Shown piece after piece: positions 1-64,000 of a DNA stretch of 64,000 bases. The notes under the pieces are model-generated. The model was not told where the DNA came from. It saw only the letters and a program-made list of their open reading frames with translations, and did no database searches. The position numbers and the translations under genes were made by a program. The number at the start of each line of letters is the position of its first letter. Positions within the stretch are counted from its first letter, which is position 1. Location of the stretch: the sequence record PP400786; one strand, written 5' to 3'. The stretch comes from Escherichia phage FL12.

Positions 1-1
1 T

Positions 2-834
<833 letters not shown>

Positions 835-835
<1 letters not shown>

Positions 836-1083
836 TGGAAGGTTTAATTGAAGCTATTAAATCAAACGACCTCGTAGCCGCTCGTAAATTATTTGCTGAA
901 GCCATGGCTGCAAGAACGACTGATTTAATTAAAGAAGAAAAAATCGCTATCGCTCGTAATTTCTTAATCGAAGGTGAAGAACCTGATGACGAGGATGATG
1001 ACGAAGACGAAGATAGTGATGATAAAGACGACAAAAAAGACAAAGATTCTGATGAAGATGACGAAGACGAGGATGATGAATAA
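835..1083 (+). CDS. 67: prohead core protein gp67
   Basis: 82 aa, start overlaps gp20 stop (TAATG); extremely acidic D/E-rich C-terminal tail typical of T4 gp67. Confidence 0.85.
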
Positions 1084-1508
1084 TGCTTCTGATCCCTGAA
1101 ACTCATGAATTAGTTCTCGAGAATGTCGAAGCACTTATTCCTGAAGCACAGGGTCGCTTTGACGAATTGTCTTCTGCTTTAAATAAAGACGATATAAATA
1201 CAATTGTCGAGAATATGCTTGATGATGAAACTGATTTAGCGGTTGCATTAGCTTCTATTAATGAAAATATGCCGTTAAATGAATTTATCGTTAAACATGT
1301 TTCTGCCCGTGGTGAAATTACTCGCACTAAAGATCGCAAAACCCGCGAACGTAATGCATTTCAAACTACCGGGTTGTCTAAAGCAAAACGTAGACAAATT
1401 GCTCGTAAAGCTACCAAAACGAAGATTGCCAATCCAGCAGGTCAATCTCGTGCTCAGCGTAAGCGTAAAAAAGCTCTTAAACGCCGTAAAGCATTAGGAT
1501 TAAGCTAA
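1083..1508 (+). CDS. 68: prohead core protein gp68
   Basis: 141 aa, TAATG overlap with gp67, basic C-terminus; T4 gp68 position and length. Confidence 0.85.
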
Positions 1509-2146
1509 TGAATGAACCCCAATTACTAATTGAAACTTGGGGTCAACCTGGCGAAATTATTGATGGCGTGCCAATGCTTGAATCTCATGATGGAAAAGAC
1601 TTAGGTTTAAAACCGGGTTTATACATCGAAGGAATATTCATGCAAGCGGAAGTTGTCAATAGAAATAAACGTCTTTATCCAAAACGTATATTAGAAAAAG
1701 CGGTAAAAGACTATATTAATGAGCAAGTTTTAACTAAACAAGCTCTCGGAGAATTAAATCATCCTCCACGCGCTAATGTTGACCCGATGCAAGCCGCTAT
1801 CATTATAGAAGATATGTGGTGGAAAGGAAATGACGTATACGGACGAGCTCGTGTTATTGAAGGTGACCATGGTCCTGGAGATAAATTAGCAGCTAATATT
1901 CGTGCCGGATGGATTCCAGGAGTTTCTTCTCGTGGATTAGGTTCATTGACTGACACAAATAAAGGTTATCGTATCGTAAACGAAGGATTCAAATTAACTG
2001 TAGGTGTTGATGCAGTATGGGGTCCAAGTGCTCCAGATGCATGGGTAACTCCTAAGGAAATTACCGAATCACAGACGGCGGAAGCCGATACAAGTGCCGA
2101 TGACGCCTATATGGCTCTCGCAGAGGCCATGAAAAAAGCGTTATAA
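1508..2146 (+). CDS. 21: prohead core scaffold protein and protease gp21
   Basis: 212 aa, same length and position as T4 gp21. Confidence 0.9.
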   Translation: MNEPQLLIETWGQPGEIIDGVPMLESHDGKDLGLKPGLYIEGIFMQAEVVNRNKRLYPKRILEKAVKDYINEQVLTKQALGELNHPPRANVDPMQAAIIIEDMWWKGNDVYGRARVIEGDHGPGDKLAANIRAGWIPGVSSRGLGSLTDTNKGYRIVNEGFKLTVGVDAVWGPSAPDAWVTPKEITESQTAEADTSADDAYMALAEAMKKAL

Positions 2147-2149
2147 ATA
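2142..2149 (+). promoter_or_regulatory. T4-type late promoter TATAAATA upstream of gene 22
   Basis: Exact TATAAATA about 28 nt upstream of the gene 22 ATG. Confidence 0.55.
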
Positions 2150-2176
2150 TTATTATCTAAACAACAGGACTACAAA

Positions 2177-2986
2177 ATGCTTAAAGAACAACTGATTGCC
2201 GAAGCGCAGAAAATTGATGCTTCCGTTGCTCTTGATAGTATTTTCGAATCAGTTAATATTTCTCCGGAAGCAAAAGAAACTTTCGGCACTGTATTCGAAG
2301 CTACCGTCAAGCAGCACGCCGTTAAATTAGCTGAATCTCATATCGCTAAAATTGCTGAAAAAGCAGAAGAAGAAGTAGAAAAAAATAAAGAAGAAGCAGA
2401 AGAAAAAGCTGAGAAGAAAATCGCTGAGCAAGCTTCTAAATTCCTTGACCATCTTGCAAAAGAATGGCTCACTGAAAATAAATTAGCAGTAGATAAAGGT
2501 ATCAAAGCCGAACTGTTTGAATCCATGCTTGGTGGATTGAAAGAGCTCTTCATTGAACACAACGTTGTTGTTCCAGAAGAATCAGTTGATGTTGTAGCTG
2601 AAATGGAAGAAGAGCTGCAAGAACATAAAGAAGAATCAGCTCGTCTGTTCGAAGAACTCAATAAGCGTGACGCATATATCAATTATGTGCAGCGTGAAGT
2701 GGCATTGAGCGAAAGTACTAAAGATCTGACTGAGTCTCAAAAAGAAAAAGTCTCTGCTCTGGTCGAAGGTATGGATTATTCAGATGCATTCTCAAGTAAA
2801 TTGAGTGCAATCGTAGAAATGGTGAAGAAATCTAATAAAGATGAAAGCACTATTACTGAGAGTATAAATACTCCTGATACTGAAGCAGCCGGACTGAATT
2901 TCGTCACTGAAGCTGTAGAAGATAAAGCTGCACAGGGTGCAGAAGATATTGTAAGTGTATATGCGAAAGTCGCATCTCGTTTCTAA
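2177..2986 (+). CDS. 22: prohead core scaffold protein gp22
   Basis: 269 aa, Glu/Lys-rich coiled-coil-like sequence, T4 gp22 length and position. Confidence 0.9.
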   Translation: MLKEQLIAEAQKIDASVALDSIFESVNISPEAKETFGTVFEATVKQHAVKLAESHIAKIAEKAEEEVEKNKEEAEEKAEKKIAEQASKFLDHLAKEWLTENKLAVDKGIKAELFESMLGGLKELFIEHNVVVPEESVDVVAEMEEELQEHKEESARLFEELNKRDAYINYVQREVALSESTKDLTESQKEKVSALVEGMDYSDAFSSKLSAIVEMVKKSNKDESTITESINTPDTEAAGLNFVTEAVEDKAAQGAEDIVSVYAKVASRF

Positions 2987-3004
2987 TTTTAAAGGTTAAC
3001 ACAA

Positions 3005-4570
3005 ATGACTATCAAAACTAAAGCTGAACTTTTGAACAAATGGAAGCCATTACTGGAAGGTGAAGGTTTACCGGAAATTGCTAATAGCAAACAAGCGATT
3101 ATCGCTAAAATCTTTGAAAACCAGGAAAAAGATTTCCAGACAGCTCCGGAATATAAAGACGAAAAAATTGCTCAGGCATTTGGTTCTTTCTTAACAGAAG
3201 CTGAAATCGGTGGTGACCACGGTTACAATGCTACCAACATCGCTGCAGGTCAGACTTCTGGTGCAGTAACTCAGATTGGCCCAGCTGTTATGGGTATGGT
3301 ACGTCGTGCTATTCCTAACCTGATTGCTTTCGATATTTGCGGTGTTCAGCCGATGAACAGCCCGACTGGCCAGGTATTCGCACTGCGTGCAGTATATGGT
3401 AAAGACCCAATTGCTTCCGATGCTAAAGAAGCATTCCACCCAATGTATGGTCCAGATGCAATGTTCTCTGGTCAGGGTGCTGCTAAGAAATTCGCTGCTT
3501 TGAAAGCAAGTGATACTCTTGAAGTTGGAACTATTTACACCCACTTCTTCCAGGACACTGGTACTGTATATCTGCAAGCTACAGAAGTTAAGCAAATTGA
3601 TACTAGTGCATCTGACGCAGCTAAATTAGATGCTGAAATTAAGAAACAAATGGAAGCTGGTGTACTGGTAGAAATCGCTGAAGGTATGGCTACTTCTATC
3701 GCTGAACTCCAGGAAGGTTTCAATGGTTCTACCGATAACCCATGGAATGAAATGGGCTTCCGTATCGATAAGCAAGTTATCGAAGCTAAATCTCGTCAGC
3801 TGAAAGCTGCTTACTCTATTGAATTAGCACAAGACCTTCGCGCTGTTCACGGTATGGATGCTGATGCTGAACTGTCTGGTATTCTGGCTACCGAAATTAT
3901 GCTGGAAATCAACCGCGAAGTTGTTGATTGGATTAACTACTCCGCTCAGGTTGGTAAATCTGGTATGACCCTGACTCCGGGTTCTAAAGCTGGTGTATTT
4001 GACTTCCAGGACCCAATCGATATTCGTGGTGCTCGCTGGGCAGGTGAATCCTTTAAAGCTTTGTTGTTCCAGATTGACAAAGAAGCAGTTGAAATTGCTC
4101 GTCAGACCGGTCGTGGTGAAGGTAACTTCATTATCGCTTCCCGTAACGTAGTTAACGTTCTGGCTTCAGTTGATACTGGCATTTCTTATGCTGCACAGGG
4201 TCTGGCTACCGGCTTTAACACTGATACTACCAAGTCAGTATTTGCTGGTGTTCTGGGTGGTAAATACCGTGTATATATCGACCAGTATGCTAAACAGGAT
4301 TATTTCACTGTAGGTTATAAAGGTCCGAACGAAATGGATGCTGGTATTTACTACGCTCCATATGTAGCTCTGACTCCGCTGCGTGGTTCCGATCCGAAGA
4401 ACTTCCAACCGGTAATGGGATTCAAAACTCGTTACGGTATCGGTATCAACCCATTTGCAGAATCCGCTGCTCAGGCTCCGGCTTCTCGCATCCAGAGCGG
4501 TATGCCTTCTATTCTGAATAGCCTTGGTAAGAACGCTTACTTTAGACGTGTATATGTTAAAGGTATCTAA
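3005..4570 (+). CDS. 23: major capsid protein gp23
   Basis: 521 aa; N-terminus MTIKTKAELLNKWKPLLEGEG recognised as T4 gp23 precursor; strong codon bias. Confidence 0.97.
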   Translation: MTIKTKAELLNKWKPLLEGEGLPEIANSKQAIIAKIFENQEKDFQTAPEYKDEKIAQAFGSFLTEAEIGGDHGYNATNIAAGQTSGAVTQIGPAVMGMVRRAIPNLIAFDICGVQPMNSPTGQVFALRAVYGKDPIASDAKEAFHPMYGPDAMFSGQGAAKKFAALKASDTLEVGTIYTHFFQDTGTVYLQATEVKQIDTSASDAAKLDAEIKKQMEAGVLVEIAEGMATSIAELQEGFNGSTDNPWNEMGFRIDKQVIEAKSRQLKAAYSIELAQDLRAVHGMDADAELSGILATEIMLEINREVVDWINYSAQVGKSGMTLTPGSKAGVFDFQDPIDIRGARWAGESFKALLFQIDKEAVEIARQTGRGEGNFIIASRNVVNVLASVDTGISYAAQGLATGFNTDTTKSVFAGVLGGKYRVYIDQYAKQDYFTVGYKGPNEMDAGIYYAPYVALTPLRGSDPKNFQPVMGFKTRYGIGINPFAESAAQAPASRIQSGMPSILNSLGKNAYFRRVYVKGI

Positions 4571-4585
4571 TCTTTGACGATTTAA

Positions 4586-4614
4586 GGGACCTTCGGGTCC
4601 CTTTAGTTGTTTTT
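4586..4614 (+). terminator. rho-independent terminator after gene 23
   Basis: GGGACCTTCGGGTCCC hairpin followed by a T-rich tract. Confidence 0.7.
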
Positions 4615-4618
4615 ATGG

Positions 4619-4626
4619 TATAAATA
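4619..4626 (+). promoter_or_regulatory. late promoter TATAAATA for gene 24
   Basis: Exact TATAAATA about 28 nt upstream of the gene 24 ATG. Confidence 0.6.
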
Positions 4627-4653
4627 AATCATATAAACCAAAAGGAAAGCGCA

Positions 4654-5937
4654 ATGGCTAAAATCAACGAACTTCTGCGCGAATCAACCACAACGAATAG
4701 CAACTCAATCGGTCGCCCAAATCTCGTTGCTTTGACTCGCGCTACCACTAAATTAATATATTCTGACATTGTAGCAACGCAAAGAACTAATCAACCTGTT
4801 GCTGCTTTTTATGGTATCAAATACCTTAACCCAGACAACGAATTTACATTTAAAACTGGTGCTACTTACGCTGGCGAAGCTGGATATGTAGACCGAGAAC
4901 AAATCACAGAATTAACAGAAGAGTCTAAATTAACTCTCAATAAAGGCGATTTATTCAAATATAATAATATCGTCTATAAAGTGTTAGAAGATACACCATT
5001 TGCAGATATTCAAGAAAGTGACTTAGAGCTAGCTCTTCAGATTGCAATTGTTCTTTTAAAGGTTCGTCTATTTTCTGATGCAGCGTCAACAAGCAAATTT
5101 GAAAGCTCTGATAGTGAAATTGCGGATGCTAGATTCCAGATTAATAAATGGCAAACCGCAGTTAAATCTCGTAAACTTAAAACTGGCATTACAGTTGAAT
5201 TAGCACAAGATTTAGAAGCAAATGGATTCGATGCTCCTAATTTCTTGGAAGATTTGCTTGCAACCGAAATGGCAGATGAAATCAATAAAGATATTCTGCA
5301 GTCTTTGATTACAGTGTCAAAACGTTATAAAGTTACAGGAATTACTGATACTGGATTCATTGATTTGAGTTATGCATCTGCACCTGAAGCGGGTCGTTCA
5401 TTATATCGAATGGTATGTGAAATGGTTTCACATATCCAAAAAGAATCAACTTATACAGCAACGTTCTGTGTTGCTTCAGCTCGTGCTGCTGCGATTCTTG
5501 CTGCATCAGGTTGGTTAAAACATAAACCAGAAGATGATAAATATCTTTCACAAAATGCCTACGGGTTCTTAGCTAATGGTTTACCACTTTATTGCGATAC
5601 TAACAGCCCATTAGATTATGTAATCGTTGGTGTAGTAGAAAATATCGGTGAAAAAGAAATCGTTGGATCAATTTTCTATGCTCCATACACTGAAGGAGTA
5701 GATTTAGATGACCCGGAACATGTCGGTGCTTTTAAAGTTGTTGTTGATCCAGAAAGCTTACAACCGTCTATCGGTTTATTAGTTAGATATGCTTTATCAG
5801 CAAATCCTTATACCGTAGCAAAAGATGAAAAAGAAGCAAGAATAATTGATGGTGGAGACATGGATAAAATGGCGGGTCGTTCAGATTTGTCTGTTTTATT
5901 AGGTGTTAAATTACCAAAAATTATTATTGATGAATAA
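4654..5937 (+). CDS. 24: capsid vertex protein gp24
   Basis: 427 aa, T4 gp24 length and position; gp23-like fold segments. Confidence 0.92.
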   Translation: MAKINELLRESTTTNSNSIGRPNLVALTRATTKLIYSDIVATQRTNQPVAAFYGIKYLNPDNEFTFKTGATYAGEAGYVDREQITELTEESKLTLNKGDLFKYNNIVYKVLEDTPFADIQESDLELALQIAIVLLKVRLFSDAASTSKFESSDSEIADARFQINKWQTAVKSRKLKTGITVELAQDLEANGFDAPNFLEDLLATEMADEINKDILQSLITVSKRYKVTGITDTGFIDLSYASAPEAGRSLYRMVCEMVSHIQKESTYTATFCVASARAAAILAASGWLKHKPEDDKYLSQNAYGFLANGLPLYCDTNSPLDYVIVGVVENIGEKEIVGSIFYAPYTEGVDLDDPEHVGAFKVVVDPESLQPSIGLLVRYALSANPYTVAKDEKEARIIDGGDMDKMAGRSDLSVLLGVKLPKIIIDE

Positions 5938-5943
5938 AACAAA

Positions 5944-5968
5944 GGGACCGAAAGGTCCCTTTTTATTT
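5944..5968. terminator. bidirectional terminator between convergent genes 24 and rnlB
   Basis: GGGACCGAAAGGTCCC hairpin flanked by A-tract on one side and T-tract on the other. Confidence 0.7.
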
Positions 5969-6971
5969 AGCTCATTAACTCAATCCAAGCTGGACGAAGT
6001 ACATCTTGCACCATTTTAACTAATTCCTTTTTAATCAAAGAAGGATTATCTGCTTGAGTTAGAGTAATACCTTCACGAGAAGTTTCTTCCAAAATATCTT
6101 GAACAGTTAGCCCCATCACCTTTCCAAAATCCTTTGGACCAATTTCGCCAATTTTAGAAATAACGTTATTTACTCGGTTCAGTGTAACGTAACAAGCTAA
6201 AATCCCCACCAATTTGTTATCAGCTTCTGACAGTTCAACTTTAGCTTTAATAGGCTTATCAGACTTTTTCTTTTCACTAAATTTGGAATTCTTGCATTTA
6301 ATCGCTACACGATTGCGATTAGGCAGCCAAGAAGGATAACAAGGTTTCAATACATATCCTTCAGCAGTAAATACTTCGCCTTTTGCTTCGGCATTCCAGA
6401 CGCATTTATTTGCATCAACTAATCCAGCATGGTCTACTGTAAAATTATAATCTTGGACGACAGAATCTAAATCATTTGGCAATTTAATAAGCTCTTCAAA
6501 TTTACCGCGACCTAAAAGTGGAGCCATTTTAAATTTAAATGTATTACAGAATGATTCCATCATATAATCGTCGACATAAGTCACATCACCACTTTCTGTA
6601 GTGACAATAATGTCAAATACATAAAAATCTTTATCACCATAATCAACATTCTTCTGAATGCCAGGTCCAGCGAATTCGCCAAAGACTTGATAAGATACAA
6701 CCGCTGAGGTTTCCATAATATCTTGTACTGCTTTAATGGAATCAGCGTAATTCTTTAGAATAATTTCATACCCAAAGAAATCTTCAGCGGGAAGAATCGG
6801 TCCAGTACGTTTAGCGCAAGTTACTTTATCACGCTCAATAATCAATGAGAAATTTGTGCCGTGAATCTTTTCACGAGCTACCCATTCGCCGCCAGTCAAT
6901 CCTAAGTTATAAAGTTTTTCAATAAATTTAGAGTTGTAATGATTTTCAAGACTGCTATACTTTTTAAACAT
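5967..6971 (-). CDS. rnlB: RNA ligase 2
   Basis: 334 aa; nucleotidyltransferase motif I lysine in REKIHGTN; T4 Rnl2 length and position. Confidence 0.9.
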
Positions 6972-6980
6972 AATTAATCC

Positions 6981-7259
6981 TCAAAATGTAATTTCTAACC
7001 AATCACCATCACGCTGATCACTATTGACTTTAAAGCTGAATCCTTCTTTTCTCAGCCAATCACCAATTTCTTCAGTAATCAATTTATCACGAGCAATACA
7101 ATAATAACTAAAATGCGTTTTACCTTGTTCAGCTGCTTTATTAGCAAGTTCCGAAAAATCTTTAATAAAACACTCTAGCTTAAACTGTTTACTTTTTAAT
7201 GCTTTTTCGCGCAATTGATTAGCAAAAGATTCATTTTCATAAAGATCATACTGTTCCAT
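6981..7259 (-). CDS. hypothetical protein (position of T4 24.2)
   Basis: 92-aa ORF, compact spacing in minus-strand operon. Confidence 0.6.
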   Translation of the reverse strand: MEQYDLYENESFANQLREKALKSKQFKLECFIKDFSELANKAAEQGKTHFSYYCIARDKLITEEIGDWLRKEGFSFKVNSDQRDGDWLEITF

Positions 7260-7461
7260 TTTTCACCTTTTTATTGATATGTCTTTTTCTATAGACAACT
7301 TTTTCTCGAGTTTCAAATTTATTCTTAGCAGTCATAGCTCGAGCCCATAATACAGCCACTTCTTTTGCCTGTAAGTTCAATTCACGAGCAATTTCAATGA
7401 ATGACTTTCCAGACTCATGAAGAGTAAACACCACAACCTCAGTTCTCATAATCAATCTCAT
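7246..7461 (-). CDS. hypothetical small protein (position of T4 24.3), possible HTH
   Basis: 71-aa ORF overlapping the downstream ORF start; basic C-terminus. Confidence 0.55.
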   Translation of the reverse strand: MRLIMRTEVVVFTLHESGKSFIEIARELNLQAKEVAVLWARAMTAKNKFETREKVVYRKRHINKKVKNGTV

Positions 7462-7526
7462 GTTATCGAGTTGGTGCCATTATATACATCATTTTCTGAT
7501 TGTGTTTTGTGTGCTTTCAAAATGAA

Positions 7527-7546
7527 GAAAGGGGCCGAAGCCCCCT
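7527..7546 (-). terminator. terminator hairpin downstream of hoc
   Basis: GGGGGCTTCGGCCCC hairpin with T-tract on minus strand. Confidence 0.6.
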
Positions 7547-7550
7547 ATGA

Positions 7551-8969
7551 TTATGGATAGGTATAGATGATACCAGTTTCTAAAGCAGTTTTATGAATGA
7601 TGTATCCATTACGTGATTCTTGAACATCAACTTCTGGATAGTCTTTCATCATCTTCTGAAGAGTGTAACGATGCAGGTAATATTTACTATCTGGATCGTC
7701 AGTTTTCCAATCTTTACCTTCTTCAGTCATTTTTTGGATTTCATCCATAACCCACCAACCGCACCAGATGTAAGCTGAAGTACGATGTGGAAGAGGATGA
7801 ACATAAGGTAATTCACCTTCTGGTTCTGGAGCAACTTTATCAGTTACCTGAACTTGACCTTCTGCTGTGATAGTTTTGCTATCATAATCAGTAGCAGTAA
7901 CAGTTGCAGTAACTTCAATAGTTTGACTTCCAATAGATGATGTATCAACGGTGTATACATTAGTTGACCCTTCTACAGGAGAAGAATCTTTCTTCCATGA
8001 ATACGCAATTTGTGCTTCTTCTGGAGCATCAGTAACATTAGCAGTAAATGTAGCCGAAGCATCTTGCTGGACGTTAATAGAAGGAGGAGTCAATGTAACC
8101 TGTGGATTCATTGTCTTCTTATTAACTGTCAATGATACTTCATTAGAAGTAACTTCCTTTTCATTGTAATTTTCTGCCGTTACTTGCGCTACGCATTTAA
8201 TTCTTTTTACTCCACTTGTAGTTGGAGTGTAATTGAACGTAGCATTAGTTTCTCCACCAACTTGTGAATCATCTACATACCATTTATATGTAGCAGACGC
8301 TCCAACAGGTTGAGAAACCAAGGCAGCAGTAAATTGAACTGGGGTTCCAATTACTCCAGCTGAAGGACTATCAGGAGTTACGGCTAATGTAGTTGTCTGC
8401 GTCTTTTTATTAACAGTCAGTGACACTTCATTGGAAGTAACTTCCTTTGTATCATAATCTGTCGCGGTTACTTGAGCTACACACTTAATTGTTTTAACTC
8501 CGCTTGTGTCAGGAGTGTAATTGAATGTAGCGTCAGTTGCTTCGCTTACAGGAGAACCGTCAACGTGCCATTGATACGTAGCAGATGCACCTGGCGGCTG
8601 TGAATCTAAGGCAGCGGTAAATTGAACGGCTGTTCCAATCACTCCAGCCGCAGGACTAGCAGGAGTTACAGCTAAGGTAGTCGTTTGTGTCTTATTTTGA
8701 ACTGTGATAGTTGTTGTCGCTTCAGCCGTTTCCGGGCCTCCTTCAGAAAGTGTATTTGTTGCAACAACTTTAATTGTTTTTGTTCCAGCAGGTCCTTTTA
8801 ATACATAATCAAAAGTTGCCGCTGATCCTTCTTGTGGAGCATTATCTACACTCCAAGCATAGGTAATAGTTCCACCTCCAGTTTGACCACTGGGTGCAGC
8901 AGTAAACTGCTGAGTCTGATCTATAACTCCAGTAGGTGTTTTAGGAGTTATATCAACTGTAAAAGTCAT
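7551..8969 (-). CDS. hoc: outer capsid decoration protein Hoc, 472 aa with four Ig-like domains
   Basis: Ig-like repeats rich in T/V/A plus conserved C-terminal capsid-binding tail; about 96 aa longer than T4 Hoc (376 aa). Confidence 0.9.
   Translation of the reverse strand: MTFTVDITPKTPTGVIDQTQQFTAAPSGQTGGGTITYAWSVDNAPQEGSAATFDYVLKGPAGTKTIKVVATNTLSEGGPETAEATTTITVQNKTQTTTLAVTPASPAAGVIGTAVQFTAALDSQPPGASATYQWHVDGSPVSEATDATFNYTPDTSGVKTIKCVAQVTATDYDTKEVTSNEVSLTVNKKTQTTTLAVTPDSPSAGVIGTPVQFTAALVSQPVGASATYKWYVDDSQVGGETNATFNYTPTTSGVKRIKCVAQVTAENYNEKEVTSNEVSLTVNKKTMNPQVTLTPPSINVQQDASATFTANVTDAPEEAQIAYSWKKDSSPVEGSTNVYTVDTSSIGSQTIEVTATVTATDYDSKTITAEGQVQVTDKVAPEPEGELPYVHPLPHRTSAYIWCGWWVMDEIQKMTEEGKDWKTDDPDSKYYLHRYTLQKMMKDYPEVDVQESRNGYIIHKTALETGIIYTYP
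8118..8693 (-). repeat. tandem duplication of a ~288-bp unit (two ~96-aa Ig-like domains) inside hoc
   Basis: Hoc residues 93-188 and 189-284 are near-identical in sequence (KTQTTTLAVTP...EVTSNEVSLTVNK twice). Confidence 0.85.
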
Positions 8970-8978
8970 AAGTTATCC

Positions 8979-9659
8979 TTATTTTAATGTTACGAAAGAA
9001 GAATTGCGTGTTTCACGAATTAGAACTGATCCGTCACGATTAATGTAGTAAATTAAACTAAACAAAGTTTGATGCGCAGACGCATGTTCAAAACTGGTTG
9101 GGCGAGATTTCCAATCTGGAGTTTCAGCTATCCATTGATAAATCCACCAAGGAACAGTGCAGAATCCTGGATTTTTTCCAATCAGCTGAAGATTTGGACT
9201 AAAGTTTTCCGGAAGAGTAAATACAGACGGCTTTTCAGATTCAATAATCTCAGCTACAGCCTGTTCGAATTTTTCTTCAACAAAAGGAGTATCTTCAATC
9301 AAAACTGAGGTATTTTCAGGAATTTTATCCGTTTCTACTACTTCAATTTTAATGTCAGATTTAACCGGAGAATCAATCAGAAGTGCTGCTTCTGGATTGA
9401 CTTCTTCATCGTCATATTTTAATCCCTCTGCAGCATCAGCAGCATCAATTAAGTCTTTAATAGATAACCCATCAGTCTCTGGCATAGGTTCACTAGCGAG
9501 CTTCTGGAGGGCTTCTTCAATATCAACAACGATATTATCAAAAGATTTATTCTTTTTGACCTTTATACCAAACTGTTCAGCATATTCAGCTAATTTAGCT
9601 TTAGCTTCTTTGTTATCATCAAGAGCCTTCAGCTCTGCAATATAATCTTTATCTATCAT
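8979..9659 (-). CDS. inh: inhibitor of prohead protease Inh
   Basis: 226 aa, T4 Inh length and position downstream of hoc. Confidence 0.8.
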   Translation of the reverse strand: MIDKDYIAELKALDDNKEAKAKLAEYAEQFGIKVKKNKSFDNIVVDIEEALQKLASEPMPETDGLSIKDLIDAADAAEGLKYDDEEVNPEAALLIDSPVKSDIKIEVVETDKIPENTSVLIEDTPFVEEKFEQAVAEIIESEKPSVFTLPENFSPNLQLIGKNPGFCTVPWWIYQWIAETPDWKSRPTSFEHASAHQTLFSLIYYINRDGSVLIRETRNSSFVTLK

Positions 9660-9672
9660 AATATTTCCTCAG

Positions 9673-9680
9673 TATAAATA
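9673..9680 (+). promoter_or_regulatory. late promoter TATAAATA for uvsW
   Basis: Exact TATAAATA about 30 nt upstream of the uvsW ATG. Confidence 0.55.
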
Positions 9681-9709
9681 TAGATATATTTATTACATGG
9701 TATTTAGAC

Positions 9710-11221
9710 ATGACTGACATTAAAGTACATTTTTATGATTTTAGTCACGTGAGAATTGATTGTGAAGAAAGTACATTTCATGAACTCCGTGATTTCTTTA
9801 GCTTTGAAGCTGACGGGTATCGTTTTAATCCTCGCTTCAGATATGGCCACTGGGATGGACGAATTCGTCTTTTAGATTATAATCGTCTTCTTCCATTCGG
9901 CTTAGTCGGGCAAATTAAAAAGTTCTGTGATAACTTTGGCTATAAAGCCTGGATTGACCCACAAATTAACGAAAAAGAAGAATTATCAAGAAAAGATTTT
10001 GATGAATGGCTTTCTAAATTAGAAATCTATTCAGGAAATAAAAGAATTGAACCACACTGGTATCAAAAAGATGCAGTGTTCGAAGGATTAGTTAATCGTC
10101 GTAGAATTCTTAATCTTCCAACATCCGCTGGTAAATCTTTAATTCAAGCTTTGCTTGCGCGGTATTATTTGGAAAATTATGAAGGTAAAATTCTTATCAT
10201 TGTTCCAACAACTGCTCTGACAACTCAGATGGCTGATGACTTTGTTGACTATCGTTTATTCAGTCATGCAATGATAAAGAAAATTGGTGGCGGAGCATCA
10301 AAAGATGATAAATATAAAAATGATGCACCAGTCGTTGTTGGTACATGGCAAACTGTAGTTAAACAACCGAAAGAATGGTTCTCACAGTTTGGAATGATGA
10401 TGAATGATGAATGCCATCTTGCTACAGGAAAAAGTATTTCATCTATCATATCAGGTTTAAATAACTGCATGTTTAAATTTGGTCTATCAGGTTCATTACG
10501 TGATGGCAAAGCCAATATCATGCAGTATGTTGGAATGTTTGGTGAAATATTTAAACCAGTAACGACTTCTAAATTAATGGAAGATGGACAAGTAACTGAG
10601 TTAAAAATTAATAGTATTTTTCTTCGCTATCCCGATGAGTTCACTACTAAATTAAAGGGAAAAACTTACCAAGAAGAAATAAAAATTATTACTGGGCTCA
10701 GTAAAAGAAATAAATGGATCGCTAAATTAGCTATTAAGCTTGCGCAAAAAGATGAAAACGCTTTTGTCATGTTTAAACATGTATCACATGGTAAAGCTAT
10801 TTTCGATTTAATTAAAAATGAATACGATAAAGTTTATTACGTATCAGGGGAAGTTGATACCGAAACCCGCAATATAATGAAAACCTTAGCTGAAAATGGT
10901 AAAGGAATAATTATAGTAGCGAGTTATGGCGTATTTTCTACTGGTATTTCAGTTAAAAATCTGCATCACGTTGTTTTAGCGCACGGTGTTAAATCAAAAA
11001 TCATTGTATTACAAACAATCGGTCGTGTATTACGTAAGCATGGTTCTAAGACAATAGCAACAGTCTGGGACCTCATAGATGACGCAGGCGTCAAGCCAAA
11101 ATCTGCTAATACGAAAAAGAAATATGTTCATTTGAACTATCTTTTAAAACACGGCATTGATCGTATTCAGCGCTACGCAGATGAAAAATTTAATTACGTA
11201 ATGAAAACAGTTAATTTATAA
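9710..11221 (+). CDS. uvsW: UvsW DNA/RNA helicase
   Basis: 503 aa; Walker A (TSAGKS) and DECH box (MMNDECH) helicase motifs. Confidence 0.93.
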   Translation: MTDIKVHFYDFSHVRIDCEESTFHELRDFFSFEADGYRFNPRFRYGHWDGRIRLLDYNRLLPFGLVGQIKKFCDNFGYKAWIDPQINEKEELSRKDFDEWLSKLEIYSGNKRIEPHWYQKDAVFEGLVNRRRILNLPTSAGKSLIQALLARYYLENYEGKILIIVPTTALTTQMADDFVDYRLFSHAMIKKIGGGASKDDKYKNDAPVVVGTWQTVVKQPKEWFSQFGMMMNDECHLATGKSISSIISGLNNCMFKFGLSGSLRDGKANIMQYVGMFGEIFKPVTTSKLMEDGQVTELKINSIFLRYPDEFTTKLKGKTYQEEIKIITGLSKRNKWIAKLAIKLAQKDENAFVMFKHVSHGKAIFDLIKNEYDKVYYVSGEVDTETRNIMKTLAENGKGIIIVASYGVFSTGISVKNLHHVVLAHGVKSKIIVLQTIGRVLRKHGSKTIATVWDLIDDAGVKPKSANTKKKYVHLNYLLKHGIDRIQRYADEKFNYVMKTVNL

Positions 11222-11234
11222 GGGCTTCGGCCCT

Positions 11235-11477
11235 TTGGAGAAAAAGATGTTACTAAAATTTAAACAATTTCTTTATGAAGCTTCTATTGATGAATTTATG
11301 GGTAAAATTGCCTCTTGTCAAACATTAGAAGGTTTAGAAGAACTTGAAGCTTATTATAAGAAAAGAGTCAAAGAAACTGAATTAAAAGATACTGATGACA
11401 TCTCTGTAAGAGATGCTTTGGCAGGAAAAAGAGCTGAATTAGAAGATTCAGACGATGAAGTAGAAGAAAGCTTTTAA
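11235..11477 (+). CDS. uvsW.1: UvsW.1 small acidic protein
   Basis: 80-aa ORF immediately after uvsW, preceded by GGGCTTCGGCCC hairpin. Confidence 0.75.
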   Translation: MEKKMLLKFKQFLYEASIDEFMGKIASCQTLEGLEELEAYYKKRVKETELKDTDDISVRDALAGKRAELEDSDDEVEESF

Positions 11478-11532
11478 ATTAAAAAAGGCCCAACCAAAAA
11501 GGAAGGGCCAAAACTATAGACTAAAGGTCACA

Positions 11533-11700
11533 CTATAGCAAAAGTTGTGTTTCATTTAATTGTTCTTCCGAACTTTCTGAAACTGGTAGTTCTTTAATGT
11601 AATTATAGCAAGGCCCAGGATGTACAGGACCTTTGTCTGTTTCAACAACCAATGCAGAATCGATTGGAGTTTTACAGACAACACAAATCTTATCTGACAT
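11533..11700 (-). CDS. small Cys-containing protein, 55 aa (position of T4 uvsY.-2); absent from supplied ORF track
   Basis: ATG at 11698-11700 (complement), MSDKICVVCKTPIDS...HPGPCYNY, stop at 11533-11535. Confidence 0.5.
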   Translation of the reverse strand: MSDKICVVCKTPIDSALVVETDKGPVHPGPCYNYIKELPVSESSEEQLNETQLLL

Positions 11701-11728
11701 GATTGTCTCCTCTGAATTATATATCTAT

Positions 11729-11953
11729 TTATACAACTCTCATATGCATATCAATGCCCATATCTTTAGAATAAAAATATTCATCAAGATATCCGGCAAA
11801 TTTTCCTTTAATATAAAGGACATCTTCACCACACGGGTGGTCGGCCAGGATACGAATATCCTGACGCTTAAGATTATGCTTTTTCATTAAGAATTGAATT
11901 TCCGTTTCAAATTCTTCTTCATAATTAAAAGCATCATCAATGCTATATCTCAT
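11729..11953 (-). CDS. hypothetical protein (position of T4 uvsY.-1)
   Basis: 74-aa ORF, start overlaps uvsY stop (ATGA-type coupling). Confidence 0.65.
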   Translation of the reverse strand: MRYSIDDAFNYEEEFETEIQFLMKKHNLKRQDIRILADHPCGEDVLYIKGKFAGYLDEYFYSKDMGIDMHMRVV

Positions 11954-12366
11954 TATTTTCCAACCTCAAATGCTCGCATGTCTTGAATATGCTTAATAGC
12001 AAATCCGCGTGATTTAATAGCATCAAGAGCTCCGCTACAGAAATCCAATAAAATTCCCCAATACTGTAACGAGGTATCAACTTTTAAAACATCCTTATCA
12101 GCTGATAGAACTGTCTTCATTTCTGATTTCTCATAACGGTCCATACTAAATTCATCACCATCTCCTCGTCCCGAGTAGTAGTCTAATCTAGCTTTAAGAG
12201 CAACTTTTTTCTGTGCGTCAATTCTAAGCATTTCCTTTTTAATACTTGAATGCTTATTAAGCCATTTACTATATAACATCACATTATTAGCTGCTTCATA
12301 CTGTAATTTAGTCGAATCTATAAACACATCTTTCTTCAATTCTTCTTGAAGATCTTCTAATCTCAT
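11953..12366 (-). CDS. uvsY: recombination mediator UvsY
   Basis: 137 aa, same length and position as T4 UvsY. Confidence 0.92.
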   Translation of the reverse strand: MRLEDLQEELKKDVFIDSTKLQYEAANNVMLYSKWLNKHSSIKKEMLRIDAQKKVALKARLDYYSGRGDGDEFSMDRYEKSEMKTVLSADKDVLKVDTSLQYWGILLDFCSGALDAIKSRGFAIKHIQDMRAFEVGK

Positions 12367-12432
12367 ATTGTTCTCTATTCAATTGTTATTGGATGGACTT
12401 AGATTCATTATACCACGTTTTAACGTGAAGCA

Positions 12433-12831
12433 TTATACCCTATTACTCGAAGCCAGTTGCAGTTTTATCTGCTCAATATCATCAGGGTTATCGATGACCG
12501 AAAAGCGTATTTCTACTATCAGAGTATAATCATCATAAACTGGTATCACATTAACTGATAATTTATCAATACGTGGCTCATAGTTTCTTACTGCGCTTTC
12601 AATATTGCGCTCAACTGTGTCAGCAGTAAGAGGAGTCATATTTTCAAAAAGCTGGTCTGATAAATCACATCCAAATTCAGGGTCAAACGGTCTTGAACCT
12701 TTTCTTGTTGTAATAATTCCCAAAAGACTGTTTTTAATTGACCTTAATCCAAGTGATCTGGAAACATCTTTGTTCCAATCCATTTTCATTTCCGGGTCAA
12801 TATCAGAATAAAGCTTATTAATATTTGCCAT
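12433..12831 (-). CDS. 25: baseplate wedge subunit gp25
   Basis: 132 aa, T4 gp25 length and position. Confidence 0.9.
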   Translation of the reverse strand: MANINKLYSDIDPEMKMDWNKDVSRSLGLRSIKNSLLGIITTRKGSRPFDPEFGCDLSDQLFENMTPLTADTVERNIESAVRNYEPRIDKLSVNVIPVYDDYTLIVEIRFSVIDNPDDIEQIKLQLASSNRV

Positions 12832-13457
12832 TATAGTAACTCAAAGAACTCTTTGAGGCCTCTTAATACGTGAGCATGGGTTTTTCCACACTCTGGACAC
12901 TTAATTGGAACAGCCAAATAAACGGTAGGTTTTAAAAGCATATCTTTTATAGCTACAATATCTGACTCTGTGATGATAGAATATAAATCTTCCAACTCTT
13001 TTTCATTTAAGTCTTCAATTGGAATGCTTTCACCGTTAGCATGAATCGTTTCTATACATGATACTATCATGTGGGCTATATTTTTATCATCAAAAATTTT
13101 AGGGTAATGGAACTTAATTTTAATGTCACCCAGTGTATACCAGAGGTCTTCTGATGCATCTATTTGTGTATGTAATAGATTTATATGGGTTGGTATTTCA
13201 GTTCCACAGGTGCACTTCCAGGAGTTTTCGTGATTAACTTCACCGAGAGAATGTGCCCATAAATGAATCAGCAGTAGTTCTGATTCTTGGCGGTTTAAAT
13301 CTTTTGCATTTGTGCAGTCTTTGATTAGCTTTTTAACAATTACTTCTACAGAACCATTATTTTTGGCAGTAATAAGTTCTAGATATTCTTTAAGCGTGAA
13401 TGCGCGACAATTGATTATTTTAGAACCAACTCTCACATCAAATTTGTATTCATACAT
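12831..13457 (-). CDS. 26: baseplate hub subunit gp26
   Basis: 208 aa, T4 gp26 length and position. Confidence 0.85.
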
Positions 13458-13478
13458 ATTTAGCTCCTTTATTTATCA

Positions 13479-13490
13479 TATTTATAAATA
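13479..13490. promoter_or_regulatory. overlapping divergent late promoters for genes 26/25 (minus) and 51 (plus)
   Basis: TATTTATAAATA: TATAAATA on plus strand (13483-13490) overlaps its reverse complement (13479-13486). Confidence 0.55.
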
Positions 13491-13507
13491 GAATAAAAGG
13501 AGCATCT

Positions 13508-14257
13508 ATGGCAAACATTATTCGTTGTAAATTACCAGATGGTGTTCATCGTTTTAAACCATTTACGGTAGAAGATTATCGAGATTTTTTGTTAGTTCGA
13601 AACGATATAGAACATCGGTCACCACAAGAACAAAAAGAAATAATTACTGATTTAATTGATGATTATTTTGGAGACTATCCAAAGACTTGGCAACCATTTA
13701 TATTTTTGCAGGTATTTGTAGGGTCTATAGGTAAAACAAAAGTACCAGTCACATTTGTATGTCCAAAATGTAAAAAAGAAAAGACAGTTCCATTTGAAAT
13801 ATATCAAAAAGAATTAAAGGAACCTATTTTTGATGTAGCTAATGTTAAAATTAAATTAAAGTTTCCTTCTGAGTTTTATGAAAATAAAGCAAAGATGATT
13901 ACTGAAAATATTCATTCTGTTCAAGTAGATGAAATTTGGTATGATTGGAAGGAAATTAGCGAGTCTAGTCAAATAGAACTCGTTGACGCCATCGAGATAG
14001 AAACATTAGAACAAATTCTCGATGCAATGAATCCTATTAATTTAACTCTACATATGTCATGCTGTAATAAGTACATTAAAAAATACACTGATATAGTAGA
14101 TGTGTTTAAGCTATTAGTTAACCCAGATGAGATATTTACTTTTTATCAAATTAATCACACACTTGTAAAAAGTAATTATAGCTTAAATTCAATAATGAAA
14201 ATGATTCCTGCTGAGCGCGGATTCGTATTAAAACTGATTGAGAAGGATAAACAATAA
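13508..14257 (+). CDS. 51: baseplate hub assembly catalyst gp51
   Basis: 249 aa, T4 gp51 length and position. Confidence 0.85.
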
Positions 14258-15432
14258 TGAGTATGTTGCAACGCCCCGGATATCCAAATCTCAGCGTTAA
14301 ATTATTTGATAGCTACGACGCTTGGAGTAATAATAGATTTGTTGAATTAGCTGCTACTATTACCACATTAACTATGCGGGATTCTCTTTATGGCCGAAAT
14401 GAAGGAATGCTGCAGTTTTATGATTCTAAAAATATCCATACAAAAATGGATGGAAATGAAATAATTCAGATTTCTGTAGCTAATGCAAATGATATTAATA
14501 ATGTTAAAACACGAATTTATGGATGTAAGCATTTTTCAGTGTCAGTAGATTCAAAGGGTGATAACATCATTGCTATTGAATTGGGAACTATTCATTCTAT
14601 AGAAAATCTTAAATTTGGCAGACCGTTTTTCTCTGATGCAGGTGAATCTATAAAAGAAATGCTTGGTGTCATTTATCAGGATCGCACGTTATTAATTCCA
14701 GCAATAAATGCTATAAATGCTTATGTTCCTGATATTCCATGGACTAGCACATTTGAAAACTATTTGTCGTATGTCAGGGAAGTTGCTCTAGCTGTAGGAA
14801 GTGACAAATTTGTATTTGTGTGGCAAGACATCATGGGAGTTAACATGATGGACTATGATATGATGATAAATCAAGAACCGTATCCAATGATTGTCGGTGA
14901 GCCATCTTTAATAGGTCAATTCATCCAAGAATTAAAATATCCATTAGCATATGATTTCGTTTGGTTGACTAAATCGAATCCTCATAAACGCGACCCAATG
15001 AAAAACGCTACTATCTATGCTCATTCATTTTTAGATTCTTCATTGCCAATGATTACTACAGGAAAGGGAGAAAACTCTATTGTAGTGTCAAGGTCAGGTG
15101 CTTATTCTGAAATGACTTATAGGAATGGATATGAAGAAGCTATTCGTCTTCAAACTATGGCACAATACGATGGCTATGCTAAATGTTCTACTGTCGGTAA
15201 TTTTAACTTGACTCCTGGCGTTAAAATTATTTTTAATGATAGTAAAAACCAATTTAAAACAGAATTTTACGTTGATGAAGTTATCCACGAATTATCCAAT
15301 AATAATTCAGTAACTCATCTATATATGTTCACTAATGCAACGAAACTGGAAACAATAGACCCAGTTAAGGTTAAAAATGAATTTAAATCTGATACTACCA
15401 CTGAAGAAAGTAGTTCTTCCAATAAGCAATAA
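14257..15432 (+). CDS. 27: baseplate hub subunit gp27
   Basis: 391 aa, T4 gp27 length and position. Confidence 0.92.
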
Positions 15433-15910
15433 AGAAGTTTCTATTCCTAAAATGGGTCTTAAACATTATAACATTTTAAAAGATGTTAAAGGTCCTGATG
15501 AAAATTTAAAACTTCTTATTGATTCTATTTGTCCGAATTTATCACCAGCAGAAGTTGATTTCGTTTCCATTCATTTATTAGAATTTAATGGAAAGATTAA
15601 ATCTCGTAAAGAAATAGATGGTTATACTTATGACATTAATGATGTTTATGTATGCCAAAGATTGGAATTTCAATACCAAGGAAATACATTTTATTTTAGA
15701 CCGCCTGGAAAATTTGAACAATTTTTAACTGTGAGCGATATGTTATCCAAATGCTTGCTTAAGGTCAATGATGAAGTTAAAGAAATTAATTTTCTTGAGA
15801 TGCCAGCATTCGTTTTAAAATGGGCAAATGATATTTTTACAACTTTAGCAATTCCTGGCCCTAATGGTCCAATAACCGGAATTGGCAATATTATTGGATT
15901 ATTTGAATGA
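15377..15910 (+). CDS. 28: baseplate hub distal subunit gp28 (start may be a later in-frame ATG)
   Basis: 177-aa ORF overlapping the 3' end of gene 27 by 56 nt. Confidence 0.8.
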
Positions 15911-17679
15911 AAAAGCCACAAGAAATGCAAACGATGCGTAGAAAAGTTATTTCAGATAATAAACCAACACAGGAAGCGGCTAAATCCGCTTCTAACACTT
16001 TATCTGGACTTAACGATATATCTACGAAATTGGATGATGCTCAAGCTGCTTCTGAATTAATTGCTCAAACTGTCGAAGAAAAATCGAATGAAATAATTGG
16101 AGCAATTGACAATGTAGAAAGCGCAGTGAGTGATACTACTGCTGGTTCTGAGTTAATTGCTGAAACTGTCGAAATTGGCAATAATATTAATAAAGAAATC
16201 GGTGAATCGCTCGGAAGTAAATTAGATAAATTAACGAGTTTACTCGAGCAAAAAATCCAGACAGCCGGAATTCAACAAACAGGAACTAGTTTAGCTACGG
16301 TTGAAAGCGCTATTCCTGTTAAAGTTGTTGAGGACGATACAGCTGAATCTGTGGGTCCTTTATTACCGGCTCCTGAAGCAGTTAATAATGATCCTGATGC
16401 TGATTTTTTCCCTACCCCTCAGCCAGTTGAACCTAAACAAGAATCGCCAGAAGAAAAACAGAAAAAAGACGCATTTAACTTAAAATTATCTCAAGCTTTA
16501 GATAAATTAACAAAGACTGTTGATTTTGGATTTAAGAAATCCATTTCAATTACTGATAAAATATCAAGCATGCTATTTAAGTATACCGTTAGTGCTGCTA
16601 TTGAAGCTGCTAAAATGACTGCAATGATATTGGCTGTTGTTGTTGGAATAGATCTGCTGATGGTTCATTTCAAATATTGGTCAGATAAATTTTCGCAGGC
16701 TTGGGATTTGTTTAGTACAGACTTTACTAAATTCTCTAGCGAAACCGGAACATGGGGTCCTTTATTACAGAGCATCTTTAGTTCTATTGATGAAATTAAA
16801 AAATTCTGGGAAGAGGGAGATTGGGGCGGTTTGACGGTAGCTATTGTAGAAGGGCTTGGAAAGGTTCTTTATAATTTAGGAGAACTTATTCAGCTTGGAA
16901 TGGCTAAATTATCTGCTGCAATTCTTCGAGTTATTCCTGGTATGAAAGATACTGCTGATGAAGTAGAAGGAAGAGCATTAGAAAATTTCCAAAATTCTAC
17001 TGGAGCATCTCTCAATAAAGAAGACCAGGAAAAAGTTGCAAATTATCAAGATAAACGAATGAATGGAGACCTTGGTCCGATAGCAAAAGGATTAGATAAA
17101 ATTGCTAATTGGAAAACTCGTGCATCTAATTGGATTCGTGGGGTTGATAATAAAGAAGCACTAACTACCGACGAAGAACGCGCAGCAGAAGAAGAAAAAT
17201 TAAAGCAACTTTCACCGGAAGAAAGAAAAAATGCTTTAATGAAGGCTAATGAAGCCCGTGCCGCAATGATTCGCTTTGAAAAATATGCTGATTCAGCTGA
17301 TATGAGTAAAGACTCAACGGTTAAATCAGTTGAATCTGCCTATGAAGACCTTAAAAAACGGATGGATGACCCGGATTTAAACAATTCACCGGCAGTTAAA
17401 AAAGAACTTGCTGCTAGATTTTCTAAAATTGATGCTACTTATCAAGAGCTCAAGAAAAATCAGCCTAATGCCAAACCTGAAACTTCTGCTAAATCGCCAG
17501 AAGCGAAACAGGTCCAGGTTATTGAAAAGAACAAAGCACAGCAAGCTCCTGTTCAGCAAGCATCTCCTTCAATCAATAATACTAATAATGTTATTAAGAA
17601 AAATACTGTCGTTCATAATATGACACCTGTCACAAGCACAACTGCTCCTGGTGTATTTGATGCGACTGGAGTTAATTAA
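15907..17679 (+). CDS. 29: baseplate hub subunit / tail length determinator gp29
   Basis: 590 aa, T4 gp29 length and position. Confidence 0.9.
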   Translation: MKKPQEMQTMRRKVISDNKPTQEAAKSASNTLSGLNDISTKLDDAQAASELIAQTVEEKSNEIIGAIDNVESAVSDTTAGSELIAETVEIGNNINKEIGESLGSKLDKLTSLLEQKIQTAGIQQTGTSLATVESAIPVKVVEDDTAESVGPLLPAPEAVNNDPDADFFPTPQPVEPKQESPEEKQKKDAFNLKLSQALDKLTKTVDFGFKKSISITDKISSMLFKYTVSAAIEAAKMTAMILAVVVGIDLLMVHFKYWSDKFSQAWDLFSTDFTKFSSETGTWGPLLQSIFSSIDEIKKFWEEGDWGGLTVAIVEGLGKVLYNLGELIQLGMAKLSAAILRVIPGMKDTADEVEGRALENFQNSTGASLNKEDQEKVANYQDKRMNGDLGPIAKGLDKIANWKTRASNWIRGVDNKEALTTDEERAAEEEKLKQLSPEERKNALMKANEARAAMIRFEKYADSADMSKDSTVKSVESAYEDLKKRMDDPDLNNSPAVKKELAARFSKIDATYQELKKNQPNAKPETSAKSPEAKQVQVIEKNKAQQAPVQQASPSINNTNNVIKKNTVVHNMTPVTSTTAPGVFDATGVN

Positions 17680-17687
17680 GGAATAAT

Positions 17688-18782
17688 ATGGCAATTGTTA
17701 AAGAAATAACTACTGATTTAATTAAAAAGTCCGGTGAGAAAATTTCAGCCGGACAGAGCACTAAATCAGAAGTAGCAACTAAAACATACACTGCCCAGTT
17801 TCCAACTGGACGTGCTAGTGGTAATGACACTACAGGGGACTTCCAGGTAACAGATCTATATAAGAATGGATTATTATTTACTGCATACAATATGTCATCT
17901 AGGGATTCTGGAAGTCTTAGATCGATGAGATCTAACTACTCTTCTTCATCTTCGAGTATTTTAAGTACAGCTAGAAACACTATTAGTAGTACAGTATCAA
18001 AACTATCAAATGGATTAATATCAAACAATAATTCAGGAACAATAAGTAAAGCTCCTGTCGCAAACATTCTTTTACCGAGATCTAAATCTGACGTTGATAC
18101 ATCATCACATAGATTTAATGATGTTCAAGAAAGTCTTATCAGCAGAGGCGGAGGTACTGCTACTGGTGTGTTAAGTAATATTGCTTCAACTGCAGTATTT
18201 GGGGCACTGGAAAGTATAACACAAGGTATAATGGCTGATAATAATGAACAGATTTATACGACAGCCAGAAGTATGTACGGTGGTGCTGAAAATAGAACTA
18301 AAGTGTTTACATGGGATTTGACTCCACGTTCAACAGAAGATTTAATGGCTATTATTAATATCTATCAATATTTTAACTATTTTTCTTATGGTGAAACAGG
18401 TAAATCTCAATATGCTGCTGAAATAAAGGGGTATTTAGATGATTGGTATCGTTCTACGTTAATTGAACCTTTATCTCCGGAAGACGCAGCTAAAAATAAA
18501 ACACTATTTGAGAAAATGACAGCAAGTTTAACGAACGTTCTTGTAGTTTCAAACCCGACAGTTTGGATGGTGAAAAACTTTGGTGCAACATCTAAGTTTG
18601 ATGGAAAAACGGAAATATTTGGTCCATGCCAAATACAGAGCATTAGATTTGATAAAACACCTAATGGTAACTTTAACGGATTAGCTATTGCTCCAAACCT
18701 CCCTAGTACATTTACTCTCGAGATTACTATGAGAGAAATTATCACGTTAAACCGTGCTTCTTTATATGCGGGGACTTTTTAA
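17688..18782 (+). CDS. 48: baseplate tail tube cap gp48
   Basis: 364 aa, T4 gp48 length and position. Confidence 0.9.
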   Translation: MAIVKEITTDLIKKSGEKISAGQSTKSEVATKTYTAQFPTGRASGNDTTGDFQVTDLYKNGLLFTAYNMSSRDSGSLRSMRSNYSSSSSSILSTARNTISSTVSKLSNGLISNNNSGTISKAPVANILLPRSKSDVDTSSHRFNDVQESLISRGGGTATGVLSNIASTAVFGALESITQGIMADNNEQIYTTARSMYGGAENRTKVFTWDLTPRSTEDLMAIINIYQYFNYFSYGETGKSQYAAEIKGYLDDWYRSTLIEPLSPEDAAKNKTLFEKMTASLTNVLVVSNPTVWMVKNFGATSKFDGKTEIFGPCQIQSIRFDKTPNGNFNGLAIAPNLPSTFTLEITMREIITLNRASLYAGTF

Positions 18783-19747
18783 TGTATTCTTTAGAGGAAT
18801 TTAATAATCAAGCAATAAACGCAGATTTCCAACGTAATAATATGTTTAGCTGCGTTTTTGCGACAACTCCATCAACTAAAAGCTCTTCGTTGATAAGTTC
18901 AATTAGCAACTTTTCTTATAATAACTTGGGCCTAAATTCAAATTGGTTAGGATTAACTCAAGGTGATATTAATCAGGGAATTACCACGCTAATTACAGCT
19001 GGCACACAAAAACTAATAAGAAAATCAGGAGTCAGTAAATATCTTATTGGTGCCATGAGTCAACGTACTGTCCAGAGTTTATTAGGCTCATTTACAGTTG
19101 GTACATATTTAATTGACTTCTTTAACATGGCATATAACTCATCTGGATTGATGATATATTCTGTAAAAATGCCAGAGAATAGATTATCTTATGAAACTGA
19201 CTGGAACTATAATTCCCCTAATATTCGTATAACTGGGAGAGAATTAGACCCTTTGGTTATTTCATTTAGAATGGATTCAGAAGCTTGTAACTATCGTGCA
19301 ATGCAAGACTGGGTTAACTCTGTTCAAGACCCAGTAACTGGACTACGTGCTTTGCCGCAAGATGTCGAGGCAGATATTCAGGTTAATCTTCATTCTCGTA
19401 ATGGATTGCCTCATACTGCGGTGATGTTCACCGGATGCATTCCAATATCAGTGAGCGCTCCTGAGCTATCATATGATGGAGATAACCAAATAACTACATT
19501 TGATGTTACTTTTGCGTATAGAGTGATGCAGGCTGGAGCAGTTGATAGGCAAGCTGCGCTTGAATGGCTTGAATCTGCTGCTATAAATGGTATTCAAAGC
19601 GTTCTCGGAAATAGTGGAGGTGTTACTGGACTATCTAATTCGCTTTCACGACTCAGTAGATTAGGGGGAACTGCAGGAAGCATTTCAAACATTAATACTA
19701 TGACAGGAATTGTCAATTCGCAAAGTAAAATATTAGGAGCAATATAA
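18782..19747 (+). CDS. 54: baseplate tail tube initiator gp54
   Basis: 321 aa, T4 gp54 length and position. Confidence 0.9.
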   Translation: MYSLEEFNNQAINADFQRNNMFSCVFATTPSTKSSSLISSISNFSYNNLGLNSNWLGLTQGDINQGITTLITAGTQKLIRKSGVSKYLIGAMSQRTVQSLLGSFTVGTYLIDFFNMAYNSSGLMIYSVKMPENRLSYETDWNYNSPNIRITGRELDPLVISFRMDSEACNYRAMQDWVNSVQDPVTGLRALPQDVEADIQVNLHSRNGLPHTAVMFTGCIPISVSAPELSYDGDNQITTFDVTFAYRVMQAGAVDRQAALEWLESAAINGIQSVLGNSGGVTGLSNSLSRLSRLGGTAGSISNINTMTGIVNSQSKILGAI

Positions 19748-19751
19748 CAAC

Positions 19752-19780
19752 GGGGACCTTTCGGTCCCCATATTTTTATT
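19752..19780. terminator. bidirectional terminator between gene 54 and the minus-strand alt region
   Basis: GGGGACCTTTCGGTCCCC hairpin followed by T-tract. Confidence 0.7.
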
Positions 19781-20066
19781 TACGGAATGAAATGAAAGCA
19801 GCAACTGAAGCAACTAAACCGTCTTCAATATAAACCTCAATTTTTACCGGAGCTTCTGACTCAAATTTACCTGTTACTACACCTTGGAAAATACTTTCAG
19901 TCTGTTCTGGCTTTGAAAAATTTTCAGAAGGAAAAATTCCGAACTTTTTATCTGTTCCAAAAATTTTGATAAATTCATCGTAAACTGCTTCATTAAAAGC
20001 ATTATCAGCAGGAATAACGCCTTCAACTACAAGTTCTTGACCTAAAAAGCGCAAAGAAGATTTCAT
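19776..20066 (-). CDS. hypothetical protein (position of T4 alt.-3)
   Basis: 96-aa ORF directly downstream of an early promoter with GAGGA Shine-Dalgarno. Confidence 0.65.
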   Translation of the reverse strand: MKSSLRFLGQELVVEGVIPADNAFNEAVYDEFIKIFGTDKKFGIFPSENFSKPEQTESIFQGVVTGKFESEAPVKIEVYIEDGLVASVAAFISFRK

Positions 20067-20097
20067 TTTGTGTTCCTCATGTTATGTCAGTAAGACT

Positions 20098-20127
20098 ACT
20101 ATAACACAACACGAGGGACTTGTAAAC
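20098..20127 (-). promoter_or_regulatory. sigma70-like early promoter (TTTACA-17-TATAGT); copy 1 of a 53-bp repeated cassette
   Basis: Minus strand TTTACA then 17-nt spacer then TATAGT; near-identical cassette recurs at 33344-33396. Confidence 0.6.
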
Positions 20128-20487
20128 TACATTTTGAACTTTTTAGTACGCGGAATAGGCATGCGTCAATTTTATACTGCTTCATTGTTTGAAGAGCAGT
20201 ATCAAAAACAGCGTTAATGACGCCAATTGGATTTCCACCCAAGTTTCTAAGTTTAACCAGTGATAATTTCTCGTTGACACCTATCATTACGATATGCATC
20301 ATTTTATCGCCCGGCTTAACGTTTTTATTCGTATCACCGCCAGAGGTGTATGTACAAAATCTAAATCCAGGAAGCACGCTTTCTTCGCCGGCTTGAATAG
20401 CAAAAATTTGTGGTATTTTATGCTTAGGATTTAAGTTAACAACCGGCGCCGAAGCGCCGTCAAATAATTATGTAATAAGTTCCATGA
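20099..20487 (-). pseudogene. 5' partial duplicate of alt (Alt residues ~1-130) with in-frame TAA at codon 6
   Basis: Minus strand reads ATG-GAA-CTT-ATT-ACA-TAA then continues in frame with PGFRFCTYTSGGDTN...DKMMHIV...QYKIDAC matching the Alt N-terminus. Confidence 0.65.
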
Positions 20488-20488
20488 T

Positions 20489-22579
20489 TTATCCTTGAAC
20501 GAACTTGTAAGGCATGTTTGCAATATCTATGCAAGACGCAATAATTCCAAGAGATGATTCTACTTTCTGTTTAACATTTGATGAAACAAATGATGCAAAG
20601 TCAACTCTGTCTTCTATATCACCTGTCATTGTAACCAATTCACCAGTTTCCATTAAATGGTCTCCGTCATAGATTACCGATTCGGTGAGTTCTTCTGTGG
20701 TCATGACTTCAGCTTGAATGAGTTTTGTATTATTAGATGTTGTTCCGTCATTATTAGAAGCATCAGTTATTTTATTAACTTTGACCATTAATCCGCGCGG
20801 TAGAATAACTTCAGCTTCTGTTGCTATTCCGAGACTTCCTGGATATACAACATTAACTTTATGTGCGCCGTCAATTGCCCATCCTATTTGAACTTTAACG
20901 TATTCAGGATTTTCTTTATACGCTCTTATTTCGTTTGGATTAATAGTTATTCCTTCTTCATTTTTATCAACTGTCAATTCATTACGAGCTTCTGGTTCTA
21001 AAAGACCAATACCAGCATGTGTAATTCCAAAACGCCCAAAAATGATAGGAGTTAAAGAAGTAGATACAAAATTTCTGAAATAGAACACTTTATTTTTAAC
21101 TAACGCTTCATATATAGGAGCAGTCATACTTTGAGCACGATAAACTGTAATGCCTTCTGGTATACGGTCACCATTTTCAAAAGCTGAATCTAAGTTATTT
21201 ATAGCAGATTCAATTTCTTTTTCACTCATTACATCATATCGTTCTGGATTGTAACGACCTAAAAGAAGATTATTGATGTCAGTATATCCTGAACCGCAAT
21301 ATTCTCTAATGCCACGCTTTTGTGATGGAGTATATTTAGAACCATCGCGGGCAATAGTAATATCAATCATTGGACCAGCACCAATTCCAGAAAAACTGTA
21401 AATCATTCGTTTGAGGAATTTAGTTTTTGCTGCGTTCCAGGAATTTTTAGTTATTTCTTCCCAGACTTCATCTGGTTGTCCTTTACGATTTTTATTATGA
21501 TTAGCAAGCCATTTATCTTTATAATCTTCAAAGAATTGATTTACAGCTGCTGCGTATTTCTCTAAACATTTTATTGAAGTAGTTGGTTCATTTTTAATTG
21601 CATTAAAAATTACTTCTTTAATTTTTTCTGAAACTTCACCGACTTGACTCATTGGAAAGAATTTATAATCATAGTGAAGTTCATCTGCCGTTCCTTCAGC
21701 AATAATTTTTGCTGCCTTTGTTTTAGAAGCTAATGAATTAATTCCAATTTTCATTTCTTCTGCTTCGGGAATTAAAGGTGCAGTAGCTGGTTTATTAAAA
21801 TTAGCTGCTGTAGATTCATACTTCTGGAATAATTCACTTTCAAATCTAGAAGATTCCAATGACTGACTTTGTGCAATTGCTCTACGGGAAATTTTAACTT
21901 TAACAATTACGGCTTGGTCAGAACGTTTATCATTTTCTTGTGCAATAGATGCTGCAATTGCCTCATTTTTAGTTACTTGAGCTCCAGTATCTTTATTGAT
22001 ATAAACATCACCGACCTTCGATTCAACTTTAGTAAAGAGCTCGGTACTAATTTCCGGAACCCCTGGAATGTCTTCTAGTGATACATTTTTGCGATGTATA
22101 AGAATATATGCATACTTTTTATCATAATCCCAGAGTTCCTTAAGAAGGACGTATCTGCCACCTGAACGACTACGGATAAGTCTATCAGCAATAACTTGAA
22201 TTTGTCGAGCTTGACCAGCAGTTTTAGACTTAAGAATACGGAGCATACAGGCATCAATTTTATACTGACGCATTGTTTGCATTGCAACAGTAAAAACTGA
22301 ATTGATATAATTAATTGGGCTTGGACCAAGACCTTTTAATTTAGCAATTGAACCTTTAGCGGTTAATGTAAAAGGAACAATATGCATCATTTTGTCGCCC
22401 ATTTTTAAATCACGATTAGTATCACCTCCAGATGTATAGGTACATAAACGAAAGCCTGGTTGTTCAATTGCATCATCAACGTGAACTGAAAAAATTTGCG
22501 GTATTTTCTTCTTTGGATGTAAGTTTGTAATTGGAAGAGTAGTATCTTCGTCAAATAATTCTGTAATAAGTTCCATCAT
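20489..22579 (-). CDS. alt: ADP-ribosyltransferase Alt (packaged, modifies host RNA polymerase)
   Basis: 696 aa, T4 Alt-like length and position between 54 and 30. Confidence 0.85.
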   Translation of the reverse strand: MMELITELFDEDTTLPITNLHPKKKIPQIFSVHVDDAIEQPGFRLCTYTSGGDTNRDLKMGDKMMHIVPFTLTAKGSIAKLKGLGPSPINYINSVFTVAMQTMRQYKIDACMLRILKSKTAGQARQIQVIADRLIRSRSGGRYVLLKELWDYDKKYAYILIHRKNVSLEDIPGVPEISTELFTKVESKVGDVYINKDTGAQVTKNEAIAASIAQENDKRSDQAVIVKVKISRRAIAQSQSLESSRFESELFQKYESTAANFNKPATAPLIPEAEEMKIGINSLASKTKAAKIIAEGTADELHYDYKFFPMSQVGEVSEKIKEVIFNAIKNEPTTSIKCLEKYAAAVNQFFEDYKDKWLANHNKNRKGQPDEVWEEITKNSWNAAKTKFLKRMIYSFSGIGAGPMIDITIARDGSKYTPSQKRGIREYCGSGYTDINNLLLGRYNPERYDVMSEKEIESAINNLDSAFENGDRIPEGITVYRAQSMTAPIYEALVKNKVFYFRNFVSTSLTPIIFGRFGITHAGIGLLEPEARNELTVDKNEEGITINPNEIRAYKENPEYVKVQIGWAIDGAHKVNVVYPGSLGIATEAEVILPRGLMVKVNKITDASNNDGTTSNNTKLIQAEVMTTEELTESVIYDGDHLMETGELVTMTGDIEDRVDFASFVSSNVKQKVESSLGIIASCIDIANMPYKFVQG

Positions 22580-22599
22580 ATCCTCTCTAGTGTTTATTC

Positions 22600-22607
22600 T
22601 ATTTATA
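22600..22607 (-). promoter_or_regulatory. late promoter TATAAATA (minus strand) upstream of alt
   Basis: TATTTATA on plus strand about 20 nt upstream of the alt start; AAAGGCCCGAAGGCCTTT hairpin just upstream. Confidence 0.5.
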
Positions 22608-22628
22608 AAATTAAAGGCCCGAAGGCCT

Positions 22629-22817
22629 TTAGTAATCTAGTGGTAAGAGAGTACGATATATTTCAAACTTTGGTCCTTTTTCATAGGCATCAAATGTTTC
22701 TGTAAATTTATTATAAGCGTATGCATCTACAAATTCGAGAATGACTTGTGATACAGAAGTAGAAACATCTCCACCTTCTTTTTGAGCAATGACAATTGTT
22801 TCTAAGTAAGCTTTCAT
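22629..22817 (-). CDS. hypothetical small protein
   Basis: 62-aa ORF, start overlaps gene 30 stop. Confidence 0.55.
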   Translation of the reverse strand: MKAYLETIVIAQKEGGDVSTSVSQVILEFVDAYAYNKFTETFDAYEKGPKFEIYRTLLPLDY

Positions 22818-24277
22818 AGACCAGTTACCTCATGAAAATCGCCAAATACATCTTCGAACGTATTAGCTTTAGTTTTATCTTCACGTAAACGAATCGCAAT
22901 CGGAAGAAATAATTTAACGTAATCAGTGCGGCCATCAGATTTTAACCAACCGTTGCATTCGCACTCTAGAATTTTTCCAATATAATAATTTTGGTTTTCC
23001 ATAATGCGAGTACGGTCAAGTTCATGTGATTTTACACCGGCTTTATCTTTTAAGCCTGAGCCAGCATTTACCTTAATTTTTCCACACTCTGACTCAAGAA
23101 TAAATCCACCCGCTTTAGTAGGGTCTTTACGGTGAGGATAAATTCCTACAATTTTTAAATCAACATCAATTACTTCTTTAAATTTATAGAGATTTTTTGA
23201 ACGAGCATTTTCCCATAATCCATCGATATTTTTGAGAATAATACCTTCAAGACCTTGGTCAATATACTTTTTATAAATTACCTTAGCTTCATCTAGGTTA
23301 TTTACTATCTGGTTTTCAATTAAAATTACTTTATCATAGCCTGATGTCATTTGTTCTAGTTTAGAAAAACGTACATCATATTTTAAACGAAATGCTGGAA
23401 GACCATATATTTCTACTAATGGAACATAGTCCCAGACCTGAAACTTCATGCATTGAGCTTCTTTTTCAGAAATGGTTCCCTTTAAAGATTTATTAGCGAT
23501 TCCATTAGAAGTAGTACGTGATTCAGCTACTTCGGCGAATTCTTTGGCTTTACTAATTTCAGGATGAGCATCAAAAAGAAAATCTAGGCCTTCTGGCTCC
23601 TTTTTAACTTGCTCATGGTATACCAATTCGCCATCAATTAACACGCCTTCTGGATGAATCTTGCGGGCTTCAGCGGTCATTTTAATTAACTCTTCCTTAA
23701 GAAGATCTAATCCTAGATATTCATTACCAGCTCGTGATAAAAGACGAACATCATCTAATTCATCACCTCTGACTTCAGCAAAGCACCGAGCTCCATCAGC
23801 TTTTAACTGGGCAAAAGCTGGAAATTTGATATTCTTATTAATGCCTTTTTCATCATAAGAACTTGCCAGCATTTGAGGTTGTTCAGGAATTAAACCTGGC
23901 CAAACTTTGTTCGCAATAGATACTGATGCACCGCATTCAAGGTCTCGCATCATCACCCGACGCAAAACTTCAACATCATCTTTTTTACCATCAGTGATAT
24001 ATCCAGTTAATTCCTCAATTGCTGCATTTCCAGTCAATTTCCGAGTAGCTAACGTGAATTCAATGAAGTCAAGCATATCGGTAATAGTCAACATTCCAAA
24101 ACTCTGGGTAGCAATACCCGGTTTAGGCCATTTCTTGATATAATACTGTAACCCACGAGAATAAGTCAGACGATATACTCGTTTAAGCAATTCATTATCT
24201 TTATTCTTTTCAAGAATTGCTTGCTTCTGCTTAGTTGATCCAATAGATGCTATTTCATTCAGAATTTTAAGAATCAT
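22814..24277 (-). CDS. 30: ATP-dependent DNA ligase gp30
   Basis: 487 aa; adenylation motif KADGAR (KxDG); T4 DNA ligase length. Confidence 0.95.
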   Translation of the reverse strand: MILKILNEIASIGSTKQKQAILEKNKDNELLKRVYRLTYSRGLQYYIKKWPKPGIATQSFGMLTITDMLDFIEFTLATRKLTGNAAIEELTGYITDGKKDDVEVLRRVMMRDLECGASVSIANKVWPGLIPEQPQMLASSYDEKGINKNIKFPAFAQLKADGARCFAEVRGDELDDVRLLSRAGNEYLGLDLLKEELIKMTAEARKIHPEGVLIDGELVYHEQVKKEPEGLDFLFDAHPEISKAKEFAEVAESRTTSNGIANKSLKGTISEKEAQCMKFQVWDYVPLVEIYGLPAFRLKYDVRFSKLEQMTSGYDKVILIENQIVNNLDEAKVIYKKYIDQGLEGIILKNIDGLWENARSKNLYKFKEVIDVDLKIVGIYPHRKDPTKAGGFILESECGKIKVNAGSGLKDKAGVKSHELDRTRIMENQNYYIGKILECECNGWLKSDGRTDYVKLFLPIAIRLREDKTKANTFEDVFGDFHEVTGL

Positions 24278-24543
24278 TGTTCATCCTTTAGAGTTTGGTT
24301 TACAGCTCTATTATAAATCAATTCATCATTAAGCTCAGTCAAAGACCTGTGGTACGTGGTTCTAACTTTATTTCCTTGCATCCAGTGCTTGATATAAATG
24401 AAACCTTGCTCTACACATTTTTTAAAAATTCGTTCGTCTTTTTGAGCTCGGAATTCTGGATTGCATCTAAAAAATTGATTTACGTGACCGTAATCACGTG
24501 TAGTATTACCTTCATTTTCATAAATAGTGTGAACAACAAACAT
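24274..24543 (-). CDS. hypothetical protein (position of T4 30.1)
   Basis: 89-aa ORF, stop/start overlap with gene 30. Confidence 0.6.
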   Translation of the reverse strand: MFVVHTIYENEGNTTRDYGHVNQFFRCNPEFRAQKDERIFKKCVEQGFIYIKHWMQGNKVRTTYHRSLTELNDELIYNRAVNQTLKDEQ

Positions 24544-24554
24544 TAGAATGCTCC

Positions 24555-25406
24555 TTAGAAAATATTATCACCACTAGTAAGTCTATTAAAATACCCTGCG
24601 TCGCCAGGCTTAATATAACTCCACGTGTGGAATGGATTCATATGATACGGGTGTGTATAATATGGATTATATGGATGTGTATAATATGGATGATATGGAT
24701 TTAATCCAGGCGTTCTCCAGGTAGTGTTCCAAGGAAAAGAATCGTTTTTAACCATCTTCTCAATTACATCTTTTATAACTTTTTCACTATCAAAACTTTC
24801 TTTATTTTCCTTTGGTGAAAAAAGCTTATTTTCTACATCATTCCATGTATAAACTCGCTGCGCAGTTTTTGGAATATTGTCACGCTCTCCTCGAGCCATC
24901 CAATAAACCGGAACATTTAATATTTCACTCGCATGATCGCAATGGTGAGCGAGATCGTCAATATAACAAATTACGTTATATTTCTCTTTTGCCTTTTTGA
25001 ACAACTCTTCTTTTGAAGAATCATGACTACACATCAGTACTTCTGAGAAGGCACCAGGAAAAAGAGCATTCAAATTAAATTGACGATTCAGCAGAGCGTC
25101 AATAGAATCACCCAGCGCTGTAACAGCTACAAAATTATAATCTTCTTTTAATTTGTTAATTACACACAGAGCATCTTTATATGGAGACAAGTAACGAATA
25201 AAATCCGAACGATTGTATTTTTCAATTAACTTGACGCCAAGTTCTTCATCACAATTAAAAAGTTTACCTGGAGAGATAAATTTCTCATCTTGGATCATTT
25301 TTAAAATATGTTCCAATGGAAGATTATATTTCTGAGCAAAATAAGGAAGGCCTGATTGCCAGCTTAAACATACTCCATCAATATCAGTTAAAATAGTAGG
25401 CTTCAT
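24555..25406 (-). CDS. HAD-family phosphatase-like protein with Pro/Tyr/His-rich C-terminal repeat (position of T4 30.2)
   Basis: 283 aa; N-terminal LTDIDGV (DxDG HAD motif I); C-terminal PYHPYYTHPYNPYYTHPYHMNP. Confidence 0.7.
   Translation of the reverse strand: MKPTILTDIDGVCLSWQSGLPYFAQKYNLPLEHILKMIQDEKFISPGKLFNCDEELGVKLIEKYNRSDFIRYLSPYKDALCVINKLKEDYNFVAVTALGDSIDALLNRQFNLNALFPGAFSEVLMCSHDSSKEELFKKAKEKYNVICYIDDLAHHCDHASEILNVPVYWMARGERDNIPKTAQRVYTWNDVENKLFSPKENKESFDSEKVIKDVIEKMVKNDSFPWNTTWRTPGLNPYHPYYTHPYNPYYTHPYHMNPFHTWSYIKPGDAGYFNRLTSGDNIF
24640..24700 (-). repeat. short tandem DNA repeat (GTGTATAATATGGAT-like units) in the 3' part of the HAD-like gene
   Basis: Imperfect direct repeats in the plus-strand sequence. 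Confidence 0.6.
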
Positions 25407-25867
25407 AGAGAGTCTCTTAATAGGTTTAACACATCAATAAATTCAGCTTCGGTTAGTATTGTATCATCTTTTGTTAGACCACTAGCCATGCTGTGCTTCA
25501 AAACTTTTCCTTTCGAGGCTTGTAATGCATCGCGAAAGCCCTTGTTTTGGATCGCTGCTTCAAAATATGCATTTGTGTATAATTCTTTCCACGCCGGGGA
25601 GTATCTTGAAAACGGAACTCCAAGCCAGAAGAGGGTCCCACGGTCCTGAGCTCTAGCATAAGACCTTCCAGCTTGTTGAGCGGCAAGCCCGGATAACCCA
25701 AATATACGGCGTTGTTGTTCAACATTTTTCACCTTGCATCCTTGGAGGAATCCTTCGAGACCTCCAAATTGAATGCCATCCATAACGAAAGGCCATTGGG
25801 CGAAATTACTTAATGCACATGATGGCCATTTAAAATTGCTTCTTATCTCTAGCTCAGACATTTTCAA
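25403..25867 (-). CDS. NADAR/YbiA (DUF1768)-like protein (position of T4 30.3)
   Basis: 154 aa; CALSNFAQWPFVMDG...EGFLQGCK resembles the YbiA/NADAR SNFxxWP...DG...E(H)Y(F)Q..K motif. Confidence 0.6.
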   Translation of the reverse strand: MKMSELEIRSNFKWPSCALSNFAQWPFVMDGIQFGGLEGFLQGCKVKNVEQQRRIFGLSGLAAQQAGRSYARAQDRGTLFWLGVPFSRYSPAWKELYTNAYFEAAIQNKGFRDALQASKGKVLKHSMASGLTKDDTILTEAEFIDVLNLLRDSL

Positions 25868-26060
25868 TACTTATAATTTCAACATCAGCCCAATGACCAT
25901 AGCAAGGAAGACGAAATTCAACTGGCCAGTTAGGGTCCTTTTCTAATATAATAGACTCAACTTGTGGTTCTTCATGTTCATCAGTATATGGATTTTTATC
26001 TGTTACTTTATATGTGACCTTAATGTACTGAATTCCAAAAATCTTATTAATTATATTCAT
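25854..26060 (-). CDS. hypothetical small protein
   Basis: 68-aa ORF in tight operon spacing. Confidence 0.55.
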   Translation of the reverse strand: MNIINKIFGIQYIKVTYKVTDKNPYTDEHEEPQVESIILEKDPNWPVEFRLPCYGHWADVEIISIENV

Positions 26061-26254
26061 ACTAATTCCTTTAATCCGTAAATAGGAGATAATTCATCAC
26101 CCATACGAAGGTCTTCATTTCCATCTACCCAGGAAACAATATAAGCCTCTTTTATTTGAATACCACTCCATTTAAATGGAGGTAGAACCTTAGAAATTAA
26201 TCCAGGTATACCAACTCCCTTTAATTCAACAGTTTGACCTAAAAAGAATTTCAT
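26057..26254 (-). CDS. hypothetical small protein
   Basis: 65-aa ORF, stop/start overlaps with neighbours. Confidence 0.55.
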   Translation of the reverse strand: MKFFLGQTVELKGVGIPGLISKVLPPFKWSGIQIKEAYIVSWVDGNEDLRMGDELSPIYGLKELV

Positions 26255-26541
26255 TAGAACCTCATCTGAAAACCGTGTGATTTAACATTACCGCCGCCAA
26301 TGTCAGAAATGTTAATTTCACGCGCAATTGAAGGGTCAATGTCAATTTCACGATTGAGTTTAGTGATAGCTAGAGTATCACGCCCATTTACAGTACGGAA
26401 CTCTAAAGGGCAGACTACATTAACGTAGTTTTTAATTGATTCACTGGTAGGTTGCAAATGAGCAGGAAGGTCTTTAGGCGCCTTAGAGAAAACTACTTCA
26501 CAGAAGTTTTTGCGGGTATCAAAATAAGTAGTCATAAACAT
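26254..26541 (-). CDS. hypothetical protein
   Basis: 95-aa ORF preceded by GC hairpin and Shine-Dalgarno. Confidence 0.6.
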   Translation of the reverse strand: MFMTTYFDTRKNFCEVVFSKAPKDLPAHLQPTSESIKNYVNVVCPLEFRTVNGRDTLAITKLNREIDIDPSIAREINISDIGGGNVKSHGFQMRF

Positions 26542-26582
26542 AGTATTTTCCTCAGTAAGGGGCCGAAGCCCCTCATTTTATT

Positions 26583-26960
26583 TTAAATATCAAATTCGTT
26601 AAGAACTACATCAAAGATCGCTTCAAGATGCTCAGGTTTAGCTCTGTTACTCAGAATATGACGAATCCAAGTTTTAACCAGAAGCTTGCGATTAACACCA
26701 TTCCAACAAGGATGAGTCCCTAAATCACGTTGACGAAAATCATCATCTAATGCGATTTTAAAAGAAGAGCCTTCTTTTGTGATTGAAACCGTGATGCCAT
26801 TTTCAAATCGCATATAAACGTAGTTAGGAGTCATATACTGTTCAATTTCGCATACTGATCCATTTTGATGTTTCCAAAGGCAAATAGTATCAATAGAACC
26901 TGCAATACCGTTAGAAACATATTTACGTTCAAAGTTGATGTAGTTCATTTTATTCTCCAA
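26583..26960 (-). CDS. hypothetical protein
   Basis: 125-aa ORF. Confidence 0.6.
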   Translation of the reverse strand: MENKMNYINFERKYVSNGIAGSIDTICLWKHQNGSVCEIEQYMTPNYVYMRFENGITVSITKEGSSFKIALDDDFRQRDLGTHPCWNGVNRKLLVKTWIRHILSNRAKPEHLEAIFDVVLNEFDI

Positions 26961-27015
26961 GATGTTTAATTGTGGTACAGGTATATAATATCATATCCTG
27001 TACCAAAGTAAACAA

Positions 27016-27348
27016 TTATTTTACTACTTTCCAATGTTGCATGTCAAGTTTACCAACTTTTTTCATCTTCTCAATTAAACGTTCGGCACGTTGGCGAGCT
27101 GTAACATAATACCATTCACCTAATTCATTTTGTTCAATTTTTCCAACGATTACTGTATTCAATTCATAAATCCAACCAGTAAAGAAATTATGAACTTGAA
27201 TTGTAAAGGTGAAATCTGTTCCCATACCTTCTGTCGTTTCTACTTCAATAATATCACCTTCAACTGCCATTAAGAACCACATAGTTTCATTATATTTACC
27301 ATTGAAGCATTTAGTTTTAACTGCAGCGTTCAGATTAATCGTTTTCAT
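27016..27348 (-). CDS. hypothetical protein
   Basis: 110-aa ORF. Confidence 0.6.
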   Translation of the reverse strand: MKTINLNAAVKTKCFNGKYNETMWFLMAVEGDIIEVETTEGMGTDFTFTIQVHNFFTGWIYELNTVIVGKIEQNELGEWYYVTARQRAERLIEKMKKVGKLDMQHWKVVK

Positions 27349-27426
27349 TTTATTCTCCTTTGTTTGTGTAAGATAATACTATCACAAAGGAACCATGCTG
27401 TAAACAACTTTATGCAATCTTTGGAA

Positions 27427-27453
27427 AATAAAAAAGGACTCCCGAAGGAGTCC
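27427..27453 (-). terminator. terminator after the small basic protein gene
   Basis: GGACTCCTTCGGGAGTCC hairpin followed by T-tract on minus strand. Confidence 0.65.
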
Positions 27454-27458
27454 TCAAC

Positions 27459-27636
27459 TTATGCTTTCTGCTTACCAAAACGAGAAGCATCATCTCGAAG
27501 AACCGCACGTGCTCGGCGCATGATCTTCTCAACAGTTTGATTGATACGAGAGTTCGACCCACGCTTGTAACCAGCGCGTTTAGAATCACCAACTTTCTTT
27601 TCAACTGCTTTCTTTGCTTTAGCTTGTTTTGCCATT
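27459..27636 (-). CDS. small highly basic protein, ~58 aa (track ORF extends to 27677; start assigned to MAKQAK with AAAGAG Shine-Dalgarno)
   Basis: MAKQAKAKKAVEKKVGDSKRAGYKRG..., Lys/Arg-rich, preceded by ~240 nt of non-coding leader. Confidence 0.55.
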
Positions 27637-27879
27637 ATAAATTCTCTTTTAAATGAAAATGCAGGACTTATTGGCATTGCCTGCGCAAGCCCTCAAGGGG
27701 AACATAGGTTTTTGGATATTTAACGACCAGGATAACCATAAACCCGTCATCATTCACATTCAAGAGGTACACCGTAAAACTGTCGGGGTCTTAAAACTAT
27801 AATGATTCGCAAATCATTAATCAGACAGTTCGACGGCTCCTCGATTTAGCTCACACTAAGGCAGTGAATCTCCAATAAA

Positions 27880-28128
27880 TTACTTCAATGTTACCACAAA
27901 GTGACGAACTGCTTTTCGTGCAGCAGAAGCCAGAGGCTTAGCATATTTAAGTTCATCTTTTTCCTGAAGCTCAGCAGCTAATGCAGTTTGAGCAGGATTC
28001 AGATGTTTGAAATAACGCAGGATTTCAAGAGCTTCGGCTTCAACATCAATAGATGCGCCATAGTTTTCGTGACCATTATTCCATGCGTTTCGTTGCAGTT
28101 CAAGAGCGTGTTGTAATTGTTTAATCAT
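27880..28128 (-). CDS. rIII: lysis inhibition accessory protein rIII
   Basis: 82 aa, T4 rIII length and position upstream of gene 31. Confidence 0.85.
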   Translation of the reverse strand: MIKQLQHALELQRNAWNNGHENYGASIDVEAEALEILRYFKHLNPAQTALAAELQEKDELKYAKPLASAARKAVRHFVVTLK

Positions 28129-28275
28129 TTAAAAATTCTCGTTAGAGATTAAAACTCGGTAGTCACGTTCTTCTGAATTTCATCTTCTTTCGACAGATCT
28201 CTCAGTTGTAGACTACCACGTAGAATTGTTCGGTTAACTTATTATTCCGACACCCAATTCATATTATTATTTATA

Positions 28276-28611
28276 TCACTTATAAAGACACGGAATAGCT
28301 TTATAGTGACAGGTAACGAATTTTTGTTTAATTTCTTTTGGCTGCTTAAGACCCAGAGCTACAAAAGGGTGTGGAACGTTTCGAATTTGACCAACTGGAA
28401 GAGAAGTCAAATCACCAACTTCACAGAAACCTTCAGGAACATCAGGACCAACAGAGTGAACTACACACAGTTCAGGAACTTCACCTTGAACACGTTTACC
28501 GATAATAAGTCCTGATTCTGTAACTTCTTCATCACCGGCTTGTGCAGGTTCAGAAACTAAAATAACATATTCACCGACAGCACGAATTGGTAGCTGTTGT
28601 ACTTCAGACAT
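28276..28611 (-). CDS. 31: GroES-like co-chaperonin gp31
   Basis: 111 aa, T4 gp31 length and position. Confidence 0.9.
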
Positions 28612-28667
28612 CGTTTTTCCTTTTTGTTAACAGATGAATTAATAATAACAAATAATTCTTAAAGCAT

Positions 28668-28976
28668 TTATTTACCAATAAATTGGAGCAAATGCTCAAC
28701 TTTCATACCATTAACAGAAATCAATTTGTCAATAGAAAAACCTCGCCATGCACCAAGCTCAACATCAAATACTGGAATCATATCCGTAGATTCTTTCCGA
28801 GTAGATTCAGTCAATTTACCAGTTTGCATGGTTGGCATAAAGTCTGCATCACGAGTACCTTTCATAGTACGAATAGTACCATCAGACTTTTCAAAAACTA
28901 CGTTTGAAACACCCATGGACAGTTTAGTTTTCAAAATTTCACGAATTGCTACTTTCTGCTCAGTTGTCAGTTTCAT
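28668..28976 (-). CDS. hypothetical protein (position of T4 31.1)
   Basis: 102-aa ORF. Confidence 0.6.
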   Translation of the reverse strand: MKLTTEQKVAIREILKTKLSMGVSNVVFEKSDGTIRTMKGTRDADFMPTMQTGKLTESTRKESTDMIPVFDVELGAWRGFSIDKLISVNGMKVEHLLQFIGK

Positions 28977-29213
28977 TTATTTACCTATCACAGTTTTAAT
29001 ATGAGTTGTTCCACGTTCTTTAAGGGTGGAAAGCAATTTTTGGCATTTTTCTAAATCAGATTTCCAACTATATGGTCTATCAATACTAGTCCAATCAGTT
29101 TTATAATACTGTTTCCATTTAGAGAAAAAATATTTCTTATACTCTACAGCAAATGAGATGTTCTCATTAGAATAAGAACTAATTGCTGTGAGCTTTACCA
29201 AACGAAATTTCAT
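28977..29213 (-). CDS. hypothetical protein (position of T4 31.2)
   Basis: 78-aa ORF, ATGA overlap with cd stop. Confidence 0.55.
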   Translation of the reverse strand: MKFRLVKLTAISSYSNENISFAVEYKKYFFSKWKQYYKTDWTSIDRPYSWKSDLEKCQKLLSTLKERGTTHIKTVIGK

Positions 29214-29794
29214 TATTCACCGCAGAATTCGTTGATATTTTCCCAGTTTAACTTATTCAAGTTTTTCTTAGGAACATTAAACACTTCAATACCTGCATTT
29301 CGCAGAATATCATCCCAGCCAGGTTTATTTTTATCGTATGTTTCGCAATAAACCAGCTTTTTAATACCAGATTGAGCTATCGCTTTTGCACAATCTGGGC
29401 AAGGAGAAAGTGTTACATACATAGTAGCACCTTCAATTGAAGAACCATTTCGTGCAGCAAACAAAATTGCATTTAGCTCAGCATGAATTTCATTTTTAGA
29501 CGACCATTCAGAGTGAGCGCTGCGGTGTTCTTTCGCTAAGACAAAACGATCAGTTGAACCAAACGATACACATTCGGGCTTATGACCTTGAATGATAGTA
29601 TGTTTAGGTTTATTCAACAACCAACCTTGCTCGGCAGCATAATCACAACAGTTCACACCACCAGCAGGTGAACCATTATATCCGGTAGAAATAATACGTC
29701 CATTCTTTTCAATTACTGCTCCTACCTTCCAGGAGCAACATTTTGATTCTTGTGATACTAAATATGCAATTTGAAGTACTGTACTCGCTTTCAT
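29213..29794 (-). CDS. cd: dCMP deaminase
   Basis: 193 aa; zinc-dependent deaminase motifs HAE and PCPDC. Confidence 0.93.
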   Translation of the reverse strand: MKASTVLQIAYLVSQESKCCSWKVGAVIEKNGRIISTGYNGSPAGGVNCCDYAAEQGWLLNKPKHTIIQGHKPECVSFGSTDRFVLAKEHRSAHSEWSSKNEIHAELNAILFAARNGSSIEGATMYVTLSPCPDCAKAIAQSGIKKLVYCETYDKNKPGWDDILRNAGIEVFNVPKKNLNKLNWENINEFCGE

Positions 29795-30129
29795 TTCATA
29801 ATCACCAAATAAGCAGATTTAGCAGTTTCAACACGATAAATTTCGTGACGAAGTTTAGTTATACTTTTAATAACAGAACTAATTATATTCTGCCCATCTT
29901 TAAAGCGGTTTTTCTTATCAATAAAAATTGCGCCAACCATCTTTTTGTGAAGCTCAACTGGATACTTCGTCACAATAATAGCATCATACACAGAAGGATG
30001 AATACTATTCACCAGAGTATCATTCATTAAAGTTATTCTAATGAACTTTGCTGTTTCAGAGTCAAGCGCTCTATGACCACCAGTATCATTTTCAAGACAA
30101 TTATCAATTATATCAGTTAAATTCATCAT
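29791..30129 (-). CDS. hypothetical protein
   Basis: 112-aa ORF overlapping cd start. Confidence 0.6.
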   Translation of the reverse strand: MMNLTDIIDNCLENDTGGHRALDSETAKFIRITLMNDTLVNSIHPSVYDAIIVTKYPVELHKKMVGAIFIDKKNRFKDGQNIISSVIKSITKLRHEIYRVETAKSAYLVIMK

Positions 30130-30362
30130 AGTACGCCATACACCCTTTGTGCTTCAACTAATCCATCAAAATCCAGTTTAAGATGCGATATTTGATCGCC
30201 ATCGCCTGGATTCACAATTACTAATACTGAACGAGGAGTTTCGGTAATAACACGAACCGATGTTTCAGGAAATCTTTCAGAAACCTTATTTACCAATTCC
30301 TGCGCAAATAGCTTAACTTTTTCTTGGAATTCTTTAACAGTAATCGGTTTTTCACTTAGCAT
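30126..30362 (-). CDS. hypothetical protein
   Basis: 78-aa ORF. Confidence 0.55.
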   Translation of the reverse strand: MLSEKPITVKEFQEKVKLFAQELVNKVSERFPETSVRVITETPRSVLVIVNPGDGDQISHLKLDFDGLVEAQRVYGVL

Positions 30363-30423
30363 TTTGTTTTCCTCATTTGTTTGGTAGAGCTATAATATCA
30401 CAACTCTACCGTAAAGTAAACTA

Positions 30424-30699
30424 TTAAATCGCTTTGAATTCCGCAGTTTGAGATTCAAAGCGAATGTCGCCTTTGATAACTAACTCAGCATCAAGACCGA
30501 ATACAACAATGATATGCGCGGAACCTGGATACAACGTAATTGCAATAGAATCCACTTGGTCTGGAAGCAAAGTGTTCAATACATGAGTCACTTGAGCATG
30601 AATTCGAAGCTCGGCTGCGTTATCAAGCTTTTCAAACATATTATTAGCGATAATTTGACTAAACACTACTTCTACGATTTTAGAATAAGTCGGAAACAT
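30424..30699 (-). CDS. hypothetical protein
   Basis: 91-aa ORF. Confidence 0.55.
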   Translation of the reverse strand: MFPTYSKIVEVVFSQIIANNMFEKLDNAAELRIHAQVTHVLNTLLPDQVDSIAITLYPGSAHIIVVFGLDAELVIKGDIRFESQTAEFKAI

Positions 30700-30763
30700 A
30701 TTTACCTCACATAATTTTCTTCAAGCCAATCAATAATATCACAAGTTTCATGGTGCAAAGCCA

Positions 30764-31964
<1,201 letters not shown>

Positions 31965-31968
<4 letters not shown>

Positions 31969-32195
31969 TTATTTTTCTCAACTAATGATTGAATATAATC
32001 ATGTAGGTCTTTAGATGCTTTGCCCCACTTATTTTGATATTCATTTTTGAGATTAGCACGTGATTGAGCTAATAAAACATCATTAGTTGGAGGTAAAGAT
32101 TCTAACCGCTGAATCTGGCGTCCATAAATCATTGCAGCCATCTCGGATTCATAAATCAATCCTTTGAGATGTTCAAATTGATGCCATGAAATCAT
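31965..32195 (-). CDS. hypothetical protein
   Basis: 76-aa ORF. Confidence 0.55.
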
Positions 32196-32491
32196 TTACA
32201 TTTATCCTCTTTTAGCTCTTGACGATAATAACATATCATAGTTTTCTGGTCATGTACATATCGTTTTACATCATTAAGCCAAATACGAAATTCCTGGGAA
32301 TCTTCAAATGGCATACCGACCCAAGCTTTACCATCGATAACTTTAACTTGCCAAGATAGTTTAGCTTCATCATATGACTTTATTTGCACAGGCCAATTAG
32401 GATGAACTGTTTCTTTCTTTACTTCTAGAGGCTTTGTCGAACAACCAACTAGAAGACCAATAGATAATATTACTGCTGATAGTTTAATCAT
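32192..32491 (-). CDS. putative outer-membrane lipoprotein, candidate o-spanin (Rz1 equivalent)
   Basis: 99 aa; signal peptide with lipobox LLVGC; adjacent to candidate i-spanin. Confidence 0.6.
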   Translation of the reverse strand: MIKLSAVILSIGLLVGCSTKPLEVKKETVHPNWPVQIKSYDEAKLSWQVKVIDGKAWVGMPFEDSQEFRIWLNDVKRYVHDQKTMICYYRQELKEDKCK

Positions 32492-32841
32492 TTAGAAAGG
32501 TCCTGGATGTCTTCTGCGAACTTGTTGAAGGAGTTGTTGATTTGTTTTTCAACCAATCCTGGCTTATGAGCCACCACATCCGCCTTCTTTGCGTCTTTGC
32601 GCAGTTTTTCATTTTCACGCTCAATAGCAGCAATTGCCTCACGATTTTTATTATTCATCGCATCAATATAATTATACTGAATTCGCAAATTATTTAATGC
32701 TAAGGCGTTTTCATTGGCCGTTTTTGTAATTTCTACAACAGACGTTTCTAATCTTTCTACCTTATTTTTTAAAATAATAGATGTTCCGCCTAATGCTATT
32801 ACAATTAATAGCAAACCTGCTGTCGTATTACTTAATTGCAT
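32488..32841 (-). CDS. putative i-spanin (Rz equivalent)
   Basis: 117 aa; N-terminal transmembrane helix followed by coiled-coil-like periplasmic region. Confidence 0.6.
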   Translation of the reverse strand: MQLSNTTAGLLLIVIALGGTSIILKNKVERLETSVVEITKTANENALALNNLRIQYNYIDAMNNKNREAIAAIERENEKLRKDAKKADVVAHKPGLVEKQINNSFNKFAEDIQDLSK

Positions 32842-33338
32842 AAAGTTTTAATAACCTCTACAATATCGTCTTGAGAAAGACCGTTAATTAAAATATGATG
32901 TTCAGCCGGAGATTTAGAAATTTTAAAGCATGCCGCAACATCTTCTGCCATATCTGATGCACTACGATTTGGATTACTAATTCCAAGACGATGCTTTCCA
33001 GTCAAAGGATTAACGATGATATAGCATTTACAGCTATTGATATGAACATTAGGTTGAGTCTGATTAATGAATACTTCGCACTCATACTTAGCGAGTTGAT
33101 TTTCTAAAAAGACTTTCATCTCCTCAACCGCATCAGGAAGCATATCACGGGCTTGCTCAAGACGACGATTTCGATATTCTTTAATGGTCGTTTTCCGCTT
33201 GACTTGCTTAGCTAAATCTTTCTTAAGATCGGTGATATATCCAACTCGACGATTTCCTTTGAATACAGAAATCCCATCTGTAGTATCACCGTATGCTTCA
33301 ACGACCATTTCAGTAGTAATAAGCTGTAAATCCATCAT
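32832..33338 (-). CDS. alc: Alc, inhibitor of host transcription on cytosine-containing DNA
   Basis: 168 aa, T4 Alc length and position between pseT region and rnlA. Confidence 0.8.
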   Translation of the reverse strand: MMDLQLITTEMVVEAYGDTTDGISVFKGNRRVGYITDLKKDLAKQVKRKTTIKEYRNRRLEQARDMLPDAVEEMKVFLENQLAKYECEVFINQTQPNVHINSCKCYIIVNPLTGKHRLGISNPNRSASDMAEDVAACFKISKSPAEHHILINGLSQDDIVEVIKTLCN

Positions 33339-33366
33339 AAAGTCCTCATGTTATGTCAGTAAGACT

Positions 33367-33396
33367 ACTATAACACAACATGAGGGACTTGTAAAC
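33367..33396 (-). promoter_or_regulatory. sigma70-like early promoter upstream of alc; copy 2 of the 53-bp cassette
   Basis: Minus strand TTTACA, 17-nt spacer, TATAGT; 52/53 identical to the 20075-20127 copy. Confidence 0.6.
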
Positions 33397-33399
33397 AGC

Positions 33400-34987
<1,588 letters not shown>

Positions 34988-35014
34988 AATAAAATGGGCC
35001 TTGCGGCCCACTCC

Positions 35015-35517
35015 TTAAAAGTATTTTTTAAAACTCATCATAACTTTATCATCAACATCATTATCAATCTGTGCAACAAGGTAAGATGACAGTTCTACTT
35101 CTTGTGGCGCGGATTGAACATTATCAGAATTAAGATATTCACGAATCCAAGGATACGGATGTTTAACCGGAGCATCGGTAATTGGGCATGGAAGACCACA
35201 CTGTTTCATACGAGATACAGTTAAGTAATCAATAAAGCTCCACATGCTATTTGTATTTAATCCAGGAACATCACCATCTTTAAATAAATGAACTGCCCAA
35301 TCTTTTTCTTGGCGGTTAACTTCCATGAAAATATCAACTGCTTCTTGTTCACACTCTTGAGCAATTTTAACCCATTCATCACCATCAGTGCCGGATTGAA
35401 GTTGACGAATAATATATTGAGTGCCTTTAAGATGAAGCTGCTCATCACGAGCAATGAACTTCATAATCTTGGCATTACCTTCCATGATTTCCATGTTCTT
35501 ATGGAAGTTAAAGGTAC
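35015..35517 (-). CDS. nrdB: ribonucleotide reductase small subunit NrdB, exon 2
   Basis: Encodes ...TFNFHKNMEIMEGNAKIMKFIARDEQLHL..., aligning with E. coli R2 ELMEGNAKII; joins exon 1 to give SFACTFNF. Confidence 0.88.
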
Positions 35518-36107
35518 CGTTATGTTCGATTGAGCTCGCTAATTCTCAACCCGTTCTCTTATGAACTGCTACATATTACTATGCAGACCAGACTATATCA
35601 CAATCCCAGAGGGATTCTCCCCATTTCGAGTCGCTTGACCCTACGTCCGAAGACTAGTCGTTGAACCTTGCTTTGCAATTGTCGCCGTGCCATCGTTTAT
35701 ATGTTGATGGTGATAAATCTTTCTTATCACAATATGGACAATTCAATTGAATTCTATTTGGATTTAATTTACATCTGTCATTATGTTTTAGATAAAATCC
35801 AGGACCTTTACCAATGTGCCCGCAGAAATCACATGTGATTTCTTTTTGTGCAGGATGGGTCCCGTTCTTAACCATTTCTAATGTTTTTGCTGATGTTCTT
35901 TTCTTATGGTCCCATCAGAATCTTTAAGTAGGTCCGTCAGCATCTATCCAAATTTTTCTATAGTTCAATTGTGCATCCTCTTAAAAGTATAATCATATTA
36001 TACTAATTAAAGGTGCAAGCAAAACCTTGGCTGCTAGTTTTCCTATAAAGGACTTTCCAGCAATTAAAGGAGTTTTCGATAAACGTTACCGTTTAAAGGC
36101 GCATTTT
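35518..36107 (-). mobile_element. group I self-splicing intron in nrdB (590 nt)
   Basis: Interrupts NrdB after conserved YVSFA; 5' splice site after U (GCGU), 3' end ...GAACAUAACG; core-like GGGUCAAGCGACUCGAAA and GAUAUAGUCUG elements resemble the T4 td intron. Confidence 0.8.
35654..35875 (-). CDS. truncated intron-encoded endonuclease remnant (I-TevIII-like C-terminal Zn-finger fragment)
   Basis: 73-aa ORF inside the nrdB intron with CDFCGH...CPYCDKKD Cys motifs. Confidence 0.5.
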   Translation of the reverse strand: MVKNGTHPAQKEITCDFCGHIGKGPGFYLKHNDRCKLNPNRIQLNCPYCDKKDLSPSTYKRWHGDNCKARFND

Positions 36108-36783
36108 ACGCAAAAGATACATAAAAACGAATAGCTTCTAAGGCATTAATAACGTGCAAACAGAGGTAAAGAGATTTCATTAAAGCACGTTTAGCTTCGG
36201 CTTCTTGTTTAATAGCTCGGTTTAAACGAAAGTCGGCATCAGGAGATTCTTTAGCTAGTTCTACAAATTCTTTAGCATTTTCCCATTCACGGGTTTTAAC
36301 CAAGACATCATCATAATAACGTCCAATGGATTCAGCTCGTTTCATAATAGCTTCATCTAATACAATCTCATCAAATACCTTTGACGGATCAGTATAAAGA
36401 TTTCGCATGATATGAGTATATGAACGACTGTGAATAGTTTCACTAAAAGTCCATGTAGCAACCCATGTATCTAATGAAGGATCTGAAAGCAATGGCATAA
36501 GTACCGCAGATGGTGCACGACCTTGAATGCTATCAAGTAACGATTGATATTTAAGATTATTAGTAAAAATATTTTGTTGATACTGAGGAAGTTTATTAAA
36601 TTGAGTAGCATCCATCATCAAGTTAACTTCTTCAGGACGCCAGAAAAACGAGAGCTGACGTTCAATAAGTTCTTCAAATACCCTATGTCGTTGAATATCA
36701 TAACGTGCAATTCCAAGACCAGACCCAAAAAACATGGGTTCTGTTAAAACATCGACCTGTTTAGTATTAAAAACTGTACTCAT
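36108..36783 (-). CDS. nrdB: ribonucleotide reductase small subunit NrdB, exon 1
   Basis: Encodes MSTVFNTKQ...LEAIRFYVSFA matching class Ia R2 up to the conserved RFYVSFA segment. Confidence 0.88.
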
Positions 36784-38375
36784 TATTTTGTCCTGTAAAC
36801 TAAATTTCCACAGTCCCAGATTCTTCTAAGACCATTTGCATAACAATTTTCTACTTCAGTTATTGTATCATCATAATTTTTAAGCTTGTTTTTAAGCTTA
36901 TGTTTCATATAGCTTGAGCGGTGAAATACCTCTCCTTTATCGACGTACCAATAACACGGCTCAGAGATATGACTAAATTCCATGACAGAGTCATAAACAT
37001 TTGATAATGTACTGCACCATCTTCGATTGCCATAAGATAGACAATTAATTCCTTTTAATAATTTTGAGACTCCTCCTACAACACAAACCCCCAATTTTGA
37101 ACACATCCTTAAAAGTTCATCACCTGAGCTATATCTAGATTTACCGATAGAAATAATTTGAACTAACTCATTATTGTAATAAAGTCCTTTATACGTATGA
37201 GCTCCCGAGCAAAATCCTTGAAGATGATTCTTATTAATAAATTCTTTTGCCTCATCCTTATTAACAAAACGCGCTTTGCATTTTCGGGCTGGTATTCTTT
37301 CTGATAATCCTAATTTATGCTTTATAATGGATTTCCAGATCTCTCTTTTTGTATCATCAATCCATTCATTTTCGAAGATGTGAAGTAATTGAATTCCTTG
37401 TGCTTCACACATCTCTGTCTTCATCAAATGATAAGTTTCTTTAATTTTATCTGTTTCCTTTGACCCGCTAGAATGCCAATAAATTCCATCGTATTCTATA
37501 GCCAATTTTTTCTCAGGAATGTAAATATCTAATTCATACGGAGGAATAATTTTTCTAGTTTCTACGCAATCAAATCCTAGATCTAAAATGAATTGCTCTA
37601 TAGAACTTTGAGTATAATGAACGTCAATTAGTCCTTTGGATGAAAGAGCTCTATAAGCCGTCATCCGAGAACAATTTGCTAATTGTTGTAGTTCTTCTAT
37701 AGAAATTTTGTAATTGATTTTATCTAGTATATCATGATTAATATGACCGTTATTTTTAATAGATTTTCCTATAGATGAATATAACGATGCCTTATATTCT
37801 TCAGTCCAATTTAATTTGGTCTTCTTAGATTTTTCGCGAGATTTTTTAGAATGCAGAATATCAACTGATTTACCGTTTTCTATAACTTTTCTCGCTTCTT
37901 TCACACTTTCTAATTGTGAATTATGCGTTACCCCATATCGTTCAATTAAAGTTTTTCTATTTTTATTTCTTGAAATTTTTTGATGAGTTGTTCCATATTT
38001 TTCTAAAGAATTTTTGTGTTGAAGTTCAGACAAATATTTTTTATATTTTTCTTTTCCACCAAAATTTGTATCACGGCTTTGAGTTCTCTTATCCGCGAAA
38101 AATATCCCTGCGCAGGATTTACTACATGTTGCTGGAAATACACGTTTCTTTGCTGTTTTCAGAGAAATGAAATTTCCACAAACTGCACATTTTAGATCGT
38201 TAATGTCAATGCCTTCCATAATTTGGAACACATTGAGCTTAAAATCTATTCCATCAGTTAGAAGAGCTTTATCTTCTTCTGTTAGTCTAGATTTAAGTTT
38301 TTCTTCTCCAAATGGAAGAAACTTTCCGTTTTTGTATATATTATCAAACATAGCGTTATTCTTAGTTAACCACAT
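36783..38375 (-). CDS. 530-aa multi-domain putative nuclease (Zn ribbon, YG-x-x-H repeats, HTH, Vsr/PD-(D/E)xK-like motif) in the nrdA-nrdB intergenic slot
   Basis: CAVCG...CSKSCAG; KYGTTHQ / RYGVTHNSQ repeats; HTH-like ISIEELQQLANCSRMTAYRAL; YELDIYIPEKKLAIEYDGIYWHS. Confidence 0.7.
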   Translation of the reverse strand: MWLTKNNAMFDNIYKNGKFLPFGEEKLKSRLTEEDKALLTDGIDFKLNVFQIMEGIDINDLKCAVCGNFISLKTAKKRVFPATCSKSCAGIFFADKRTQSRDTNFGGKEKYKKYLSELQHKNSLEKYGTTHQKISRNKNRKTLIERYGVTHNSQLESVKEARKVIENGKSVDILHSKKSREKSKKTKLNWTEEYKASLYSSIGKSIKNNGHINHDILDKINYKISIEELQQLANCSRMTAYRALSSKGLIDVHYTQSSIEQFILDLGFDCVETRKIIPPYELDIYIPEKKLAIEYDGIYWHSSGSKETDKIKETYHLMKTEMCEAQGIQLLHIFENEWIDDTKREIWKSIIKHKLGLSERIPARKCKARFVNKDEAKEFINKNHLQGFCSGAHTYKGLYYNNELVQIISIGKSRYSSGDELLRMCSKLGVCVVGGVSKLLKGINCLSYGNRRWCSTLSNVYDSVMEFSHISEPCYWYVDKGEVFHRSSYMKHKLKNKLKNYDDTITEVENCYANGLRRIWDCGNLVYRTK

Positions 38376-38391
38376 CCTTGTGGTAATTATA

Positions 38392-39381
38392 TCATAATTT
38401 ACAGGATGAACAATCTTCAGCTTTTGGAGTTTCTATTTCATAATCATCAGTACCAGAACCATCACGGGTATTATGATAATAGAAATTTTTAATGCCATAA
38501 TACCATCCGTATAGCATGTCATCAATCATTATTGACATTGGAACCTTTCCTTTTGGAAAAATCTGCGGGTCATAATATGTATTCGCTGAAGCTGATTGAC
38601 ATACCCATTTCAGCATAATAGCTACCTGCGTAAGATAAGGTTTATTACCTTTCTTAGCTAATTTCCATGTATAGTCGTAAAGGTCTATGTTATGCTCAAT
38701 ATTGGGCACGACTTGATTAAAGGAGCCCTCTTTTGATTCTTTAACAGAGACTGGTCCACGTGGAGGCTCGATACCGTTTGTACTGTTAGAAACTTGGGAA
38801 GATGACTCACATGGCATAAGTGCTGATAATGTGCTATTACGGATGCCAAAGAGCTTAAGGTCTTCCCGCAGCGCCGACCAATCACAAACGTATTTTGGAG
38901 CTGCGATTTGGTCAATCTTTTTATTGTACCAGTCGATAGGTAATTCGCCTCGAGACCAACGAGTGTCTGAATAATATTCGCAAGGTCCTTTTTCTTTGGC
39001 GAGCTTAATGGATGCTTTAATGAGTCCATACTGTAATCTCTCAAATAGTTCATGTGTTAAATCGTTAGCATCTTCATAAGAAGCAAAGTTACTTGCCAGC
39101 CAAGCTGCATAGTTGGTAACACCTACACCAAGATTTCGACGCTTTTTAGCTTTTTCTGCTTCAGGAACTGGATATCCTTGGTAATCCAAAAGATTATCAA
39201 GAGCACGAACTTGAACTTCTGCCAATTCATTAATTTTATCTTGGTCTTGCCAGTCAAAATTATCCAGTACGAATGCGCTAAGGGTACAAAGCCCCACTTC
39301 TCCCTTGTTTTCAATAACTTCTATTGTAGTATACTCATCATCTTCGTAAAATTCATCTACAAATTCATAATCAATATTCAT
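38392..39381 (-). CDS. nrdA: ribonucleotide reductase large subunit NrdA, C-terminal piece (329 aa) with novel acidic N-terminal leader
   Basis: After leader MNIDYEFVDEFYEDDEYTTIEVIENK, sequence GEVGLCTLSAF... to C-terminal CSSCKL aligns with E. coli R1 residues ~456-761. Confidence 0.85.
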   Translation of the reverse strand: MNIDYEFVDEFYEDDEYTTIEVIENKGEVGLCTLSAFVLDNFDWQDQDKINELAEVQVRALDNLLDYQGYPVPEAEKAKKRRNLGVGVTNYAAWLASNFASYEDANDLTHELFERLQYGLIKASIKLAKEKGPCEYYSDTRWSRGELPIDWYNKKIDQIAAPKYVCDWSALREDLKLFGIRNSTLSALMPCESSSQVSNSTNGIEPPRGPVSVKESKEGSFNQVVPNIEHNIDLYDYTWKLAKKGNKPYLTQVAIMLKWVCQSASANTYYDPQIFPKGKVPMSIMIDDMLYGWYYGIKNFYYHNTRDGSGTDDYEIETPKAEDCSSCKL

Positions 39382-40081
39382 TTAATTCTTTTACCTTTTT
39401 TCTAGTAATTCCTAAAGCTTTAGATGCTCGATGTATTGATTGATATTCTATACCGTTTATTTTTACAGCAATTAAGTTATGGGGTTTTAATCCCTTTGGA
39501 TGAGGTTTACTGACGAAAACTAAATTATCAAGCTCTGAAATCTTATCCAATTTCTTACACTTAAATCCTTTGTGATGCGACCGTTTACCTTTACAAACGG
39601 CTGACATTGCAGATGGATTTAAATTATGCTCTTTACAAAATTCGTTAAGACCTCGATGAATTTCCTCATGACCATCAGGAAATGTAAACACCCAAGATGT
39701 TTGAAGTCGAGATTTAACTTCTGGAGACATAGGAATACCTTTGTTCCAAGCTGGTTTGCCTTTATTATTTTCAGATACAGAAATAGCCAATTTTCTTCTA
39801 AGCCACCCATGGCGTTTATTGGTGTTCTTTCGTTCAATATTATCTTTAGAATAAACACACATCATATTAGCGGCAAATATCAATTTATGATTATTTGGAT
39901 ATATCTTTACTAATAATTGATGAGCTATGTAATGCTCTTCTGGCGTCAAATCTACCAGGTTTTCCTTTGTATCAGAACCACCAATACACAGAGGTATAAT
40001 ATGGTGTGATTCGGTATAGCAATCTAATTTTCTATTCTTAGCTTTAGAAATAAGGTTATTGTAAATTTTAAAATAATCCAT
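39371..40081 (-). CDS. HNH homing endonuclease (Mob-like) inserted within nrdA
   Basis: 236 aa; HNH motif ESHHIIPLCIGGSDTKENLVDLTPEEHYIAH; NUMOD-like GKPAWNKG motif; stop overlaps NrdA C-piece start. Confidence 0.85.
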   Translation of the reverse strand: MDYFKIYNNLISKAKNRKLDCYTESHHIIPLCIGGSDTKENLVDLTPEEHYIAHQLLVKIYPNNHKLIFAANMMCVYSKDNIERKNTNKRHGWLRRKLAISVSENNKGKPAWNKGIPMSPEVKSRLQTSWVFTFPDGHEEIHRGLNEFCKEHNLNPSAMSAVCKGKRSHHKGFKCKKLDKISELDNLVFVSKPHPKGLKPHNLIAVKINGIEYQSIHRASKALGITRKKVKELNEY

Positions 40082-40126
40082 AACTTTTCCTCTTGTTATG
40101 GATTATTTATTAACGGTCTGTGTACT

Positions 40127-41560
40127 TTATTTGCTTTGAATTATACCGTCAGGATTAGCTTCATAAAACTTAGCTACATCCGACTTCTTAATTTTGATTA
40201 AACGGGTTTGTTGGCTATTCACATCATTTGTTGGAATAGCAATTTCACAACACAAGTTACTCTGACGAATAGGCGCCTTTTCGCGAATAAACGGAGTGTA
40301 GTTATTCGTATTATCAATGAACTGTACATAAATCCTTGCTGTTCCTGAACGTTCAGTCATGAGCAATTCAAATAGTTCACGGGCTTTAATACGCTTTTTA
40401 CGAATATTAGGGTCTTTTTCTGCTGCTTCGTATAATTCACGGAAACGGTCTTGGTCTTTAAAATAAGAATAATAAAGCTCGCCACCCATTTCATGTGGAC
40501 TGAACAAAGTAATGTAATCGTTCTTTCCAAAACGTTCCATCATCAAATCATTCAGCTGAACACCATAATCCATATGACGAATGCGGTTTTCTTCTACGCC
40601 TTTGTTATTTTTCAAAACGAGAAGATTTTCAACTTCCAAATGCCAAATAGGATAATAAGCAGTAGCAGCGCCGCCACGAATTCCACCCTGTGAACATGAT
40701 TTAACTGCAGTCTGAAAATGTTTCCAAAAAGGAATAACACCAGTATGGCGTACTTCACCCATGCCAATCTTAGAACCTTCGGCACGAATCATACCAACGT
40801 TAATACCAATTCCAGCGCGTTTAGAGATATATTCAACAATTGAAGCGGAAGCCTTATTGATAGACTTCAATGAATCTCCTGCCTCAATAACAACACATGA
40901 ACTAAACTGTCGAGTAGGAGTACGACAACCAGCCATAATAGGAGTTGGCAGTGAAATTTGTCGGGTTGATACTGCTTCATAAAAACGAATAACGTGTTTT
41001 AGTCTATCAACAGGTTCATCTTGATGCAGTGCCATTCCAATAGTCATAAATGCAAACTGTGGAGTTTCATAAATTTGACCAGTGGTTTTATCTTTAACTA
41101 GATATTTTTCTTTTAATTGCATCGCCCCGGAATAAGTAAATTCCATATCCCGCTCATGCTTAATTTTTGATTCTAAAAATGTAATTTCTTCTGCTGAATA
41201 TTTTGACAATAATTCAGGGTCGTATTTACCTTCATTTACACAGTAAGAAATATGGTCAATAAATGAACGTGGTTCATACTGCCCATAAACATGCTTACGA
41301 AGAGCGAACATTAGACAACGTGCAGCTACATATTGATAATCAGGCTCTTCAACCGAAATAGAATTCGCAGCGGCCTTAATGACAATAGTCTGAATATCAT
41401 CAGTTGTCATTCCATCACGGAGATAAGATTTAATATTTTCATATAATTCATAAGGATCTACTGATGTTCCTTCAGCTGCCCAAGATAAAACTTTAATAAT
41501 TTTTTGTGGGTCAAAGCTCTGAGAAACACCACTACTTTTGATAACATTAATTAATTGCAT
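40127..41560 (-). CDS. nrdA: ribonucleotide reductase large subunit NrdA, N-terminal piece (477 aa) with 28-aa C-terminal read-through tail
   Basis: Contains active-site SNLCCEIAIPTNDVN (E. coli SNLCLEIALPT...NDVN) then non-homologous tail ending in TAA. Confidence 0.88.
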   Translation of the reverse strand: MQLINVIKSSGVSQSFDPQKIIKVLSWAAEGTSVDPYELYENIKSYLRDGMTTDDIQTIVIKAAANSISVEEPDYQYVAARCLMFALRKHVYGQYEPRSFIDHISYCVNEGKYDPELLSKYSAEEITFLESKIKHERDMEFTYSGAMQLKEKYLVKDKTTGQIYETPQFAFMTIGMALHQDEPVDRLKHVIRFYEAVSTRQISLPTPIMAGCRTPTRQFSSCVVIEAGDSLKSINKASASIVEYISKRAGIGINVGMIRAEGSKIGMGEVRHTGVIPFWKHFQTAVKSCSQGGIRGGAATAYYPIWHLEVENLLVLKNNKGVEENRIRHMDYGVQLNDLMMERFGKNDYITLFSPHEMGGELYYSYFKDQDRFRELYEAAEKDPNIRKKRIKARELFELLMTERSGTARIYVQFIDNTNNYTPFIREKAPIRQSNLCCEIAIPTNDVNSQQTRLIKIKKSDVAKFYEANPDGIIQSK

Positions 41561-41877
41561 AAGTCCTCAACTTGAAAATCGTCTTTAAACAATCGGTTAA
41601 CTATATGAGCTATTATATCACCATGACACGGCTTTGGTTTACATGTGCATCCTAGCCTCATTCCACGTAAAGGCTCTAAATGTGCTTTAGTTATTTCTCC
41701 GGATTTAATTCGACGTATAAAATCTTTTTTGAATAATTCAATGGCAGCCTCCCGGCTGCCAGCATCTTTACCGACGTAATTTCCCCAAAATGTACCACGG
41801 TGAATATTAACATCAAAGTCGGATTTATATTTATTCACTACCCGACATAGACGGCCCACGCTGGAATAATTCGTCAT
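41551..41877 (-). CDS. DUF4326-like small protein (position of T4 nrdA.1)
   Basis: 108 aa; C-terminal [20 protein letters not shown] resembles the DUF4326 C-x-C-x(4)-CHGD signature. Confidence 0.6.
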
Positions 41878-42106
41878 ATTGTTTTTCCGTTAAAACAGTA
41901 ATATCGTAGTAACAGTCAGAAGAAGTTTTAACTGTGGAAATTTTATTATCAAAATACTCACGAGTCATTTTATGAGTATAGTATTTTTTACCATAAATGG
42001 TAATAGGCTGTTCTGGTCCTGGAACTTCTAACTCGCTTGGGTTAGGAAGTGTAAAAAGAACTACGCCAGAAGTATCTTTAAATCGTAAAATCATATATCC
42101 TCGCAA
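41831..42106 (-). CDS. hypothetical protein (position of T4 nrdA.2)
   Basis: 91-aa ORF. Confidence 0.55.
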
Positions 42107-42114
42107 TAATAAAA

Positions 42115-43798
<1,684 letters not shown>

Positions 43799-43808
43799 AT
43801 TATTTTCC

Positions 43809-44051
43809 TCAAACAGACTTTTTCACAATTTTCCAATCAGCTTTAAACTGTTCAACGTCAGAATGGTAAATCCAGAATCCTGCGCTTTCTCCATCCTCAT
43901 AAAGAGGGCATCCATCACATTCATCTTCCCATCCCATATCACGCAAAAGACGTTCAGTTTTTTCAACAAGTTCAGAATCTTTACCGATGATATTAAAATA
44001 CCATTTACCCCTAACTTCTGAATCTTTAATGCTCTGACGTTGTAATCTCAT
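43809..44051 (-). CDS. hypothetical protein (start placed at MRLQRQ with AAGGAG Shine-Dalgarno, downstream of an early promoter)
   Basis: Track ORF starts at 44087, which lies upstream of the predicted promoter -10 (44078-44083). Confidence 0.55.
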   Translation of the reverse strand: MRLQRQSIKDSEVRGKWYFNIIGKDSELVEKTERLLRDMGWEDECDGCPLYEDGESAGFWIYHSDVEQFKADWKIVKKSV

Positions 44052-44106
44052 TTTTATTCTCCTTAGTTGATAGGGTAATAGTATCACACTACTACCCTAC
44101 TGTAAA

Positions 44107-44487
44107 CTACTTTTTGAAAGTTTTTCGTAAAAGTTCAATGATTTCATCTACATTGTTTTCATCTACAATGCAGTGAATTTTTGTTACGCCAGAAACTGTG
44201 TCTTCGGTTTCATCTTCTTCAGAAGTCGGTTCTTTATACTCACGAAAACAATGAAATTCGTCTTCGCAAATTTCTAAAAGTCTATCTTTGAGATAAAAAT
44301 GCTTTCCATTTGCGCATTCAATGTGTTTTACTGCTTTGTATCCATTGGCGACGGAAACTTCTTTAACTTCAAACCATCCGCCATTATCTCGAATAGCTTT
44401 AACTATTGATGAATTAGAACGTGGACTATAATTAATAAATGTATCAATAAGTCTTGGAACAAGTTCATACTTTCTACCGGTATACAT
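44107..44487 (-). CDS. hypothetical protein
   Basis: 126-aa ORF. Confidence 0.6.
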   Translation of the reverse strand: MYTGRKYELVPRLIDTFINYSPRSNSSIVKAIRDNGGWFEVKEVSVANGYKAVKHIECANGKHFYLKDRLLEICEDEFHCFREYKEPTSEEDETEDTVSGVTKIHCIVDENNVDEIIELLRKTFKK

Positions 44488-44531
44488 TGCGTTTTCCTCA
44501 TTTTAATAGGGGCTTGATAGCCCCTTGATAA

Positions 44532-44759
44532 TTACTGCTCAATAAATCCAGTGTAAAATTCTACATCTTCAGCATCCATACCGTCACAATATTCATTAAC
44601 CATAAATTGTTTAAGACGATTTAAAGGACCTTCAATAACAACTGAAACATTGCAGTTAGGATCATTTAGTGCGCTTGTAATACGGAGTTCAGGATAACGA
44701 TTACGAATAATTTCTTCAATATATTCAAAATCAACAACATCAATATCAATTTTAGCCAT
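44532..44759 (-). CDS. hypothetical small acidic protein (start placed at MAKIDID with AAAGAGGAAAA Shine-Dalgarno)
   Basis: Track ORF starts 8 codons upstream at 44783. Confidence 0.55.
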
Positions 44760-44805
44760 GTTATTTTCCTCTTTAATCATCATCAGCAGTATTGCCGATA
44801 GTTGT

Positions 44806-44835
44806 ATAGTACCATAGTCCTTGTTGTATGTAAAC
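44806..44835 (-). promoter_or_regulatory. sigma70-like early promoter (TTTACA-17-TACTAT) immediately downstream of the gene 32 terminator
   Basis: Minus-strand hexamers with 17-nt spacer and A/T-rich upstream element; module recurs at 61744-61825. Confidence 0.55.
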
Positions 44836-44854
44836 TGTTTTGTGAAAAAATTTT

Positions 44855-44885
44855 GAAATAAAAAAGGGGACCTCTATGGTCCCCA
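44855..44885 (-). terminator. rho-independent terminator after gene 32
   Basis: GGGGACCATAGAGGTCCCC hairpin followed by TTTTTTATTT on minus strand. Confidence 0.75.
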
Positions 44886-44906
44886 ATTAATTAGTAATAT
44901 AATCTA

Positions 44907-45815
44907 TTAAAGGTCATTCAAAAGGTCATCCAGGTCCGTGTCATCAGCACTAGATGAACTACCAGAGCTTGAGCTCATAAAATCATCTTCAGTTTTTGTA
45001 TTGAAGTCATCAACATTGAATGCATCCAAATCATCAGCAACTTTATCAGCTTTCTTAGCAGCAGTTGCTGCGGCACCACCCATCACAGCAGTTCCCATAA
45101 CTTGACTGAACTTAGTGCTCAGTTCTTCGAACGATTTGAATTTATCTTTAGAAGTCATTTCAGAAAGGTCAACCATTTGTTCGAACAGTTCTTTCTGGAA
45201 AGATTCGTCATCAATGTTTGGAATCGCAGATTGATTCAGGAATTTAGATTCGTCGTAGTTACTAAATCCGGAAACTTGTTTAACTTTCAGTACAAAGTTA
45301 GCACCTTCCCACGGACAAGTTACATCAACCGGAGTTTCACCCATTTCAACATCAACTGCAATCATCGCGTTGATTTTATCCCAGATTTTCTTACCGAAAC
45401 GGTATTTAAATACTTTACCTTCATTTTCTGGAGCAGCTGGGTCTTTTACAACAAGAATATTAGCCCAGTAAGAAGTTTTACGTTTAACAAGACTGTACTC
45501 TTTATTGTCAGTGTTGTACAGATCATTTTTACTGATGTATTGACATACTGGGCAAGAATCGTAATCACCGTGGGTAGATGAACATGTTTCAATATACCAT
45601 TTACCATTTTTCTTGAAACCGTGATTTACAAGAATTGCGAATGGTGCTTGTTCATCATTTTTAGACGGAAGAAAACGAATTACTGCTTGACCGTTACCCG
45701 CATTGTCGAGTTTCAGTTTCCACTCGCCTTTATCTTCAGAAGAAAAACCACCTTTATTTCCAGCCAGTTTAGCCATTTGTGCAGCGAGTTCAGCAGTAGA
45801 TTTACGTTTAAACAT
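44907..45815 (-). CDS. 32: single-stranded DNA-binding protein gp32
   Basis: 302 aa; Zn-binding His/Cys cluster ([11 protein letters not shown]) and acidic Ser/Asp-rich C-terminus typical of gp32. Confidence 0.95.
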
Positions 45816-45914
45816 TTTTATTTCCTTTTTAATTTAATTAACAGTTGGTGCTATGACGATGTATGACCTCATAGCTGGTCAGTGAGATAATTATAATCTA
45901 TTTATAATAAGCAA

Positions 45915-46568
45915 TTAATACTTGCAAGATTTCACAGTTTCAATGAAAACATTTTTAGCTTTCTGTGAATCAATATTTAAAATTTTTCTATAAGCCTTTA
46001 ACTTTATAGAATAATTATTCCAGACTAAATTATCAGTCTGTTCATCGTGTTTATCAATTATATTTAAAAATGAATCAAGCAAGATAAACGTCTCAAACGA
46101 AATTATGTTCGATTGCAGAAGTTTAAAAATATAACTTGACTGAACTTTTGGATTATACTCAAAAATTTCTTTAAAAGCAGAAACTTCAACTTTTTTACTA
46201 AAATAATAAATGTTACGAATATCTTCTTCAAACTTAAATTTAATTTGCTTTAAGCGTCCGATATATTCACGATAAAACACAAGTGCATCAGCGTCAGAGA
46301 TGTCACCAATCCAAGCATCCTGGTTAGCAACCAGATTGCTTATAAAGATTAAAGCAAGTTCCTTTAATTTATATTTTTCTGATAACTTCTGGAAAAAATA
46401 CTTATCCCTTCGCTTTTGATAAGCGGCATCAGACACCCGCATGCACCAATTATACTTAATTACATCATACTTTCCATTCATATGTTGTTTTATCATTAAG
46501 TATAATTTATAAACTGATTTACCATCAATATATCTTTCACCACCAGCAGGCATGCGGAGTTTAATCAT
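45915..46568 (-). CDS. 59: helicase loader gp59
   Basis: 217 aa, T4 gp59 length and position. Confidence 0.9.
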   Translation of the reverse strand: MIKLRMPAGGERYIDGKSVYKLYLMIKQHMNGKYDVIKYNWCMRVSDAAYQKRRDKYFFQKLSEKYKLKELALIFISNLVANQDAWIGDISDADALVFYREYIGRLKQIKFKFEEDIRNIYYFSKKVEVSAFKEIFEYNPKVQSSYIFKLLQSNIISFETFILLDSFLNIIDKHDEQTDNLVWNNYSIKLKAYRKILNIDSQKAKNVFIETVKSCKY

Positions 46569-46912
46569 AGTAGAAAATCTAATGTATTAGTTTTTTCGCA
46601 ACGAACAACAGAAGGACGTAAAAGATTTTCATCAATAGCTTCTGACTGAATTTTTTCAATTATACCCGAAGGAATAAATTTAGCAAATTGAGTTTCAGGA
46701 ATAGAGTTTTCTTCCAAGAATGCTGTCGTAGCTTCAAGATAACTCATTCCAAACTCTTCTACCATTTTTTCAATAATAAATCCATTTTCTTGACGATCAA
46801 GAAGCTTTGCTATTTCATCCTTTTCTTTCTTAATTGAAAGTTCTTTTTCTGAAAGACCGGTCTCATCGACCGGACGAATATCATTTAGAGAAAACTGTGT
46901 CATAAAGTTCAA
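46565..46912 (-). CDS. 33: late transcription co-activator gp33
   Basis: 115 aa, position between 59 and dsbA. Confidence 0.85.
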   Translation of the reverse strand: MNFMTQFSLNDIRPVDETGLSEKELSIKKEKDEIAKLLDRQENGFIIEKMVEEFGMSYLEATTAFLEENSIPETQFAKFIPSGIIEKIQSEAIDENLLRPSVVRCEKTNTLDFLL

Positions 46913-47150
46913 CTACCTCTTCAGTTTCAGCTTCAAACACATCACGGTTATCTTTATGATACAAAGCTAACAGACGATTAAACATCTTGCCATCAACACC
47001 AAGTTCATCTTTAGCACGAATTCGAATATCTTTAATCAATTCATTATAACCGGAAATTTTCAGTTTATGATCAGATGCTTCTTTAATAAATTTAGCCAAG
47101 TCTTCGCCGTGGATAGCTTCATCAAATTCAACCATTTCTTTTTTAGCCAT
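46881..47150 (-). CDS. dsbA: dsDNA-binding protein DsbA
   Basis: 89 aa, position between rnh and 33. Confidence 0.8.
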   Translation of the reverse strand: MAKKEMVEFDEAIHGEDLAKFIKEASDHKLKISGYNELIKDIRIRAKDELGVDGKMFNRLLALYHKDNRDVFEAETEEVVELYDTVFSK

Positions 47151-47158
47151 TATTCACC

Positions 47159-48076
47159 TCAAAATTCATTAATGCTATTAGTTAATTTAGAAAGACCCGC
47201 TTTTACAAAATATGAATAAATTTTGCCACGCGGTGGTAATTTATATGAATTATAGTAATTCACAATGTTTGAAGCAATATTATCAGGAATATAATCAAAA
47301 TCAATTAGAACTAGATTTTCTTTATAACGATTATATTCAGATTCTGTGAGAAGCACCTTAGCTTGCTCACGGTCATTAGCAATAGCTTCAACGATTGAAG
47401 TTTTCATTGAAGGAGTTCGTTCACCTTCAACTTTGGTAAACCAAAAGTCAGATCGTACTTTAACTGAAGCAACGTTATCCTTTTTGTCACCTTTAAGGAT
47501 TTTAGTCATACAGTCAATTTCAGCAGAACCGCTTTTAATTTTAACCCATTTCTTGTGCATCGGTGACCATTGCTTAACATTTGGATATTTGTGAAGCTGT
47601 GTAAAGTCACCATCCGACGAAATGATTAAAATCTTATGTCCTTCTAAAGAGAACTTTTTAACAAGAACAGCAATATGGTCATCTGCTTCATACTTATCAA
47701 TATCCATAACAATGTATGGCATATAAGCTTTCAATTCATCTATAACTTTATGGCTGGATTCAAAATAACCTTCCCAGTCCCAAGTAGATTCTTCTCGTGC
47801 TTTTCCACGGTTTTTCTTGTAATAATACGCAAAATCACGACGCCAGTATCCAGATTTCGCGTTATCAATACACAATACAATTTTAGTGTATCCAAGAGCT
47901 TTTGCTTTTTTGACATTAAACTTAATTGAGTTCAATATCAAATGACGAACCATTGATAAATTAATTTTTTCTTTATCTGGGAAGTTTACCAAAGCAGTTG
48001 AAAGCGCAATTTGACTAAAGTCAATTAAGCAGATTCCTTCTTTGTAATCTTCATCCAGCATCATTTCTAAATCCAT
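47159..48076 (-). CDS. rnh: RNase H (5'-3' exonuclease / flap endonuclease)
   Basis: 305 aa from MDLEMMLDEDYKEG; track ORF extends 5 codons upstream. Confidence 0.92.
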   Translation of the reverse strand: MDLEMMLDEDYKEGICLIDFSQIALSTALVNFPDKEKINLSMVRHLILNSIKFNVKKAKALGYTKIVLCIDNAKSGYWRRDFAYYYKKNRGKAREESTWDWEGYFESSHKVIDELKAYMPYIVMDIDKYEADDHIAVLVKKFSLEGHKILIISSDGDFTQLHKYPNVKQWSPMHKKWVKIKSGSAEIDCMTKILKGDKKDNVASVKVRSDFWFTKVEGERTPSMKTSIVEAIANDREQAKVLLTESEYNRYKENLVLIDFDYIPDNIASNIVNYYNSYKLPPRGKIYSYFVKAGLSKLTNSINEF

Positions 48077-48138
48077 ATGAACCTCGTTCAATTAGTGAGA
48101 TTTCTATTATATACCATCCGAATCTTAAAGTAAACAAG

Positions 48139-48146
48139 TATAAATA
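48139..48146 (+). promoter_or_regulatory. late promoter TATAAATA for gene 34
   Basis: Exact TATAAATA about 35 nt upstream of the gene 34 ATG. Confidence 0.6.
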
Positions 48147-48180
48147 CTTATTATTGAAAACACAATAGGAGCCCGGGAGA

Positions 48181-51100
48181 ATGGCCGAGATTAAAAGAAA
48201 GTTCAGAGCAGAAGATGGTCTGGACGCAGGTGGTGATAAAATAATCAACGTAGCTTTAGCTGATCGTACCGTAGGAACTGACGGTGTTAACGTTGATTAC
48301 CTAATTCAAGAAAACACAGTTCAACAATACGATCCAACTCGTGGATATTTAAAAGATTTTGTAATCATTTATGATAACCGCTTTTGGGCTGCTATAAATG
48401 ATATTCCAAAACCGGCAGGAGCTTTTAATAGCGGACGCTGGAGAGCATTACGTACCGATGCTAACTGGATTACAGTCTCATCTGGTTCATATCAATTAAA
48501 ATCAGGTGAAGCTATTTCGGTTAACACTGCAGCTGGTAATGGTATTACATTTACTTTACCATCTACTCCAATTGACGGTGATACTATCGTTCTCCAAGAC
48601 ATTGGAGGAAAACCTGGAGTTAATCAAGTTTTAATTGTAGCTCCAGTGCAAAGTATTGTAAACTTCAGAGGCGAGCAAGTACGTTCAGTACTAATGACTC
48701 ATCCAAAGTCACAGTTAGTTTTAATTTTTAGTAATCGTCTGTGGCAAATGTATGTAGCTGATTATAGTAGAGAAGCTGTAGTTGTAACACCAGCGAATAC
48801 TTATCAAGCGCAATCCAACGATTTTATCGTACGTAGATTTACTTCTGCTGCACCGATAAATATTAAACTTCCGAGATTTGCTAATCATGGCGATATTATT
48901 AATTTCGTTGATTTAGATAAACTGAATCCACTTTATCATACAATTGTTACTACATACGATGAAACGACTTCAGTACAAGAAGTTGGAACTCATTCCATTG
49001 AAGGCCGTACATCTATTGACGGTTTCTTGATGTATGATGATAATGAGAAATTGTGGAGATTGTTTGACGGGGATAGTAAAGCGCGTTTACGCATTATAAC
49101 GACTAATTCTAATATTCGTCCAAATGAAGAAGTTATGGTATTTGGTGCGAATAACGGAACAACTCAAACAATTGAGCTTAAGCTTCCAACTAATATTTCT
49201 GTTGGTGATACTGTTAAAATTTCCATGAATTACATGAGAAAAGGACAAACAGTTAAAATCAAAGCTGCTGATGAAGATAAAATTGCTTCTTCAGTTCAAT
49301 TGCTGCAATTCCCAAAACGCTCAGAATATCCGCCTGAAGCTGAGTGGGTTACAGTCCAAGAATTAGTTTTTAATGGTGAAACTAATTATGTTCCAGTTTT
49401 AGAGCTTGCTTATATAGAAGATTCTGATGGAAAATACTGGGTTGTACAGCAAAACGTTCCAACTGTAGAAAGAGTAGATTCTTTAAATGATTCTACTAGA
49501 GCAAGATTAGGCGTAATTGCTTTAGCTACACAAGCTCAAGCAAATGTCGATTTAGAAAATTCTCCACAAAAAGAATTAGCAATTACTCCAGAAACGTTAG
49601 CTAATCGCACTGCTACTGAAACTCGCAGAGGTATTGCAAGAATAGCAACTACTGCTCAAGTGAATCAGAACACCACATTCTCTTTTGCAGATGACCTTAT
49701 CATTACTCCTAAAAAGCTGAATGAAAGAACTGCTACAGAAACTCGTAGAGGTGTCGCAGAAATTGCTACGCAGCAAGAAACTAATACAGGTACTGATGAT
49801 ACTACAATCATTACTCCTAAAAAGCTTCAAGCTCGTCAAGGTTCTGAATCATTATCTGGTATTGTAACTTTTGTATCTACCGCAGGTGCTACTCCAGCTT
49901 CTAGCCGTGAATTAAATGGTACGAATGTTTATAATAAAAACACTAATAATTTAGTTGTTTCACCTAAAGCTTTGGATCAGTATAAAGCTACGCCTACTCA
50001 ACAGGGTGCAGTAATTTTAGCAGTTGAAAGTGAAGTAATTGCTGGACAAAGTCAGCAAGGATGGGCAAATGCTGTTGTAACGCCAGAAACGTTACATAAA
50101 AAGACATCAACTGATGGAAGAATTGGTTTAATTGAAATTGCTACGCAAAGTGAAGTTAATACAGGAACTGATTATACTCGTGCAGTCACTCCTAAAACTT
50201 TAAATGACCGTAGAGCAACTGAAAGTTTAAGTGGTATAGCTGAAATTGCTACACAAGTTGAATTCGACGCAGGCGTCGACGATACTCGTATCTCTACACC
50301 ATTAAAAATTAAAACCAGATTTAATAGTACTGATCGTACTTCTGTTGTTGCTCTATCTGGATTAGTTGAATCAGGAACTCTCTGGGACCATTATACACTT
50401 AATATTCTTGAAGCAAATGAGACACAGCGTGGTACACTTCGTGTGGCTACACAAGTTGAAGCTGCTGCAGGAACATTAGATAATGTTTTAATAACTCCTA
50501 AAAAGCTTTTAGGTACTAAATCTACCGAATCGCAAGAGGGTGTTATTAAAGTTGCAACTCAGTCTGAAGCTGTGGCTGGAACGTCAGCAAATACTGCTAT
50601 ATCTCCAAAAAATTTAAAATGGATTGTGCAGAGTGAACCTTCTTGGAGAGCAACTACTGCGGTAAGAGGGTTTGTTAAAACTTCATCTGGTTCAATTACA
50701 TTCGTTGGTAATGATACAGTCGGTTCTACCCAAGATTTAGAACTATATGAGAAAAATAGCTATGCAGTATCACCATATGAATTAAACCGTGTATTAGCAA
50801 ATTATTTGCCGTTAAAAGCAAAAGCTGCTGATACAAATTTATTGGATGGTCTAGATTCATCTCAGTTCATTCGTAGGGATATTGCACAGACGGTTAATGG
50901 TTCACTAACCTTAACCCAGCAAACGAATCTGAGTGCCCCTCTTGTATCATCTAGTACTGCTACGTTTGGTGGATCAGTTTCGGCAAATAGTACATTAACT
51001 ATTTCTAATACTGGAACGGCAACTCGTCTGATTTTTGAGAAAGGACCTCAAACTGGAACTAACCCAGCACAGACGATGACTATCAGAGTTTGGGGAAATC

Positions 51101-52053
51101 AGTTTGGCGGCGGTTCAGATACAACACGTTCTACTGTATTTGAAGTTGGTGATGAAACATCTAATCACTTTTATTCTCAACGTAATACAGCTGGAAAGAT
51201 ATTGTTTAATATCAATGGTACTGTAATGCCGATAGATGTAAATGCTTCTGGTTCATTGAATGCGAATGGCGTTGCAACATTTGGTAATTCAGTTACTGCT
51301 AATGGAGAATTTACCAGTAAATCAGCAAATGCTTTTAGAGCAATAAATGGAAATTACGGATTCTTTATTCGTAATGCTGGTAATGACACCTATTTTATGC
51401 TCACTGCAGCCGGTGATCAGTTTGGTGGATTTAATGGATTACGTCCATTATCAATTAATAATCAATCCGGTCAAGTTACAATTGGTGAAGGGCTTATCAT
51501 TAGTAAAGGTGGAGCAACAATTAACAGCGGTGGTTTAACTGTTAACTCGAGAATTCGCTCTCAGGGTACTAAAACATCTGATTTATATACCCGTGCGCCA
51601 ACATCTGATACGGTAGGATTCTGGTCAATTGATATTAACGATTCAGCCACTTATAACCAGTTCCCGGGTTATTTTAAAATGGTTGAAAAAACTAATGAAG
51701 TGACTGGGCTTCCATACTTAGAACGTGGCGAAGAAGTTAAATCTCCTGGTACACTGACTCAGTTTGGTAACACACTTGATTCGCTTTACCAAGATTGGAT
51801 TACTTATCCAACTACCCCAGAAGCACGCACCACTCGCTGGACACGTACATGGCAGAAAACCAAAAATTCTTGGTCGAGTTTTGTTCAGGTATTTGATGGA
51901 GGTAACCCTCCTCAGCCGTCTGATATCGGTGCTTTGCCATCTGATAATGCTACAATGGGGAATCTTACTATTCGTGATTTCTTACGAATTGGTAATGTTC
52001 GCATTATTCCTGACCCAGTGAATAAATCTGTTAAATTTGAATGGATTGAATAA
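48181..52053 (+). CDS. 34: long tail fibre proximal subunit gp34
   Basis: 1290 aa, T4 gp34 length and position; repetitive beta-rich sequence. Confidence 0.95.
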   Translation: MAEIKRKFRAEDGLDAGGDKIINVALADRTVGTDGVNVDYLIQENTVQQYDPTRGYLKDFVIIYDNRFWAAINDIPKPAGAFNSGRWRALRTDANWITVSSGSYQLKSGEAISVNTAAGNGITFTLPSTPIDGDTIVLQDIGGKPGVNQVLIVAPVQSIVNFRGEQVRSVLMTHPKSQLVLIFSNRLWQMYVADYSREAVVVTPANTYQAQSNDFIVRRFTSAAPINIKLPRFANHGDIINFVDLDKLNPLYHTIVTTYDETTSVQEVGTHSIEGRTSIDGFLMYDDNEKLWRLFDGDSKARLRIITTNSNIRPNEEVMVFGANNGTTQTIELKLPTNISVGDTVKISMNYMRKGQTVKIKAADEDKIASSVQLLQFPKRSEYPPEAEWVTVQELVFNGETNYVPVLELAYIEDSDGKYWVVQQNVPTVERVDSLNDSTRARLGVIALATQAQANVDLENSPQKELAITPETLANRTATETRRGIARIATTAQVNQNTTFSFADDLIITPKKLNERTATETRRGVAEIATQQETNTGTDDTTIITPKKLQARQGSESLSGIVTFVSTAGATPASSRELNGTNVYNKNTNNLVVSPKALDQYKATPTQQGAVILAVESEVIAGQSQQGWANAVVTPETLHKKTSTDGRIGLIEIATQSEVNTGTDYTRAVTPKTLNDRRATESLSGIAEIATQVEFDAGVDDTRISTPLKIKTRFNSTDRTSVVALSGLVESGTLWDHYTLNILEANETQRGTLRVATQVEAAAGTLDNVLITPKKLLGTKSTESQEGVIKVATQSEAVAGTSANTAISPKNLKWIVQSEPSWRATTAVRGFVKTSSGSITFVGNDTVGSTQDLELYEKNSYAVSPYELNRVLANYLPLKAKAADTNLLDGLDSSQFIRRDIAQTVNGSLTLTQQTNLSAPLVSSSTATFGGSVSANSTLTISNTGTATRLIFEKGPQTGTNPAQTMTIRVWGNQFGGGSDTTRSTVFEVGDETSNHFYSQRNTAGKILFNINGTVMPIDVNASGSLNANGVATFGNSVTANGEFTSKSANAFRAINGNYGFFIRNAGNDTYFMLTAAGDQFGGFNGLRPLSINNQSGQVTIGEGLIISKGGATINSGGLTVNSRIRSQGTKTSDLYTRAPTSDTVGFWSIDINDSATYNQFPGYFKMVEKTNEVTGLPYLERGEEVKSPGTLTQFGNTLDSLYQDWITYPTTPEARTTRWTRTWQKTKNSWSSFVQVFDGGNPPQPSDIGALPSDNATMGNLTIRDFLRIGNVRIIPDPVNKSVKFEWIE

Positions 52054-52061
52054 GAGGTATT

Positions 52062-53177
52062 ATGGAAAAATTTATGGCAGAGTTTGGACAAGGATATGTC
52101 CAAACGCCATTTTTATCGGAAAGTAATTCAGTAAGATACAAAATAAGTATAGCGGGTTCTTGCCCGCTTTCTACTGCAGGACCATACGTTAAATTTCAGG
52201 ATAATCCTGTTGGAAGTCAAACATTTAGCGCAGGTCTTCATCTAAGAGTTTTTGACCCTTCCACCGGAGCATTAGTTGATAGTAAGTCATATGCTTTTTC
52301 TACTTCAAATGATACTACATCAGCTGCTTTTGTTAGTTTCATGAATTCTTTGGCGAATAATAGACTTGTTGCTATATTAACTAGCGGAAAGGTTAATTTT
52401 CCTCCTGAAGTAGTATCTTGGTTAAGAACCGCAGGAACGTCTGCTTTTCCATCTGATTCTTTATTGTCAAGATTTGACGTATCATATGCTGCCTTTTATA
52501 CTTCTTCTAAAAGAGCTATTGCATTAGAACATGTTAAACTAAGTAATAGAAAAAGCACAGATGATTATCAAACTATTTTAGATGTTGTATTTGACAGTTT
52601 AGAGGACGTTGGAGCCACAGGATTTCCTAAAAGAACATACGAAAGCGTTGAGCAATTTATGTCGGCGGTTGGAGGAACTAATAACGAAATTGCACGTCTA
52701 CCAACTTCAGCTGCCATAAGTAAATTATCTGACTATAATTTAATTCCTGGCGATGTTCTTTATCTCAAAGCACAGTTATATGCTGATGCCGATTTACTTG
52801 CGCTTGGAACTACAAATATATCTATCCGTTTTTATAACTCATCGAATGGATATATTTCCTCGACACAAGCTGAGTTTACCGGGCAAGCTGGTTCTTGGGA
52901 ATTAAAAGAAGATTATGTGGTTGTTCCAGAAAACGCTGTCGGATTTACGATATATGCACAGAGAACTGCGCAAGCTGGTCAAGGTGGCATGAGAAATTTA
53001 AGCTTTTCTGAAGTGTCAAGAAATGGCGGTATTTCAAAACCCGCTGAATTTGGCGTCAATGGTATTCGTGTTAATTATATCTGTGAATCCGCTTCACCTC
53101 CGGATATAATGGTACTTCCTACACAAGCATCGTCTAAAACTGGTAAAGTGTTTGGGCAAGAATTTAGAGAAGTTTAA
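52062..53177 (+). CDS. 35: long tail fibre hinge (knee) protein gp35
   Basis: 371 aa, T4 gp35 length and position. Confidence 0.9.
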   Translation: MEKFMAEFGQGYVQTPFLSESNSVRYKISIAGSCPLSTAGPYVKFQDNPVGSQTFSAGLHLRVFDPSTGALVDSKSYAFSTSNDTTSAAFVSFMNSLANNRLVAILTSGKVNFPPEVVSWLRTAGTSAFPSDSLLSRFDVSYAAFYTSSKRAIALEHVKLSNRKSTDDYQTILDVVFDSLEDVGATGFPKRTYESVEQFMSAVGGTNNEIARLPTSAAISKLSDYNLIPGDVLYLKAQLYADADLLALGTTNISIRFYNSSNGYISSTQAEFTGQAGSWELKEDYVVVPENAVGFTIYAQRTAQAGQGGMRNLSFSEVSRNGGISKPAEFGVNGIRVNYICESASPPDIMVLPTQASSKTGKVFGQEFREV

Positions 53178-53182
53178 ATTGA

Positions 53183-53208
53183 GGGAGCCTTCGGGTTCCC
53201 TTTTTCTT
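53183..53208 (+). terminator. terminator-like hairpin after gene 35
   Basis: GGGAGCCTTCGGGTTCCC hairpin followed by T-tract. Confidence 0.6.
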
Positions 53209-53216
53209 TATAAATA
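53209..53216 (+). promoter_or_regulatory. late promoter TATAAATA for gene 36
   Basis: Exact TATAAATA about 24 nt upstream of the gene 36 ATG. Confidence 0.6.
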
Positions 53217-53239
53217 CTATTAAAATAAAGGGGCATACA

Positions 53240-53929
53240 ATGGCTGATTTAAAAGTAGGTTCAACAACTGGAGGCTCTGTCATTTGGCATCAAGGAAATT
53301 TTCCATTGAATCCAGCCGGTGACGATGTACTCTATAAATCATTTAAAATATATTCAGAATATAACAAACCACAAGCTGCTGATAACGATTTCGTTTCTAA
53401 AGCTAATGGTGGCACAGATTCTCAAGGTTTCCAAAAAGAAGTAGAATTTAAAAAAGGTGTTAAGATTTCTGCAACGTTTCCTGGCGGTTCAAACCTGAAT
53501 GGGTTATATTCTGGCAATGGAGATGGAGCTTCCAGAGAAAAAGCTAACATGGATTTACGTTCATGGTACGGCATTGGTATTTGGAACTCATGCACAGGTG
53601 ATGGGTTCCAGGGACGCACAATCTGGTTTAATGTCAGGCGTGGTACAGTTGAAACACTTGGCGATATTGTTTCGGGCCGGCAAGTTATTTCTAATGCTTC
53701 AGGACCGACCGGCCCAGCACACTTAACTCGCAAAGATTATGTTGATGGAGCAATAAATAATGTTACAGCAAATGCGAACTCTAGAGTGTTGCGTTCTGGT
53801 GACACTATGACAGGTAATTTAACGGCGCCAAACTTTTTCTCGCAGAATCCCGCATCTCAACCTTCACATGTTCCACGATTTGACCAAATCGTAATTAAGG
53901 ATTCTGTTCAAGATTTCGGCTATTATTAA
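53240..53929 (+). CDS. 36: long tail fibre distal connector gp36
   Basis: 229 aa, position between 35 and 37. Confidence 0.9.
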   Translation: MADLKVGSTTGGSVIWHQGNFPLNPAGDDVLYKSFKIYSEYNKPQAADNDFVSKANGGTDSQGFQKEVEFKKGVKISATFPGGSNLNGLYSGNGDGASREKANMDLRSWYGIGIWNSCTGDGFQGRTIWFNVRRGTVETLGDIVSGRQVISNASGPTGPAHLTRKDYVDGAINNVTANANSRVLRSGDTMTGNLTAPNFFSQNPASQPSHVPRFDQIVIKDSVQDFGYY

Positions 53930-53937
53930 GAGGACTT

Positions 53938-56900
53938 ATGGCTACTTTAAAACAAATACAATTTAAAAGAAGCAAAACCGCAGGTGCACGTCCTGCTGCT
54001 TCAGTATTAGCCGAAGGTGAATTGGCTATAAACTTAAAAGATAGAACAATTTTTACTAAAGATGATTCAGGAAATATCATTGATCTAGGTATTGCTAAAG
54101 GCGGCCAGGTTGATGGTGATGTGACTATCAATGGTAAATTAACATTAAATGGCGCGTATGTTCAGACGCTGGCTGGTATTAATACCACGGGTGGTATTAA
54201 TTCTGGGGCCGCTATAAGTGCAACAACTTATTATGCTCGGTCTGGTTCTTTTTATGCTCGTGCTCCAGATGCCAATGCGAATACACATATTTGGTTTGAA
54301 AATAACAATGGTATAGAACGTGGTGTGATTTGGGCTGTTCCGAACACTTCAGACCTTGGCCAGGTCAAAATTCGTGCAAAAACTACAGGTGGTGTTTTTG
54401 CCGGCGAGTACAGTTTCCGCTCTGATGGCCAATTTGAGGTTCCTGTAGCAGTTAAAATCGGCGGGGCCGCGATGCTAACCAAAGACGGTAACATTACATC
54501 GGGTTCATTGTTTGGTGGTAATCTTAATAACTATTTGAATACCATTAAAAATGACATTGTTACTGGTGATAATAAGAAAGTGAGTAAAACCGGTGACACG
54601 ATGTCCGGTAACTTGACTATTAACGCTAACTTAAAAGTCGAAAACTCTAACGGAACGTTTGTTGATTTAGGTTCAGAGAACTCTGATAAGAATAGCAGAT
54701 TAACTCTTGCTCGTAAAATTGGCGATGGCGCTGGTGTAGCAATGCTTAAAGTTACTCCTGAAGGAAACGTGCAATTTGGTTATCAACCTACAGTTGCTAC
54801 TCCATCTCCTACCAAGTATATTCTAATTAAATCTAACGGTCTTGAAGTAGAAGGGGATTTAGTTTTTAAGCAAACTTACCGTGGTGTTGAAGAAGCAGTT
54901 GATATTACTAATCAGACTATTGACCTTAATAGCCTTATTATTAGAGGATCAGATTTAGGTACTCGTAAGCTGTATAAATGCAGATCATCTGGAGGTGGTT
55001 CTAATATATTGAACAAACCTACATCTGATGGCAACTTTACTCTTGAAGTTCTGTCTTTACGCAAGGTTTCTGATACCGATTGGTCATGTAAGCAGACCTT
55101 TACTACAAAGAACAATAATGTTGTAGGCGTATATGTTCGCTACGGGCAAGTCGGCTCATGGACTGAGTGGAAAGAGGTTGTTGCTGGTGTTCAACCAATT
55201 AATTTAGGTGGTACTGGAGCAACTTCTGTAGCTGCTGCCCGTAATAACCTTGGTGTTGGTGAAGGCCAAACTGTAACATTCGGTAATTTAGTTACCAACA
55301 ATTTAAATGCAAACGGACAAGTTAAAATCGGCAGGACCGGCGATGCATTAAGAATTTGGAATGCTGAATATGGTGCTATTTTCCGTCGCTCAGAAACAGC
55401 ATTACATATTATCCCGACTCCTAAAGACGCCGGTGAAAGCGGTGGAATAAGTAATCTTCGTCCATTAAGTATCGGCCTTAATAATGGTATGGTGCAAATG
55501 CGTCATTCTGTTGAGTTAGGCGATGATGGAGCTGGCGGTAATATGATTACTGTTGATAATGATAGTAAAAATGTTGTGATAACTTCTAATGCCAGATTAA
55601 GCCCTAATTTCCGCATGCAATTAGGGCAGGCGTCGTACATTGATGCCGAATGCACTACCTCTGTTCGCCCTGCTGGAGCTGGTTCATTTGCTTCACAGAA
55701 TAATGAAAACGTTCGTGCCCCGCTCTATATGAATATTGATAGGACTGATAATAGTACTTATGTTCCTATTTTAAAACAACGTTATGTTCAAGGAAATAGC
55801 TGTTATTCTTTAGGTACTTTAATAAATAACGGTGATTTTCGTTTACATTACCATGAAGGCGGCGACGGTTCTTCGACAGGTGCAGTTATAAAAGATATTT
55901 CCTGGGAATTTAAACGTAATGGTGATTTCTATTCTCCGGGGCGTTTGCGCACTGCAAACGTTTATATCGGAACTGATGGTAACATTACAGGTGGTTCTGG
56001 TAATTTTGCCAACTTAAATACCACGTTAAACCGTAAAGTTAATGTTGGCGGTTGGGCTGGTAGTTCTTATGGTGGATGGTACAAATTTGCTACGGTAACA
56101 ATTCCTCAAGGTACTGGTACAGTAACTTTTAAGATTTCTGGTGGTGCTGGTTTTAATTTTAAAAGATATAGCCAAGCTTCTATTGCTGAGATAGTTCTTC
56201 GCACAGGTAATAATAATCCTAAAGGCATAAACGCTGTACTATGGAACAGGTCAGACCTAAGTTTTAATCAGATAGCTACTATGAATACATCTGGTGATAC
56301 TTATGATGTATACGTGTTCTGTGACGGTTATACAAATGCATTAGTGGTTGAATATTCTTGTAGTGAAAACTCTTCGGTAACTGTAGTCGGTCTTAACGGA
56401 GGCATTCAACCGGCTGTTGATGCATTGCCTGAGGGACATGTTGTAGGTAAAACAGTTCGTCTGTTAAATAATATTGGCGGAACTTTCGCAGCCGGCGAAT
56501 CTGACATTGTTACTCGTGGTGAATACGTTACTGATAATCAAAAAGGCATGCGTATTAAATCTAACGGTAATAATATCGGTTCTAATGCTGCTATACTTCG
56601 AAATGACGGCAGAAGTTTTTATATTTTAGCTACAGATAAAAATACAGCAGAAAAATCCGATGCAGCTAATGGTGATTGGAACTCATTGCGTCCTTTTACA
56701 ATAAGCATGACTACCGGTGAAGTATCAATGAATAACGGCATAACTGTTCGTAACTATGCCACATTCTATAATGATATTGTTCTCAAAGATAATGGTTATA
56801 TTCACTTTAATAAGTCTGGCAATAATCCAAGAAACATGAGTATATTCCATGCCGGAGATGCCACACGTGGTAACCGTATTGAAATTGCTGATGATTCAAG

Positions 56901-57477
56901 TTATTTAGTTTATTTTCAACGTTTACCGGGCGGCGCTAACCAGTGTACATTTAACTCTGCTGCTCTTTCTGGTATAACGCAGACTAACTCTTTTGGTGTC
57001 AATACATCAAACGCACTTGGTGGAAATAGTATAACGTTTGGTGATAATGACACTGGTATTAAGCAAAATGGTGATGGATTATTAGACATATATACGAACA
57101 GCGTACAAGTGTTCCGTTTCCAAAACGGTGATTTGTACTCATACAAAAATATAAATGCTCCAAACGTTTATATTCGTTCTGATATTCGTTTAAAATCCAA
57201 CTTTAAACCTATCGAAAATGCACTCGATAAAGTTGAAAAACTTAACGGTGTCATTTACGATAAAGCTGAATACATCGGTGGAGAGGCAATTGAAACTGAA
57301 GCGGGTATTGTGGCTCAAACGTTACAAGACGTTTTACCAGAAGCTGTCCGTGAAACAGAAGACAGTAAGGGTAATAAAATACTCACTGTTTCTTCTCAAG
57401 CCCAGATTGCTCTTCTGGTTGAAGCTGTGAAAACACTTTCTTCTCGTGTAAAAGAACTTGAATCTAAACTTATGTAA
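53938..57477 (+). CDS. 37: long tail fibre distal subunit gp37 with C-terminal intramolecular chaperone domain (T2-type)
   Basis: 1179 aa; C-terminal 98 aa starts at conserved S|DIRLK motif (57181) typical of S74-type auto-cleaving chaperone domains. Confidence 0.9.
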   Translation: MATLKQIQFKRSKTAGARPAASVLAEGELAINLKDRTIFTKDDSGNIIDLGIAKGGQVDGDVTINGKLTLNGAYVQTLAGINTTGGINSGAAISATTYYARSGSFYARAPDANANTHIWFENNNGIERGVIWAVPNTSDLGQVKIRAKTTGGVFAGEYSFRSDGQFEVPVAVKIGGAAMLTKDGNITSGSLFGGNLNNYLNTIKNDIVTGDNKKVSKTGDTMSGNLTINANLKVENSNGTFVDLGSENSDKNSRLTLARKIGDGAGVAMLKVTPEGNVQFGYQPTVATPSPTKYILIKSNGLEVEGDLVFKQTYRGVEEAVDITNQTIDLNSLIIRGSDLGTRKLYKCRSSGGGSNILNKPTSDGNFTLEVLSLRKVSDTDWSCKQTFTTKNNNVVGVYVRYGQVGSWTEWKEVVAGVQPINLGGTGATSVAAARNNLGVGEGQTVTFGNLVTNNLNANGQVKIGRTGDALRIWNAEYGAIFRRSETALHIIPTPKDAGESGGISNLRPLSIGLNNGMVQMRHSVELGDDGAGGNMITVDNDSKNVVITSNARLSPNFRMQLGQASYIDAECTTSVRPAGAGSFASQNNENVRAPLYMNIDRTDNSTYVPILKQRYVQGNSCYSLGTLINNGDFRLHYHEGGDGSSTGAVIKDISWEFKRNGDFYSPGRLRTANVYIGTDGNITGGSGNFANLNTTLNRKVNVGGWAGSSYGGWYKFATVTIPQGTGTVTFKISGGAGFNFKRYSQASIAEIVLRTGNNNPKGINAVLWNRSDLSFNQIATMNTSGDTYDVYVFCDGYTNALVVEYSCSENSSVTVVGLNGGIQPAVDALPEGHVVGKTVRLLNNIGGTFAAGESDIVTRGEYVTDNQKGMRIKSNGNNIGSNAAILRNDGRSFYILATDKNTAEKSDAANGDWNSLRPFTISMTTGEVSMNNGITVRNYATFYNDIVLKDNGYIHFNKSGNNPRNMSIFHAGDATRGNRIEIADDSSYLVYFQRLPGGANQCTFNSAALSGITQTNSFGVNTSNALGGNSITFGDNDTGIKQNGDGLLDIYTNSVQVFRFQNGDLYSYKNINAPNVYIRSDIRLKSNFKPIENALDKVEKLNGVIYDKAEYIGGEAIETEAGIVAQTLQDVLPEAVRETEDSKGNKILTVSSQAQIALLVEAVKTLSSRVKELESKLM

Positions 57478-57507
57478 AAGAGGGCTTCGGCCCTCTAAGG
57501 ATTTTTA

Positions 57508-58287
57508 ATGGCAATTGTAGGTGTTCCTGGCTGGATTGGCGAATCTGCCGTGAATGAAACCGGACAACGTTGGATGGATGCTGCGATGAGAGCTGTTCGT
57601 GTTTCAGTTCCCGGTTGGATGAGCTCAATGGCTGGACAATCTAAAGAAATTATTCACACGCTTGGAGCAGACCATAACTTCAATGGTCAATGGTTCCGAG
57701 ATAGATGTTTTGAGGCAGGTAGTACACCTATAGTGTTTAATATTACAGGTGATTTAGTATCATATTCTAAAGATGTTCCTTTATTCTTCATGTATGGAGA
57801 TACACCGAATGAATATGTTCAGTTGAATATACACGGCGTAACGATGTATGGACGTGGCGGTAATGGCGGTAGCAATAGTCCTGGCTCAGCTGGAGGTCAT
57901 TGTATTCAAAACGATATTGGTGGGAGACTAAGAATTAATAATGGTGGAGCTATTGCAGGCGGCGGCGGCGGCGGCGGCGGCGGTAACAGGGGTAGACTAG
58001 TATTTGGTGGCGGCGGTGGTCGTCCATTTGGTGCTGGTGGGTCTTCCTCTCATATGAGTGCTGGTGCAACCGCTGGCACCATTTACGCTCCGGGTGCAGG
58101 ATCTGTCGGTGAGGGGTCTCTTAGTGCATATACAGGCGGGTCTGGTGGTGAAGTTGGCTCCGCAGGAGGTAGATGTAATACTCACGGTGCCGGTACAGAA
58201 TATAACGGCGGTGCTGCCGGTTATGCCGTCATAGGATCTACACCGACATGGCAAAACGTTGGAGCAATATATGGTCCAAGAGTATAA
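57508..58287 (+). CDS. 38: tail fibre tip adhesin gp38 (T2-type, glycine-rich motifs)
   Basis: 259 aa with poly-Gly/Gly-rich motifs separated by variable segments; located after gene 37 and before holin t. Confidence 0.88.
57958..57984 (+). repeat. (GGC)8-GGT trinucleotide repeat encoding a 9-Gly run in gp38
   Basis: ggcggcggcggcggcggcggcggcggt read directly. Confidence 0.9.
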
Positions 58288-58317
58288 TTTGAATAAATAT
58301 CCTTAAAAGGAGGGTCT

Positions 58318-58974
58318 ATGGCAGCACCTAGAATATCATTTTCGCCCTCTGATATTCTATTTGGTGTTCTAGATCGCTTGTTCAAAGATAACGCTACCGG
58401 GAAGGTTCTTGCTTCCCGAGTAGCTGTCGTAATTCTTTTGTTTATAATGGCGATTGTTTGGTATAGGGGAGATAGTTTCTTTGAGTACTATAAGCAATCA
58501 AAGTATGAAACATACAGTGAAATTATTGAAAAGGAAAGAAATGCACGCTTTGAATCTGTCGCCCTGGAACAACTCCAGATAGTTCATATATCATCTGAGG
58601 CAGACTTTAGTGCGGTGTATTCTTTCCGCCCTAAAAACTTAAACTATTTTGTTGATATTATAGCATACGAAGGAAAATTACCTTCGACAATAAGTGAAAA
58701 ATCACTTGGAGGATATCCTGTTGATAAAACTATGGATGAATATACAGTTCATTTAAATGGACGTCATTATTATTCCAACTCAAAATTTGCTTTTTTACCA
58801 ACTAAAAAGCCTACTCCCGAAATAAACTACATGTACAGTTGTCCATATTTTAATTTGGATAATATCTATGCTGGAACAATAACAATGTACTGGTATAGAA
58901 ATGATCATATAAGTAATGACCGCCTTGAATCAATATGTGCTCAGGCGGCCAGAATATTAGGAAGGGCTAAATAA
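58318..58974 (+). CDS. t: holin T
   Basis: 218 aa; N-terminal transmembrane segment and large periplasmic domain; T4 holin length. Confidence 0.93.
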   Translation: MAAPRISFSPSDILFGVLDRLFKDNATGKVLASRVAVVILLFIMAIVWYRGDSFFEYYKQSKYETYSEIIEKERNARFESVALEQLQIVHISSEADFSAVYSFRPKNLNYFVDIIAYEGKLPSTISEKSLGGYPVDKTMDEYTVHLNGRHYYSNSKFAFLPTKKPTPEINYMYSCPYFNLDNIYAGTITMYWYRNDHISNDRLESICAQAARILGRAK

Positions 58975-59247
58975 TTATTTGTTCGTATACATCTCTAGAT
59001 ATCGATATACACCCTCAAAACCCTCGTTGAATTCGTCGATGAGGGTTTTCTTATCTTTTTGAGTTAATTCAGAAACAATTTTACGGAATGAATTCTGATT
59101 TAATTTTCTACCTTCATGCGTTACTCCAATCTCATTCAGAAATGCAATAAAATTAGCACGATTTTCAACAATATCTTCTCTGGAAAATTTAATCAAAATA
59201 GACGCAACAGTAATAATTTCACGAACTGTATCAATATTTTTATTCAT
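58975..59247 (-). CDS. asiA: anti-sigma70 factor AsiA
   Basis: 90 aa, MNKNIDTVREIITVASILIKFSRED recognised as AsiA. Confidence 0.92.
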   Translation of the reverse strand: MNKNIDTVREIITVASILIKFSREDIVENRANFIAFLNEIGVTHEGRKLNQNSFRKIVSELTQKDKKTLIDEFNEGFEGVYRYLEMYTNK

Positions 59248-59256
59248 TAACTATAC

Positions 59257-59412
59257 CACTCAATTAGTTGACTTTGTTATAATATCATCAGACGCTTGAT
59301 TTGTAAACTGGTCTGTGTTATTTTCTTCAAAAATTTTTTCTACGAATTCTTTGAACGACTCACGTTCCTGAGCTACATTATGCTCGATTACCTTTTCAAG
59401 ATTATGACTCAT
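59257..59412 (-). CDS. hypothetical small acidic protein, 51 aa (absent from ORF track)
   Basis: ATG overlaps arn stop (ATGA); MSHNLEKVIEHNVAQERESF... Confidence 0.45.
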
Positions 59413-59687
59413 TCAAAATAATCTTCAATTTCGTAATCATGGACATAAATCATTATAGTTTTTAATACATCATCAATACTTTTTCCTGGAGCTGGAATTA
59501 CGTAAAAATATCCTGCTTTTGAGAGGTCTTTATAAGTTCCAACCAAGAAATCATTATTCTCGAGATGTAGTTCTTCAACTAATTCATTAACAATTGAGTG
59601 GTATAAATTTGGTAGAAACTTATATAGCTTTTCTAGAATATCAATTTTGATTGTGTATTGAACCACAGATTGAGAATCAATAATCAT
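59409..59687 (-). CDS. arn: Arn, anti-restriction protein (inhibitor of McrBC)
   Basis: 92 aa, highly acidic, position upstream of asiA. Confidence 0.85.
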   Translation of the reverse strand: MIIDSQSVVQYTIKIDILEKLYKFLPNLYHSIVNELVEELHLENNDFLVGTYKDLSKAGYFYVIPAPGKSIDDVLKTIMIYVHDYEIEDYFE

Positions 59688-59770
59688 AGACCTTCCCCTT
59701 ATGTTTCTGTTTGCGATTAGATTCTTTAAACGCTTTCTTCTTATCCTTATGGACAGAAGCTTTATTAAAA

Positions 59771-59989
59771 TTATGTTTTGCGACTAAATTGTTCATAGTG
59801 CTGAATTACCTCTCTCAAACATTTGCATGTGAATGAAAACTTTTTAGCTACACCACATTCAAATATATGTTCTCTTAAATCACGTGTATCAGTATATCCC
59901 ATCTCAACGATAAAATGCCGTATTAGATTTTTATCTTTATCATTGAGAGAATTAAAATAATCGGATTTTGAATTAATTTCCCTGGCCAA
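59771..59989 (-). CDS. hypothetical protein
   Basis: 72-aa ORF. Confidence 0.55.
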   Translation of the reverse strand: MAREINSKSDYFNSLNDKDKNLIRHFIVEMGYTDTRDLREHIFECGVAKKFSFTCKCLREVIQHYEQFSRKT

Positions 59990-60269
59990 ATTGAATCACC
60001 TTCAGTTGACGTTTTAGCTCTTTTATCATCTCTTCGTTCATCGCAATATAAAGATCGCGTAAAGCAGGTTTTAGCATTCCATTTACTGGAGAACTAAATG
60101 GACATACATAATCTTTTCCTACGAGCTTTTTAGTGAATTCCATATCACAGAACTGAAATGCCGGTTCATTAGCATAAATTCCCCAATTAGTTGACATCAT
60201 TTTATTGGCATATTCTAGTGCCTGGATTTGATTCATAATTCCATCAATTTGAAACTTTTTAATATTCAT
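59973..60269 (-). CDS. hypothetical protein
   Basis: 98-aa ORF. Confidence 0.55.
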   Translation of the reverse strand: MNIKKFQIDGIMNQIQALEYANKMMSTNWGIYANEPAFQFCDMEFTKKLVGKDYVCPFSSPVNGMLKPALRDLYIAMNEEMIKELKRQLKVIQFGQGN

Positions 60270-60730
60270 TAGTAAAGGTCCTCAGAGTAAAGTTCTTTTT
60301 CACTACCACCACGTTCAATACGTACTTGTCCAGCGTAAGTTGCAATAATCATTGCTTCTTCACGTGTCCAATAATTACTATATTGGTCAATAAACCCTTG
60401 GTCATCATCACAAACTTGTTGAGTAACTAATTGAGGTTTAACTACATCTAAAACTTCTGCCATATCTTTAGAATAATGACGAGCACCTGGAATAACAAGA
60501 GTTCGTCCATCTTTTAATTTAAAACGGTTGGCTGCGCAAACAATTCGTCGTTGATACTTTTGGTTTTCATCCCAGTATGCAGACTGCCAACAGATTTCAG
60601 GAACTTCATCTAAAACATTTTGTTCTGTGTATTCACCACTGTAAGAAGCTAATTTAGCCGCCAAACTTTCTGGAGTCTCACGTGACAAAGCTTTATCTAA
60701 CAGAGCTAAACGTTCTTTAAAAGTTTTCAT
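60269..60730 (-). CDS. hypothetical protein
   Basis: 153-aa ORF, ATGA overlap with upstream ORF. Confidence 0.6.
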
Positions 60731-61056
60731 TTAAACCATCCTTTAATACGCCGCCACAAAGTTTTCTGTTGAGCTTTGTTAACACCAATTGAGCGAATAA
60801 CTGGTTGAGATTCCTGGAATTCTTTATAATCAGCAAGGTAAATTTCGTAAGCTGAATCCGTAAAGGAACTTATCGCTGCCATAAAATTATTGCGAATACC
60901 TACTGGAGCATCTTTACTTTCACGAATAATCATGTATTTACCAGTCTTAATCTTTACGATAGTTCCAAGATAAGCTCCGTGGTACCAAATATCCCAACCC
61001 TCTTGAGTAGGTTCTGCGCAACGACGGAGTTCATTAACAATTTCTAACTTGTTCAT
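60727..61056 (-). CDS. hypothetical protein
   Basis: 109-aa ORF. Confidence 0.6.
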
Positions 61057-61066
61057 TATTTATTCC

Positions 61067-61702
61067 TCACAGTTCAGATGCTACAGTGATTACGGCTTCA
61101 ATGTTTTCTGCCGAGCGTTTAATGTCAAGATACACATTACCGTTTTTAGCGATTTTACATGACATTCCGATGTCAGTAAATTTCTGAATATGATGTTCCA
61201 TCATTTTGTATCCAAAAATTCGCATATTTCCATTGTTGTTAATTTCAAAATTACGAATTCCGTTAGTGCGTTTTTCTAAAATAGCAAGATAATTACTACG
61301 ATAAATTTCAACCTTTTTAAGAACAAATCCATTTTTATCTAAAAGTTTTAACACGAAGTCTTTATCTTCTTCCATATCGGAAGTAATCTCGCGAGCTTTA
61401 CGAGTTGCTCGTTTTTTCAGTAGTTCCGGAGCATTTTCCTGTGCGTATAAAGTAGCTGCATTTGAAATAATATCCTGGGCTTCACCTGTAATGATTAATC
61501 CATCACCAGATTTCTCCACCAGGCCTTTTTTGATCAATACCCCAATATTACTATTAACTACTGCGTTACCTAAATCTGGATGCACCTCACGAACTTCTGC
61601 AGCTGTAATGAAATCTTTCTTAGCAATGGTAATTAAAATCACAGCAGTTTTTTCATTCAGAACATCGTTAGAAGCTTTGATGATGTAAGTTACTTTAGAC
61701 AT
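61067..61702 (-). CDS. motA: middle transcription activator MotA
   Basis: 211 aa, T4 MotA length; follows an early promoter. Confidence 0.92.
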   Translation of the reverse strand: MSKVTYIIKASNDVLNEKTAVILITIAKKDFITAAEVREVHPDLGNAVVNSNIGVLIKKGLVEKSGDGLIITGEAQDIISNAATLYAQENAPELLKKRATRKAREITSDMEEDKDFVLKLLDKNGFVLKKVEIYRSNYLAILEKRTNGIRNFEINNNGNMRIFGYKMMEHHIQKFTDIGMSCKIAKNGNVYLDIKRSAENIEAVITVASEL

Positions 61703-61743
61703 TTTCTAATCTCCGTAATTCTGTATCAGTAGTTGATAGTTGT

Positions 61744-61773
61744 ATAGTACCACAGTATGCTTTGGTTGTAAAC
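61744..61773 (-). promoter_or_regulatory. sigma70-like early promoter (TTTACA-17-TACTAT) for motA
   Basis: Same module as at 44806-44835, including upstream A/T-rich element. Confidence 0.55.
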
Positions 61774-61795
61774 CGTTTTGTGAAAAAAATTTTTG

Positions 61796-61825
61796 AAATA
61801 AAAAAGGGAGAGCCGAGGCTCTCCC
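61796..61825 (-). terminator. rho-independent terminator upstream of the motA promoter
   Basis: GGGAGAGCCTCGGCTCTCCC hairpin followed by TTTTTTATTT on minus strand. Confidence 0.7.
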
Positions 61826-61830
61826 TAAAA

Positions 61831-61980
61831 TTACTGCATGACAGTTATCACAGTCATGATAACACGTTGAATTCCGAACGCAAGAAGACCTCCTGCTATG
61901 GCTGGAACAACGCCTAAACCCGCCAGTAAAATGCTACCAGATACTAATGCAGCGCTTGTAATACCTATGAATGGACTCAT
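61831..61980 (-). CDS. small hydrophobic membrane peptide, 49 aa (absent from ORF track)
   Basis: ATG overlaps gene 52 stop (ATGA); MSPFIGITSAALVSGSILLAGLGVVPAIAGGLLAFG... Confidence 0.5.
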   Translation of the reverse strand: MSPFIGITSAALVSGSILLAGLGVVPAIAGGLLAFGIQRVIMTVITVMQ

Positions 61981-63305
61981 TTGATTTCCTCTAAATCTTT
62001 AGTGTATTCTGTAACTACATCAGTAGTTTTCCAATATTCGTTTTCTTCTTTTTTAGCTTTAGCTTCTTCAGCAAGTTTCTTTGCTTCGTCGGAAGTCATA
62101 TGAAAAATATTCATACCAACTAGTTTATCAACATAAGAAGAATACATATCGATTTTCGAAAGTTCTTCGGTCAGTTCTTTACGAGTTTTACCCTGCACAA
62201 CGATTTCACCTGAAATTACTTTCTTAATGAAATGCGCCTTGGCAAAGGCTAAACGAAAAGCTGATTCAGTTTCTTTAATTTTGTTATCAATTCGTTTTTG
62301 AACATAAGTTTTACGAACTTCAACAAAGTCTTTAATTAAATCAACTACGTTATCGTAAACTTGTAGTTTTCCTTTCTCATTAATAACCGTAATATTCTGA
62401 GAACGACGCTCAATCAACCCGAAGTCTTTCATGATTTTTGCATGGCGTTCTTCTTCATTATCACTCAAAGAGTATTCTTTGCGGAATTTAATTTTAAAGC
62501 CAAAACCATGCTCACCACAAGCATCATCCCATGTAATGAAGCCTTTATCTTCAAGCGGGTCTAAGATTTTACTCACATAAGTTTCACGATCATACTTATA
62601 TGGAATCTCAGTGATATGCATTTGAGTTCGTGAAGTAAACTTATATGTTCCACGAATTTCATACTGCCCATCAATTTCAACGACTTCACCACGAAATTCT
62701 GGGAATTCTACCTTCGGTTTAGTTACTTTCTTTCCTTGAAGAGCTTGTAATACAGCTTTCTTAACAGAAGAAACACTATGAGGAAGAATGTAAGTTGCAT
62801 AACCAGTTGCAATACCGGAAACGCCATTAAGAAGAACAGTAGGAATAACAGGCAAATAGAAAGCAGGCGGAATGTGTTCTTTATCTTGATGTACCGGAGC
62901 ATATTCAGTATCTTTATATACGTTATAGAAATTTTTACTTACACGAGCAAAAATATAACGACTTGCTGCTGCTTTTTGAACGGTACGAGAACCAAAGTTT
63001 CCTTGACCATCTAACAGAGGAAAGTTATTATTCCAAGTGTTAGCCATCAAAGCACCTGCGTCTTGCGCAGAGTTTTCACCGTGATGATATCCAAGGTCCG
63101 CTACACCACCTGCAATAGAAGCGAGTTTGTGAAACTTATCTTTATTTCCCCGTGCCAAATCAAGAGCTCGAGCAATAACAAATCGTTGAACTGGCTTAAA
63201 TCCATCAATCATATTTGGGATAGCACGATTTTCAACCGTGTACATAGCATAAGCCAATGCTTCATTATCAATGATACTTTTTAAATCGCGATTATTCAGT
63301 TGCAT
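61977..63305 (-). CDS. 52: DNA topoisomerase II medium subunit gp52
   Basis: 442 aa, GyrA-like breakage-reunion domain; T4 gp52 length. Confidence 0.93.
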   Translation of the reverse strand: MQLNNRDLKSIIDNEALAYAMYTVENRAIPNMIDGFKPVQRFVIARALDLARGNKDKFHKLASIAGGVADLGYHHGENSAQDAGALMANTWNNNFPLLDGQGNFGSRTVQKAAASRYIFARVSKNFYNVYKDTEYAPVHQDKEHIPPAFYLPVIPTVLLNGVSGIATGYATYILPHSVSSVKKAVLQALQGKKVTKPKVEFPEFRGEVVEIDGQYEIRGTYKFTSRTQMHITEIPYKYDRETYVSKILDPLEDKGFITWDDACGEHGFGFKIKFRKEYSLSDNEEERHAKIMKDFGLIERRSQNITVINEKGKLQVYDNVVDLIKDFVEVRKTYVQKRIDNKIKETESAFRLAFAKAHFIKKVISGEIVVQGKTRKELTEELSKIDMYSSYVDKLVGMNIFHMTSDEAKKLAEEAKAKKEENEYWKTTDVVTEYTKDLEEIK

Positions 63306-63309
63306 AAAT

Positions 63310-63450
63310 TTACCATACTAGTGAATGTAGTGCCATAATAACATCAGAAATGAAAAGCACGACTTGAATTAATCCGAACATTACTCCATAATATAGTGCT
63401 ACCAATAAAGTAGCAAGGGCTAATGAATAGCCCAAGATTTTCTTAATCAT
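63310..63450 (-). CDS. small hydrophobic peptide, 46 aa
   Basis: MIKKILGYSLALATLLVALYYGVMFGLIQVVLF...; minus-strand ORF not in track. Confidence 0.45.
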   Translation of the reverse strand: MIKKILGYSLALATLLVALYYGVMFGLIQVVLFISDVIMALHSLVW

Positions 63451-63601
63451 TGGTAGATAACAACACAAATGTTAAATATGCACACATACCCTGGGCTAAA
63501 GCTTGTGAAAACACACTGCTAGCATCGATACAGATAGTTAAAACACATGCTACTATCCAACAAATAAATGAAATAACTCCTAATAGTTTTGCAATATTCA
63601 T
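63446..63601 (-). CDS. ac: small membrane protein, 51 aa, candidate Ac (acridine sensitivity)
   Basis: MNIAKLLGVISFICWIVACVLTICID...; length and position (between 52 and stp) match T4 ac; GAGGAAAA Shine-Dalgarno. Confidence 0.5.
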
Positions 63602-63608
63602 ATTTTCC

Positions 63609-63689
63609 TCACTGGCGTCCGAAGACGCCTTTAGTTTTAAGATTATTACGATAGAACTGCATCACATGTTCGTTGTGGAAATTACTCAT
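63609..63689 (-). CDS. stp: Stp peptide (26 aa), activator of the host PrrC anticodon nuclease
   Basis: Minus strand encodes [26 protein letters not shown], recognised as T4 Stp; absent from ORF track (<60 aa). Confidence 0.85.
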
Positions 63690-64000
63690 TAATATGCCTG
63701 CAAAACGAATTTAAAATTATCAGCCAACATACGGTTCATTTCTTCAAGTGTTTGATACTCAGAATGATGATTACGAGTAAACGCTAAAGCTAACTGTCCT
63801 TTTCCAAATCCCGTCGTCAGAGGTTTCATCTTAGAAGCAGGCAGATAAAATACTGTGTATGGAACATTGTTATTTGCAATAGTACGTGCAAGCTGAGACC
63901 GACGTTGACGAATATGACTTAAAACCGCACTGAATCCTTGCTTAGAACGCTGATTACCTACATAAAATCGTGCAGACACGCACGGATTACTAAATGGACG
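63689..64000 (-). CDS. ndd: probable Ndd (nucleoid disruption) C-terminal part; 5' end beyond window
   Basis: Frame open from window end to TAA at 63689-63691, which overlaps the stp ATG; T4 order is ndd-stp-ac-52. Confidence 0.55.

Follow-up and report, generated by a model that had tools for sequence, protein, structure and literature searches.

An S74-type intramolecular chaperone domain at the C-terminus of the long tail fibre protein gp37 of Escherichia phage FL12

The long tail fibre locus of Escherichia phage FL12 raises the question of whether its distal subunit, gp37, ends in a cleavable intramolecular chaperone (IMC) and, if so, at which bond the precursor would be cut and how this end of the fibre came to stand in a T4-like genome. 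The window analysed was the whole 64,000-nucleotide stretch taken from sequence record PP400786. It belongs to a Tequatrovirus, its region 30000..50000 being approximately 96% identical to phages FL23, FL44, and vB_Eco_F26. A self-cleaving chaperone domain in gp37 is already known, with its processing, structure, and partner adhesin published; the S74 domain family was reportedly defined structurally in 2010, and the structure of the S16 gp37-gp38 tip is said to have been solved in 2018.

Gene 37, encoding the long tail fibre distal subunit precursor, was found as an ORF at 53938..57477 on the plus strand, as were the features of g37 and g38 given below, and specifies a protein of 1179 aa and 126.2 kDa (126.19). 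Upstream of g37 was a gp36 homologue (53240..53929, Pfam Phage_T4_gp36). The gene order in the window, g34-g35-g36-g37-g38-t, with the T holin gene following g38, was the same as in T2 and T4. The gp35 hinge protein (52062..53177) matched the Pfam family ILEI (PF15711, interleukin-like EMT inducer / FAM3 fold) with an E value of 3.5e-8, which passes the curated threshold. Directly upstream of g34 and g36, exact T4 late-promoter motifs (TATAAATA) were present at 48139..48146 and 53209..53216, respectively, and no exact copy was detected from 53217 to the window end at 64000. Because no exact late-promoter motif lies between g36 and the window end, g36-g37-g38-t probably form a single late transcription unit. 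A promoter for g38 within the IMC-coding DNA was also considered and rejected, with no exact late promoter there and sigma-70-like matches at chance level.

The last residues of gp37 had been described in the initial annotation as S74-type in character, with an HMM search proposed as the check. A Pfam search showed Peptidase_S74 (PF13884, 'chaperone of endosialidase') in gp37 with an E value of 3.4e-15 and 56.5 bits, the curated cut-off for this family being 22 bits; when the last 130 aa were used as the query, the E value was 1.2e-16. The alignment to gp37 aa 1081-1138 ran from position 1 to position 58 of the 58-position profile, so the search returned a full-profile match, well outside chance expectation, rather than none. 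These residues, encoded by 57178..57351 and also covered by PDB profile matches, form the Peptidase_S74 core of the IMC, and the whole domain spans aa 1081-1179 of 1179, which is the extreme C-terminus of the protein. The interval originally assigned to it, 57181..57477, covers the final 98 codons and the stop codon and begins with DIRLKSN after the Ser. The domain itself starts at S1081, one codon upstream, 57181 being where the D1082 codon begins. Across the 526 segments of a six-frame translation of the window, a custom IMC HMM had its single match in gp37, and no second IMC was detected. By its sequence, the C-terminus of gp37 is thus an S74-type IMC with a Ser-Lys pair.

The junction in gp37 reads ...NAPNVYIR-S1081-D1082-IRLKSNFKPIENALDK... 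Ser1081 (codon 57178..57180) is the predicted catalytic Ser; it occupies the first position of the Pfam profile and aligns to the second Ser of VS^SDRRIKK in S16 gp37. Lys1086 (codon 57193..57195), in an invariant alignment column, is the predicted general base of a Ser-Lys dyad by equivalence to the dyad described in PMC8326128. The two residues show an S-x4-K arrangement at the domain start and align to SDRRIK in S16 and SDERHK in GA-1, and the same Ser+5 spacing occurs in endoNF (S911/K916) and MyRF (S587/K592) (PMC8326128). When a large protein database was queried with the 130-aa fragment, 10 short proteins were returned, enough for a profile and too few for a deep alignment. When gp37 was aligned with nine homologues from the database, the most distant of them 39% identical, the Lys of the motif S-D-x-R-x-K was invariant and the Ser, Asp, and Arg were nearly invariant. 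No confident counterpart of the upstream Arg that a neighbouring chain contributes as 'folding sensor' and oxyanion helper (R897 in endoNF and R1250 in T5) was recognised in the gp37 sequence, the candidates being R1060 and R1080.

The domain closes with an alpha-helix at aa 1153-1178 (57394..57471), predicted to form a trimeric coiled-coil. A perfect 3-4 heptad was read off the sequence (I1157, L1160, V1164, L1167, V1171, L1174, and L1178), and a C-terminal coiled-coil drives trimerisation in the MyRF ICA (PMC8326128). AlphaFold2 (AF2) modelling of the last 130 aa as a monomer, from a 10-sequence alignment, gave a mean pLDDT of 55.5; the C-terminal helix, at fragment residues 104-129, was the sole confident part, with pLDDT values of 84 and 90 in the last two 10-residue blocks. 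A Foldseek comparison of this poor model with the PDB gave no match at E <= 0.001, just insignificant MarR-like ones. Because the IMC is an intertwined trimer, the monomer model is uninformative on the fold and was set aside.

Structural relatives were obtained from sequence searches of the PDB. In a single-sequence search, S16 gp37 (6f45_A) was matched at E 4e-12, and when the IMC alone was used, S16 gp37 and MyRF, and nothing else, were reached. A profile search matched 6f45_A (3.9e-16), the 8jov tail fibre (6e-10), the MyRF ICA 7dc3 (9e-9), and the GA-1 appendage chaperone 3gud (3e-4). EndoNF and T5 pb1 were not among the matches of the profile search at E <= 1; the tie of the gp37 IMC to these two proteins therefore rests on Pfam and the literature. 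With endoNF (K1F), T5 pb1, GA-1 gp12, and the MyRF ICA, the gp37 IMC shares the S74 family, the Ser+5 dyad, the predicted coiled-coil, and, by prediction, the autoproteolytic release that follows trimer folding in the family (PMC4690869; PMC8326128). The cargo differs: in gp37 it is a fibre tip that receives a separate adhesin, and in the others it is a sialidase spike, a transcription factor, or a self-contained bullet domain for receptor binding.

Auto-cleavage had been placed after the conserved Ser in the initial annotation, which is at odds with the mapped family members. S16 gp37, the closest solved homologue, is split between two serines, DLNVS^SDRRIKK (PMC7917993), T5 pb1 is cut between Thr1263 and Ser1264, so that the Ser departs with the chaperone and is absent from the mature fibre, as is also reported of K1F (PMC4690869), and in MyRF cleavage was mapped by mass spectrometry to P586-S587, S587 being equivalent to S911 of endoNF (PMC8326128). 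Ser is likewise the first residue of the chaperone chain deposited for GA-1 (3gud_A), which opens with SDERHK. The cut predicted for the fPS phages, DVYIR^SDGRLKI (PMC7917993), lies in a sequence almost identical to NVYIR-SDIRLKS in the window. The sole exception is a phi29 model that puts the Ser on the mature side, in weak density (PMC4690869). Cleavage of the S1081|D1082 bond, by which mature gp37 would terminate in the Ser and a 98-aa fragment would be released, is accordingly regarded as highly improbable. Since S16 gp37, T5 pb1, and MyRF are all cut ahead of the catalytic Ser, the scissile bond in gp37 is predicted to be R1080|S1081, directly upstream of the Ser codon. The released piece would then be 99 aa in length (57178..57474) rather than 98, and the computed masses of the predicted products are 115.37 kDa for gp37(1-1080) and 10.83 kDa for the acidic fragment S1081-M1179.

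Comparison with other phages showed how close this end of gp37 is to known proteins. The last 130 aa were 98% identical to T2 gp37 (two substitutions) and 99% identical to the protein of Shigella phage ESh26; over the last 99 aa, identity to ESh26 was 100%, 35 phage records were at least 99% identical, and 1695 records contained a recognisable relative. The Pfam architecture, Peptidase_S74 plus Gp34_trimer, recurs in T2 gp37, as does the g36-g37-g38-t synteny in T2, and K3 and many Tequatrovirus entries named 'long tail fiber protein distal subunit' grouped with T2 as the closest. The proteins differ in length, with 1179 aa in the window and 1341 aa in T2. In gp37 of the window, Gp34_trimer (PF21446) was located at aa 853-922 (56494..56703); it was matched in T2 gp37 as well, and the match in T4 gp37 was below the cut-off. 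This suggests a module common to the proximal and distal half-fibres. S16 gp37 is distant in sequence, with DLNVS in place of NVYIR before the cut and an IMC of 113 instead of 99 aa (PMC7917993). Its tip (PDB 6F45) shares with gp37 and gp38 of the window the beta-helical form, which is predicted for the latter, the SDxRxK motif, an IMC with a C-terminal helix, and a Trp-pronged gp38 adhesin.

The partner gene g38 (57508..58287) encodes a Gly-rich tail-fibre adhesin of 259 aa, matching PF05268 (GP38) at E 1.1e-69 and PF21721 (Gp38_N) at E 2.9e-18, in agreement with its earlier description as a T2-type adhesin. As a whole, it was 58% identical to T2 gp38, the divergence lying in the specificity domain; the best match in the phage collection was that of phage BF15 (92.7% aa). 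In the N-terminal attachment domain (aa 1-47), R31H was the sole difference from T2, and the alignment showed W9, W22, and W37 to be invariant with T2 and ESh26. It has been described that the gp37 tip subtype pairs with the gp38 N-terminal subtype in a lock-and-key manner (PMC3157838), Trp residues serving as prongs (PMC7917993), and the near-identity of the gp38 N-terminal sequence to that of T2 fits such pairing. The corresponding surface on gp37 is the conserved distal tip of the mature protein, 56992..57177, which would end at ...NAPNVYIR1080 and belongs to the block shared with T2 and ESh26. The 60 residues before the IMC align to the S16 gp37 tip (6f45_A), which is beta-helical, and from this a beta-helix may be expected here too; by analogy to S16, gp38 is predicted to dock on this tip (PMC7917993).

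Two further elements were seen at this gene border. A UUCG-tetraloop hairpin (AGAGGGC-TTCG-GCCCTCT), a terminator-like site with a G+C-rich stem of seven pairs, lies at 57479..57496 on the plus strand, 2 nt past the g37 stop codon and with the g38 ribosome-binding site AAGGA directly downstream. Its free energy was -13.4 kcal/mol (z -2.1), and a stem-loop in the corresponding region of the T2 record X04442 is annotated as a potential terminator. Within g38, a perfect (GGC)x8.7 run at 57958..57983 encodes a stretch of 9 Gly, with 7 Gly in T2 and ESh26; it is a possible slippage-prone tract in the polyglycine core of the adhesin.

Taken together, gp37 is very probably an S74-IMC precursor that is self-cleaved after its tip has folded and is then capped by gp38, forming a standard distal fibre of the T2/T6/K3/S16 type. 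According to this model, gp37 would be made as a 126-kDa precursor whose last 99 residues (S1081-M1179, 10.8 kDa, acidic) are the IMC. Three IMC copies would trimerise via the C-terminal coiled-coil and template the folding of the fibre tip into a triple beta-helix. When this folding is complete, Lys1086 would activate Ser1081 to cut the R1080-S1081 bond in each chain, and dissociation of the chaperone trimer would leave a 1080-residue mature gp37 with a flat ...NVYIR tip. The Trp-bearing N-terminal domain of gp38 would then cap the exposed tip, and receptor specificity would lie in gp38. The domain with its dyad and heptad helix, the near-identity to T2, and the presence of the gp38 partner were observed directly in the sequence; cleavage, the exact position of the cut, and gp38 docking are proposed from homologues: C-terminal proteolytic processing of gp37 of T2 and T6 is described in PMC3157838, whose references include Drexler et al. 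1986 on T2 gp37, and S16 gp37 autocleaves its last 113 residues, exposing the gp38 docking surface (PMC7917993).

A possible though less likely reading is that the IMC is present yet insufficient, with gp37 folding also needing gp38, as a co-chaperone before it becomes the adhesin, together with the general fibre chaperone gp57A. Expression of the S16 fibre is reported to require gp57A, which supports the need for helpers in trans. The block 56992..57651, which unites the gp37 tip with the IMC and the N-terminus of gp38, is moreover conserved and co-inherited as a single piece, and gp38 of the T2 type has been described as a chaperone that aids gp37 trimerisation and then stays at the tip (PMC8309999). 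Docking of gp38 after IMC release (PMC7917993), however, argues against its action before cleavage, and a requirement for helpers is compatible with autocleavage, adding to the main explanation without replacing it. That the S74 domain is a degenerate relic, kept in the virion as a trimerisation tag alone, has a practically negligible probability, and nothing in the data spoke for it. The SDxRxK motif is intact, including its catalytic Ser and Lys, and gp37 of T2, almost identical in sequence, is reported to be processed (PMC3157838). In addition, the domain was 98-100% conserved at the protein level over dozens of phages and the adjacent shaft was less than 80% identical, indicating strong purifying selection on the domain.

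T4 has a different distal fibre at the equal genomic position. Its gp37 is homologous at the N-terminus, and the DNA of the window was 91% identical to T4 up to 54167 (53726..54167), without nucleotide similarity at 56018..58293, and 98% identical again from 58293. The T4 gp37 lacks S74 and has Collar and Phage_fiber motifs, and the T4 gp38 is an unrelated assembly protein of 183 aa; the Pfam searches of gp37 and gp38 of the window showed none of these T4-type features (Collar, Phage_fiber, 183-aa gp38). As negative controls, gp37 of T4 and of vB_Eco_F26 gave no S74/IMC match. The contrast drawn in the initial annotation, that T4 gp37 instead depends on gp38, is borne out by these differences and by the need of T4 gp37 for the chaperones gp38 and gp57A (PMC3157838, PMC9608196).

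It had further been proposed that a T2-type receptor-recognition module was grafted onto an otherwise T4-like genome by modular exchange. Exchange is supported, on a sub-gene scale. The window was 95.9% identical in nucleotide sequence to NIC06P2 at 52438..55324, 87.6% to T2 at 55615..56681, 96.4% to T2 at 56992..57651 (gp37 tip, IMC, hairpin, and gp38 N-terminus; 96.8% to ESh26), and 93% to FL23 from 57615. A recombination junction is located inside gp38, at 57615..57651 (aa ~36-48), where the attachment domain meets the specificity domain, the 5′ side being T2/ESh26-like (96-97%) and the 3′ side FL23-like (93%). FL23 has an IMC of its own that is more distant, scoring 66 bits versus approximately 150 for the T2-like ones. 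The mosaic shaft (aa 455-1051) was at most 68-78% identical in aa to anything in the phage collection, in which no record covered at least 80% of g37-g38.

The direction of the proposed graft, in contrast, was not upheld, T4 being the outlier. Among T4-type phages, a gp38 adhesin of the T2/T6 type predominates, and T4 is a recombinant in which the 3′ part of g37 and g38 were replaced by lambda-derived DNA (PMC3157838); in the phage collection, 757 records matched gp38 of the window and 297 matched T4 gp38. Because this adhesin type predominates, the T2-type tip represents the common state and no insertion. The closest backbone relatives, each approximately 96% identical, were opposite in this respect, FL23 having the adhesin gp38 with an IMC-gp37, and vB_Eco_F26 a T4-type gp37 with the 183-aa gp38, which shows that the cassette type flips between very close relatives. 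With the match to T2 patchy and the closest backbones carrying either cassette type, a clean graft of a T2 cassette was rejected.

The block of approximately 660 nt at 56992..57651 was 96-99% identical at the DNA level over many phages, and both of its flanks diverge. There is a very slim chance that its conservation serves purposes beyond folding, in that it is kept as a fixed homologous-recombination linker for swaps of shaft and adhesin, or that the released IMC trimer has a second role in the cell. The linker idea is already present in the T-even literature; a second role for the released IMC would be new if true, and the data hold no pointer to one.

For annotation, mature gp37 may be taken as ending at R1080 (115.4 kDa), and gp38, not gp37, should be regarded as the receptor-binding protein of this phage. 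The useful outputs of the analysis are the corrected maturation site, predicted to be R1080|S1081, and a sub-gene mosaic map of g37-g38. Host-range swaps should keep the gp37 tip, the IMC, and the gp38 N-terminus together as a co-inherited unit. The locus is another case of adhesin shuffling among T-even phages: its proximal shaft resembles that of NIC06P2, its tip and IMC those of T2, and the head of its gp38 that of FL23.

Follow-up and report, generated by a model that had tools for sequence, protein, structure and literature searches.

The perfect (GGC)8 repeat in gene 38 of Escherichia phage FL12 probably reflects a length-constrained polyglycine helix of the gp38 adhesin

Genomic setting of gene 38

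The window analyzed here is a 64,000-nucleotide stretch of the genome of Escherichia phage FL12 (record PP400786) and corresponds to the tail-fiber end of a T-even (Tequatrovirus) genome. It contains the following genes and features around gene 38.

48181-52053: gene 34
52062-53177: gene 35
53240-53929: gene 36
53938-57477, + strand: gene 37, distal long-tail-fiber subunit of 1,179 aa with a C-terminal intramolecular chaperone (Peptidase_S74, aa 1081-1138, E value 3.4e-15)
57479-57496, + strand: intergenic (genes 37/38) GC-rich hairpin with UUCG loop and trailing T run; terminator-like
57508-58287, + strand: gene 38, receptor-recognizing adhesin gp38 of the T2/T6 type, 259 aa (Pfam and PDB matches)
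58318-58974, + strand: gene t, holin, the conserved neighbor 3' of gene 38 (Phage_holin_T, E value 7e-118)

Ahead of its Peptidase_S74 domain, gp37 carries a predicted cleavage motif (VYIR/SD, aa 1077 to 1082); the gp37 cleavage site of related phages has been described previously (PMC7917993). The hairpin between genes 37 and 38 has a folding energy of -13.4 kcal/mol (z score, -2.8), and the equivalent site in phage G2133 is annotated as a putative terminator. Beyond holin t, asiA and motA-type genes lie on the opposite strand. The order gp37-gp38-holin t is common to more than 20 relatives. Antisense open reading frames across the glycine tract of gene 38 (e.g., 57997 to 58254, minus strand) are without support.

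Identity, fold, and receptor of gp38

Two Pfam domains pass their curated family thresholds across the full length of gp38, namely, Gp38_N (PF21721; E value, 2.9e-18; 66 bits against a cutoff of 25) at aa 1 to 42 and GP38 (PF05268; E value, 1.1e-69; 235 bits against a cutoff of 25) at aa 47 to 259. Among sequences in the PDB, gp38 matches the adhesins of phages PP01 (9v85; E value, 1.7e-79) and S16 (6f45_D; E value, 3.3e-50). An AlphaFold2 model built with 50 homologues has a mean pLDDT of 87, exceeding 90 across the C-terminal two thirds and reaching about 97 at Gly151 to Gly159. The model superimposes on 9v85 with a TM score of 0.87 (root mean square deviation, 2.2 Å over 220 columns) and on 6f45_D with a TM score of 0.76 (Foldseek E value, 2e-20), and a Foldseek search of the PDB with the model returned no near match besides these two. 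The fold predicted by the model is a beta-helix joined to a polyglycine-II (PGII) sandwich with distal loops, and the layout of N-terminal attachment helices, beta-helix, and PGII sandwich is that of the S16 (6F45) and PP01 (9V85) adhesins. The tryptophans W9, W22, and W37, residues whose role in the attachment domain is given in PMC6851490, are present in gp38; W9 and W22 are invariant among the 50 homologues, and W37 is nearly so.

Of the 259 residues of gp38, 63 are glycine; in the interval from aa 115 to 240, the count is 48 of 126. The full series of glycine motifs, GRM1 to GRM5, was located in gp38, alternating with four hypervariable segments (HVS) as listed below.

57508-57645, + strand: N-terminal attachment domain, aa 1-46, with tryptophans plugging into the gp37 tip (Gp38_N, aa 1-42)
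57850-57870, + strand: GRM1, GRGGNGG, aa 115-121 (G115, R116, G117, G118, and G120 invariant among 50 homologues)
57871-57891, + strand: HVS1, SNSPGSA, aa 122-128, distal loop (alignment with PP01-like, T6, and M1 gp38)
57958-57981, + strand: perfect (GGC)8 trinucleotide repeat (TRF and (GGC)5 scan)
57958-57984, + strand: Gly151-Gly159 run, GRM2, the equivalent of PGII helix 3 (alignment to S16 gp38)
57985-58005, + strand: HVS2, NRGRLVF, aa 160-166, equivalent to loop-B, a distal-tip receptor-contact loop (alignment)
58006-58041, + strand: GRM3, aa 167-178, second glycine run (G167-G171, P173, G175, and G178 invariant among 50 homologues)
58042-58134, + strand: HVS3 region, aa 179-209 (alignment)
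58135-58170, + strand: GRM4, aa 210-221, starting with GGSGG (aa 210-214), with a recombination breakpoint nearby (motif position, relatives)
58171-58221, + strand: HVS4 (aa 222-233) and GRM5 (GGAAG, aa 234-238) (alignment, motif position)

The first-pass annotation of this DNA had described the product as a T2-type gp38 adhesin in which glycine motifs alternate with hypervariable segments, a description that the Pfam, PDB, and AlphaFold2/Foldseek results bear out. The glycine-rich peptide strings that it quoted are all present, including the second run at aa 167 to 178 and GGSGG at aa 210 to 214. In the adhesin of phage PP01, loop-A corresponds to W119 to I124 and loop-B (Q161 to V170) is needed for adsorption (PMC12892980); the adaptive PP01 mutations Y159H, Q161H, and N163H fall in the loop-B region (PMC6027323).

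The phage FL12 adhesin XAO16660.1 is identical to gp38 at 259 of 259 aa, and this allele is already known at the protein level. FL12, FL18, and FL20 carry "type 2" adhesins, form plaques on E. coli K-12 in an OmpA-dependent manner, and have a narrow host range on the ECOR collection (PMC12032242). Because gp38 is the FL12 adhesin and OmpA dependence was established by experiment, its receptor can be regarded, by sequence identity, as effectively known to be OmpA. By extension from the literature on the identical protein (PMC12032242), gp38 would determine host range by binding a specific outer-membrane receptor. The adhesins of FL20 and FL18 share 94% and 90% identity, respectively, over aa 47 to 259 of gp38 and are likewise encoded between gene 37 and holin t; the GGC repeat is not discussed in the FL12 paper (PMC12032242). 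In contrast to the OmpA-dependent FL12 protein, the S16 and PP01 adhesins use OmpC. Helix 3 contains eight glycines in S16 and PP01 gp38 and nine in FL12 gp38, and loop-B comprises seven residues in FL12 gp38, compared with 8 in S16 and 13 in PP01-like adhesins.

The (GGC)8 tract encodes a putative core helix

TRF reported a period-3 array at 57958 to 57983 with 8.7 copies of the consensus GGC and 100% matches, which agrees with the perfect (GGC)8 repeat noted earlier at 57958 to 57981. The 15-mer (GGC)5 occurs at one site in the 64 kb, the tract at 57958, where shuffled sequences lead to an expectation of 0.01. The tract is in frame with gene 38 ([57958 - 57508]/3 = 150), and its eight GGC codons together with the following GGT encode Gly151 to Gly159. 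GGC makes up 8 of the 9 glycine codons in this run, whereas its share of glycine codons is 22% in the remainder of gp38 and 17% across seven further window genes. The tract is an uninterrupted simple-sequence repeat (SSR) inside a host-interaction gene.

In S16 gp38, ten PGII helices form a three-layer sandwich with the hypervariable segments as distal loops, the long PGII helix given as "helix 3; 151-GGGGGGGG-158" is one of them, and the central GRM 3 has a saturated backbone hydrogen-bond network with adjacent helices (PMC6851490). The HMMER alignment places Gly151 to Gly159 of FL12 gp38 on G151 to G158 plus F159 of S16 gp38. Since the run aligns with S16 helix 3, it probably belongs to the core scaffold and not to a receptor loop, a mapping made by sequence alignment and published numbering; Gly151 to Gly159 would form PGII helix 3 and act as the stalk that bears the receptor loop-B. 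In phage T6, complete deletion of GRM2, GRM3, or GRM4 yielded no viable phage (PMC3157838).

Glycine number is conserved and the DNA repeat is not

A total of 382 gp38 sequences were pooled, and the length of the run was counted for the loop-B classes in which nine is the modal value. Among the sequences listed for these G9-modal classes, exactly nine glycines were found in 245 of 253 distinct proteins (97%), a set of phylogenetically nonindependent alleles in which several of the short variants come from automated assemblies. The remaining 8 of the 253 listed proteins have shorter runs, of 8, 7, 7, 7, 6, 6, 6, and 4 glycines. In the AIA-NRG type, short variants account for 3 of 119 among the sequences listed. 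The 28 GenBank records that share the NRG/NYG loop-B type of the FL12 allele show no net indel across the tract, as read off the BLAST spans of alignments that cover the tract and both flanks (the partial 1-84 matches were excluded). None of these 28 records is 100% identical, and therefore none has the perfect repeat. Scans of public DNA with the conserved upstream flank returned three viral-contig, four metagenome-contig, and zero genome-contig loci, too few for statistics, and a separate related-locus search returned 15 loci; the statistics were instead taken from GenBank phage matches and protein clusters.

At the DNA level, the 23 distinct G9 alleles display 18 wobble patterns, with glycine codons that are 64% GGC, 28% GGT, 6% GGA, and 2% GGG. 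Perfect GGC runs in the other G9 alleles range from one to a maximum of six units. Among the G9 alleles compared, the perfect repeat is private to the FL12 allele, and its relatives carry synonymous interruptions. Under the family-wide GGC usage of 64%, roughly 3 to 4% of alleles would be expected to carry (GGC)8. This free drift at third positions and the restriction of the perfect repeat to the FL12 allele imply that conservation does not extend to the DNA repeat as such. As judged from these sequences, selection is visible on the number of glycines and not on the DNA repeat.

The closest tract is that of phage BF15, (GGCGGCGGT)3, from which the FL12 tract differs by two T-to-C transitions; the chance that at least 2 of the 5 BF15 differences land in the 27-nt tract is about 0.03 by a binomial calculated by hand. 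Those five differences belong to one section of an allele that is, from its pattern of matches, a mosaic of three parts that meet close to gene positions 137 and 640, the second of these breakpoints lying near GRM4. None of the GenBank phage records searched is more than 90.5% identical to gene 38 over its full length, and the closest relatives by section are as follows.

Gene positions 1-137: metagenomic allele P0001, 2 mismatches; NIC06P2, 4 mismatches
Gene positions 138-640: BF15, 5 mismatches in 503 positions, two of them the T-to-C changes in the tract
Gene positions 641-780: NBG2/T4_ev240, 5 mismatches in 140 positions (BF15, 15 in 140)

The segment encoding aa 1 to 46, which corresponds to the attachment domain, differs in ancestry from the remainder of gene 38.

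Homologous tracts vary by whole repeat units

The repeat unit differs among lineages, with (GGC)n, (GGTGGC)4, (GGCGGCGGT)3, and (GGTGGTGGC)3 all represented. The periodicity of the G9 tracts was compared with that of codon-shuffled tracts, and 0 of 5,000 permutations reached the observed value, a result that is suggestive and not a strict test because the alleles are related. Natural length variants at homologous tracts amount to the gain or loss of a single whole repeat unit, of 3, 6, or 9 nt. The following variants in and around the tract were found.

L038 (Logan contig): (GGC)7GGT, 8 Gly, with the NRGRLVF loop as in FL12 gp38
L039/L040 (two unrelated sequencing runs): (GGTGGC)3GGA, 7 Gly
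L052 (protein in two NCBI assemblies): (GGTGGTGGC)2 compared with (GGTGGTGGC)3 in six parent contigs (L053-58), 6 Gly
PYps14T (Yersinia phage, Berlin) and AV121 (E. coli phage, Denmark): (GGCGGCGGT)3GGCGGCGGA, 12 Gly
PYps32T (cultured isolate): +9 nt, G10-V-G, that is, 10 Gly + V + G
D5505 (cultured isolate): one GGT lost from the second run (GRM3), leaving 4 Gly in that run
PYps55T (cultured isolate): GGQ duplicated in GRM1

The tract shared by PYps14T and AV121 equals the G9 allele L047 plus one 9-nt unit. In ZN18 and PYps47T, both Yersinia phages, loop-B (HVS2) is duplicated in tandem between the two glycine runs. In-frame changes in the run, HVS2, or GRM3 were seen in at least 6 of 124 GenBank records of the T6-like YYS loop-B class, viable G12 phages among them. 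Three variants that lack HVS2 (P0024, P0027, and P0031), all derived from the same set of automated assemblies, are doubtful as true alleles; the contig that encodes P0027 (L041) has a gp37 truncated to 477 aa and is therefore possibly an assembly collapse.

These unit-sized differences suggest that homologous tracts do slip in frame by whole units in relatives of FL12. The expectation that the FL12 repeat is slippage prone and yields in-frame variants in glycine number gains support by analogy from these relatives; among the GenBank records of the FL12 loop type, the count of indels is 0 of 28. Searches of the open-access literature in PubMed Central and of bioRxiv for gp38 together with slippage returned nothing relevant. 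Comparative evidence of whole-unit slippage under a length constraint in gp38 glycine tracts was not found in that literature, nor were viable phages with 12-glycine helices or a duplicated loop-B.

Two pairs of sibling Yersinia phages from one zoo differ at this site. PYps32T and PYps47T have 0 mismatches in 705 positions of gp38 outside the tract/HVS2 stretch, their genome lengths differ by 45 nt, exactly the difference within gp38, and their BLAST scores are equal across the 15 kb that follow downstream, displaced by 45 nt. PYps32T lyses 87 of 128 strains of Y. pseudotuberculosis, and PYps47T lyses 52 of 128 (PMC8762354). Since the gp38 proteins of the two differ only here and the phages lyse different numbers of strains, changes at this site may have functional consequences. 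In the second pair, PYps14T has the G12 tract and its sibling PYps15T has no indel; they lyse 78 and 85 strains, respectively (PMC8762354). The relation between the state of the tract/HVS2 region and host range in these siblings consists of correlations only.

Interpretation of the repeat

We consider it likely that the tract is the coding image of a length-constrained nine-glycine PGII helix that has been reshaped by slippage, and not an evolved switch. [quoted passage not shown] Glycine would be obligatory at every position, and stabilizing selection on the fold would keep the length at nine. If both glycine and length are required by the fold, the DNA repeat is a by-product, arising from polyglycine coding with the favored codons GGC and GGT and recurrently reshaped by replication slippage. 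Two synonymous T-to-C changes would have converted a BF15-like (GGCGGCGGT)3 tract into the perfect repeat. With a perfect repeat, the tract is probably at its most prone to slippage, and the FL12 allele may yield, at a raised rate, in-frame variants that differ by at least one glycine, some of them probably viable (we infer both the rate and the fitness of such variants). These variants would be incidental scaffold mutations, and the host range of the family would shift mainly through loop substitutions and through recombination at or near conserved motifs. In the published cases (PMC6027323, PMC12529663), gp38 adapted by point substitutions in its loops. Several observations run against the nine-glycine explanation: length variants are not rare in every class (at least 6 of 124 records in the YYS class), the PYps32T/PYps47T siblings differ in the number of strains lysed, and coding constraint alone does not account fully for the enrichment of GGC (64%, compared with 17%).

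The glycine-rich motifs could in addition have served as DNA, with the GGY-rich sequence acting as microhomology for the swapping, duplication, or deletion of hypervariable segments, along the lines of the modular shuffling of gp38 attributed to Tetart et al. (1998) in the papers that cite that work (PMC3157838, PMC12032242). The mosaic structure of the FL12 allele, with its second breakpoint near GRM4, the tandem HVS2 duplications between the glycine runs in ZN18 and PYps47T, and the database variants from which HVS2 has been deleted between the runs are all consistent with such a role. However, neither breakpoint lies at (GGC)8, positions 138 to 640 are continuous with BF15, a tract of 27 nt is short for homologous exchange, and at least one of the HVS2-deletion contigs (L041, P0027) may be an assembly collapse. 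We regard a recombination-substrate role for the tract as possible, with the balance of evidence tilted against it; it is compatible with the nine-glycine explanation. The HVS2 duplications are the nearest analogues to the host-range-expanding His-box duplications of T4 gp37 (Tetart et al., 1996, as cited in PMC3157838), in which tip segments are duplicated in frame via repeated motifs, although the T4 case concerns gp37 and not gp38 and involves another motif, and no such duplication occurs in the FL12 window.

The first-pass annotation had suggested that the repeat could serve as a host-range contingency locus. A true locus of this kind would be a hypermutable, reversible (GGC)8 switch whose glycine-number variants present loop-B anew and allow bet hedging. 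A perfect eight-unit SSR does lie within a receptor-binding protein, the tract adjoins the loop that PP01 requires for adsorption, natural phages, viable isolates included, have gained or lost whole units at the homologous tract, and the near-isogenic pairs PYps14T/PYps15T and PYps32T/PYps47T are polymorphic here and differ in host range (PMC8762354). SSR-driven phase variation is known from bacteria, and slippage-based loci are, moreover, used elsewhere in T2/T4 genomes, where homopolymer runs in agt and rIIA undergo frameshifts at a mean mutant frequency of about 3e-4; that preprint leaves gp38 unmentioned and reports that homopolymer SSRs are depleted in tail-fiber genes, which argues against the switch (bioRxiv 10.1101/2025.10.21.683753). 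Like the gp38 tract, these phage loci are SSRs inside host-interaction genes of the T-even lineage at which polymerase slippage is expected, but they are homopolymers of at least 6 nt that undergo reversible on/off frameshifts, whereas the gp38 tract has a 3-nt unit, with units of 6 or 9 nt among relatives, and its changes preserve the frame. Against a switch are also the lack of conservation of the perfect repeat, which is synonymously interrupted in relatives, the nine glycines found in 97% of the listed relatives and, without exception, in the 28 GenBank records that share the FL12 loop type, the position of the tract in the core scaffold and not in a loop, and the nature of the known adaptive changes in gp38, which are point substitutions; the contrast between PYps32T and PYps47T, for its part, includes a loop duplication and goes beyond glycine number. 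A true contingency locus is accordingly unlikely in our judgment. For the FL12 allele class, the proposal is unproven and not favored, given a scaffold tract with 245 of 253 listed proteins at nine glycines, 0 of 28 records with indels, an unconserved repeat, and adaptation by loop substitution. The proposal was to fall if the repeat showed no length polymorphism and gp38 no host-range mutations; homologous tracts are polymorphic in length, and gp38 does acquire host-range mutations, so the contingency idea survives as a minority hypothesis of low probability.

Two further explanations fit the data poorly. If the GGC-rich mRNA formed a structure that slows ribosomes or regulates expression of gp38, the fold of a 111-nt stretch (-40.3 kcal/mol; z score, -2.06) would be in keeping with it, but the interrupted tract of BF15 folds equally well (z score, -2.39), the structure-forming wobble bases are unconserved, and a compensatory pattern is not visible. 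Since perfect and interrupted tracts fold alike, we rejected a role for RNA structure as very improbable. The perfect repeat might instead stem from faulty sequencing or assembly of GC-rich, low-complexity DNA, for which there is a precedent in the RefSeq gp38 of phage HP3, which is frameshifted inside the run and intact in HP3.1. The frame and the nine-glycine length of the FL12 tract nevertheless match those of relatives exactly, the tract differs from that of BF15 by just two synonymous changes, and the translation is the deposited FL12 protein, an exact identity that makes an artifact extremely unlikely.

Implications for T-even phages

In most T-even phages, gp38 is the main host-range determinant, and it is a target for the engineering of therapeutic phages. 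Its glycine tracts are error- and indel-prone sites both in phage assemblies and in production stocks. There is a slim prospect that the tracts of gp38 represent an undescribed, in-frame class of phage contingency loci, in which slippage by 3, 6, or 9 nt resizes helix 3 and sometimes duplicates loop-B. If that were true, the receptor loop would be repositioned, populations of T-even phages would contain preexisting variants that differ in host range with respect to OmpA, Tsx, or Yersinia, and the perfect (GGC)8 of FL12 would be the most mutable state. The viable phages with 12-glycine helices or a duplicated loop-B raise the question of whether the length of the PGII helix may serve as a tuner of receptor recognition.

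Mosaic composition of gene 38

Comparison with the genes of relatives revealed that the gp38 gene of the window (57508-58287) is a mosaic of three parts, with breakpoints near 57644 and 58147. The first part (gene nucleotides 1 to 137), which encodes the attachment-domain segment, matches the metagenomic allele P0001 and phage NIC06P2, while the middle of the gene (nucleotides 138 to 640) matches BF15 with 5 mismatches. At the 3' end (nucleotides 641 to 780), NBG2 and T4_ev240 are nearer. Glycine-rich motif 4 lies near the second breakpoint (~58147).

A GC-rich hairpin was found between the two fiber genes:

57479-57496, in the gap separating the stop of gene 37 from the start of gene 38: 7-bp stem capped by a UUCG tetraloop, with a T-rich tail

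Its folding energy is -13.4 kcal/mol (z, -2.8), and a putative terminator has been annotated at the equivalent site in phage G2133. The hairpin may serve as a terminator or as an RNA stabilizer.

Variation at the glycine run and loop-B

GGC makes up 64% of the glycine-run codons across relatives (57958-57984 of the window and the homologous tracts in the gp38 loci L001 to L067), against only 17 to 22% of the glycine codons outside the run within the window. This excess may have arisen through homogenization by slippage, translational selection, or mutational bias. In phage kvi (L033; MN850615), a "repeat_region" annotated by the depositors at 615-640 coincides exactly with the homologous glycine tract, which there reads (GGTGGC)4GGT.

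Tandem duplications of loop-B (YYSPFSQMRLTF), the receptor-contact loop directly after the glycine run, together with a glycine run were discovered in Yersinia phages ZN18 (L034, L001, and L042) and PYps47T (L065), giving gp38 proteins of 277 to 278 amino acids. The gp38 of PYps47T differs from that of its sibling PYps32T solely in the loop-B/glycine-run stretch; PYps47T lyses 52 of 128 Yersinia strains, compared with 87 of 128 for PYps32T.

In the RefSeq entry for HP3 gp38 (P0180; YP_010278715), a frameshift within the glycine run leaves a product of 187 amino acids, whereas the gp38 of HP3.1 (P0181) is intact at 260 amino acids; deposited genomes evidently contain sequencing errors or genuine frameshifts at this tract. 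A Logan contig (L041; SRR30543803) encodes a 238-amino-acid gp38 that lacks hypervariable segment 2 (loop-B) and a gp37 of only 477 amino acids. The assembly has collapsed across repeats there, or else the fiber locus carries heavy deletions.

Repeats and domain matches elsewhere in the window

Two further open reading frames (ORFs) contain internal repeats:

2177-2986, + strand: gene for the T4-type scaffolding protein of the capsid (Pfam T4_CASP; E value, 1e-89)
7551-8969, - strand: 472-amino-acid ORF with Ig/PKD-like matches in a domain search

In the scaffolding gene, GAA (Glu) is repeated imperfectly about 17 times at 2357-2418, forming a coding trinucleotide array additional to the (GGC)8 of gp38. 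Within the 472-amino-acid ORF, a 288-nucleotide unit is tandemly repeated at 8113-8693 (2 copies, 78% identical), and the product appears to be a Hoc-like head decoration protein in which the Ig domain is duplicated. Amino acids 58 to 127 of gp35 (52062-53177, + strand) weakly match the Pfam domain ILEI (interleukin-like EMT inducer; E value, 3.5e-8), a match also recorded for the gp35 of a relative (L041).

gp38-family adhesins apparently outside the T-even phages

Adhesins of the gp38 family that share the nine-glycine run are common in Escherichia coli, Shigella, and Salmonella assemblies (protein clusters P0034, P0036, P0038, P0086, and P0119). The contigs bearing them measure either about 108 to 112 kb or about 224 kb. 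At least one carries the label of a plasmid, and in the P0119 loci examined the adjoining fiber gene encodes a Phage_fiber_2 domain. The carriers appear to be elements other than T-even phages (phage-plasmids or jumbo phages, perhaps) that acquired this adhesin.
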